A stretch of 42,984 nt of DNA from an uncultured bacterium (lineage in GTDB: Bacteria > Verrucomicrobiota > Verrucomicrobiia > Verrucomicrobiales > DEV007). The stretch spans positions 1-42,984 of the forward strand of contig CAXBMO010000037.1 in assembly GCA_963977015.1 (NCBI GenBank), given 5' to 3'. Positions 1-42,984 of this stretch are shown one piece after another. Made by a program: the position numbers and the translations under genes. The notes under the pieces were generated by a model. That model ran no database searches. It saw only the letters and a list, made by a program, of their open reading frames with translations, and had not been told where the DNA came from. Every line of letters starts with the position of its first letter. Positions within the stretch are counted from its first letter, which is position 1.

Positions 1-49
1 CGCGTCGTTCGGGACGACGAGGTCGCAGGTTCGAATCCTGTCACCCCGA
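1..49 (+). tRNA. tRNA-Pro (anticodon CGG), 3' part; 5' end lies outside the window
   Basis: Anticodon stem CGTCG(3-7)/CGACG(15-19) with loop TTCGGGA (CGG at 10-12); variable loop AGGTC; T-arm GCAGG-TTCGAAT-CCTGT; acceptor 3' strand CACCCCG (42-48) plus discriminator A49; CCA not encoded. Confidence 0.95.
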
Positions 50-271
50 CGCTTTGTGATCAGGTCATCGTGCGATACGAGGTTGCTCACGCGGATGAGG
101 TCATGTCGTCCAATCGGTTTGGCGTGAGAATGATGCCTGCGATTTTGTTGTTAACCTTCGCGGGAGTTCTGGCATATGCCTGTGCGGAACGGGCCTCAAC
201 GCTCTTCCAATCCGCCCCGGCATCCCTCGAACCACTGAAGGATGCGTCAATGCTTCCTTCCTGAATATCTC

Positions 272-1867
272 ATGAAACCCTTGTCTCTGATTCTCCCGGC
301 CCTTCTGACCCTGATCTCCAGTTTGCTTCTCCCGCAGCGGTCTTCCGCCGGTCAGCCGAACATCCTCTTCATCATGTCGGACGACCACACGTCCCAGGCC
401 TTTGGCTGTTACGGAAGCCGGCTCGCCCCGTTGAACCCAACCCCGACGCTTGACCGACTTGCTGCCGAGGGAATGCGGTTTGATCGCGTCTATTGCACCA
501 ACTCGATCTGCACGCCGAGCCGCGCCTCCATCATGACCGGTCAATATCCGCACCGCAACGGGGTTATCGACCTCGATGGTGAGTTGCGCTCAGAAAAGCA
601 GTATCTGGCGACTGAAATGAAGAAGGCCGGTTATCTCACGGCGATGATCGGGAAATGGCATCTCAAAGCCGAGCCGGCCACGTTTGACTACTACTGCGTC
701 CTGCCCGGGCAAGGGAAGTATTTCGATCCCCAGTTCCGGGTTCGCGGCGAGCAGGCGTGGCCGAAGAATACAATCCAGAAGGAAGGCCACAGCAGCGACG
801 TCATCACCGACCTCACCCTCGAATGGCTGGAGAATCGCGACCAATCCAAGCCTTTCTTCCTGATGCATCATTACAAGGCGCCGCATGACATGTTCGAGTA
901 TGCGCCGCGGTATGAGTCTTATCTCGAAGATGTGGAAATCCCCGAGCCGGACAATCTCTATGACCAGCCCGCCGAAGGATTCGGCTCAAACGCGACGCGC
1001 GGCGAGAATGACGAGCTGGTTCCTCGCATCGGAACGTCGATCTCCAGGCGCCACCCGGTTCGCAACTACGGTTTGGATTTCGACGTTGATCCGAGCCTGG
1101 ACGATCGGGAATACACCCATCGGGCCTACCAGGAATACCTGAAACGCTACCTTCGCTGCGTCAAAGGCGTCGACGACAACCTGGCTCGACTCTTCGACTA
1201 TCTCAAAATGGAGGGCTTGTATGACAACACCATCATCATCTATACCGGTGACCAGGGTTTCATGCTGGGAGAACACGACTACATCGACAAACGCTGGATG
1301 TACGAGGAGTCGATGCGGATGCCGTTTCTGGTTCGCTACCCCAAGCTGATCGAGCCCGGCAGCGTCTCGGATCTGTTGATCAACAACACGGACTTTGCGC
1401 CGACGATGCTGGAACTGGCCGGCGCGAGTGTCCCGGACTTCATGCAGGGCCGCAGCTTTGCCCCGGCCCTGTCCGGCAAAGAGCTTCCCGGCTGGCGAAC
1501 CGCCACTTACTACCGCTATTGGATGCACCTGATGCACCACGACAACCCGGCGCACTTCGGCATTCGCACAGCAGACTACAAGCTGATCTTCTACTACGGC
1601 CGTGCCGCGGATGAATCCAAATATGGCAAGCCTTCCATGCCGTGGCTGAAGAACTCATTCAAGATCGAGCCGACCCCGGTCGCCTGGGAGTTCTACGATC
1701 TGCGATCCGACCCCGCGGAGATGCGCAATCAATACGCCAACCCGGAGTATGCCGCGATCATTCAGGGCTTGAAGGACCAGTTGAAGGGAGAGCGGGAGAA
1801 GCTCGGGGACACCGACGAAGAGCGCCCGCACATCCGGGCCGTTGTTGACGAACACTGGACGAACTGA
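272..1867 (+). CDS. Secreted formylglycine-dependent (Cys-type, S1) sulfatase, N-acetylglucosamine-6-sulfatase-like
   Basis: Signal peptide MKPLSLILPALL...SSA, PNILFIMSDDH, signature CTPSRA, GKWHL, GDQGFMLGEH/DKRWMYEES and a C-terminal EFYDLRSDPAEMRN motif. ATG272 is preferred over ATG242 because it starts the signal peptide. Confidence 0.93.
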   Translation: MKPLSLILPALLTLISSLLLPQRSSAGQPNILFIMSDDHTSQAFGCYGSRLAPLNPTPTLDRLAAEGMRFDRVYCTNSICTPSRASIMTGQYPHRNGVIDLDGELRSEKQYLATEMKKAGYLTAMIGKWHLKAEPATFDYYCVLPGQGKYFDPQFRVRGEQAWPKNTIQKEGHSSDVITDLTLEWLENRDQSKPFFLMHHYKAPHDMFEYAPRYESYLEDVEIPEPDNLYDQPAEGFGSNATRGENDELVPRIGTSISRRHPVRNYGLDFDVDPSLDDREYTHRAYQEYLKRYLRCVKGVDDNLARLFDYLKMEGLYDNTIIIYTGDQGFMLGEHDYIDKRWMYEESMRMPFLVRYPKLIEPGSVSDLLINNTDFAPTMLELAGASVPDFMQGRSFAPALSGKELPGWRTATYYRYWMHLMHHDNPAHFGIRTADYKLIFYYGRAADESKYGKPSMPWLKNSFKIEPTPVAWEFYDLRSDPAEMRNQYANPEYAAIIQGLKDQLKGEREKLGDTDEERPHIRAVVDEHWTN

Positions 1868-2026
1868 ACACCGATTGGGCCTTTAGCACTTTAGATGATT
1901 CCCTGGGACGTCGTGAACTGGCCAAAGGCCAAAAGTGCGTCGTTGTTTTGTCCACCAAGGAGCCGATGGCGCCGTGATTGCGGATGCCGTTCAATTGATC
2001 CAACTGAAGTGAACCCTCGAATCTGC

Positions 2027-4645
2027 ATGAATCCAAAACTAATCGCCATCCTGACATTCCTCTGGCCTGCCGCGGTCTCATTCACGGGCGCCGAAGAATT
2101 TCCGCACGTTCCGCCCGCCGACATCCAGGTGCCGGATGGGCTCGAAGTAACCCTCTGGGCGAAATCGCCGCTGCTCTTCAATCCGACGAACATCGACACC
2201 GACGCCGCCGGGCGCATCTGGGTTGCGGAAGGCGTCAACTATCGCCGGGAGATTCATCGCGAGGAAGGCGACCGCATCGTGGTGCTGGAGGACACCGACG
2301 GCGATGGCGTCGCGGATTCGTCGCACACCTTCGTCCAGGATCCGGAGCTGATCTCGCCGCTTGGCCTCAGCGTGTTTGACAACCGCATCGTCGTTGCGCA
2401 GCCGCCGCACATCCTGGTTTACACGGACGTCGACCGCGATTTGAAATTCGATCCGGCGGTGGACCGGCGCGAGGAATTCCTCTCCGGCTTTAACGCGCGC
2501 AATCACGACCACTCGCTTCATACCGTCGTCGCCGGTCCGGATGGGAACTGGTATTTCAGCCAGGGCAACTGCGGGGCACGCATCACCGACAAGGATGGTC
2601 GCGTTTTCCAGTCGGGTGGACCGTATTACGAGAAGGGTGCGGGCAACCCGGAGTGGTTCAACGACCCGACCGAATACGCCGGAAAAGCCTCCGCTGACGG
2701 CAATGTCTACAACGCCGGTTTCGCCGGGCGCATCGCCCCGGACGGCAGCGCTCTCCAAATCGTCGGGCACGGCTTCCGCAACAGCTACGAGCTGTGCGTC
2801 AACTCGCTCGGCGACATTTTTCAGAACGACAACGACGACCGCGTTTCCTGCCGCAACACCTGGCTGATGGAAGGTGGCAATCTGGGCTTTTTCTCGAAGG
2901 ATGGCACGCGGCTCTGGCAACTCGATCGCCGTCCCGGTCAACCTGCGCAGCGCGCTCACTGGCGGCAGGATGACCCCGGCGTGATCCCGGCCGGCGACAT
3001 TTACGGGGGCGGCTCGCCCACCGGCGTCTGCTTTTATGAAAACGGTGCGCTTCCCGCCAGGTTTGAAGGCAGTTTTCTCAGCGCCGAAGCCCGCGCCCGG
3101 GTGATTTTCTCCTACCAGCCGGAACTGTCCAAAACCGGGGCGGCGATGGAACTCGGCAAGCGCATCGACCTCGTCTCCTGCCCGGACAATCTGAATTTTC
3201 GGCCCTCCGACATCGCCATCGGCGCGGACGGAGCGCTTTACGTGGCCGACTGGTATGATACCAAGGTCGGCGGGCACAAGGCCGAGGATCCGACGCATGC
3301 CGGGGCCATCTACCGAATCGCGCCGAAGGGTTTCACGCCCGCAATTCCGGATTCCGTCGGCGATCCAATTGCGCTGCTGAAGAGTCCCGCCGCCAGCGTC
3401 CGGTTGACCGGTTTTGAGAACTTGAAGGCCGCTGGATCCGATGCCCTGCCCGCGGTGAAAGAGTTGCTCTCCGCCGACAGCTCCTGGTTCCGCGCCCGCG
3501 CCGTCTGGCTGCTGCCGCATCTCGGTGAGGAAGGGCTCGCGCTCTGCCGTGAGCAGCTTTCGGACGATTCGGCGACGCAGCGACTGCTCGCTTTCCGAGC
3601 CCTGCGCGCTGCCGGAGGTGACGTCATCGAACTCGCCGGACAGCTTGTCGACGACCCCAGCGCAGCCGTCCGCCGGGAGGTCGCCGTTTCCCTGCGTGAC
3701 GCCGACGGAGAAGCGAAGCTGCCGCTCGTGATCCATCTCTTCGCCACCGCCGATGGCAGCGACCGTCATTACCTTGAAGCCTGCGGGCTCGCCGCCGAGG
3801 ACATCGAGGATGAGGTTTGGCAGGCCCTGCGGGAAACCGGGAACCCGTCTGACCCGCTCGCTTGGACCGAAACCTTGGCCCTGCAAACCTGGCGGCTCCA
3901 GCCACGGGGGGCCGTTCCCGCTTTGATCGAACGCTCCGCAGCCAATACCCTGAACGCTGAAACACGGAACCAGGCCGTCGAAACGCTCGCCTTCATCGGC
4001 ACCCGCGAATCGGTCGACGCGCTCGCCGCTGTCGCCGCGGGGGAAGGGGAGGTCGCCAATTTTGCCGCCTGGTGGTTTCTCAGCCGAGGTCTGACCAAGT
4101 GGGCGGATTTCGGCGTTCGTGAGTTGCTGAAGGAACGCGGCATCTACGATCCCGACACTGTCGTTCTCACCGCCGCCACCGTCCCTCCGGCGGGCGAGAC
4201 GAAATTGCCCAGCTCGCGGGAACTCGCGGCGATGAAGGGCGACCCCGCTGCCGGTAAGCTCCAGGCGAATCGCTGCATCATGTGTCACCAGTTTGATGGC
4301 GTGGGGATCGACTACGGCCCCGATCTCCGGGATTGGGTCGCCAACCAGGGCCGGGAAGCCTTTTTCGAGGCCGTAATTCATCCCTCTGCCGGCATCGCGC
4401 ACGGTTTTACCGGCACCACCATCACGTTGAAAAACGGTGAGGTCATTGAGGGCCTGGTTTACAGCAAGGGCGATCCCGTGGTGGTGCAATCCATGGGCGG
4501 GCATGAGCAATACGTCCCGCAAGATCGGATTCAGCGCATGAAAACGATGTGGAACAAATCGCTGATGCTTTCCGCCGACCAGCTTGGGTTCACCGCGCAG
4601 CAATTGGTGGATCTGGCGGCCTACCTGGAGACCTATCGTGACTAA
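2027..4645 (+). CDS. PVC-type heme-binding CxxCH protein (glucose/sorbosone-dehydrogenase-like beta-propeller + HEAT repeats + cytochrome c)
   Basis: Signal peptide at MNPKLIAIL; propeller motifs NPTNIDTDAAGRIWVAE, GFRNSYE, FRPSDIAIGADGALYVADWYD; HEAT-like helical middle; C-terminal GDPAAGK..CIMCH..GPDL...LVDLAAYL. The start is inferred. Confidence 0.88.
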   Translation: MNPKLIAILTFLWPAAVSFTGAEEFPHVPPADIQVPDGLEVTLWAKSPLLFNPTNIDTDAAGRIWVAEGVNYRREIHREEGDRIVVLEDTDGDGVADSSHTFVQDPELISPLGLSVFDNRIVVAQPPHILVYTDVDRDLKFDPAVDRREEFLSGFNARNHDHSLHTVVAGPDGNWYFSQGNCGARITDKDGRVFQSGGPYYEKGAGNPEWFNDPTEYAGKASADGNVYNAGFAGRIAPDGSALQIVGHGFRNSYELCVNSLGDIFQNDNDDRVSCRNTWLMEGGNLGFFSKDGTRLWQLDRRPGQPAQRAHWRQDDPGVIPAGDIYGGGSPTGVCFYENGALPARFEGSFLSAEARARVIFSYQPELSKTGAAMELGKRIDLVSCPDNLNFRPSDIAIGADGALYVADWYDTKVGGHKAEDPTHAGAIYRIAPKGFTPAIPDSVGDPIALLKSPAASVRLTGFENLKAAGSDALPAVKELLSADSSWFRARAVWLLPHLGEEGLALCREQLSDDSATQRLLAFRALRAAGGDVIELAGQLVDDPSAAVRREVAVSLRDADGEAKLPLVIHLFATADGSDRHYLEACGLAAEDIEDEVWQALRETGNPSDPLAWTETLALQTWRLQPRGAVPALIERSAANTLNAETRNQAVETLAFIGTRESVDALAAVAAGEGEVANFAAWWFLSRGLTKWADFGVRELLKERGIYDPDTVVLTAATVPPAGETKLPSSRELAAMKGDPAAGKLQANRCIMCHQFDGVGIDYGPDLRDWVANQGREAFFEAVIHPSAGIAHGFTGTTITLKNGEVIEGLVYSKGDPVVVQSMGGHEQYVPQDRIQRMKTMWNKSLMLSADQLGFTAQQLVDLAAYLETYRD

Positions 4646-4770
4646 AAAGCGGAATTTTTCAGGGGAAATGCTGTTAGGTTTGGTTTCGACCGGGAGTAGT
4701 GGGATATGAGCCGTCCTGAATGCCGGTTTGCATGGGGCAGACCCGGGCGGTTTGAACCGATTGGAAAAGA

Positions 4771-5529
4771 ATGCCCAAGATGATCCAGCTGGAGCTGAAA
4801 GAACAGTTTGTTGCCCGGGTTCGCCGCGGTTTTGAGTGGCAAGCCCTGTTCAACCATTTGCCGGAAGTGTGCTTTTTTGCCAAGGACACAGACAGCAGAT
4901 TGATCGCGGCGGACACCTCCGTGGTCGAGCGCCTCGGCCTCAGTGATGAATCTGAACTGATCGGGCGGCCGGACATCGACTTTTTCCCGGAAGAGATCGC
5001 GCGGGGATATCGGGCTGACGATCTGTTGGTGATCAGGAGCGGCAAACCGTTGATTGGCCGCTTGGAGGTGTGGAAGAGCGAAGGCCTGAGGCTGCGGTGG
5101 TGCGTCACCAACAAATACCCCCTGTTTGACGATGCGGGAGATGTCATCGGGATCATGGGGACAACTCAGCCCCGGAGCGGGGAGGGCGCTTCTTTCGTGC
5201 ATTCGCCAAGAATCGCCCGGGCGATCAGTTTCATTGAGGAACACTACGCGGAGCCTGTGCGGATCGAGCCGCTGGCGGAAGAGTTGAACCTGACGTCTCG
5301 TCAGCTCAACCGGTCCTTCCTTCGCGAAGTCGGGGTTTCAGTCCGGGCGTTCCACACCCGAGCCCGGATCCTCGCAGCGGCCAATTGCCTCCTCGAAACC
5401 GACGACCCGGTGAGCGACATTGCCCTGGATACGGGGTTTTGCGACCAGAGCGCGCTTTCCCGGGCATTCCGCAAGCAGATGGGTTGTTCGCCGGGTGAAT
5501 TTCGCCGCCGTTCGCAGACCTATTCCTAG
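4771..5529 (+). CDS. AraC-family transcriptional regulator with N-terminal PAS domain
   Basis: PAS-like FFAKDTDSRLIAA...LIGRPDIDFFP...YRADD; C-terminal AraC HTH with signature IALDTGFCDQSALSRAFRKQMGCSPGEFR. Confidence 0.93.
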   Translation: MPKMIQLELKEQFVARVRRGFEWQALFNHLPEVCFFAKDTDSRLIAADTSVVERLGLSDESELIGRPDIDFFPEEIARGYRADDLLVIRSGKPLIGRLEVWKSEGLRLRWCVTNKYPLFDDAGDVIGIMGTTQPRSGEGASFVHSPRIARAISFIEEHYAEPVRIEPLAEELNLTSRQLNRSFLREVGVSVRAFHTRARILAAANCLLETDDPVSDIALDTGFCDQSALSRAFRKQMGCSPGEFRRRSQTYS

Positions 5530-5649
5530 GTTCGGTTCGGCGAGCGTCGTGGAAGCGAGCGCCAAAAAACGTGAATTTGTGGTCAATCGACTCTTAAACC
5601 CGGTAATTCGAATCAAGCCAATCGGGGGCCACGCTGGTTAAATAGCGAC

Positions 5650-6246
5650 GTGTTGGACAACCTCTCATTTGAAGCTGAACCGAGCCAGTCTGTGGCGACC
5701 AGTTCGGCTTCCTTCGCCGAATCCGCTCCCCTTCGCTTCGCGACGGAGCCTGGCGAGTGTGGGCAACGCCTTGTGTTGGTCGAAGGACCGGCCCGGGAGA
5801 GGGAAGTTCTGTTCGCGGAAGATCTGGAACCGCACGAGCAGCATTCTGAGCTGGCTCCGGTTTACGAAACCGTCGAGTTGTCCTACACCGACCCCGCTGT
5901 TTCCGGCCCCGACGAGACCGTTCAGTTCTACTCCTGGAACTGTCCGGAGTCTGATACCCGGCCATCGCGGGTTTCGCAGGCGCGGAAAGTCGCTCGGAAA
6001 CTCGGTGCCTCCGGTCCGGAGCGCTTCTCGCGCATTCCCACGCCGCTGCTCGTCAGTTTCGAGCGCTTTTATCAGGGGTGCCACGGTCAGCCCGCCCGTT
6101 CGGATGACGGCGACGGAGATTCTTCGTCTGGAGACGCCTTTCAAACCCAAATCTCTACCCTTTTGAATCGAACCAAGCGGAAGAAGCCAAGCTCACGGCT
6201 CCTCCGCTTTTCTATTTCGGGAAGAACTTGCGTTCTCCCGGCCTGA
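5650..6246 (+). CDS. Hypothetical protein immediately upstream of the giant surface-protein gene
   Basis: 198-codon GTG-start ORF that fills an otherwise empty ~770-bp gap and ends 49 bp before the giant gene; coding-like codon pattern in its middle; no recognisable family. Confidence 0.4.
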   Translation: MLDNLSFEAEPSQSVATSSASFAESAPLRFATEPGECGQRLVLVEGPAREREVLFAEDLEPHEQHSELAPVYETVELSYTDPAVSGPDETVQFYSWNCPESDTRPSRVSQARKVARKLGASGPERFSRIPTPLLVSFERFYQGCHGQPARSDDGDGDSSSGDAFQTQISTLLNRTKRKKPSSRLLRFSISGRTCVLPA

Positions 6247-6295
6247 GCCCGCCATCGCCTGGCATCACCTCCCTAATCCCCCCTCAAGACACGTC

Positions 6296-9200
6296 ATGAA
6301 GCAAGAGACCCCGAAGCCCGAAAACCAGAAGAAGCCCGGATTACTGGATCGTATCCTCGGCAAAAGCGGCCCTGATGCGCAGGGGAAACGGACCCTGATG
6401 TTCGAGACTCTGGAGCCGCGCGTTCTTTACTCCGCTGCGCCGGTTGAAGCCGCCCCCGAAGCCGAAGACGCCGGACCGGCTGATACGATCGAAGTGGCCG
6501 CCGCTGCATCCGAGCAAGTCGCGCCGACACCGTCGATGGCCAACGAAGATCCCTCCGCTTTGGTGACGGATGTCAACGGAATGGAATTGGCGGTGTCCGA
6601 GGTGGGGGTGGACAGCGATGTCATTGTTCTGCTGGACGACAACGCAGCGGAGGACGGGGAACAGGCTGCGTTGGCCACGGCGCCTCCGGAGCAAACCGTC
6701 ACCCTCTCCACCGTCGATCTGGAACCGTTGGTGCAGGAGTCGGTCGCGCGCTGGCAAAGCACCGGGCTGACGGACGAGCAGCTAACCGCGTTGATGAACG
6801 CGACCTATCAGATTGTCGATCTCGGCGGCAACTACCTCGGCGCGACCGAGGGGAGCCGGATCTCGATCGACGACGACGCGGCCGGCATTGGCTGGTTTGT
6901 CGATTTGACCCCGGATCAGGACGAGGAGTTCACCCTGGCGGCCGGCGTCGATTCGCAAATGATTGCCAACCTGGACTCGGCCGCGCGGGAGCGGATTGAT
7001 TTGCTGAGTATCCTCATGCATGAGCAGGGACACATTCTGGGGTTGCCGGATGTGAGTGAGGCGCAGCGCGATTTGATGTTTGCCTGGTTTGGAGAGGGGG
7101 AACGCCGTCTCCCGGCCGAAGGGCAGGCTGAAGGATCAGAGCCGGGCAGCCTTGAGGGCGTGCATTATGCCACCGTGCCGGTCTACACGGCCGCGGTCGC
7201 GGATGGGACGATAGATGGATCTGCGCTCACAGTGGTCACCAATTGGGGCGACAACCCAGTTTCCTATGGAGCATGGAGCTATTTTAACAACAACATCACG
7301 TTAAGTCCCAATGCTGACGGGACGATCCTTTTCCGGGGGAATTGGACTGCAACCAGAGCCTTTGGGGTGGCGCTGGATGCCACAGCCTCCGGTTTGGACC
7401 TTCAAAACGGAACTGAATACACCTTAAGATTTGATGTGACCGGGCATACCGGGGCGGCCATTGATGCTGCCGGGGCCTTTGTCCAGCAGGGGGGAGCCGG
7501 GCCTCAAATCGATTTCACGTCCGGCGATACCGGGACCGTCGAACCTACAAGCAACACGGAGTATCTGTTACAGAATTTCGCGCAGTCAGACAGTGTGGCG
7601 ATCACAGGGGACGGTTCCCTGACCATCCCGTTCATCTACGACAGTTCGAACCCCACAGTGGCGATCTTGTTTTCACAGGATGACAACACTAGCGGCACCA
7701 GTGAGTTTTATCTCTCCAATATCCGCATCACCGAGGAGGTGACCCTCAACACGGATCCCTATGTCGTCACCAACAACCCGATCAAGACGGTGGCCAACAC
7801 CGCGGGCAATACCCTGAGAGCCTTTGAGCTCGAGCACAGGGATGACGATACGGCTGCTTCCGGCCTGACCTACACCGTGTCAAACCTGACCGGCGGAGTG
7901 GTGGTGAACCTCAATGGTAGCTCAACCACCACTTTCACTCAGGCTGATCTTAACAATGGCCTCGTGTCCGTGGACGCGGGCTCGGCTTCCGGCAGCTTCG
8001 ATTTCTCGGTCTCTGATGGAGGTGCGAATCCCGCGAGCGGCACCTTTAACGTGACCGTGGAAACCACACCGACCATCGTCTATGTCGATTCCTCTTTCGC
8101 CGGGAGCGGCCAGGTGGACGGCGACCAGGAAGCAGTCGGCAGCCAATCCGCCGTCATCGGAACCAACGCCTTCGATACGATTGCCGCAGCCGTCGGCGCG
8201 TTGGAGACCAGTCAGGACGGGACCATCATCATCAATTCGGGATCCTATGGAGATATTGACCTGCCGGCGCTGAAAACCGCTGCGGGCCATACTGGCAACC
8301 TTTCGCTCGTCTTCGTGGAAGGCGATTCCACCCTGGGTTCGCTCATCACCGGCGCGGGCGACAGCGTGGTGCTGGGCGGGATCGACGCCAATCACCCCAC
8401 GGCGGTCACCTTGATGACCGGAAATGCCGGTGACCAGAACATCGTCGGGGTGATTTCGGGCACGGGTGGCATTACCAAGGTCGGCACTGGCACGCTGACC
8501 TTGAGTGGAGCCAATACCTACACGGGCCAAACCACCGTTTCCGCGGGTGTTCTCCAAATGGGGCACGATGACGCATTCGGCGCAGCTTCGGAGGGGACCA
8601 CCGTGGCAAGCGGCGCGGCTCTGGATCTCAACGGCCATCAAACGTTCGACACGGTGACCGTCAGCGGGCACGGAACGGGAGAAACGGATCGCGGTGCCTT
8701 GTACACCACTGTTTACGGCGGGAACCATGGCCTTCAATCGGTGATTCTGACCGGAGACACTTCGATCGGTAACGGCGGTGGTCTGCGGTTTGATATCAAG
8801 GGCGGAATCACCAGCGACGGCGGTCCATGGGCCCTTACCAAAGTGGGGAACAACTTCATCGGGGTGAGTGGCGCGCCGGAACTGCAGAAGCTGATTATCG
8901 ACAGCGGTGAGTGGGGAATGGCGAGCAACAACGGCTTCAGCAACGTCACGAACCAGGACGTCCAGGTAAATGCCAACGGCGTGCTTGCGATCTATCGGAA
9001 CAAGGATTTTTCGGCGAATATCACCCTGAACGACGGCGGTAAAATCCTGAATAACCAGGGCAACGACGCCAACGACCGCACCACCAACATTAACGGCACC
9101 ATCACACTGGTCGGAAGCGGCAACGAAATCGAGGCGCAGAAGGGAAGTGGCGCCGGGACGGTCTCGATCAACATCAACGCGATCATCAGCGGATCGGGTG

Positions 9201-12200
9201 AGATCGAGAGTATGGGAACCGGAACGGTCACCCTGACAACGCTCAATACCCATACGGGAGAAACCACCGTCAGCGCGGGAACCCTGATTTTGCTGAACGC
9301 GACGGGCACGTCACTTGCCAGTCATCTCAACGTCACCGGCGGAACGGTGAGGCTGGCCGCGGCTGGCCAGTTCGCGAACACCGCATCGGTGAACATCGCC
9401 TCCGCCGGGATCGTGGACATGAACGGGTTTGATGGAACTGTCACCGGGCTCCAATTCGACAGCGGATCGGCGAAAGCCGAGGGGACCTACGGTTCCACCG
9501 GAAGCGCCGCCGTGACTGAGCAAAACGATACCTATTTCGCTGCTGGTTCGACGGGTGTTCTCACCGTGGACGACGTTGTCGCCCCCACTCTGGATTCGAC
9601 GGACATTGTCGATGATGCGGGCGGGGCCGACGTGGCCCCGAATGTGCCGGTGACTTACACCGTGACCTTCAGCGAAGACATCGATCACACGTCGGTGGGC
9701 ACAGGTGATTTCAGCAACGCGGGCACGGCTGCCATTTCGGTCGATTCGGTCGTGGAAAGGGCCACGCCGGGTGTTTTTACCGTGGTGGTGACGGCCTCCA
9801 CCTCGGGCACGCTGCGATTGCAGGTGCCGGTGGGCGCGACCATTAACGATGTGGCGGGCAACGCCTTGGATTCGGATCCGGCAATCGCCGATGACACAAC
9901 CATCAATGTTGTCCCCATCGAAACCACCGTTGCCCTCGTCAACGATCAGATTGTCATCACCGACGTAAACGGAGCCAATTCCGATGACAATCTAACCATT
10001 GTTCAGGGCGGCGGATTCATTACCATCAGTGACGCCGGCTTGACGGTGGGCGCCGGGGCAGGGTTCACGCAGGTGGACAGCAACACGGTGCGAATTGCGG
10101 AAGGTTCGGTAACCAAGGGCATCGTCTTCGACGGCGAGGGAGGAACCGACACCGTGACCATTGGCAGTGATTTCAATCTGGGAAGCGGCCCGCTTAGTCT
10201 TGTGGCGGAAACGGTGAACATTGCCGGAACCATCACCACCAGCGGTGCGGTTTCGCTGACGGCTGACACGCTGGACTTCACCAACACCGCGGACATAATC
10301 TTTGCCCACAAACTCACGGGAACCAACGCCGTGGTTCAGTCCGGAAGCGGAACCACCACGCTGACGTCGAACGACAATGACTACACCGGCGGTACGACCA
10401 TTGCGGCGGGGAATCTCACCATTGGCGACGGCAGCACCGGTTGGATCACGGGTGATGTCGTCAACCACGGCACCCTGACGTTCCAACGCAATGACGATGT
10501 CACCTTTGGTGGTCAGATCAGTGGGACCGGAAACCTCGTCCACGCCGGAATGAACGATAAGGGGAACTGGCAGGGCGGAGCCCGGCTGGAGCTGACCGGC
10601 GATAACAGCGGCTTCACCGGGGATACCTCCCTGGGGGCGGATTCGGAGATTCTCATCTCCCACGCCAATGCTCTGGGATCAGACGGGACGATTAGTTTTA
10701 CGGGAGACGATTCCGTCATCCGCGTGGCGGCGGGAATCACCACCAACTCCGGAGTTGATCTGTCTTATGATGGTGCCGGTTCACGCAAACAGTTTATTGT
10801 GGAGGGTGCCGGAACGGCAACCTGGGCAGGTGGTATTTCCACGACTAGTACTAACGGCGGTGACGGATGGAGAACTCGATTCACCGCAAACAGTGGTCAG
10901 ATCCTGAATATTACCGGAACCATCTCTGACGGTGCGGGAGCCGGACAGAAGACCGGCTATGGATTGACTGGGAGTGGATTGATCGTCATTGCCGGAGCCG
11001 GAGTGAATAGCTCATCAGGATTGATCTATACCTATTCAGGATCCACCTCTCAGTTGACCAAAGATAGTGCTCTCGGAACCAGCGTGATCAACAATATAGG
11101 TGGCTTCCTGGAGTTGGCTGATGGCGTGACCATTGCCAATGACATCACGGTGGACGAACGGATAAACAGTGACTTTGGGATCTCGGTCGCGGACGGAAAC
11201 AGCGCCACCTATACAGGAAATGTAACCCTTCAGGAATATGCCGAGACCTTCGATTTTAACGTGGGTACTGGGGCGGCCTTGACCGTCTCAGGCGAGATCA
11301 GTGGGGCTCTCTATGACAGCCCCCACGATAGTCCGGATGGTGGATTGCTTCAGGTGACAGGAATCCAGAAAACCGGGGAAGGAACCGCCATTCTGAGTGG
11401 CGCGAATACCTATACCGGTGCAACTGCGGTGAATGCCGGGATTCTCCAGGTGAACGGCGATCAGTCGGCCGCGACTGGAGCGTTGACGATTGCGCCTGGG
11501 GCGACGCTTGGCGGAACCGGAATCGTCGGTGGAGCCGTGACCTCGACCGAAGGCACGATCGACCCCGGGGTGACCACGGGCGATCTCGGCGTCGGCAATC
11601 TCTCGTTGACCGGCACGTCGACCTACAAAGTGCAACTTGCCGGGACAACCCCGGGCGAAGGAGCGAACACGCACGATCAACTCGGTGTGACCGGCACGGT
11701 TGATGTCACCGGCGCGAAGTTGGAGATTACCCTCGGATTCACACCTTCGGTCAACGACCAGTTCGTGATTATCGACAATGACGACGTCGATCCCGTCACG
11801 GGTGAATTTGCCGGCTTGGCGGACAAGTCAGAGTTTCTCTCGGGGAACCATTGGTTCCGGATCAATTATGGCCCCGACACGGGGAACAACGACGTTGTCC
11901 TGACTTATCTGGGCGAGAACGCTGCTCCGGAAGGAACGGACCGGGGGATTGTGATCAACGAAGACACGTCGCATACGTTCAGTTCGGCGGACTTCGGTTT
12001 CACCGATGCCAACAGCGGCGACGCGCTGAAAGCCGTCCGGATCGACACGCAAACGCTGACGGCCGGATCGACCCTGGAACTGAGCAACTTGGCCGTGATC
12101 GATGGGCAAGTCATCGCCGCGCCGGAGATCGGCAACCTCGTCTACACCCCCGCTCCGAACTCCAATGGAACCGCGCTGGCCAGTTTCACCTTCAGCGTGC

Positions 12201-15200
12201 AGGACAGCGCGGACGTTTTTGATGCAACGCCGAACACGATCACGATCGACGTGGTCAGCGTGGGCGATGCTCCTGCCGGAGCGGACAAGACCCTGACGAT
12301 GAATCAGGATTCCACGTTAACGCTTACCGCGGCCGACTTTGGATTCTCGGATCCGGACGATTCACCCGCTGACAACTTCGCCGGGGTAACCATCACGGCG
12401 CTTCCCGCCGCAGGAACGCTAAAGCTCGACGGAGTGGCGGTTTCGGCCGGGGATTTTGTTACCGCTGCCGATGTCAACGCCAGCAAGCTGACTTTTGATC
12501 CGGCTACCGGAGAGCACGGCGATGGTTACTCCAGCTTTACCTTCCAGATTCAGGACGACGGAGGTTATGGCGAGACGAGCGGGATTGTCCCGATCACCGG
12601 TCTCACCACCGCAGAGGGGTTTGTCTTCGGTGATCGAAATCAGACCGGCACCCAGACGCTGACTTCCTTCACCGACGCCAGTGGCACCTATACCAGCCTA
12701 TCCTTCGCGACTGCGCTGAGCGAGGCGACCGGCAGCACGATTCTTTATGGAAGCGGCAGCACGGCGCCGGGAACGACCAGCGAAGCTCTCACCGATGACC
12801 GGCTCGATACTGGAGCTCTTTCGGTGAGTGACAGTGTCGTTTTGCAATTCGGAGAAACCTTGGAATCCACGGACAAAATTTTTGCCTTTTTCAACTACAG
12901 CGAAGCCCCGGCCACGATTCAAGCATACAGCGGGACCACTCCGCTCGGCACTCCGACCAATGTGGGGAGCAACTACCAGTTTGTCGGGTCGATGAATCTG
13001 GAACGAGTCGGGAATTCGGTCCTCAACAACCGCGAACTTTATGGATTCGCGATTGAAGCTGGCGATCTCGACCTGGGAGGCGCCGATGTTTCCACCATCA
13101 CGGGCATCCGATTGGTCGGACCGGCCAATGAAGATTACAACCTGATTGGTTTCGGTTCGGTTGCCCCGAGCGAAAACCAGGATGCAACGCCGAACACGAT
13201 CACGATTGACGTTGATGCAACCGGCCCAAGTAACGTCGCGTTCACGCTCGACACCACCAGCACGACCGAAGGCACGTCCATCTCCCTGAACGGCAGCTTC
13301 ACCAAAGGTTTGAGCGACTCTCATGTCGTCACGATCTACTGGGGCGATGGAACGAGCGACGTCCAGACGGTCACCGGTGGGGCGGAGGTTTTTGCCGGTT
13401 CGCATGCCTACGGGCGCGACGGGGAGTTTGAGGTAAGCGTGGCGGTGAGCGATTCGACCCTGGCCAGCGGCCTGGTCGGACTGTGGAATTTCGACGATGG
13501 AGCCGTTACCGATCAGTCTACCGTTGGGAACACCGGCTCGGGAGGAACGATTGCCGCCGGGGACACACCGTTTGGCGATGCTGGTCAGGCGTTCACCGAT
13601 GGCGTGGTCACGATTTCCAATTCCCCGGAGTTGGAAGCGATGGACGACCAAATGACAATCGGGTTCTGGATCAAAGCGGATCAGGGGGCTACCGATTGGA
13701 GCCGAATCGCGGTGAAAGCGGGCGGGGGCAGCGGTTTCCACATCGGGAAATACTCGAATACTGACGACATCAACATTCGGGTTGATACCGATGGACAGGG
13801 AAATCAGAACAAGTTGGTGGGCACTGACAATACCTTGGACGGAACCTGGCATCACGTCGCCTTTGTGCTGGATAACGGAAACGCCCGCCAATATCTCGAC
13901 GGCGTGCTGATTGAGTCCGGAACCTATAATCACGGCAGCGGCTTTGGGAACTCCGGCAGTCTCATCCTGGGCCACGCCGGTCTGGAAGGCGCGATGGATG
14001 ATGTGGCGGTGTGGAATCGGATGCTGACGGACGCGGAAATCACGCAGCTCGGCCAGACAACCGGGACGGGCGCTGCTCGCGAGAGCGCCAACGGGCCACT
14101 CGTCATCCAAGCCACTACTTCAGCCGCGCAGACCGTGCAAGTGAGTGACGCCGCGCCCGTGATCACCGATCTGACGGTGACCCAGGACAACGCGACCGAT
14201 GCCACCTTGACCGCGACGTTTACCGATCCGGGGACGCTCGATCAGCACAAGGCCGTGATCGACTGGGGCGATGGAACCGCGTTGGAGGAAGTCGACATCA
14301 CGATCGGGGACCGCTCGCTGACACTGACCCACACCTATGCCTCGCCGGGAACGCACAATATTTCGCTCCTCATACTGGACCGGTTGGGAGACGACGTGGT
14401 GGCGCTCTACACCTTCGACGGCGCGAACCTCGGGGAAGACACTTCCGGAAACAGCAACAACGGCACGGTGGGATCCGGGATTACCGCGAGCGTGGACACA
14501 CCGGATGCGTTGAGCGGCAGTTCCTTCGCGGGATCGGGTGCAAGTGGTGCCAACGGCTATATCCAAGTGGCCAGTTCCGCGTCTCTCGAAGCGTCGGACG
14601 ACGAGTTGACCGTGGCCTTCTGGCTCAAAGCGGACGCAGGCGACAACGCCGATTGGTTCCGCCTTATGCTGAAAGGCTCGGAGAACACGGGAGTCGAGAG
14701 TTGGATCATCAATCGCAATTCCAGCGCAAATGACATTCTCTTCCGAACCGACACGGTGGGAACGGGGGGAACCGGAAACCAAAACAAACACGGCGGTACC
14801 GGGCCGGTGCTGGACGGGGAGTGGCACCACGTTGCCTACGTTCTGAACAGTGGTTCCACCAAAGAATACGTCGATGGCCAACTGGTGAGCTCGACGACCT
14901 ATCCCCATGGTGAGGGTCTTTCCAACACATTGCCGCTCTTTATCGGCGGCGGGGGAACCAATAACCTGGTTGGAAACCTCGATGACCTCATCATTTACAG
15001 CCGGGCGCTGACCGACGTGGGGATTGCTTCTCTCTCGGCGAATGCGGCCGCGCAATACGTCAATGCTCGCGATACGGAAACCGCAACGCTGACCTTCAAC
15101 TTCGCTCCGACCGACATCACCCTGAGCAACTCCGCTATCGCCGAAAACACCGCCGCTGATACCGTGGTCGGTACGCTGACGGCAACCGACGCAAATTCCG

Positions 15201-18200
15201 GCGACACTCACACCTTTGCCCTCGCCACGGGAGACGGTACCAACGATGCGGACAACGGCAAGTTCACCCTTGTCAATGGCAACGAGTTGCAGCTCAACGA
15301 ATCGCCCGACTTCGAGACCCAGGGCAGCTATCGTGTTTATGTTGAGACGACCGACGCGGCGGGCGCCAAGTTTGCCAAAGGATTCACCATCATGGTGTCC
15401 GACGCGGCGGCGAGCTTCACCATCGCCGCGGACGACGCGGACAAGGCAGAAGGCGACGCCGGAACGACGAATTTCACCTTCGCGGTGACACGCGGCGGAG
15501 ACACGACCGGGGTGGCGACGGTGGAATACGCGGTAACCAGTGTCCTCGCCGATGCGAATGACTTCGGCGGAAGCTTGCCGGGCGGCACCTTGACCTTCGC
15601 CGATGGCGAATTGGTGAAAACCCTGAACATCGCCGTATCCGGCGACCCGGCTGTGGAACTTGACGAGCCATTCACCGTGACGTTGAGCGACACCGCGATG
15701 GATGACACGATCACCATTGGTTCGCCCAATTCCGCCGATGGTACGATTCGCGACGATGATGCCCTTCCTGCGTCGGTCACGATTGAGGATGTCGTCGTCA
15801 GTGAAGACGGCACCTCGGCAACGTTCACCGCAACCCTGGATCAGCAGGTCGCCGGTGGATTTACCGTGGAAGTCTCGACTGCGGACTCGAGCGCTGAGGC
15901 GGGAAGCGACTACACCGCGCTCAGCAGTCACGTTCTCACCTTCGCGGGCAATGCCGGAGAAAAGCAGACTTTCATCGTGGCGATCGCCAACGACACCGAG
16001 ATCGAAGGGGATGAAACCTTCCAGATTTCGATGGCGAACGCGAGCAACGCGGCGGTGATCATCACCGATACCGCGACCGGTACCATTGACGACAATGATA
16101 CCTCGGAAAACGCGAACCTGGTGCTGACGATTCCCGGCAGCGGCAACGGAACCGCCACGTTGGGTTCGGCGACGAACGATGGCGACAGCGCAACGATTGC
16201 GTTGAACACTGCCACGGTGACGCAGGCTGGTGACGACGTCACCTTCAATCCAGGCACGGACTTCGACTTCCTCAAGCCGGGCGATTCGGCGACGGTGAAT
16301 GTGGCTTACACCCTGGCTCCGGCGGGGAATCTCAGGGTGGATTTTGGAACCTCAGCGACATCCCTGGTACAAGCGGATTACCAGGCATACACCGCAACTC
16401 ACGAACAAGGCGCCACTTTTACAACCCAGAGCTTCAGTGGCTTTGGCACGACGATTAGTGTGACTCCAACCTGGAGTGCAGATGCGGTCGATGCGGCTAA
16501 GCAAATGTTTGGAAACCGGGGCGATACGATCACCGATGATGCCTACGACAACCTGTTGATTGACTGGATTGGTACAGACACTCGCAATGGATCCAGTAGC
16601 GATGACCCGGACCCGCTCACCATTACGCTGAGCGGCGTTCCTGCCGGCACCTACTCCTGGCTTTCGTACCATCACGATTCGAACAACCAGAAGGGAACGT
16701 TCGATGTAGCGGTGAACGACGCAAGTGGGAGCAACGTCACCCAGGGTGTCGAGAGTACCAAATTCAACGCGGATGGCGTCACCACCTTGGCGGCGGCTGG
16801 AAAATTCGAGACCACCATTACATCAAATGGAGTAGACGACATCACCATCGAATTCGATCTGCAAACCGGCACCTGGTTTGTGATGAACTCGTTCGCGATG
16901 GAAGCTGTGACGGAGACCTTGACCATCACTGTGAAGGGCGAAAATGACGCGCCAGTGACGGTCGCGGACACGGATTCCGTGACGGAAACCGCAGATGCCG
17001 TCTCCAACCCGCAAGCGGCTGGAAACGTCCTGGCCAACGACAGTGATCCGGAAGGCGACACCCTTGCGGTCCTGAATCCAGGCACCCAGGTTGGGAACTA
17101 CGGGACTCTGCAACTGCAAAGCGACGGCTCCTATACTTATACCCTCAATGATGCGAACGCACAGGTCGACGGGTTGAGTGCGGGGGAAGACCACAAGGAC
17201 ACGTTTACCTATCAAGTGAGCGAAGGCGCCAGCGCGCAGTGGAATTTCACCGGCGGCGTCTCCGGGGCAACGACCCAGGGGACCGGCTACTCGGTTTCCG
17301 CAATTTCCAATGAAGGCGGGCTAACGGTTTTCAATCCGAACGCGAGCGACGGGTATCCGAGCGCTCCGGTGCTCCACGTCAACCCGCCGAACGGTTCGGC
17401 GAGCCTGGATGCCGCAGTCACGGCGAACAGCTATTTTGAATTCACCGTTACGCCTGATTCAACGGTCAATCTGGAGAGCTTGGGTTTCGATGTCGCCAGA
17501 GGGGGGGGCTCGAGCCCGCGCGGCTGGGGCATACGCTCAAGTCTCGACAACTATACCACGACGATCGACACAGCGGATGTCCCGACGGTTCGAACGAACT
17601 TCACCAGCGTCGCTGTGGATCTTTCGGGCCCGGATTACCAGAATCTCTCTTCCCCGGTTACGTTCCGGGTTTACGTCTACGCGCCGACATCCGGCAATTC
17701 CCTGGAATTCGACAATATCACGCTCAACACCAAGGCTGCGGAATCAACTCTGGAGATCACGATCGACGGTAGCAATGACGCGCCGGTCGTCGCTGCCACG
17801 GCGGACACCAACCTGAACGAGACAACCGATACCTCGGACATCACCGGAACCATCACGGTGAACTTCAGCGACGTCGATCTGACGGACAACGGGCACGCCG
17901 CCACCATCACCGCGGCCAGCGCCAGCGGCGTCACCGGCGGATTGGCCCTGAATGAAGCGGCGTTGCGCGGGCTCATCTCGGTCGACTCGACGTCAAAGAA
18001 CGGCGGCGAGTCCATCGGCAGCGCGGCGCTCAGCTTTGCGGCGGCTTCGTCGGCCTTTGATTACCTCGCCGCGGGCGAGCAGGTCACCATCACCTACACC
18101 GTCCAGGTGAACGACGGCGATGTTGCGGCGACCAACACCTTCAACGTCGTCATCAACGGCACCAATGACGGTCCTGACATTGCCCAAACCGGAACGCTCA

Positions 18201-19882
18201 CCGTCACGATGAGCGAAGACGGCTTGCCCACGGCGTTTGTCGCACCGGCCATTTCGGCGACCGATGTGGATGGTGACACTCTCACCTGGTCGGTCGCCAG
18301 TGGAGGCGACGCGAGTCACGGTACGCTTTCGGTCTCCGGCAGCGGTGCCGTCCCGACCATCAGCTATGTGCCCGATGCCGACTTCAGCGGCAGCGACCGC
18401 TTCACCGTCCAGGTTTCCGATGGGACGCTGACCGACACCATCGTGGTCGATGTGACCGTCGATCCAGTCGCCGGCACTGGCGTTCTGGCGCTCGCCTCGC
18501 CAGCGATCGACCCCACGGTCGGAGTGACCGAAGATCTCGGGCTCAGTTTCACTGCGGGCGATCCCACTGATCCCTCCGAAGTAGTCACCGTCACCATCAC
18601 CGGTATCCCCGCTGGAAGCGGGATCGCTTTCGCCGACCCGACCCTGTTCACTGGGGCCGAGCAAGACGGCGGCCCGGTGGCGAGCGGGGATGTCTCCGAT
18701 GGGACGCCGCTGGTGTTGACCCAGGATCAGGCGCGATTCGCCACGGCCACGGATCTCGGAGTTTCGCTCGAGTTCGGCGCCGCTGTCAGCGACCTCAACC
18801 TCGACATTACCTGGCGGGCCGTCGATGGCGCGAGTTCGCAGAATGGGACGCTGAGCCTGACCGCGAACGCGACGGTGCCGCCCAGCTCAGGCGGTCAGGC
18901 GCCTGCCCGGCAGCAAACGATAGTGGTGGTCGGGAATACGCCCACGGGAACCGTGACCGGCACCCAGAAAGTGGCCGAAGAACTGGCCCCAGCCGACCTA
19001 GTGGACGACGCCGTCGTGGCCCTGAACGAGATCGTTTCGCTGTTCAATGTTTTCCAAAGCAACTCGGCGAATTTCGGCTCCGGGGGAAGCTTCGTTGGGC
19101 GGCTGGCGGCCACGCCGCAGATCGTCGTTTCGAGCATCAGTCCGCTCGTCGCAGCTGACGGAACCCAGCAGAGCGGAGGGGTGGAGCTGACTTTTGCCGG
19201 GATCGATTCGGGCGGCCAGAGCACCTCCGTCCAGGGGCGGTTCAATCCGCTCTCCGGAGGGAGCGGTGGATTCGTCTTCCAGAACCAGGCCGGTCAATCC
19301 CTGACCATCGCCGAAGTCTACTATGCCCTCTGGCGGCCCAGCCTCGACGGTGAGCTGGACATTTACCGAAGCGTCTTCGGTGGTGTGGAAGGCGACGAAG
19401 ATGAAAACGGGAGCTTCGTTCCCGGGCCCACAGCTGACGTCACAGGGGGCGAGGGCCTCAATGTGGCCGCTGTGGAGAAAGCCGATCTCCCGCCGGAACT
19501 GCTCCGGTTGCTAAACGCGACCTCAGATTCCTCGCCGACACCGATCTTTGCGGGCGCCGAAGTGGATGCGGTTTCCGGCGCGGCAATCCCGGTTTTGGCC
19601 GGGGTCGGTCAGCCCAACGAACGGTTGGCCGTGGTCGTTTCCAGATCCGGTGAAAATGCGGAAACTCGGGAAGTGGATGTCGATGTATCCGGAAACTGGA
19701 CTTTGCCGCTCGACGCGACCACCCCGATGGATGGCGTCATTCTCGTTCAAGTCGGCGGACAAGCGTTCGAGCCCATCGACTTGGCCAGCATTCAGGATGC
19801 CCTCAACCAGGAAGTAATTGAAGGGCGCGAATGCGCCTATGTCGGTTACTCCGTGTCCCCCCTTGCTCCAAATTTGGGGTAA
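6296..19882 (+). CDS. Giant (4528 aa) LEPR-XLL surface/adhesin-like protein: metzincin-like motif, autotransporter-associated beta-strand repeats, cadherin-like, PKD, 2x LamG, 2x Calx-beta, VCBS and Ig-like repeats
   Basis: N-terminal FETLEPRVLYSA; HEQGHILGLPD; repeats such as KVGTGTLTLSGANTYTG and KTGEGTAILSGANTYTG; cadherin-like FSSADFGFTD and APTDITLSNSAIAEN; PKD IYWGDG/IDWGDG; LamG DGTWHHVAFV/DGEWHHVAYV; Calx-beta EGDAGTTNFTFAVTR..E.DE.F.V.LS; VCBS GNVLANDSDPEGD..YGTLQLQSDGSYTYTLND. Confidence 0.92.
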   Translation: MKQETPKPENQKKPGLLDRILGKSGPDAQGKRTLMFETLEPRVLYSAAPVEAAPEAEDAGPADTIEVAAAASEQVAPTPSMANEDPSALVTDVNGMELAVSEVGVDSDVIVLLDDNAAEDGEQAALATAPPEQTVTLSTVDLEPLVQESVARWQSTGLTDEQLTALMNATYQIVDLGGNYLGATEGSRISIDDDAAGIGWFVDLTPDQDEEFTLAAGVDSQMIANLDSAARERIDLLSILMHEQGHILGLPDVSEAQRDLMFAWFGEGERRLPAEGQAEGSEPGSLEGVHYATVPVYTAAVADGTIDGSALTVVTNWGDNPVSYGAWSYFNNNITLSPNADGTILFRGNWTATRAFGVALDATASGLDLQNGTEYTLRFDVTGHTGAAIDAAGAFVQQGGAGPQIDFTSGDTGTVEPTSNTEYLLQNFAQSDSVAITGDGSLTIPFIYDSSNPTVAILFSQDDNTSGTSEFYLSNIRITEEVTLNTDPYVVTNNPIKTVANTAGNTLRAFELEHRDDDTAASGLTYTVSNLTGGVVVNLNGSSTTTFTQADLNNGLVSVDAGSASGSFDFSVSDGGANPASGTFNVTVETTPTIVYVDSSFAGSGQVDGDQEAVGSQSAVIGTNAFDTIAAAVGALETSQDGTIIINSGSYGDIDLPALKTAAGHTGNLSLVFVEGDSTLGSLITGAGDSVVLGGIDANHPTAVTLMTGNAGDQNIVGVISGTGGITKVGTGTLTLSGANTYTGQTTVSAGVLQMGHDDAFGAASEGTTVASGAALDLNGHQTFDTVTVSGHGTGETDRGALYTTVYGGNHGLQSVILTGDTSIGNGGGLRFDIKGGITSDGGPWALTKVGNNFIGVSGAPELQKLIIDSGEWGMASNNGFSNVTNQDVQVNANGVLAIYRNKDFSANITLNDGGKILNNQGNDANDRTTNINGTITLVGSGNEIEAQKGSGAGTVSININAIISGSGEIESMGTGTVTLTTLNTHTGETTVSAGTLILLNATGTSLASHLNVTGGTVRLAAAGQFANTASVNIASAGIVDMNGFDGTVTGLQFDSGSAKAEGTYGSTGSAAVTEQNDTYFAAGSTGVLTVDDVVAPTLDSTDIVDDAGGADVAPNVPVTYTVTFSEDIDHTSVGTGDFSNAGTAAISVDSVVERATPGVFTVVVTASTSGTLRLQVPVGATINDVAGNALDSDPAIADDTTINVVPIETTVALVNDQIVITDVNGANSDDNLTIVQGGGFITISDAGLTVGAGAGFTQVDSNTVRIAEGSVTKGIVFDGEGGTDTVTIGSDFNLGSGPLSLVAETVNIAGTITTSGAVSLTADTLDFTNTADIIFAHKLTGTNAVVQSGSGTTTLTSNDNDYTGGTTIAAGNLTIGDGSTGWITGDVVNHGTLTFQRNDDVTFGGQISGTGNLVHAGMNDKGNWQGGARLELTGDNSGFTGDTSLGADSEILISHANALGSDGTISFTGDDSVIRVAAGITTNSGVDLSYDGAGSRKQFIVEGAGTATWAGGISTTSTNGGDGWRTRFTANSGQILNITGTISDGAGAGQKTGYGLTGSGLIVIAGAGVNSSSGLIYTYSGSTSQLTKDSALGTSVINNIGGFLELADGVTIANDITVDERINSDFGISVADGNSATYTGNVTLQEYAETFDFNVGTGAALTVSGEISGALYDSPHDSPDGGLLQVTGIQKTGEGTAILSGANTYTGATAVNAGILQVNGDQSAATGALTIAPGATLGGTGIVGGAVTSTEGTIDPGVTTGDLGVGNLSLTGTSTYKVQLAGTTPGEGANTHDQLGVTGTVDVTGAKLEITLGFTPSVNDQFVIIDNDDVDPVTGEFAGLADKSEFLSGNHWFRINYGPDTGNNDVVLTYLGENAAPEGTDRGIVINEDTSHTFSSADFGFTDANSGDALKAVRIDTQTLTAGSTLELSNLAVIDGQVIAAPEIGNLVYTPAPNSNGTALASFTFSVQDSADVFDATPNTITIDVVSVGDAPAGADKTLTMNQDSTLTLTAADFGFSDPDDSPADNFAGVTITALPAAGTLKLDGVAVSAGDFVTAADVNASKLTFDPATGEHGDGYSSFTFQIQDDGGYGETSGIVPITGLTTAEGFVFGDRNQTGTQTLTSFTDASGTYTSLSFATALSEATGSTILYGSGSTAPGTTSEALTDDRLDTGALSVSDSVVLQFGETLESTDKIFAFFNYSEAPATIQAYSGTTPLGTPTNVGSNYQFVGSMNLERVGNSVLNNRELYGFAIEAGDLDLGGADVSTITGIRLVGPANEDYNLIGFGSVAPSENQDATPNTITIDVDATGPSNVAFTLDTTSTTEGTSISLNGSFTKGLSDSHVVTIYWGDGTSDVQTVTGGAEVFAGSHAYGRDGEFEVSVAVSDSTLASGLVGLWNFDDGAVTDQSTVGNTGSGGTIAAGDTPFGDAGQAFTDGVVTISNSPELEAMDDQMTIGFWIKADQGATDWSRIAVKAGGGSGFHIGKYSNTDDINIRVDTDGQGNQNKLVGTDNTLDGTWHHVAFVLDNGNARQYLDGVLIESGTYNHGSGFGNSGSLILGHAGLEGAMDDVAVWNRMLTDAEITQLGQTTGTGAARESANGPLVIQATTSAAQTVQVSDAAPVITDLTVTQDNATDATLTATFTDPGTLDQHKAVIDWGDGTALEEVDITIGDRSLTLTHTYASPGTHNISLLILDRLGDDVVALYTFDGANLGEDTSGNSNNGTVGSGITASVDTPDALSGSSFAGSGASGANGYIQVASSASLEASDDELTVAFWLKADAGDNADWFRLMLKGSENTGVESWIINRNSSANDILFRTDTVGTGGTGNQNKHGGTGPVLDGEWHHVAYVLNSGSTKEYVDGQLVSSTTYPHGEGLSNTLPLFIGGGGTNNLVGNLDDLIIYSRALTDVGIASLSANAAAQYVNARDTETATLTFNFAPTDITLSNSAIAENTAADTVVGTLTATDANSGDTHTFALATGDGTNDADNGKFTLVNGNELQLNESPDFETQGSYRVYVETTDAAGAKFAKGFTIMVSDAAASFTIAADDADKAEGDAGTTNFTFAVTRGGDTTGVATVEYAVTSVLADANDFGGSLPGGTLTFADGELVKTLNIAVSGDPAVELDEPFTVTLSDTAMDDTITIGSPNSADGTIRDDDALPASVTIEDVVVSEDGTSATFTATLDQQVAGGFTVEVSTADSSAEAGSDYTALSSHVLTFAGNAGEKQTFIVAIANDTEIEGDETFQISMANASNAAVIITDTATGTIDDNDTSENANLVLTIPGSGNGTATLGSATNDGDSATIALNTATVTQAGDDVTFNPGTDFDFLKPGDSATVNVAYTLAPAGNLRVDFGTSATSLVQADYQAYTATHEQGATFTTQSFSGFGTTISVTPTWSADAVDAAKQMFGNRGDTITDDAYDNLLIDWIGTDTRNGSSSDDPDPLTITLSGVPAGTYSWLSYHHDSNNQKGTFDVAVNDASGSNVTQGVESTKFNADGVTTLAAAGKFETTITSNGVDDITIEFDLQTGTWFVMNSFAMEAVTETLTITVKGENDAPVTVADTDSVTETADAVSNPQAAGNVLANDSDPEGDTLAVLNPGTQVGNYGTLQLQSDGSYTYTLNDANAQVDGLSAGEDHKDTFTYQVSEGASAQWNFTGGVSGATTQGTGYSVSAISNEGGLTVFNPNASDGYPSAPVLHVNPPNGSASLDAAVTANSYFEFTVTPDSTVNLESLGFDVARGGGSSPRGWGIRSSLDNYTTTIDTADVPTVRTNFTSVAVDLSGPDYQNLSSPVTFRVYVYAPTSGNSLEFDNITLNTKAAESTLEITIDGSNDAPVVAATADTNLNETTDTSDITGTITVNFSDVDLTDNGHAATITAASASGVTGGLALNEAALRGLISVDSTSKNGGESIGSAALSFAAASSAFDYLAAGEQVTITYTVQVNDGDVAATNTFNVVINGTNDGPDIAQTGTLTVTMSEDGLPTAFVAPAISATDVDGDTLTWSVASGGDASHGTLSVSGSGAVPTISYVPDADFSGSDRFTVQVSDGTLTDTIVVDVTVDPVAGTGVLALASPAIDPTVGVTEDLGLSFTAGDPTDPSEVVTVTITGIPAGSGIAFADPTLFTGAEQDGGPVASGDVSDGTPLVLTQDQARFATATDLGVSLEFGAAVSDLNLDITWRAVDGASSQNGTLSLTANATVPPSSGGQAPARQQTIVVVGNTPTGTVTGTQKVAEELAPADLVDDAVVALNEIVSLFNVFQSNSANFGSGGSFVGRLAATPQIVVSSISPLVAADGTQQSGGVELTFAGIDSGGQSTSVQGRFNPLSGGSGGFVFQNQAGQSLTIAEVYYALWRPSLDGELDIYRSVFGGVEGDEDENGSFVPGPTADVTGGEGLNVAAVEKADLPPELLRLLNATSDSSPTPIFAGAEVDAVSGAAIPVLAGVGQPNERLAVVVSRSGENAETREVDVDVSGNWTLPLDATTPMDGVILVQVGGQAFEPIDLASIQDALNQEVIEGRECAYVGYSVSPLAPNLG
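12221..13206 (+). repeat. 26-bp exact direct repeat GATGCAACGCCGAACACGATCACGAT (12221-12246 and 13181-13206) within the giant gene
   Basis: Read directly from the sequence; both copies encode DATPNTITI(DV), the last strand of two consecutive cadherin-like repeats. Confidence 0.9.
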
Positions 19883-19912
19883 GCGCTGGGGATGAGAGTC
19901 TCGCTACTCAAT

Positions 19913-19984
19913 CGAACGAAAACGGAACCTGGTTTCGCCTGAGTGACCACGAATCGTCTACGGCCTCGTTTTCGTTTTCGTTCG
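19913..19984. repeat. Inverted repeat downstream of the giant gene (possible terminator or REP-like palindrome)
   Basis: CGAACGAAAACG (19913-19924) is the exact reverse complement of CGTTTTCGTTCG (19973-19984); GATTTTT follows. Confidence 0.55.
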
Positions 19985-20049
19985 GATTTTTGAAGAACTC
20001 GTGAGTGGGGCGATTGCATCTTCTTTTTGTCTGTGCCCAAGTGGTAACC

Positions 20050-22440
20050 ATGACCATTCGTTTCCTTTGTTGTTTTCTGTTGCTGGCCGGAACTGCGTTG
20101 TCCCAAGTTTCCCGGCCCTGGGATTCCGAAGAGAAGTGGGGGGCGGCAATTGCGGGATTCGAGAAGAAGGATCGTCAACAGGCGCCGGCAAAGGACTCGA
20201 TTCTCTTTGTTGGCAGTTCGAGCATCAGGATGTGGAAGCTGGAAGAGTCGTGGCCGGACCGATCCACGATCAATCGCGGTTTCGGCGGGTCGACGATTGC
20301 CGATTCGATCCATTTTTTTGACCGGATCATCGCCCCCTACAAACCGAAGGCGATCGTCGTCTATGCCGGAGACAATGATATTTCCAAAGGGCTTTCCGTT
20401 GATCAAGTCGTTGAGGATTACGAAACGCTGATTGGCCTTGTGGACAAGAAACTGCCGGGAACGCCGGTCATTTATGTCGCGATCAAACCCAGCCTTAGCC
20501 GTTGGAACATGTGGCCCACGATGAAAGCGGCGAATGACAAGATCGCGGAGTTTTGTGCCAAAAACGACCACCTCTTCTTTGCTGATATCGCCAAACCGAT
20601 GTTGGCAAATGCGAAAGGAACGCCGCGGCCCGATTGGTTTGCCGGGGATGGACTCCACTTGAATGGCGCGGGATACAAGGGCTGGAAAGCGGTGGTCGAT
20701 AGGCAGATTCGCCTCGCGCTGAATGAGCCAACGCAACCCAATGTGATCGTGATTTTGACCGACGACCAAGGCTGGGGCGATGTCAGCCTCAACGGAAATA
20801 AGAACCTCAACACGCCCAATATCGACTCGCTGGCCCGGGAGGGCGCCAGTTTCGAGCGGTTCTATGTTTGCCCGGTCTGTTCACCGACGCGGGCCGAGTT
20901 CCTCACGGGACGTTACCATCCTCGGGGAGGGGTGTATTCGACATCCGCCGGTGGCGAGCGCCTCGATCTCGACGAGCGGACCATCGCCGACATCTTTCAG
21001 CAGGCCGACTATGCGACGGGGGCCTTTGGGAAATGGCACAACGGCATGCAATACCCTTATCATCCCAACGGGCGCGGGTTTGACGCGTTCTACGGTTTTT
21101 GCTCAGGACATTGGGGAGACTACTTCAGCCCGATGCTGGAGCATAACGGTGAGGTTGTGCAGGGGGAAGGCTTTGTGATCGATGACTTCACGGATCAGGC
21201 CATGAAGTTCATTGAATCGAGCGGTGATCAACCCTTCTTCGTCTATCTTCCCTACAACACCCCGCATTCTCCGATGCAGGTGCCCGACGAGTATTGGGAG
21301 CGCTTCAAGGACAAGGAGCTGACGATGCATCATTTCTCCAACAAAGAGAACGACCTGCATCTCCGCGCCGCCCTTGCCATGTGCGAGAACATCGACTGGA
21401 ATGTGGGAAGGATCCTCAAGAAGCTCGACCAACTTGGCATCGCCGAGGACACGATCATTGCTTACTTTCACGACAACGGGCCGAACGGCGTGCGTTGGAA
21501 TGGCGGTTTCAAAGGTCGAAAAGGATCGACGGACGAAGGTGGGGTTCGTTCTCCGCTACTCTTGCGCTGGAAGGGCACGATCCCGGCTGGGAAAGTTGTT
21601 CCGCAAATGGGCGCGGCGATCGATCTTCTCCCCACCTTGACCGATCTTGCCGGAGTCACGACCCCGACCGACCGTCCTCTGGATGGCATGAGTCTCAAAC
21701 CCGTGATTCTTGGTGAACCCAAGGACTGGGGAGACCGGATTGTGTTCACCCATTGGAAAACCCGCATCAGCCTTCGCACAGAGCGGTTCTGCCTCGATGA
21801 GAAAGGAAATCTTTTCGACCTGAGCAAGGATCCCGGTCAAAAGAACGACGTGGCTGGTGAATTTCCCGATCTCGCGGCAACCCTGCGCAATGCTGCCGAA
21901 CTTTGGCGCAAGGACCTTCTTCCCGGGTTGGAAGATGACACTCGCCCCTTCGTCATTGGGCACCCGGGTTCGGCGATCACGCATGTCCCGGCCCGCGACG
22001 GGATTGCCCATGGCGGGATCAAACGTTCCAACCGCTTTCCCAACGACTCCTTCTTCCAAAATTGGACCAGCACGGATGGCAAAATCACCTGGACGGCCGA
22101 AGTCGGTGCGACAGCCGATTACGAAGTCGAGCTCCATTACACCTGCCCCGCCGGCTCGACCGGTTCGACGCTTGAACTCAGCTTTAACGAGTCAACCCTC
22201 ACCGGGAATGTCTCGGAAGCGCACGATTCCCCCCTTCTTGGCGCGAAAGACGATCGCTCACCGCGAATGGAGTCCTACACCAAGGATTGGCACCGCATGA
22301 AGCTCGGCACGATTCGGTTGGAGAAAGGAAAGGGAGAATTGACGCTACGAGCGTTGAAGGTTCCGAAAGGCGAAGTCATGGACTTTCGCCTCATGGTTCT
22401 AAGGCGCGTTGCCGATGTCGACGTTGCCCTTGTCCATTAG
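20050..22440 (+). CDS. Secreted SGNH/GDSL esterase - S1 sulfatase fusion with C-terminal beta-sandwich (CBM-like) domain
   Basis: Signal peptide [22 protein letters not shown] blocks [25 protein letters not shown]; then [30 protein letters not shown]-terminal galactose-binding-like WTAEV...YEVELHY domain. Confidence 0.9.
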
Positions 22441-22465
22441 CGCTGGAGCGAGGCAGGATTTCGTT

Positions 22466-23197
22466 TCAGTGTGAACCGTCTTTGGCTGACCGAAGGAGCC
22501 GTTGAAGCTGGGCCGGAAAGGTATCGCCTTCTGAGGTGCCTGCCCCATGCATGCTTGAGCCATGGGTGATGCTGTCTCCAAAGCAGACAAGCCTTTCAGG
22601 GTGAAGTTGGTGCGTGACGATTGCCTTGTGAACCAAGCTGGCGAGAAGCCGGTATCCTTCGGCGGTTGGATGAACACCATCCTTCGATCCGCTGTTTTGG
22701 GGATTGCGAATGACACTTTCCGTTCCGAGATGAACCTGCCCGGTTTCGGTAAGCCAGGAATGGAAATCAACGAAGGGGATTTTTTCGTCATGGCAGAATT
22801 GCTTGAGGGCCGTTGCCGTTGATCTGAGGCGCTCTTCCGGAGGTTGGTCGCCGTAGGCTTTCACCTCATGCCGGGTCAACAGGAGGGAGGTAATACATGG
22901 TGGAGGAGAAATGAGAATGACCGTTGCTCCTCCTTCTTGAATCCGCTGAACGAGCGTTTGCTGGTTTGCCAGATAGTCTGGGAGAGTCACCAGCTTCTTC
23001 GAGTTGATTCGATCATTGGTCCCAGCCAGCACAACAACGACGTCAGGCTGGAGGGCCAGGACATCGCCATCAAGTCGCTTGAGAAGATCGCGCGTTGAGT
23101 TTCCGGGGACTCCTTCGTTGAAGACGTCGATCGCTGGACTTGGAACAATTGCCGCAAACAGAAGAATGGTGATGAGAAATGGGGTTTGGAAATGCAT
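22466..23197 (-). CDS. Secreted SGNH/GDSL hydrolase with circularly permuted block order
   Basis: Signal peptide, then block II (VFNEGVPGNS), block III (LAGTND), block V (DGVHP), and finally block I (LVCFGDSIT) near the C-terminus. Confidence 0.88.
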   Translation of the reverse strand: MHFQTPFLITILLFAAIVPSPAIDVFNEGVPGNSTRDLLKRLDGDVLALQPDVVVVLAGTNDRINSKKLVTLPDYLANQQTLVQRIQEGGATVILISPPPCITSLLLTRHEVKAYGDQPPEERLRSTATALKQFCHDEKIPFVDFHSWLTETGQVHLGTESVIRNPQNSGSKDGVHPTAEGYRLLASLVHKAIVTHQLHPERLVCFGDSITHGSSMHGAGTSEGDTFPAQLQRLLRSAKDGSH

Positions 23198-23270
23198 GGG
23201 TTAGGAATTTGGGGCGGAACAACGTCGTAAACGTGGGGATGTGCATTCAATTTTCGGGGCCACCTTTCGA

Positions 23271-24182
23271 TTACGCCTTTCGTGCGGAGACCCGCCAGAT
23301 CGCGCCGAGGATGAGAACGGCTCCGATGGCTTGAAGAAGGGCGAATTTCTCGTCAAAGAAAAGGATGCCGCCAAGTGTGGTGAGCACGGGCCAGAGCATT
23401 TGCAATGATCCGCCGGTGCTGACGCTGAGGAAGCGATAACCCTGGTTCATGGCCAGTTGTCCGTAGCCTGCGACCGTGCCGGCGAGGGTGAGCAAGAGGA
23501 CGTCGCTCAAGTCCAGGTCTGGCAATTCCTTGCCCGTGAAGATGAGCATGGGGAGAAAGATCCAGACGCACTGGGCCAGGTAGATGGTGCCGACGGAGTG
23601 ATCCTTGACCAGCTGGCGGATCAGGATGACGGACCAGGCTGCGGTGAGCGCGCCGACTAACGCAACAAGCTCGTTCCAACCGACCGAGAAACCGCTTCCG
23701 TCGAGGCTCGGTCCGGTGAGGAGGACGATGCCGACGAAGGCGAGTGTAAGCCAGAGAAAACGCCGTGGCGTCAACGACTCGCCAAGGCAGAGCGCGGCGA
23801 GGAGAGCGGCAAAGACGACGTAGGTGTTGCAGATGAGGGTGGCTTTGCCGGCACCGAGCGTAGGGACGGTCCAGTAATAGGCTGCCGTGCCGAGCAAGCC
23901 GGAGAGGCCGCGCAGGAAGAGGCGGCGCTCGGTGAAGACGGGACGGATGCGAGTGGGGCGCTTGCCGCGAAAGAAGGCGAGGACGATGATCATGCCAACC
24001 CCGGCGCGAAAGAGGAGGGGAAGCGATGCGGAGATGGGGCGATCGCTGGAGCCCAGGTATTTCAGGAGCAGGGAATTGAGTGTGAAGCCAAGGACGGAGA
24101 GCAACATCACGACAATGCCGTGCCGGGTGGACTCGGAGGTCGACGGTGGGGGCGCCGGGGTGGATTCAGTGAGCATTTTCAT
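23271..24182 (-). CDS. DMT/EamA-family transporter (two EamA repeats)
   Basis: About 10 hydrophobic segments; LFRAGVG, LFLRGLSG, LGESL and FFDEK repeat-end motifs. Confidence 0.9.
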   Translation of the reverse strand: MKMLTESTPAPPPSTSESTRHGIVVMLLSVLGFTLNSLLLKYLGSSDRPISASLPLLFRAGVGMIIVLAFFRGKRPTRIRPVFTERRLFLRGLSGLLGTAAYYWTVPTLGAGKATLICNTYVVFAALLAALCLGESLTPRRFLWLTLAFVGIVLLTGPSLDGSGFSVGWNELVALVGALTAAWSVILIRQLVKDHSVGTIYLAQCVWIFLPMLIFTGKELPDLDLSDVLLLTLAGTVAGYGQLAMNQGYRFLSVSTGGSLQMLWPVLTTLGGILFFDEKFALLQAIGAVLILGAIWRVSARKA

Positions 24183-24454
24183 CGGAGTGAGAAGCGCGAC
24201 TTCCTGAAGTCGGGCTCGAAAAAATGCTAACTAATTGGCAGTAACAAAAACGATGGAGCGAGTGACCTCAGGGACGCGAATTCAGGCAATGCGAATTCGA
24301 AACCAGACGACGCGGACGGCGTCGGCCAGTTTAACGATTGCAATGCTGAACGGTGAGGTCATTCGTTTTTGGAAGGCGCTCAGTTTGGAGTCAATTGGTG
24401 AAATAGCAAGGACGATGGTGAATCGTCAGGCAATCCCCGGATGGTGCGATGGCT

Positions 24455-25504
24455 TCAATCGACGCGTAGTGCGGCCGGAAACATGACGACTTTTGCCCGG
24501 GTGGTCGTGCGCAGTTGTTGATTGAGAAGCTGGTCAAGCGCGTGGGCGCGCCATTCATTTTCCAGGAGCGCTTTCACCTCATTCTGAATGTCAGTGAGCT
24601 GAAGATGGTGTTGGTCCATTTTCTCGGTCACCTGGACGATGTGCCAGCCCAACTTTGTTTGGAACGGCGGGCTGATGTCATTCTGCGCAAGCTTTGCTAC
24701 GGCCTCCCAAAAATCGGACGGCATCCGGTTGCGGCTGAAATAGCCGAGATCACCACCCACCCGTTTGGTTCGTTCGTCTTCGGAGAAATCCGCAGCGAGT
24801 TGCTCGAAGGTGGCGGTTCGATCCTCGAGTTGAGCGAAAAGCTCTCGAACTTGGATCTCCTTCTCGGGGGTGTTCTGGACTGCCGTGCTGATAAAAATGT
24901 GCCTGGCCCGAATCACTTCAGGGTTGGTGAGGAAGTCTTGATTGAGCTCATACCACGCTTCGGCATCGGATTGCTGGACCGTCGTTGCCTGCTTGATTTT
25001 CTCCTCCAGCCACAACTGCTGTTTCAGATGGAGCGTCAGCAGTCGCCGCAACTCTGCCTGGCTTAAATCCTGGCTTGCACACATCTTTTTGAGTTCGCCC
25101 GGTGCAAAATGGGACTCAAATTCCGCGACGCGTGTTTCGACGACGCCCGGATCCAATTCGACCGGGAAAACGCGAGACCATTGGCGAATCAACTCGTTGC
25201 TGATCATCTCATCGAGAACCGCCAGTTGCGCGATCTTCAGATTCTTGGGAGGAAGATCGGATCGGACTTTGCCTCTTCTCGCCAGATGGAGATCAAGTGC
25301 CAGATTCAGCTGCGGCTTGGTGATAGGCTCTCCGCCAACGGTGCAGGCCCAATTTTGTTCCCGGCCAATTTTCTGAATGTTCTCGCTACCGGTAAAGCGA
25401 TCGTAAAGCGGCCCCTGAAGGCTCAAATCCGCCACGAGGTAGATTCCCGCCATCGCCCAAAGAATCAGGCGAATCGGAACTTTCTCCAGATCATAAAGGG
25501 TCAC
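24455..25504 (-). CDS. Parvulin-type peptidyl-prolyl cis-trans isomerase (SurA/PrsA-like)
   Basis: N-terminal TM anchor, SurA_N-like helical region (VGGEPIT), rotamase motifs IRARHIFI, FEQLAADFSED, GGDLGYF, TKLGWHIVQV; start overlaps the metF stop (ATGA). Confidence 0.9.
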   Translation of the reverse strand: MTLYDLEKVPIRLILWAMAGIYLVADLSLQGPLYDRFTGSENIQKIGREQNWACTVGGEPITKPQLNLALDLHLARRGKVRSDLPPKNLKIAQLAVLDEMISNELIRQWSRVFPVELDPGVVETRVAEFESHFAPGELKKMCASQDLSQAELRRLLTLHLKQQLWLEEKIKQATTVQQSDAEAWYELNQDFLTNPEVIRARHIFISTAVQNTPEKEIQVRELFAQLEDRTATFEQLAADFSEDERTKRVGGDLGYFSRNRMPSDFWEAVAKLAQNDISPPFQTKLGWHIVQVTEKMDQHHLQLTDIQNEVKALLENEWRAHALDQLLNQQLRTTTRAKVVMFPAALRVD

Positions 25505-26421
25505 AGAGTCATCAGAGATTCGGTATTTGCCAATCCCAGGTTCGCGTAGATTTCCCGTGTGGCGGTCGACTTGTTGAGCGTGTAAAAATGAATGCCATCG
25601 ATGTCGTTATCGAGAAGATCACGACATTGTTCGGTTGCGTAGTGGATTCCGACGCGCTCGACTGCTTCTGCCGTATCGTCTGCGCGATTGAGCGCTCGAA
25701 GCAGCTTGGCTGGAAATTTGGCTCCGGCGGCGAGTTCCGCCATTCTGCTCATTCCCTTGGTGCTGGTGATCGGCATGATTCCCGCGACGATCGGCACATT
25801 GATTCCCACCAATCGACAGCGTTCCCTGAAATCGTAGAAATCGTGGTTGTCGAAAAACAGCTGGGTGCAGATGTAATCAGCTCCGGCGTCGACCTTGGCT
25901 TTGAGGTAGTCGAGCTCGAGCAATCGGTTTGGAGTTGTCGGGTGTCCTTCCGGAAATCCCGCCACGCCAATTCCAAACCCTTGAGGATCTGGGTGATTTT
26001 TAGATTCGTTGAATTTCTTGATGAATGAAACGAGGTCCGCAGCATGTTGGAACGCGTCATTTGATCGATCGTAGTCGCCCTTTTCGCGGGGTGGGTCACC
26101 ACCCAAGGCAAGGATGTTGCTGACTCCGGCGGCCGCGTATCGCTCCAAAATTTCCTGGATCTCAGCCTCCTGATGGCAGACACAGGTCAGGTGCGGAATC
26201 GGGTTGAGAGTCGTTTCCGTTTTGAGGCGCACCACGAGTTCGTGAGTCAAATCCCTAGTCGTGCCACCTGCGCCATAGGTCACACTGACGAAAGATGGCT
26301 TGTAGAGTTCGAGCTCGGCAATGGTTTTATAAAGCGCCTCAGAGGCTTGCTCAGTTTTGGGCGGAAAGAACTCAAAACTGAGGGTTGGGCGATGCTGTTC
26401 TAAGATACGGCTGATGTGCAT
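25501..26421 (-). CDS. metF: 5,10-methylenetetrahydrofolate reductase
   Basis: SFEFFPPK, FVSVTYGAGG, PHLTC, LALGGDPP, AGFPEGHP, KVDAGADYICTQLFFD, HFYTLN. Confidence 0.97.
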   Translation of the reverse strand: MHISRILEQHRPTLSFEFFPPKTEQASEALYKTIAELELYKPSFVSVTYGAGGTTRDLTHELVVRLKTETTLNPIPHLTCVCHQEAEIQEILERYAAAGVSNILALGGDPPREKGDYDRSNDAFQHAADLVSFIKKFNESKNHPDPQGFGIGVAGFPEGHPTTPNRLLELDYLKAKVDAGADYICTQLFFDNHDFYDFRERCRLVGINVPIVAGIMPITSTKGMSRMAELAAGAKFPAKLLRALNRADDTAEAVERVGIHYATEQCRDLLDNDIDGIHFYTLNKSTATREIYANLGLANTESLMTL

Positions 26422-26524
26422 GTTTTCGGGTGACTAACGAATAACTAATCAAAAAAAGTCGTCCTCGATAGTAGGTAATTCACAATTCTTTCACAAATTT
26501 TACCCTTTGGAGGAGGTGCTGACG

Positions 26525-26552
26525 TTGACAGAGACCGGTTGCTCGGTAGCGT
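26525..26552 (+). promoter_or_regulatory. Candidate sigma70-type promoter for the 26594 ORF
   Basis: Perfect TTGACA (26525-26530), a 16-bp spacer and TAGCGT (26547-26552) in the divergent metF intergenic region. Confidence 0.4.
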
Positions 26553-26593
26553 TAGATTGCCACTGAGAAAACCATCTAAAATCCCAAGTAGGT

Positions 26594-27022
26594 ATGGCAT
26601 CCGAAAATCTTCAGTTGAAAAATTCCTGTGCTGATCATCACGAAGAGATCAGTTCGCCAGTGCTTCGCGTATTGCAAGTAAACGATCGAGGCATGGTTTT
26701 TGAATCTCGAAATGACTTCGAAATTGGGGATATTATCGAGTTGGGTTTTCATGTGAAATACTTCGCTGGGCCAAACCAACCTGAAGGCCGAGTGGAGAGA
26801 ACCGAGTTCATCACGGCCCATGGTGTGATTGTCAGCAGTATGCTTTGTGCTTCTGCAGACGGAAATCTTGTTCATGAAGTCGCCATGCTTTTTCATGAAA
26901 TGGATCGAAGAGACAGCCGTGCGCTACGTCGGTTTACCGAGATGGAAGGGCAGCGGAAAAGTCTAGGTCAAGAGCACGGCCCGGAAGAGGATGCCGTTTC
27001 GGGCATGATCGGGATGAACTAG
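26594..27022 (+). CDS. Hypothetical protein, possibly a degenerate PilZ-like beta-barrel
   Basis: 142-aa ORF divergent from metF; the VLQVNDRGMVFES..FEIGDIIEL..AHGVIV..EVAMLF pattern resembles a PilZ barrel, but RxxxR is absent. Confidence 0.65.
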   Translation: MASENLQLKNSCADHHEEISSPVLRVLQVNDRGMVFESRNDFEIGDIIELGFHVKYFAGPNQPEGRVERTEFITAHGVIVSSMLCASADGNLVHEVAMLFHEMDRRDSRALRRFTEMEGQRKSLGQEHGPEEDAVSGMIGMN

Positions 27023-27224
27023 GGAGCGATTGAAAATGATGACGGACGCGCAAGTTGTTCCTCTTTTTTGAAGATTGGCTTCGCATGATCTTGAGATGCG
27101 GCGCTTTTCCCGACTGGAAATGCTGTTCGGGGCTTTGTGAGAAGGCTCATCGCCGCCCCGAGCCATCATTCCCAGTCGACAAAATCACTCGCAGCGCGTC
27201 TCGACCTCATTTTCAAACACTCCA
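27022..27224. mobile_element. MITE-like non-autonomous element (~200 bp) with imperfect terminal inverted repeats, flanked by TA
   Basis: Left CTAGGGAGCGATTGAAAATGA (27019-27039) versus reverse complement of the right end CTATGGAGTGTTTGAAAATGA (27207-27227): 18/21 identical. Nested internal hairpins; no transposase. Confidence 0.65.
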
Positions 27225-27256
27225 TAGGCCTTTCGGGCGTGCCCAAAGGTGCGGCG

Positions 27257-27667
27257 TTACCCGCCGGCCGAAATGACGTAGATCCAGTTTCCGAGGAGCG
27301 CGAATCCTAAAACGGTCCACGCCAGATTCTGGCAAGGCTTCGATATCGCAGGAGTAGGAAGCCGCCCCAGAATTCCTGCCATCGCGCTCCAGCTTGCGAC
27401 CGCTGCCGCCAAAACAACGGCAAAGGGATTGAACTGAATTGCTTTGCCGATCTGGCCGTGACTGAGTGCCAATGCCGCTCGTGTTCCTCTGCAACCCAAG
27501 CATGGAATCCCTGTCCAGATTTTGAGAGTGCAGGTTGTCGGTCGATTCGAGATCGATCGCTCGATTGCAGGCACGCAATTGACAAGGATTATTCCGATGA
27601 CCATCAACGAGAGGGCGATGAGGGCGACCCTTCGGGTGGATGACGAAACCTTGCCCCACCTGATCAT
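27257..27667 (-). CDS. DUF2752-like membrane protein
   Basis: CTLKIWTGIPCLGCRGTRA..ALSHG..AIQFNPF matches the DUF2752 pattern (C..TG..CPGCG.TR...NP); ATG27667 overlaps the cysQ TAA (TAATG). Confidence 0.8.
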   Translation of the reverse strand: MIRWGKVSSSTRRVALIALSLMVIGIILVNCVPAIERSISNRPTTCTLKIWTGIPCLGCRGTRAALALSHGQIGKAIQFNPFAVVLAAAVASWSAMAGILGRLPTPAISKPCQNLAWTVLGFALLGNWIYVISAGG

Positions 27668-28437
27668 TATTCCACGATGAACCAGGGATTCAGAAGATTT
27701 TCCTTGTTGTATTGCAGCGGTGATCCGGTTTCCCGATTGTTGACCTGACGGCCTGCCTCCAGACATACGGCGTGTGCCGCGCCGGTATCCCATTCCATGG
27801 TTGGCGCAAAACGGGGATACACATCAGCCGAACCTTCGGCGACAAGGCAGAGTTTAAGTGAGCTGCCGGAAGAAGTGAGTTCGATCTCTTTGCCTTGAGA
27901 CCGGAGTTCTTCAACAAACTGCTCGGTTTCCGGCGACATGTGCGAGCGGCTGGCAACGATTTTTACCGGATTCTGATCCTGGAAATGCTTCCCGCCTTCT
28001 AACTTTTCAGGTTCACCACCATCGTCAACTTTGAAGGCTCCGATTGATTTTTGGGCATAGAACAAGCGGTTTGCAGCCGGTTGAAAGACAACACCCAAAA
28101 CAGGCACACCGTCTTCGACCAACGCGATGTTTACGGTGAATTCTCCATTCTTCTTGATGAATTCCTTGGTTCCATCAAGAGGATCAATCAGCCAGAATTG
28201 CCCCCAATCTTTCCGCTCCTCGTAGGGGAGGGCCTTCGATTCCTCCGTAATGAACGGGATATCCGGGTAGTTGCTTTGCAATCCTTCAAGGATCACTTCA
28301 TTGGCTCGCTTGTCTGCCTCGGTCAGAGGGGAGCGATCTTCCTTCTCTTCGATCGTAAACTCGCGCTCATAGATCTTCAGAATTTCCTCACCCGCCTTTC
28401 GAGCGATTTGAATCACAACTTGGATGTCAATTTCCAT
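27667..28437 (-). CDS. cysQ: 3'(2'),5'-bisphosphate nucleotidase CysQ
   Basis: SPLTEAD, FWLIDPLDGTKEFIKKNGEFTVNIAL, VASRSH, GSSLKLCLVAEGSADVYPRFAPTMEWDTGA, YNKENLLNPWF; GGAGG RBS upstream of ATG28437. Confidence 0.96.
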   Translation of the reverse strand: MEIDIQVVIQIARKAGEEILKIYEREFTIEEKEDRSPLTEADKRANEVILEGLQSNYPDIPFITEESKALPYEERKDWGQFWLIDPLDGTKEFIKKNGEFTVNIALVEDGVPVLGVVFQPAANRLFYAQKSIGAFKVDDGGEPEKLEGGKHFQDQNPVKIVASRSHMSPETEQFVEELRSQGKEIELTSSGSSLKLCLVAEGSADVYPRFAPTMEWDTGAAHAVCLEAGRQVNNRETGSPLQYNKENLLNPWFIVE

Positions 28438-28472
28438 AGCCTCCACCAAAGCCAAGTCTTACCATTGAGCAA

Positions 28473-31043
28473 CTACTTGATGCGTTTCAACTGACTCATC
28501 GTCCACTCCTGCCCTGAACTCGCCTCCAAATCTTTCGGCTGCAGTTTCAGAACCTTTCCCCATGCATCCTTGGCGAGTGCATAAAGGGACTTGGCCTTCT
28601 TCTTATCTCCCAGTTTCTCCCAAACGTAACCGGCGTTGCCGAGCGACTTCGCGATCACGGTAAGATATCGTTCATTTGTCGGCTCCTTCTCCAACAGCCC
28701 GGAAATGGTCGCGACCGATTCATCAAAAATAGCGGCCGCTTCTTTGAACGCTTCCCGGTCCGTAAGAACTTGTGCCAGTTCGGCTTGTTGCCGGGCCAAA
28801 TTGAAATTGTAGCGTCGAATTCCCGGCTCTTTCGCCACGAGCTTTTCGAATTCAGCAATTGCCATTTTGTTGAGCTTAAACGCTTCTTCCGGTTGTCCTT
28901 CGTCGCGCTGCATTTCTGCTAGTCGACCGTAGTTGTAGGCCAGTTCAAAGCGATACCGATGGTCATTCGGATTCAGCGACACAATTCGATTTAAGAGTTC
29001 CAGTGCTCCGAGAACCTTGGATTTATCCTGAGTAATTTCGCCTTCCTGGTTCAGGCAGACCGCCAAGTAATACTGATAATCCTCAATCTGATCATTGCTT
29101 ACCACCAACTGTGCGAAGAATTCCTTCGCATTTTGATACATCTGCCGAGCGGCATCAGGCTTCTTCTTGTCTTTTCGGAGCAGGTATCCAATATCGCAGA
29201 AGGCTTTCCCGAGAAGGTATTTGTAATCATCAGAGTTGGGATTTTTGGCACGTAGATCGACCAACGAATCGGCGATAATGCCGAGCTCCCGCAGCGCTCC
29301 TCCAAAGTCCTCGCGCTCGCGTTTGATCTCTGTTGAAATCAGCCGGTTTTGGACCAACTCGAAGGAAGCTCTCTCGTTCTCTCCTCCGCTGTGGCTGATC
29401 TGTTTTCGAAACCGTTCCGAAGACCGGTCGAGCGCGACTTCGGCTCCATCAGCGTTTCCGCGCAGGAGTTCCATTTCCGCGATGCTTCTCTCAATCAGCG
29501 CAGTTTCGCCGATCAGACGAGCTTTCTCCGAAGTCGAGACTTCCAAGGCATCAAATGCATTTCGGGCCAGAACCAAATCCTGGATGGCTTCGCTGAGCCG
29601 GCCTTGAGACTTTTTGATTTCGCCGACGAATTGATGAGCCCGGGCGACTTCTGATTTGAAACCAGGATCGTTGGCGTATTTGCGGCGGAAGTCCTCAAAA
29701 TAGACCAAGGCCTCTTTCATCCGTTCCCGCCGGACCGGCTGGAAATCCTCAAAATCGACGTCCTTCGCAAGCAAAATCATGTCGAAGAAACGATCCGCGT
29801 TCGCGTGCGAAAACGTCAACATGCCTCTCGCGTCACGCATCTTGGCCTCGGCTGCGGACACTTCGGTGACCTTCGTTTCCTCGGCCTCGATCCGCATACT
29901 CTTCTCGTTGGCGATGATGCCTTCGTAGGCGGACTTCTGCTTTGCCAGTTCAGCTCTTCTCCGGGCGTCTTCCTGAAGCACTTTCGTCGCCTCAACCCCG
30001 AATTTCGCGAATCCAATGATCGCCCCAACGAGCAAGAGCATGGAAGACAGCAAGAAAATTCCCGTTGTTCCCAGCAGCGTCCGGATTTTGATCGTCTTGC
30101 CGCGGATCTGGGCTTTGTGCTGATCCTTGACGGATTGAAGATCCGCTTCATGGCGGATGTTCTCGAATGTTCTGGCGACTTCGCGGAGATCGACAGGGCG
30201 ATTGGTGGGTTCAAGATCGAGGCAGCGATCGACAACATCGCGAAGTCTCGCTTCGTATTCGTTTTTTGGCTTGGTTGGCCAAGTGACGACGGGTTCTTTC
30301 TGGAGGTCTTCGACCACCTCGGCAGGATTCTCCTGCTGAAAAACGGAATTGGGATTGTTCCGGTTTCGCTTTCGTTGGTCGGAAAGATACTTGCGATAGC
30401 GATCTCCCAATCGTGGAAGTTGCCCGGTCAGTAATTGGAAGGCGACGACACCAAAGCTGTAGACATCCCACCGCTTTCCTTTGCCATGAGAAAAGTCGCC
30501 ATTGGCCAGCTGTTCAGGACTCGCGTAGAAGCCGCTTCGCCCCATTTCGTAATAGTGCAGTCCTCCCACGAGGCCTTGGCCGAAATCGCTGAGCTTTAGA
30601 CGAAAGCCAATTCCCTCATCGTCTTGTTCGATAAAAATGTTGCTGGGCTTGACGCTGGTATGGACCAGGTCGTTTTTGTGGAGGAAGGCAAGCGCGTCGA
30701 TCAGCTGTTCGATGAGTCGCCATGCCTTGTCAGGGCGCAGCTTGCCCATGAGGGCCTCCATGGTTGCCGGAGCCCCACGGCCATCGACTCCGAAATAGTG
30801 GGTTGTGTAAAAGTAGGGAGCCTGACTCAGGTTGTAGGTGTAAATCGGCACCAGACCAGGATGGTCCAATCCCGCCGTTGTCGTGAGCGAATGGGACAGC
30901 AATCCCGCATTGATTGCCAGTCCGTTTAGAATTTTGACGGCGCGGTAGTCGCCTTCCTGATGGCGGCAACGATAGACGGCACCACAGCCGCCTTCACCGA
31001 TCAGTTCTTCGAATTCGTAGCCTGGGATGTGTGGCAGGTTCAT
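28473..31043 (-). CDS. Ser/Thr kinase-fold protein (probable pseudokinase) with TM helix, coiled coil and TPR region
   Basis: IGEGGCGAVY, AVKIL, HTSVKPSN, DFG, YASPEQ, DVYSFGV, C-lobe RP; TM LLGTTGIFLLSSMLLLVGAIIGF; C-terminal TPR-like repeats (YRFELAYNYGRLA..., EEAFKL..AIAEFEKLV). Confidence 0.88.
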   Translation of the reverse strand: MNLPHIPGYEFEELIGEGGCGAVYRCRHQEGDYRAVKILNGLAINAGLLSHSLTTTAGLDHPGLVPIYTYNLSQAPYFYTTHYFGVDGRGAPATMEALMGKLRPDKAWRLIEQLIDALAFLHKNDLVHTSVKPSNIFIEQDDEGIGFRLKLSDFGQGLVGGLHYYEMGRSGFYASPEQLANGDFSHGKGKRWDVYSFGVVAFQLLTGQLPRLGDRYRKYLSDQRKRNRNNPNSVFQQENPAEVVEDLQKEPVVTWPTKPKNEYEARLRDVVDRCLDLEPTNRPVDLREVARTFENIRHEADLQSVKDQHKAQIRGKTIKIRTLLGTTGIFLLSSMLLLVGAIIGFAKFGVEATKVLQEDARRRAELAKQKSAYEGIIANEKSMRIEAEETKVTEVSAAEAKMRDARGMLTFSHANADRFFDMILLAKDVDFEDFQPVRRERMKEALVYFEDFRRKYANDPGFKSEVARAHQFVGEIKKSQGRLSEAIQDLVLARNAFDALEVSTSEKARLIGETALIERSIAEMELLRGNADGAEVALDRSSERFRKQISHSGGENERASFELVQNRLISTEIKREREDFGGALRELGIIADSLVDLRAKNPNSDDYKYLLGKAFCDIGYLLRKDKKKPDAARQMYQNAKEFFAQLVVSNDQIEDYQYYLAVCLNQEGEITQDKSKVLGALELLNRIVSLNPNDHRYRFELAYNYGRLAEMQRDEGQPEEAFKLNKMAIAEFEKLVAKEPGIRRYNFNLARQQAELAQVLTDREAFKEAAAIFDESVATISGLLEKEPTNERYLTVIAKSLGNAGYVWEKLGDKKKAKSLYALAKDAWGKVLKLQPKDLEASSGQEWTMSQLKRIK

Positions 31044-31258
31044 CTAGCGACAACAGGGGTGTCTGAAAGCCGTTCCCCATTAGGCTTTTTGACGATTTCT
31101 ATCCTGTGAGCGTGGCGGCTGGTGGTCCCTATCATCGCGATATTTGAGGCATTCAAGAAGTAAGTAAAGAGATTTGGACTCTTGTACGACGTGAGGTCGA
31201 TTAGTGTATTCGAAAGTCGAAGGTTTGTAAAACGACGTTAGAATTCAAGACCTCAAAA

Positions 31259-31564
31259 CTAACCCTGGGAGCCAAGGTTTGCCTTCACCAATTCTTCCCA
31301 TTCCGCAGGAATCTCTGAGGGATCCCGCTTCGCCGGAACATTCGCACGGTGATACCAATAGGCGGCGTTTCCGGTGTCGCCCTCGATGAGGTGAAGGTGC
31401 GCATGGATCCATGACCCCATTTTGGAATGGATATCATTGACGACCTCGTGGGACTCATGCCACTGATCGTTTTTGGCGAGCCAGAGTGCCCGCAGCTCCG
31501 GGCTAAGCCCTTCGGGAGGGGACGGTTCTGTTTCGACACTCGCTGAGAACTCTTCAAAATTCAT
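31259..31564 (-). CDS. Conserved hypothetical small helical protein
   Basis: 101 aa with the pattern LRALW...WHESHE...WIHAHLHLIEGDTGNAAYWY, which I recognise as a widespread uncharacterised family. Confidence 0.8.
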   Translation of the reverse strand: MNFEEFSASVETEPSPPEGLSPELRALWLAKNDQWHESHEVVNDIHSKMGSWIHAHLHLIEGDTGNAAYWYHRANVPAKRDPSEIPAEWEELVKANLGSQG

Positions 31565-31724
31565 TGTCGCCTACTTCAGCACGGCATCGAGGGCTCGAAC
31601 AACCGAAAAATCCTACCCGTGGGATCTTTTCTGGCAATCAAAGGGGCTGGTGGCGGCCTTGAATCCGATTTGACCGGTTCGACGGCACGTCTATCGTCTA
31701 CTCCAAACCCCTAAACCCCTCGCA

Positions 31725-32771
31725 ATGACTCAACGTCGAAGCTTTCTTAAGTCCACAATTGTGGCCAGTCTGGGAGGCTCTGCCTTCAATATCATCGCAG
31801 ATACCAAAAAATCCGTAACGGTCGGGGAGGGGGAGTATGTCTACGAGTGCCATCATCATTGGGGACAGTTGCCCGAGGGGCATCACTATGGAGGTGCCTC
31901 TCATGGAACGGCAATTGATGCTGCGGGAATGATCTACATTTCTCATCAGGGCTCTCCGGGATCGGTTTTTGTTTTTGATCCCCAAGGCAGGTTTGTGAAA
32001 TCCCTCATTCCGGAACATGGCAAGCCGGGGGACAGCTCGTCTGGACATGGAATCGATATCCGAAGGGAGCATGATGGCCGGGAATACCTGTATCTTTCAC
32101 CCAGTGACTCAGCCATGGCCTTTACCAAAGCGACGCTGGATGGCGAAATCGTTTGGACTCGGGGGAAGGCTGATTTGGAGCAGGACTCGGGACAGAAACT
32201 GGCGAGATACCGTCCAACCAATGTGAGTTTCGCTCCTGACGGGAGTGTTTACCTGGGGGACGGCTATGGAAGCGGATTCATCTTTCGTTACACCTCAGGC
32301 GGTGAATACATGGGGATTTTTGGCGGAGGGGGAATCGAGGACGGGAAATTCAAAACCCCACACGGCCAATGGTTGGACATGAGGGATGGAACTCCAAAGA
32401 CGGTCGTCTGCGATCGAGCCAGCAAGCGCCTTCAATGGTTTGATCTCGAAGGGCAGCATCTCCGGACGATGGAAGGGTTTCTTTTTCCTGCAGACATCGA
32501 CATTCAGGGGGAACTGATGCTCGTTCCCGACTTACACGCTCGAATCACGATTCTTGATGGTAAGAACCAGGTTGTTGCGCAACTCGGAGACGATGAACCA
32601 TGGCGAAATCGGGTTTTGGACAAGACTGAAACGATGAGAGCAAAACCCGAAAAATGGTTGCCCGGTAGGTTTGTTCATCCCCACGACGCTTGTTTCGACC
32701 GGCAGGGGAATATCTTTGTGGCCGAATGGGTCGTGGGGGGACGCGTCACCAAACTGGCGCGGGTGAGCTAG
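31725..32771 (+). CDS. Tat-exported NHL-repeat beta-propeller protein (peptidyl-alpha-hydroxyglycine lyase-like)
   Basis: Twin-arginine signal TQRRSFLK; NHL blades PTNVSFAPDGSVYLGDGYG, GKFKTPHG, CDRASKRLQWF, GRFVHPHDACFDRQGNIFVAEW. Confidence 0.88.
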   Translation: MTQRRSFLKSTIVASLGGSAFNIIADTKKSVTVGEGEYVYECHHHWGQLPEGHHYGGASHGTAIDAAGMIYISHQGSPGSVFVFDPQGRFVKSLIPEHGKPGDSSSGHGIDIRREHDGREYLYLSPSDSAMAFTKATLDGEIVWTRGKADLEQDSGQKLARYRPTNVSFAPDGSVYLGDGYGSGFIFRYTSGGEYMGIFGGGGIEDGKFKTPHGQWLDMRDGTPKTVVCDRASKRLQWFDLEGQHLRTMEGFLFPADIDIQGELMLVPDLHARITILDGKNQVVAQLGDDEPWRNRVLDKTETMRAKPEKWLPGRFVHPHDACFDRQGNIFVAEWVVGGRVTKLARVS

Positions 32772-32790
32772 AATCAGGTCGATCCGTCCT

Positions 32791-33336
32791 TTAAGGATCG
32801 ATTTTGATCTTCGTTCCAGGCTTGATCAGCTTCCAGAGAATATCCATTTCGCTGTTGCTGATGGCGATACAGCCTTCGGTCCAATCGACCATCTTCATCA
32901 TTCCACCGGGAATCATGCTGAGATTGTTTGGCGAGCCGTGAATGTAGATATCACCGCCGGGGCTGACTCCCCGTCTGGCGGCTTGTGCCCTGTCGGCGGA
33001 GTTGGGGTAGGATACACGAATCGACTTGTAATATTTACTGCCCGAATTTTTTGAGGAGAGTGTGTAGGTTCCTTCTGGGGTGCGACCGTCACCTTCCTGT
33101 TTTTTGTGGCCAATCGGGTTGGAACCAAGAGCTATCGTGAATTCCGCGAGCTTCTTTCGCCCATCCATCACAATCAATTTCCGCTGGCCCTTCTTGACAA
33201 TCACCAAGCTTGCTGATCCCGCCAAAGAGTGATTCGGCATCGTCAACGCAGCCAAAGCCAAGGCGATCGTTACGAGTGCAAATCGGCGTGTTCGCTTCCT
33301 GGTTGATTTGTGAATGGATGTGGTTGGTTTGATCAC
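32791..33336 (-). CDS. L,D-transpeptidase (YkuD) family protein, YafK/DpaA-like short type
   Basis: KKQEGDGRTPEGTY, SYPNSAD, GGDIYIHG, WTEGCIA (catalytic His/Cys); signal or anchor helix FALVTIALALAAL. The start is uncertain: GTG33336 was chosen, but the ORF is open to 33444. Confidence 0.88.
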   Translation of the reverse strand: MIKPTTSIHKSTRKRTRRFALVTIALALAALTMPNHSLAGSASLVIVKKGQRKLIVMDGRKKLAEFTIALGSNPIGHKKQEGDGRTPEGTYTLSSKNSGSKYYKSIRVSYPNSADRAQAARRGVSPGGDIYIHGSPNNLSMIPGGMMKMVDWTEGCIAISNSEMDILWKLIKPGTKIKIDP

Positions 33337-33421
33337 GTTATGCGGGCTTGACGTAAATGGTCGAAGGCTGTCTTTCAAATTCGACGAATTTGCAGTCTGG
33401 TAGCTTCGGGAAAAAGGATTC

Positions 33422-34114
33422 CTACTTCTTACTGTCACTTCCAAGCTCTCCGCCCTTGGGTTGAGGCATGACCGAGGGATCCAAGCTGGTGGTCACGTAG
33501 ACGGGGGTTTTGGGAGGTGCCCATTCAAACAGTCTTTTCGCATTTTCTGGAGCCAGGCTTACGCAGCCTGCCGAGCCCAAATTGGCTCCGAACCGATTGA
33601 CGCGCCAACGCCAGGGAATTGCGCTACTTCCATGGATGGCGATTCCGCGGCTGACGACGAAAAACATGGCGTGAGGCATCGGAGCGTTGTATTCCCGGCT
33701 CGTGTAGTCCTCGCTTTTCCAGCCAATCGCGTGTTGGCCGGTTGGGGTCGGTTTTCCACGTTTTCCTGTCACGGCAGGCATGTGATCCACCAGTTCCCCT
33801 TTTTCATAGGCGTAAAGCCATTGCTTGTGAAGGTCGACGACGATTGCCTTGCTGCTGGAAGCAACCTCAGGTGGCGCTTCCGGGGTAGCCACATAAAATG
33901 CCGGCATTGCCACCATTCCTCCGACCGGGATCATGGCGAGGATCGGCGCCAAAATTTTCCATTTCAGCGGCCTTTTAGGGATCGCCGCGACCGCTTCTGT
34001 TGAATCTTCTTCCTTTGGAGTGGGCGGTTCTGGAGAAATCGGTTCTTCCACGACAACGCTCTCTTCAGCAACGGCGGCAGGTTTTTCGGTGGGAGAAGGT
34101 TCGGTTTCGCTCAT
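33422..34114 (-). CDS. Membrane-anchored L,D-transpeptidase (YkuD) family protein
   Basis: Acidic P/E-rich N-terminus, TM helix, IVVDLHKQWLYAYE, TGKRGKPTPTG, MPHAMFF..GIAIHG, SAGCVSL. Confidence 0.88.
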   Translation of the reverse strand: MSETEPSPTEKPAAVAEESVVVEEPISPEPPTPKEEDSTEAVAAIPKRPLKWKILAPILAMIPVGGMVAMPAFYVATPEAPPEVASSSKAIVVDLHKQWLYAYEKGELVDHMPAVTGKRGKPTPTGQHAIGWKSEDYTSREYNAPMPHAMFFVVSRGIAIHGSSAIPWRWRVNRFGANLGSAGCVSLAPENAKRLFEWAPPKTPVYVTTSLDPSVMPQPKGGELGSDSKK

Positions 34115-34224
34115 CAGACTATGGTTTCCTGGGGGAATTGGGCAGTGTTAATAGGACGGTCCCAGCAACGTTGTCATTGAAGGGAATTATGAGCAAATTG
34201 ATTAGGGTAACAGAATTGTCCCTG

Positions 34225-34473
34225 CTATTGCCTGATATCGTCTTCCAAGCGTTCTAATTCAGTTGAGATATCAGTTCTACGAATCCCAATGAAGGCCAGA
34301 ATTGCTCCGAGACAGGGCACCAACCAGATGAGGGCGAGCCAGAGTGGCGTGGCGGCACCGCTCGTATAACGAATTGCTTTCATGGTTGCAAAAATTCCTG
34401 CAACAATCCAAACAATCGTTCCGACAGAAATCTCGATGAACGCGAGAAATGGCTGCATATTCACATCGATCAT
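34225..34473 (-). CDS. Small two-TM membrane protein (PLDc_N-like)
   Basis: Two hydrophobic helices, the second LWLALIWLVPCLGAILAF resembling the PLD-nuclease N-terminal W....(F/L).P.LG pattern. Confidence 0.6.
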   Translation of the reverse strand: MIDVNMQPFLAFIEISVGTIVWIVAGIFATMKAIRYTSGAATPLWLALIWLVPCLGAILAFIGIRRTDISTELERLEDDIRQ

Positions 34474-34537
34474 GGGTAGATGATCGCCACGGAATTCAAA
34501 AAACGCGACTACAAACTATCGCTCGGAATATAGAGCC

Positions 34538-35485
34538 CTACTTCCAATTAATGCGGGCTTCCGGAAGCTCCTTTTGAAGCGTTGCCGCGCCCTTGGGAGT
34601 AACCTTGCTCTTCCACAAATAAACGTTCTTCAAACTCTTGATCTTGGCGATTTCAGATAGCGCAGCGTCGCTCACTTCGGTGTCGTAGAGATTGAGGTAG
34701 GTGAGGTTCTTGAGGCTCGCCAATTCCTTGATGCCCGAGTCGGTGACTTTGGTGCTGTGCAGGTCCAGACGAGTCAGTCGGGGCATTTCTCCCAGGTATT
34801 TAAGCCCGGCGTCGGTAACTTGGGTCCGGGACAAATCGATTTGAGCAATATTCTGTCCGATCGAGCCCATGGCCGCGACGTGTTCGTCGGTGGTGTTGTC
34901 GCGGTCTTCGATAAAGTCGACTCTCAGCAAGGGATTACCGATGGCAAGAGCCGTGACTCGACCACCGTTTTCCTCGACCTTGCCGATGGCATCCTTGGGC
35001 GCAGGTTTGAGGTCCTTGGCAAGCTTCTCGTAGTGTTGCTGAATCCACGAAACATAGACTTTCTCGGGCTTCTTCGTTTCGGTGGGCTTTCCCTCCAGGC
35101 TGCCCTCCCAGCCTCCAAACTTGGCGCCTTCCTTGATCCAGTTGAACACGAGCTTCTTGTCGGCGTCGGTCCACTTGTCACCCTTGGGAGGCATGAAATC
35201 GTCGTCGTCTTCTTCGAGCGTGGTTCTCCAATACATCTCGCTGTCGCCGGGATCACCCGGTTCGAGAACCTTGCCGTTTTCGCCGCCAGCCATGATGGCC
35301 CAGGCACCGTCAAATCGCAGCCCTGCCTTGGGCTTTTTCAGTCGTCCGTCCTCCTCGTAGGGGGCTTTGTGGCAACTGATGCAACTCTTCTCAAGGAGTG
35401 GGAGAATTTCCTTTTCAAAGTCGACTTCGGCATTGGCGATTCCGACACCGGAGAGAAGGATGAGAGTTGCTGGAAGGTTTTTCAT
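34538..35485 (-). CDS. Planctomycete-type cytochrome c domain + leucine-rich repeat protein
   Basis: Signal peptide; VDFEKEILPLLEKSCISCH...AGLRFD...MPP...WIKEGA; C-terminal LRRs (LSRTQVTDAGL, LDLHSTKVTDSGI, LNLYDTEVSDAAL). Confidence 0.9.
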   Translation of the reverse strand: MKNLPATLILLSGVGIANAEVDFEKEILPLLEKSCISCHKAPYEEDGRLKKPKAGLRFDGAWAIMAGGENGKVLEPGDPGDSEMYWRTTLEEDDDDFMPPKGDKWTDADKKLVFNWIKEGAKFGGWEGSLEGKPTETKKPEKVYVSWIQQHYEKLAKDLKPAPKDAIGKVEENGGRVTALAIGNPLLRVDFIEDRDNTTDEHVAAMGSIGQNIAQIDLSRTQVTDAGLKYLGEMPRLTRLDLHSTKVTDSGIKELASLKNLTYLNLYDTEVSDAALSEIAKIKSLKNVYLWKSKVTPKGAATLQKELPEARINWK

Positions 35486-35554
35486 AAAATTTGAATCTGA
35501 TCGAAGCTTGGAACCCTAATCACGCGGATCAAGCCGAAAAAATTTCGTAGGGTT

Positions 35555-36181
35555 TCAGAAATCCAGTCCCAATTCAAGTTCCTGGATAACGGGAGGATCG
35601 ATCGTGAGCTTTTCGGGAAACGGTTGCAGGAGATGCGTTGGAGGTTCGGTCTGCGAGAGATAGTCCAGGCAATCCGCATTTCGCAGGATTACCGGCATTC
35701 GATGGTGGATCGGCTCCATCTGCGGATTGGCGGTCGTCGTAATCAGGCTGTAACTGGGCATTTCCGCGTTCGCGGAGGATTCCCAGATTCCGGCAACCCA
35801 AAACCAGTGTTCGTGATCGTCAGCCCAAATCCGGTGCTTGGTTTTGGCTCCCTTCCGACCACTCCATTCATAGAAGTGGCGCATCGGAATGAGGCAGCGA
35901 TGTTCAGTCCAGGATGGACTCCACATGCGCCCGGAGATTTTCTCTGAACGGGCGTTGTTGATATCCCGGTTGGCAAGCTTGCCCTTTGTCTCCAGCTTTC
36001 GCCGGAATCCCCATCTCATGACGGAAGCCACCATGATTCCATCGACCTGATGCGCTACGACGCCTTCCTTCCCGGGAGCCACGTAGTCATTGGTCAGATT
36101 CTTGACCGCTTCCCGAACGACGCCCTCCCAATCGAAGCGATCTTCATTCGGTGAAGGCCCAATGTCGTAGAGATTACACAT
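35555..36181 (-). CDS. SOS response-associated peptidase (SRAP; YedK/HMCES abasic-site crosslinking family)
   Basis: N-terminal Met-Cys, MRWG, INNARSE, RCLIP..FYEW, AGIW, IHHRMPVIL. Confidence 0.92.
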   Translation of the reverse strand: MCNLYDIGPSPNEDRFDWEGVVREAVKNLTNDYVAPGKEGVVAHQVDGIMVASVMRWGFRRKLETKGKLANRDINNARSEKISGRMWSPSWTEHRCLIPMRHFYEWSGRKGAKTKHRIWADDHEHWFWVAGIWESSANAEMPSYSLITTTANPQMEPIHHRMPVILRNADCLDYLSQTEPPTHLLQPFPEKLTIDPPVIQELELGLDF

Positions 36182-36193
36182 GCCGAAGTCAGT

Positions 36194-39100
36194 TTACTCA
36201 TGCCGCAGGGCCTCGATCAAGCGCTCGCGGACCATCCATCGCGCCGCAAGCCAGCAAAAGAGAAGGCCTCCTCCCAAAATCAACAGATTGAGAATGACCA
36301 GCGTGTTGACCGGAAAGTCGGTCGAGCGAGATGCCAACGTGGGAAGAACGGCGATGATGCCGGCAAGAATTCCCAAAACCACACCAAAAACGTGGAGAAA
36401 CCAATGCTCGGAGACCACGAGCTGGCCCAATTTGGCTTTGGTGAAGCCAATCGCCTCCAATAGCCCCATCTGCCCTCTTCGTTCCAGAATATTGCGGCTG
36501 ACGACGACGCCGAGTCCCACCGTCCCAAGAAGCAATCCCAGACCTCCCAACGTCGAGAAAATGCTCAAATAGGTATTCTGGACCGCGTTAAAATCATTGA
36601 GTCTTTGCCAGGTTGGAATCAGTTCGAGGCCCTGGTCCGACAATTGACGTGTCAGATTTTCACGGTGGCGTTGCCCACTTTCCTGATCAGTCTGATCCAT
36701 GAGAAAGAACTGGTAGCCTCCGGTGTCGGGGAAAAACTCAATAAAATGGTTCTCGGCAATGAGGACGCTCCCCTGAAAAATCGAGTTGTCGATGAAGCCG
36801 GCGACCTGGATGTGAAAACGACCACCACCCGGGGCGGGATAGCTCAGGCGATCGCCAATTTTGACCCCCAACGCATACTGCGCCGTGGATTGATCGAGAA
36901 TTCCGGGAACAATGGGTTCAAAACCCGGTTGGCCGTCATTGACCACCGGGAAATCTGGAATCTTCTCGTTCAGGAGTTCCCAACCGGAGCCGGCGGTGAA
37001 AAAGAACGCTTCCCGGCTCGCGAGTTCGGATGGATTTACGCCCAGCACCCGTGGATTCTGAGCCCGGTTCAGGTTGAGGCAGCTGGCGTCATCGCCATCG
37101 CTCACGCGAAACTGAACCATTTGAAAGTCATTCGGAGCACCTTCCAACGCTTCAATGCCGAAAACTTCACGACCCTTGTCCGTGTTGAGATCCTCGTAGA
37201 TCGGAAGCGTCGATTCGCCGAGATAGGCAAACCCGCCCGTTCCGGAATCGCGCTCGCCGGCGTCGCGCAACCCACTCAGTCGCAGGGAATTGATCGCGGT
37301 CACCATGAACACTCCGGCGGCCATCAGGGCGATGACCGAGAGGCTTCTCCATTTGCGTCGGACTGCGTTGGTGCGCCCCAGCGCCGAGACGGAATCAAGG
37401 GTAGCCTGACTTCGTTGTACGCGATTGAGCAGATAAAGGCCCAGAAAAATTCCGCCCAGCACCAAAAGGAAACCGCCTCCGAAGAACGCTCCCTGACGAG
37501 CCATGACTGGCCCGCTCAACGTCAGATTCAGCAAAACGATGCCGCTCACGACGCTGCCGATCGCGATCCAAAGCGGGTAGATCCCTGAACCCCGATTTTG
37601 TGCGTTGGCTGATTCCGCCGATTCGGCCCCGGAGATCAATTGGCTGGGCTGAATCTTTGAAATGGACCGGGTTGAGAGCCAAACCACTCCCAAGGCAAGA
37701 AGGACGGTTAAGAAAAATGCGGTAAGCAGGGAAACCGGCGATGCCGAATACACAAACTCAACGCCGGTTGCGGCATCCTGCCAAGCTCCACCCAGGCCCC
37801 AAAGCGCGATTTTGGTGTAGATGGTTCCCGCGATCAAGCCAAGAGCTGCGCCGAGAACGGCGAGAATGGTGGCCTCCATCAAAAACACGTTTCGAGTCGC
37901 CTTTTTGGTCAGTCCCAGGGCCAAAAGAAGGCCAATTTGATTTCGCCGTTGCTCGATCCCGAATACGAAAACCAGTGCCGTCAGGATGAGGGCCGCGATG
38001 ATCAAAAAGAAGCTCATTCCGGCAAATAAACCGCCAAAGTCATAGGAATTGGAGACGGCATTTTCCGCTTCTTGCGCCAAATCCCGCGTCAAGATCCCAA
38101 AATCCGCCAAATCCAGCTTCTCCCGCAATGCGATCAAAAATGCTTCCTCGGATGCGAAGCTTTTCGCCGGGAAATGTAGTGCGGTGAGGTTGCCGAAGCG
38201 ATTGGCCCACATCTCCTGACCGGACTCCAGGCTGACAAAGGCTTTGGGCGTCGCGTTGTGATCGTCCCAAAAATCCTCGTCTTTCTTCCGCAGCCATTCC
38301 TTGTAAAACGGCATTCCCGGTTCCCAATCTGCGTTGTCTTCGGCATCGGCAACTCCCGGGAAGGCCGGGGTCCAGGTTCGATCGATATTCGATTGAGAAA
38401 GCAACAGATCCGGGCCTCGAACCGTGAACTTCACGGTCTTTTCCTCCAGTTTTCTCCCCAAACCCATCACGAAAAAATCGAGTTCCAGCTTGTCCCCGTC
38501 CTGAAGCTTCAAATCCTCGGCCAACCAATCGGTGATGGCGATCTCATTGCGCTTGAGAGGAACTGCGAACAGGGCGTCGGTTCCCGCAACCATCGAGTAG
38601 GGAGTGAATTGCTCCTCGCCGGAACGAATCTTGTTCACGAGATAGGTGAGAACGCCTTCGTTTTCCGGCCAGGCCGACTGGAGGGTTTTGACGATGGGGG
38701 GATCAAGAAAAACGCGATCGGTTCCAAGACGCCAGGTTTTGCCGTCGTGGATTTTCTCGAAGGTGAGTCCGGCGTCGGCAAGGCTCCAGGTTTTGTCGAT
38801 TGCTTCCGTTGGCGATACATCCCCACCAAAAAGCAGGACATTCGCTTGGTCCGGTTTTTCGAGGATTTCCTGCAATTTGGAGAGCGGCAGGAAAAGAGAA
38901 GGAACCGGAATCTGTTCGGCATTGAGGTTGTAACGCCCAAACGCTTCCGCATCCAGAATGTGGGTGATTTTCCCGCGAATCTTTTCGGGTTCGTTGGATG
39001 CGCCCGAAAGCGGGGCGTCCTTGGAGAGCGCGCTGGGTTTTTCCACGCTGGCGATGATTCGGTCGCCAATTTCAGCGTCCAGGCGCCGTGCCAACGCTTC

Positions 39101-39502
39101 GTTGATCGCGATATCACGCTCACCGAGAGCGGTTGCTTCGCCGCGAGCCAGTTCGAAAAATTCGGGCGCAGCACCGACGACCTGAACCTGGTTTGCGCGT
39201 CGCGAACCGCTTGGATCGGCAACGGTTGCAACCGTCTGCAAAACGGGCGCGACTGTGGTTTGAAGCTCGGATTTCAGCGATTCTCCAAGGTTCATGGAGA
39301 AAAAGCGGTCGCTTCCGACAAGCGCAAAGTTGGCTTCTGAGATTCGCGCCTCCGCGTTCTTCGCCAGGCTCGCGCGAACCGAATCCCCGACAACCAGCGC
39401 GCCGCTCAAAATGGCTGATGTGAGGAGGACTCCCGCAAGAATTGCAAGATTGAGCCACTTGTAGTGCTTGAGAGAATTCAGCGCCAGGTTGAACCGAGTC
39501 AT
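36194..39502 (-). CDS. ABC transporter permease, duplicated MacB/FtsX-type
   Basis: Two FtsX-like TM modules (EQRRNQIGLLLALG; ERRGQMGLLEAIGF) with large periplasmic domains; N-terminal GALVVGDSVRASL. Confidence 0.9.
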   Translation of the reverse strand: MTRFNLALNSLKHYKWLNLAILAGVLLTSAILSGALVVGDSVRASLAKNAEARISEANFALVGSDRFFSMNLGESLKSELQTTVAPVLQTVATVADPSGSRRANQVQVVGAAPEFFELARGEATALGERDIAINEALARRLDAEIGDRIIASVEKPSALSKDAPLSGASNEPEKIRGKITHILDAEAFGRYNLNAEQIPVPSLFLPLSKLQEILEKPDQANVLLFGGDVSPTEAIDKTWSLADAGLTFEKIHDGKTWRLGTDRVFLDPPIVKTLQSAWPENEGVLTYLVNKIRSGEEQFTPYSMVAGTDALFAVPLKRNEIAITDWLAEDLKLQDGDKLELDFFVMGLGRKLEEKTVKFTVRGPDLLLSQSNIDRTWTPAFPGVADAEDNADWEPGMPFYKEWLRKKDEDFWDDHNATPKAFVSLESGQEMWANRFGNLTALHFPAKSFASEEAFLIALREKLDLADFGILTRDLAQEAENAVSNSYDFGGLFAGMSFFLIIAALILTALVFVFGIEQRRNQIGLLLALGLTKKATRNVFLMEATILAVLGAALGLIAGTIYTKIALWGLGGAWQDAATGVEFVYSASPVSLLTAFFLTVLLALGVVWLSTRSISKIQPSQLISGAESAESANAQNRGSGIYPLWIAIGSVVSGIVLLNLTLSGPVMARQGAFFGGGFLLVLGGIFLGLYLLNRVQRSQATLDSVSALGRTNAVRRKWRSLSVIALMAAGVFMVTAINSLRLSGLRDAGERDSGTGGFAYLGESTLPIYEDLNTDKGREVFGIEALEGAPNDFQMVQFRVSDGDDASCLNLNRAQNPRVLGVNPSELASREAFFFTAGSGWELLNEKIPDFPVVNDGQPGFEPIVPGILDQSTAQYALGVKIGDRLSYPAPGGGRFHIQVAGFIDNSIFQGSVLIAENHFIEFFPDTGGYQFFLMDQTDQESGQRHRENLTRQLSDQGLELIPTWQRLNDFNAVQNTYLSIFSTLGGLGLLLGTVGLGVVVSRNILERRGQMGLLEAIGFTKAKLGQLVVSEHWFLHVFGVVLGILAGIIAVLPTLASRSTDFPVNTLVILNLLILGGGLLFCWLAARWMVRERLIEALRHE

Positions 39503-39573
39503 TGTCGAATATCAGTGAACGGGAATTGCCACGCAGTCAATCGCTCCTGACTCTGGATCCAAGTGGTAACCGG

Positions 39574-40797
39574 CTAATTGGGGATCTCGATTTCCGGAGC
39601 GACAACCGGTGTTGAGTCAGCCACTTCCGTTGTTGGTAACTCCGCAGTTTCTTCGGTTGTCGCTTCAGCGGGCTCTTCGAGTGGGGGACCGACTTCCACG
39701 ATCACTTCTCCTGGTTCAACCGGGTTGGGCATTTCTCCCTCTTCCGGCGTCGGCAAGTCCTCGGGAATCGGGGTGATGACGGGCTCGCCCACAATGTTGC
39801 GAAGCCAGTCCGACATGCTGTTCGCTCTTGCGTAGACCAGAATATCTCCGTACTGTATCGATGTCCGGCGTTTGTCGGGAGGGAATCCCGTCCCGTACCC
39901 ACTCACACCAACAACGCGCCAAAGACCATCGACTTTGGCAATCGCGGGGCCGCCGCTGTCACCCGGATACGACGCACCTTCCAGTTGAGTCGGGGAAGCG
40001 GAACTTTTTCCTGTTCCAAAAATGCGCTCCCAGACTCTCGATCGCCCGTTCAGCGAGTTTCGAGACTCCTCCCCGTTGTCAAAATCAAAGAGAAGCACGC
40101 CTCCCGCAGGTTGTCCGCTCAACGGATTCTTCCGAATGTCGCGATCAATGATGTTTTCCGCCGCTCTGCGAAGCTCTGCCGGAGTCCAGTTGCCCTCCTG
40201 AGGATCATCTCCCGGAGCCGCATCGCCAAAACCCGCAATGTAGACCCGTTGTCCGACCAAATCTTCACCCAGATCATCCCAGGGTATGGGCGTAATCCCC
40301 TCTACAACCTTTTCCAACTTCAGGAGCGCGATGTCGTGGAATTCGGCGTGAACGATTTGGCGTTCCGTGTATCGCCAGGCGGGCCCTTGAAGCGGGCGCA
40401 ATTTGTCCACGGGAAGTGCGGTGGTGATTCCCACCACTTTGTATTCCTGAAATCCATCCTGGGAGTTGATCCCAAACCGGACCTTTAAGCCCTGTTCGAA
40501 GTCATGTCGGCTGCGTTTCGATGCCAACACGACGTGGGCGGCGGTCAGGACCCAGCGATCGCCAATCAGCGTTCCCGATCCCACGACATCAAACCTGCCA
40601 CGGCGATTTGCGATTCCAATTGCGGCCACCGCAGAAAAATCGGGGACGTTTCCCGGCTCGTAGCCCTCACCATTTGCGGCCAACGAGAGATACTCCATCT
40701 CGTCCACATCATGCCTCATCCCGATCGCAGACGCTGCCTGAACAAGAAATGAAGCAACCGCGATTTGGAGAATGACAGCTTTTTTGGAAAACGTCAT
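39574..40797 (-). CDS. Secreted trypsin-like (S1) serine protease with acidic Pro/Glu/Thr-rich tail
   Basis: Signal peptide ending ASA; catalytic triad motifs WVLTAAH, HDIALL, GDSGGP. Confidence 0.92.
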   Translation of the reverse strand: MTFSKKAVILQIAVASFLVQAASAIGMRHDVDEMEYLSLAANGEGYEPGNVPDFSAVAAIGIANRRGRFDVVGSGTLIGDRWVLTAAHVVLASKRSRHDFEQGLKVRFGINSQDGFQEYKVVGITTALPVDKLRPLQGPAWRYTERQIVHAEFHDIALLKLEKVVEGITPIPWDDLGEDLVGQRVYIAGFGDAAPGDDPQEGNWTPAELRRAAENIIDRDIRKNPLSGQPAGGVLLFDFDNGEESRNSLNGRSRVWERIFGTGKSSASPTQLEGASYPGDSGGPAIAKVDGLWRVVGVSGYGTGFPPDKRRTSIQYGDILVYARANSMSDWLRNIVGEPVITPIPEDLPTPEEGEMPNPVEPGEVIVEVGPPLEEPAEATTEETAELPTTEVADSTPVVAPEIEIPN

Positions 40798-41024
40798 TTT
40801 CAGAATGAGGGGCAGAGTAATGGGTTATTTTGAGTCGTGATTAGAGTTTCGGCAAGCTTAACTGTTTACGAAATTCAGCGTCAGCGAAGGTCTCCTTTGC
40901 CTGTTTGCAGCTCCTAACAGCCTCAAACGTAACGTGGCAGGTTCAAAATCTATTCGAAATGCCGGAAGACAGGCTGCTTGGTGTGATGTAAGGTTCTCTT
41001 CGCGAAACGCGGAACCTCTACGTC

Positions 41025-42984
41025 ATGTCACCAGACTCCCCCGATCCCGCTCAATCCCTTGATTTGTCTGGCCTTCAGATGGCTCCGGATTGGGTGTCCG
41101 ACCTCGATTCAGACAGTTCAAAGACTTCCTATGAGAAGTTCGATTCTCCTGAATTTGATGAGCGGAGTTTTAAACGCAAAGGAAAGGGAGGGCACCAAGG
41201 TGGCGGATTCAATCGTGACGGCCGAGGTGGCGGTGGTGGTTTTGGGGATCGGCGCGGAGGTGGACCCGGAAGAGGCAATGACCGTGGAGGCCGTCCGGGA
41301 GGAAATCGTGATGGGCGGGGTGGACCGCGAAAAGACGGAAAGGGAGGGCGGGATCGCGACGGGAAGCGTTTTGGCGGAAATCAACGGGAACATCGCGAGC
41401 GATTGCCTCAGGGAATCGTGGTTTCGGTTCGGCCAACCCGGCCTGCGTTGGACGCATTAGTCGCCAGAATCAAGGTTTCGGGTAGAGCTTTCTCGATGTT
41501 CGATCTGGCGAAAGTCGTTTTGGCTGGCCTCGATCGATTCGAGGTCGGTTTTGATGGCAGCGGGAAGGTCAAACCGCCCTACCAGAAGAAAAAGGGGAAG
41601 AAGGATGCTGCACCAGTCAAAGAGGCTGCCGGCCCTCCCAAAGAGCCCAAAAAGACGAAGTTCATTCAGTGCAAGGCCGACAAATCAATCTGGATGAATC
41701 GGGAAGACGCGCTTCGTCACTTTTTGGCTAGTTCCAAGCGGATTGAGGCTTTTTATGACGTCGAGGAAAAGACGGTCGAGGCCCCGAAAGGCGAGTTTCG
41801 TTCGGTCGCAGTGTGCGGAATGACCGGCGAGTTGTTGGGGCCACCAAATCATCACAGCTATCAGACTGCGGTGGCGCGACTTCATCGGGCTCGATTTGCG
41901 AACATGCCGATTGAGCGTTTTCGGTCGAAAATTCGAGTCGAAACCAGCGATGAGCTGGTTGAAAAGTGGAAGGAGTCGGTCAGCAAAACCGTTCTCTATC
42001 GCTACCCGAAAAAGAAGATCGAGGCAGTCGCTGAGGTTGCGGCAGACGCTGCGGAATCGAAACCCGATTCTCAGACCACACCTCAGGAAGAGGCCGCCAA
42101 GCCTACTGAAGAAGTGGTCGAAGCTGAAGCTGGAAAGGAATCGGAAGTGGTAGAAAATTCGGCCGAAGTTCCAAAGCCGGAAGAGGTTCAGATTGAGCCC
42201 GAAGCCAGCGAGGAAAAAACGGAGGCCGTAGACGCGACGGAAGCTGCTGTTGAAGAGACCGAGGAGCAGGCATCCGAGGACTCGGAAGCTCCCCAGGCCG
42301 AGTCCGCTCCCGAGGAAGCAAAGGATGATCGGGAGGTTATTCCAACGCTGGAAGCCCTGGAGCGGCACGTTAGCGCGAATCTTGCCGACAAGATTTTCAA
42401 GGAAGTTGAGAAAGCCTGGGTTCCTGGAAATGTTTCCGGCAAAGACCTGCCTCAGCCGCTATTCAATCTCATGCGCCGGGAAGTGGAGTTTCTTCGCCGC
42501 TCTCCGTTTTTGATGGTGCGCGAGATGTGCAGTGGCTTGGAACGAAGCGGCTTGAAGATTTTCAAGCGACAGGGAAAGAAGCTGTTCGTTTCCAAAGCGA
42601 GACCTCGTCCGGTCGATCCGAACATGGCTCTCTCTGATCCGATCCAGAAAATCATCGACGTGATTCAAGCCCAGCCGGGAATCAAAGTTTCGCAGATGGT
42701 CACAAGTCTGGCTCCACGGCGGAAAACGGCGGCGGAAAATCTCAAGGAGGGAGAATTCACCCCTGAAGAAACGGCAGTCCTCTCAAATCTGCATTGGCTG
42801 GTCGATGAGGGCTATGTGATCGAATACGTATCGAGCGCCCTTTTCCTCGGTGGCCAACCGAAGAAGCCCGAGAAACCCAAAGGCGAAGCTGCCAAGACGA
42901 AGGCCGTCGCGGAAACGGAGCCTGTCGCGGAAACGGAGCCTGTCGCTGAAACGGAGCCCGTCGCTGAAACGGAGCCTGTCGCTG
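41025..42984 (+). CDS. Hypothetical protein with N-terminal RGG/RG-rich region and acidic linkers; 3' end outside the window
   Basis: Absent from the ORF track because it has no stop in the window. My translation from ATG41025 gives MSPDSPDPAQSLDLSGLQMAPDWV...GGFNRDGRGGGGGFGDRRGGGPGRGNDRGGRPGG...GRAFSMFDLAKVVL...CGMTGELLGPPNHHSYQ...LHWLVDEGYVIEY, in frame with the terminal VAETEP repeats. Confidence 0.85.
   Translation, partial: MSPDSPDPAQSLDLSGLQMAPDWVSDLDSDSSKTSYEKFDSPEFDERSFKRKGKGGHQGGGFNRDGRGGGGGFGDRRGGGPGRGNDRGGRPGGNRDGRGGPRKDGKGGRDRDGKRFGGNQREHRERLPQGIVVSVRPTRPALDALVARIKVSGRAFSMFDLAKVVLAGLDRFEVGFDGSGKVKPPYQKKKGKKDAAPVKEAAGPPKEPKKTKFIQCKADKSIWMNREDALRHFLASSKRIEAFYDVEEKTVEAPKGEFRSVAVCGMTGELLGPPNHHSYQTAVARLHRARFANMPIERFRSKIRVETSDELVEKWKESVSKTVLYRYPKKKIEAVAEVAADAAESKPDSQTTPQEEAAKPTEEVVEAEAGKESEVVENSAEVPKPEEVQIEPEASEEKTEAVDATEAAVEETEEQASEDSEAPQAESAPEEAKDDREVIPTLEALERHVSANLADKIFKEVEKAWVPGNVSGKDLPQPLFNLMRREVEFLRRSPFLMVREMCSGLERSGLKIFKRQGKKLFVSKARPRPVDPNMALSDPIQKIIDVIQAQPGIKVSQMVTSLAPRRKTAAENLKEGEFTPEETAVLSNLHWLVDEGYVIEYVSSALFLGGQPKKPEKPKGEAAKTKAVAETEPVAETEPVAETEPVAETEPVA
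42906..42984 (+). repeat. 18-bp coding tandem repeat GTCGC(G/T)GAAACGGAGCC(T/C), at least 4.4 copies, encoding VAETEP
   Basis: Units start at 42906, 42924, 42942, 42960 and 42978; the array is truncated by the window edge. Confidence 0.95.

Follow-up and report, generated by a model that had tools for sequence, protein, structure and literature searches.

The giant protein encoded in the 42,984-nucleotide stretch of Verrucomicrobiales DNA analysed here (the window) probably carries five inserted domains that bud from a continuous stalk, with the last strand after each domain completing the repeat upstream of it. The protein is probably a cell-surface fibre, and its distal stalk would be built of cadherin-like, PKD and VCBS/Big_9 Ig-like repeats. 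Five of these repeats are predicted to let the chain exit the β-sandwich after the penultimate (F) strand; there it would fold into a complete autonomous β-sandwich domain of 170–230 residues before coming back to form the last (G) strand and the linker that leads on to the following repeat. Because the chain returns in this way, the stalk would stay continuous while the five domains, two LamG and three jelly rolls that are CBM-like or less clearly assigned, bud outward. According to the structural models, the scaffold fold is discontinuous in repeats 1 and 5, where the payload is nested in the last hairpin and the repeat before it gains its final strand from behind the payload; we infer that repeats 2, 3 and 4 have this topology too, that the geometry is outward and that the domains have a binding function.

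The stalk and the nested domains are held in one ORF of 4,528 aa (6296..19882, plus strand, as are all features below), in which all 12 strings that the first-pass annotation had quoted from a single giant protein were found at matching coordinates. From the N-terminus, the protein runs through an LEPRVLYSA motif, a weak metalloprotease-like region and a PATR β-helix region into the stalk with its nested domains. Of the genome's 50 largest ORFs, 13 have the LEPRVLYSA motif; RTX adhesins of the LapA/MpIBP/FrhA type have an N-terminal retention module. Scanned as a whole against Pfam (E ≤ 0.1), the protein gave 13 families with no RTX repeat family among them, whereas RTX adhesins end in a C-terminal β-roll of RTX nonapeptides (HemolysinCabind) and a type I secretion signal. 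The PEP-CTERM signal (TIGR02595 / PF07589) was likewise absent from the inserts and from the C-terminus of the giant protein, as judged from the translation and the whole-protein Pfam scan. The closest relatives of the full module are Verrucomicrobiales MAGs.

The five inserts are autonomous, independently folding domains, because the two LamG inserts match full-length profiles, inserts 1, 4 and 5 have stand-alone homologues, and inserts 4 and 5 have confident models. Insert 2 (aa 2387–2607; 13454..14116), a LamG / concanavalin A-like domain, matched Laminin_G_3 (PF13385) over profile positions 4–150 of 151 (E 1.3e-25, 90.8 bits), and insert 3 (aa 2696–2925; 14381..15070) over positions 2–147 of 151 (E 3.7e-24, 86.0 bits). 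Both scores lie above the cut-off of 27.6 and both profiles are essentially full length and complete without the post-insert strand, in line with the LamG payloads originally proposed for repeats 2 and 3. Inserts 1 (aa 2091–2295; 12566..13180), 4 (aa 3343–3538; 16322..16909) and 5 (aa 3645–3814; 17228..17737) gave no significant Pfam match and no NCBIfam match, insert 4 reaching a sub-threshold DUF4382 match (E 6.7e-4). Each shares homology with the one globular domain found in small surface proteins of the exosortase-sorted PEP-CTERM type, with family borders that coincide with the insert borders, and in all three families the homology stops before the post-insert strand. These small proteins carry a signal peptide and a tail, whereas the inserts lack both and are embedded in the stalk repeats of a giant protein. 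Among 1.84 billion representatives searched, insert 1 had 26 matches at E ≤ 1e-3, and a PEP-CTERM-like tail was judged by eye to be present in all 17 small relatives aligned. Five of the six matches for insert 4 extend over the insert, and PF07589 is present in one. Insert 5 matched 16 short proteins at E ≤ 1e-5, small PEP-CTERM/MYXO-CTERM proteins, of which nine were aligned and eight had a PEP-CTERM-like tail. Two stand-alone relatives, P0055 and P0018, were confirmed to carry TIGR02595 (26.4 and 23.6 bits, respectively; cut-off 16).

A comparison of the inserts with CBM folds, which the first-pass annotation had proposed, gave fold-level matches for inserts 4 and 5 and weak ones for insert 1. 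At the level of fold and without a sequence-family match, insert 5 (Z 10–12.5) and insert 4 (Z 11.6–12.1) resemble jelly-roll CBMs such as CBM22, CBM61, CBM4 and CBM6. The VIA matches included 2w5f_A (Z 12.5, rmsd 2.6, 133 aligned) and 2xom_A (Z 12.4, rmsd 3.0, 136 aligned) for insert 5, and 6d50_A (Z 12.1, rmsd 3.2, 143 aligned) and 2o14_A (Z 11.6, rmsd 2.9, 134 aligned) for insert 4. Insert 1 matched CBM/galectin-like β-sandwiches weakly (Z 6–6.7), on a low-confidence model in which half of its residues had pLDDT < 50.

Such payloads would probably let the protein attach multivalently to glycans or to other ligands on surfaces. It is unlikely that the payloads, though truly nested, do something other than bind ligands, such as serving as a spacer or a stiffener, promoting self-association or flocculation, or working as concanavalin A-like glucanases. 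Pfam places Laminin_G_3 in a lectin/glucanase superfamily, and one of the stand-alone proteins related to insert 1 bears a weak, below-cut-off resemblance to a PEP-CTERM protein associated with flocculation (NF033554, E 2e-4), both of which would suit a non-binding function. Against this stand the resemblance of inserts 4 and 5 to many carbohydrate-binding modules and, as far as the available text of the reports goes, the finding that domains budding from RTX-adhesin split domains bound fucosylated glycans or peptides (PMC12077191, PMC10865825, PMC12970687). Sulfatase genes lie on either side of the giant gene, which fits a glycan-centred lifestyle and is context only.

The borders of the five 170–230-residue inserts agreed with those first proposed, and the quality of the evidence differs by site: structural for repeats 1 and 5, profile-based and comparative for PKD repeats 2 and 3, and sequence logic plus secondary structure for repeat 4. 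A search for discontinuous profile matches yielded truncated Cadherin_3, PKD_4 and Big_9 matches in four of the five repeats, each ending 9–13 profile positions before the C-terminus of the model, right at the insert, and none for the N-part of repeat 4. This truncation argues against an ordinary tandem array, in which each repeat would be complete before the insert, the inserts would be the next beads and the downstream strand would open the following domain. We regard such an array as very improbable, even though Pfam Cadherin_4 begins at the strand-plus-NDAP motif (aa 3541–3615, profile 2–71 of 71), so that some families do start domains there.

For repeat 1, the comparison was made with an uninterrupted cadherin-like repeat of the same protein (aa 1875–1986; 11918..12253), which matched Cadherin_5 over positions 2–97 of 98 (30.7 bits; cut-off 26.5). 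The N-part of split repeat 1 (aa 1987–2090; 12254..12565), comprising the strands up to F, matched Cadherin_3 at positions 7–93 of 106 and was modelled with pLDDT 85–94 (model ma4e16102cdad). The sequence DATPNTITIDV occurs twice, as the final strand of the control (aa 1976–1986) and as the post-insert strand of repeat 1 (aa 2296–2306; 13181..13213), which was modelled as strand E314-321 with pLDDT ~85. In a global alignment of the two repeats, there was a single long gap at the insert, after which the identical final strand was re-aligned. Further, in a genome of the same genus, eight repeats without an insert share the F-strand motif and the final-strand motif and have a turn of ~10 residues between them; because the window has 205 residues where these have ~10, the split at repeat 1 is beyond chance. 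The model of aa 1987–2320 (overall pLDDT 66) was aligned by 7ml7_B with Z 9.6 and rmsd 3.6 (120 aligned residues of a 138-residue chain, model 1..322), and 31 of 50 VIA rows start in the N-part and end in the post-insert strand; VIA-align ranges give the first and last aligned residue, and strand pairing was read through these ranges. Directly after the unit of cadherin-like repeat, insert 1 and strand, the window has a PKD domain, genome G002 has Calx-beta and P0054 has a further Ig-like domain; the PKD domain of the window matched its own profile from near its start. Both the conserved strand before a varying downstream domain and the early profile start of that PKD domain speak against the tandem array.

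The N-part of repeat 5 (VCBS/Big_9, aa 3554–3644; 16955..17227) matched Big_9 at positions 5–80 of 89 (39.3 bits). In the model of aa 3270–3960 (pLDDT 75), it is followed after the insert by strand E546-555, the final strand with its NDAP linker (aa 3815–3830; 17738..17785). This scaffold was superposed by the FrhA PBD plus split domain (9y9w_A: Z 12.1, rmsd 2.5, 99 aligned, 31% identity, model 284..561) and by MpIBP (5k8g_A: Z 11.7, rmsd 3.5, 104 aligned, 29% identity, model 283..563). Thus, instead of repeats complete before the insert, which had been named as the finding that would overturn the proposal, contiguous single-domain templates span the insert in repeats 1 and 5, in AlphaFold2 models that were both built on shallow alignments (27 and 14 rows). 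The uninterrupted VCBS-like control with a short last hairpin (aa 3831–3960; 17786..18175; strands E660-669 and E676-685) had pLDDT < 50 over most of the domain.

In the PKD repeats (families PF18911 / PF00801, scored against the Pfam gathering score), the last 12–13 profile positions are missing from both N-parts. The N-part of repeat 2 (aa 2307–2386; 13214..13453) matched PKD_4 at positions 10–72 of 85 with 19 bits, under the cut-off of 27, and an N-part HMM with E 1.1e-24; that of repeat 3 (aa 2619–2695; 14150..14380) matched positions 2–73 of 85 with 28.9 bits. In the 127 uninterrupted PKD relatives, the F strand is followed by a short acidic/Gly turn and then by a last strand with an NVAP-type linker at its end. 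Searched against all 4,528 aa of the protein, an HMM built from the hairpin plus last strand of these relatives scored highest at aa 2607–2629 (score 5.1, i-E 0.0021), covering the post-insert strand of repeat 2 (aa 2608–2618; 14117..14149); this top score of 5.1 bits is low, and ordinary last strands elsewhere were picked as well. The post-LamG strand of repeat 3 (aa 2926–2935; 15071..15100) was missing from the 18 matches listed for this HMM. The strand after LamG is conserved in seven related PKD/LamG/strand modules, among which the downstream domains differ. When PKD repeat 3 was cut before its last strand, ESMFold2 complex prediction scored 0.36 compared to 0.02 for the best of three controls, graded as weak support, with run-to-run contact agreement of at least 92% and partner pLDDT of at least 85; the contacts themselves were not reported. 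In calibration, 58 of the 80 solved complexes and 2 of the 110 mismatched pairs passed; the passes at scores ≤ 0.60 were 7 of the 80 solved complexes and both of those mismatches. Because the alignment input was our own, these counts hold only approximately here. The proposed nesting in the last hairpin is therefore structurally backed in repeats 1 and 5, and indicated by profiles, comparison and a weak complex prediction in PKD repeats 2 and 3.

The short VCBS-like N-part of repeat 4 (aa 3270–3342; 16103..16321) gave no match in the Pfam scan. Its AlphaFold2 model contains five strands with pLDDT 65–80, and it shares 58% identity with its G002 homologue. The post-insert strand with its NDAP linker (aa 3539–3553; 16910..16954; modelled strand E270-279) falls outside the stand-alone insert-4 family, and presumably completes this N-part. 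At this repeat, the profile and structural comparisons favour neither nesting nor the tandem array, which keeps some room here. That the last strand instead belongs to a longer payload on a naturally shortened sandwich is hardly credible: the last strand of the payload does run almost straight into the post-insert strand (E263-268 to E270-279; E534-543 to E546-555), but stand-alone members of the three non-LamG families stop short of the latter and continue directly with the PEP-CTERM tail, the LamG profile needs no such strand to be complete, and in repeat 1 the strand equals that of the uninterrupted control letter for letter.

Binding domains inserted into a stalk β-sandwich are familiar from Gram-positive tip pilins (RrgA, GBS104) and from the I-like domain in the hybrid domain of integrin beta. 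These belong to different families and organisms and, for the pilins, to a covalent pilus context. The nesting principle itself is already known from the split domains of RTX adhesins (FrhA, MpIBP, AhLap), which, in the accessible parts of the published accounts, project ligand-binding domains from split Ig-like extenders (PMC12077191, PMC10865825, PMC12970687, bioRxiv 10.1101/2025.09.30.679566), so that the first-pass annotation overrated its novelty. FrhA of Vibrio cholerae (9y9w) and MpIBP of Marinomonas primoryensis (5k8g), like the window, have a discontinuous stalk Ig-like domain with a budding β-sandwich, a ligand-binding domain of ~195 residues in theirs; their payload is a PBD, whereas that of repeat 5 is a CBM-like jelly roll. 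The available descriptions of AhLap (PMC12077191) and FrhA SBD-UKD (PMC10865825) also agree with the window in placing several ligand-binding domains in one protein, each on a split extender, and together with the preprint (bioRxiv 10.1101/2025.09.30.679566) they give CBM-like payloads as the commonest type.

The insertion point differs. In the consulted section on FrhA, the cut comes after the first strand (residues 1127–1138, PBD 1139–1333, 1334–1439; PMC12970687), and a legend in the preprint has the domain leave either behind the first strand or with two strands still to follow (bioRxiv 10.1101/2025.09.30.679566), whereas a single strand follows the insert in the window. The RTX scaffolds described in these portions are BIg, whereas those of the window include PKD and cadherin-like repeats too, and the payloads of the window, unlike the RTX ones described there, extend to LamG domains and to families also present in PEP-CTERM proteins. 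Relative to the RTX split domains as these sources present them, the differences are the non-RTX host, the PKD/cadherin-like scaffolds, the LamG/PEP-CTERM-family payloads and the cut before the single last strand.

The suggestion of a reusable cassette gained some support. At the same junction in a congener, the payload is 23% identical and the flanks are 58–70% identical; the passage seen of the preprint likewise quotes 28% identity for payloads of RTX adhesin isoforms of one architecture, which can diverge strongly (bioRxiv 10.1101/2025.09.30.679566). Elsewhere in the genome, insert-5-like domains occur in two scaffold types and also at N-termini. On this reading, payloads could be swapped, or would evolve quickly, at junctions that stay fixed. 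More tentatively, the last hairpin of Ig-like stalk repeats could be a general docking port in giant proteins of Verrucomicrobiota, and perhaps of the wider PVC group, at which globular domains of small PEP-CTERM proteins are recruited and exchanged. If so, giant fibres and free surface proteins would pass binding modules back and forth, and related species would differ in the payload swapped in at each fixed junction.

The giant protein is encoded by a single ORF of 4,528 residues (6296–19882, + strand). Scanned whole against Pfam, it contained Cadherin_3, PATR beta-helix repeats, Cadherin, Calx-beta, Big_9 and Cadherin_4 repeats, two Laminin_G_3 domains and PKD_4; the 13 Pfam families matched at E ≤ 0.1 did not include any RTX repeats. 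Near the N-terminus there was a weak matrixin (Peptidase_M10) match with an HExxH motif (6914–7093, + strand, aa 207–266; E 3.8e-4, below the cut-off), together with an LE[PA]R[ILV]L[YF][SD][AG]-type motif (6410–6436, + strand, aa 39–47). In the genome, 50 ORFs reach 1,500 residues or more, the largest being 12,571 residues long. The N-terminal motif was found within approximately the first 90 residues of 13 of them, the 10 largest included, and a GDI[FY]G.IID-type motif was conserved near the C-terminus of eight; the latter was absent from the window's giant protein. Flanking the giant gene are two sulfatase genes, one of them a fusion with a GDSL esterase, a separate GDSL esterase gene and a gene for an AraC/PAS regulator; together they occupy 242–1867, 20005–22440, 22466–23197 and 4771–5529.

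The first-pass annotation had described five stalk repeats of this protein, each split by a long insert, and this observation was confirmed, all 12 of the quoted strings being located at their coordinates in the translation. Repeat 1 is cadherin-like, repeats 2 and 3 are PKD and repeats 4 and 5 are VCBS-like, with inserts at aa 2091–2295, 2387–2607, 2696–2925, 3343–3538 and 3645–3814, respectively. A search for discontinuous repeat profiles had been proposed as a check, and in four of the five split repeats the Pfam match ended at the insert, 9–13 positions before the C-terminus of the model; an uninterrupted control repeat was matched by Cadherin_5 end to end. When the control was aligned globally with this repeat's split counterpart, repeat 1, a single long gap opened at the insert and the identical final strand was realigned. 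In eight uninterrupted repeats on a contig of a same-genus genome (G001:C19), the same F-strand and final-strand motifs were separated by a turn of about 10 residues, and MAFFT aligned them unaided across the 205-residue insert 1. For repeats 1 and 5, predicted structures give good support to the nested reading, in which the strand after the insert is the final (G) strand of the split repeat; support is reasonable for PKD repeats 2 and 3, while for repeat 4 we only infer this reading.

Alternatively, the post-insert strand could belong to the next domain. Instead, the strand went with its module while the downstream domains varied. Downstream of the unit of cadherin-like repeat, insert 1 and strand, the next domain was PKD in the window, Calx-beta-like in the same-genus genome G002 (L022) and, in protein P0054, another Ig-like domain. 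Units of PKD, LamG and strand recurred in three copies on contig C3 of the same genome and also in G002, G005 and G017, again with varying downstream domains; among named loci, those closest to the PKD-LamG module were Verrucomicrobiales MAGs. A profile of the PKD part before the insert gave five strong matches among the 17,983 ORFs of the genome, and LamG followed directly in all five, indicating that this PKD subtype occurs only split in this genome. In 127 uninterrupted PKD relatives from other phyla, the F strand led through a short turn to the last strand, which ended in an NVAP-type linker. Along the giant protein, the best match of a hairpin-plus-strand HMM from these relatives lay directly after insert 2 (aa 2607–2629; 5.1 bits, i-E 0.0021); ordinary last strands were matched as well (aa 572–595, 3537–3558 and others), and the strand after insert 3 was absent from the matches listed. 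This profile comparison weakly supports the nested reading of repeat 2 only.

Repeat 3 was cut before its post-insert strand, giving one chain with the PKD N-terminal part plus LamG (307 residues) and another of 111 residues that began with the strand and continued through the following cadherin domain. The ESMFold2 complex prediction scored 0.36, compared to 0.02 for the best of three controls, with a verdict of 'weak support'; contact agreement between runs was at least 92%, and the partner pLDDT was at least 85. The output listed no contacts. In the predictor's calibration, 58 of 80 solved complexes and 2 of 110 mismatched pairs had passed; of these, only 7 solved complexes scored 0.60 or less, as did both mismatched pairs. 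These counts are only a rough calibration here, since the run used an author-supplied alignment. Against the PDB, the N-terminal part of repeat 3 had weak matches only, the best PKD being 4xed_A (E 0.14, chain residues 22–78 of 99).

Structures were predicted for repeats 4 and 5 (model B, aa 3270–3960) and for repeat 1 (model A, aa 1987–2320), and were compared with PDB structures using VIA-align, which for model B covered 48,161 representatives. Model B was built on 27 aligned sequences, excluding nine stand-alone insert-5 homologues because MAFFT failed to keep the families of inserts 4 and 5 apart when stand-alone members of both were included. Its mean pLDDT was 75, with both inserts confident and the post-insert strands at E270–279 and E546–555. 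Over model residues 284..561, the repeat-5 scaffold aligned with 9y9w_A (Z 12.1, rmsd 2.5, 99 aligned, 31% identity), which contains the peptide-binding domain of FrhA together with its split domain, and over residues 283..563 with 5k8g_A of MpIBP (Z 11.7, rmsd 3.5, 104 aligned, 29% identity). The N-terminal part comprises 92 residues, yet the alignment extends as far as the post-insert strand; the scaffold predicted in model B thus reproduces a known split domain in discontinuous form. Searching PDB sequences with the repeat-5 module by phmmer returned no match at E ≤ 0.01, and among the VIA-align rows listed for model B none bore on repeat 4.

Model A was built on 14 aligned sequences; 17 stand-alone insert-1 homologues were excluded because their PEP-CTERM tails aligned onto the post-insert strand, which left insert 1 poorly resolved. 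Its mean pLDDT was 66, with 85–94 in the N-terminal part, below 50 in the first half of the insert and about 85 in the post-insert strand. The contiguous CSPG-type repeat 7ml7_B aligned over model residues 1..322 (Z 9.6, rmsd 3.6, 120 aligned of a 138-residue chain), and 31 of 50 VIA-align rows reached from the N-terminal part to residues 319–333.

Inserts 1, 4 and 5 had been proposed for comparison with carbohydrate-binding (CBM) or lectin folds. At the level of fold, insert 5 was matched by many carbohydrate-binding modules, such as 2w5f_A (Z 12.5, rmsd 2.6, 133 aligned) and 2xom_A (Z 12.4, rmsd 3.0, 136 aligned), and insert 4 by the CBM-like domains 6d50_A (Z 12.1, rmsd 3.2, 143 aligned) and 2o14_A (Z 11.6, rmsd 2.9, 134 aligned). 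For model A, 19 of 50 rows fell inside insert 1, as weak CBM- or galectin-like matches with Z 5.6–6.7 on an insert of which half is of low confidence. Ligand binding by the payloads is putative, as is their outward geometry. The families of insert 4 (16322–16909) and insert 5 (17228–17737) were repeatedly co-aligned by MAFFT and both are CBM-like jelly rolls in VIA-align; they may be distant relatives.

Judged from homology, the inserts are autonomous domains. Inserts 2 and 3 were matched almost end to end by Laminin_G_3 (E 1.3e-25 and 3.7e-24), and in the families of inserts 1, 4 and 5 homology ended before the post-insert strand; NCBIfam had no match for these three. With the insert-5 module as query, 16 short proteins out of 2,737 candidates matched at E ≤ 1e-5. 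Nine were aligned, the other seven being VCBS-only matches or longer LamG-containing proteins; all nine had a signal peptide and then the domain, followed in eight by a PEP-CTERM-like tail. Six proteins matched insert 4, five of which spanned it in the layout of signal peptide, domain and PEP-CTERM-like tail. This domain occurred in three settings in relatives' loci (stand-alone, N-terminal in larger proteins, and nested), and phylum-wide its family was present in only 7 of 401 genomes. Out of 1.84 billion representatives, 26 matched insert 1 at E ≤ 1e-3, a count that includes insert 1 itself, and the 17 small relatives aligned all carried a PEP-CTERM tail by eye. TIGR02595 scored above its cut-off on stand-alone proteins P0055 and P0018 and had no match at E ≤ 0.01 on stand-alone P0003. 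P0055 also weakly resembles the flocculation-associated PEP-CTERM protein PepA (NF033554, E 2e-4, 21.3 bits, cut-off 80). Searching for relatives with an insert-1 family alignment (A4) mostly matched PEP-CTERM tails, with only five places spanning the domain; a closer alignment (A6) gave 293 pattern stretches and no confirmed relative in metagenome contigs. ESM Atlas had no insert-1 model, and its feature matches are leads only.

Payloads varied among relatives. In the same-genus genome G002 (C103, L034), a 6,321-residue frame contains a stretch homologous to 16103–18175, in which identity to the window was 58% for the N-terminal part of repeat 4, 70% for strand 4 plus the N-terminal part of repeat 5, 23% for insert 4 and 54–65% for insert 5. 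A second split module resembling repeat 5 is present in this homologue. In the window's genome, insert-5-like domains were nested in two scaffold types and also lay un-nested near the N-termini of other giants. Four giant ORFs of 4,997 to 8,560 aa stand in a row on its contig C3 (231730–314212), three of which (4,997, 6,811 and 6,416 aa) carry further PKD-LamG-strand and VCBS-payload-strand modules. At positions 1501–2052 of locus L064 (G001:C22), an insert-1-like domain lies within an apparent beta-helix repeat region of a 10,326-residue ORF, and owing to this placement the insert-1 family may be nested in non-Ig scaffolds too.

In the sections available of the literature on RTX adhesins, 'split' domains project ligand-binding domains off the fibre axis (PMC12077191; PMC10865825). 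Both split domains of FrhA are described there as cut after the first strand, with 12 residues before the inserted domain and 106 after it (PMC10865825; PMC12970687), and region III of MpIBP as a Y-shaped stalk with ligand-binding branches (PMC5550230). A survey preprint (bioRxiv 10.1101/2025.09.30.679566) places the point of projection either after the first strand or immediately ahead of the final two, and reports up to six CBMs in one adhesin and isoform CBMs that are only 28% identical. Therefore the principle itself is already described, as are its multiplicity and the divergence of payloads. Unlike the RTX adhesins of Proteobacteria, the window's protein comes from what is probably another phylum, has no RTX repeats and bears an N-terminal LE[PA]R..SA-type motif; its scaffolds include PKD and cadherin-like repeats, its payloads are LamG and PEP-CTERM-family domains, and a single strand follows the cut, although figures or supplements of the RTX work may already show single-last-strand splits. 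Among the matches listed in full-text literature, none linked split domains to Verrucomicrobia, Planctomycetes or PEP-CTERM, and none described PKD-LamG nesting; the available portion of PMC4452313 contained nothing on giant proteins.

These results indicate that the split-domain principle, worked out in RTX adhesins of Proteobacteria, reaches a non-RTX giant protein of what is probably another phylum, with PKD and cadherin-like repeats as scaffolds and the cut placed ahead of the last strand. The link of the payloads to small PEP-CTERM proteins is an evolutionary lead that deserves testing. For annotation, a repeat profile that ends about 10 positions early, with a strand-plus-linker motif 170–230 residues further on, marks a nested payload, and such early-ending matches help to find candidates for binding domains among the many giant ORFs that lack annotation in such genomes.
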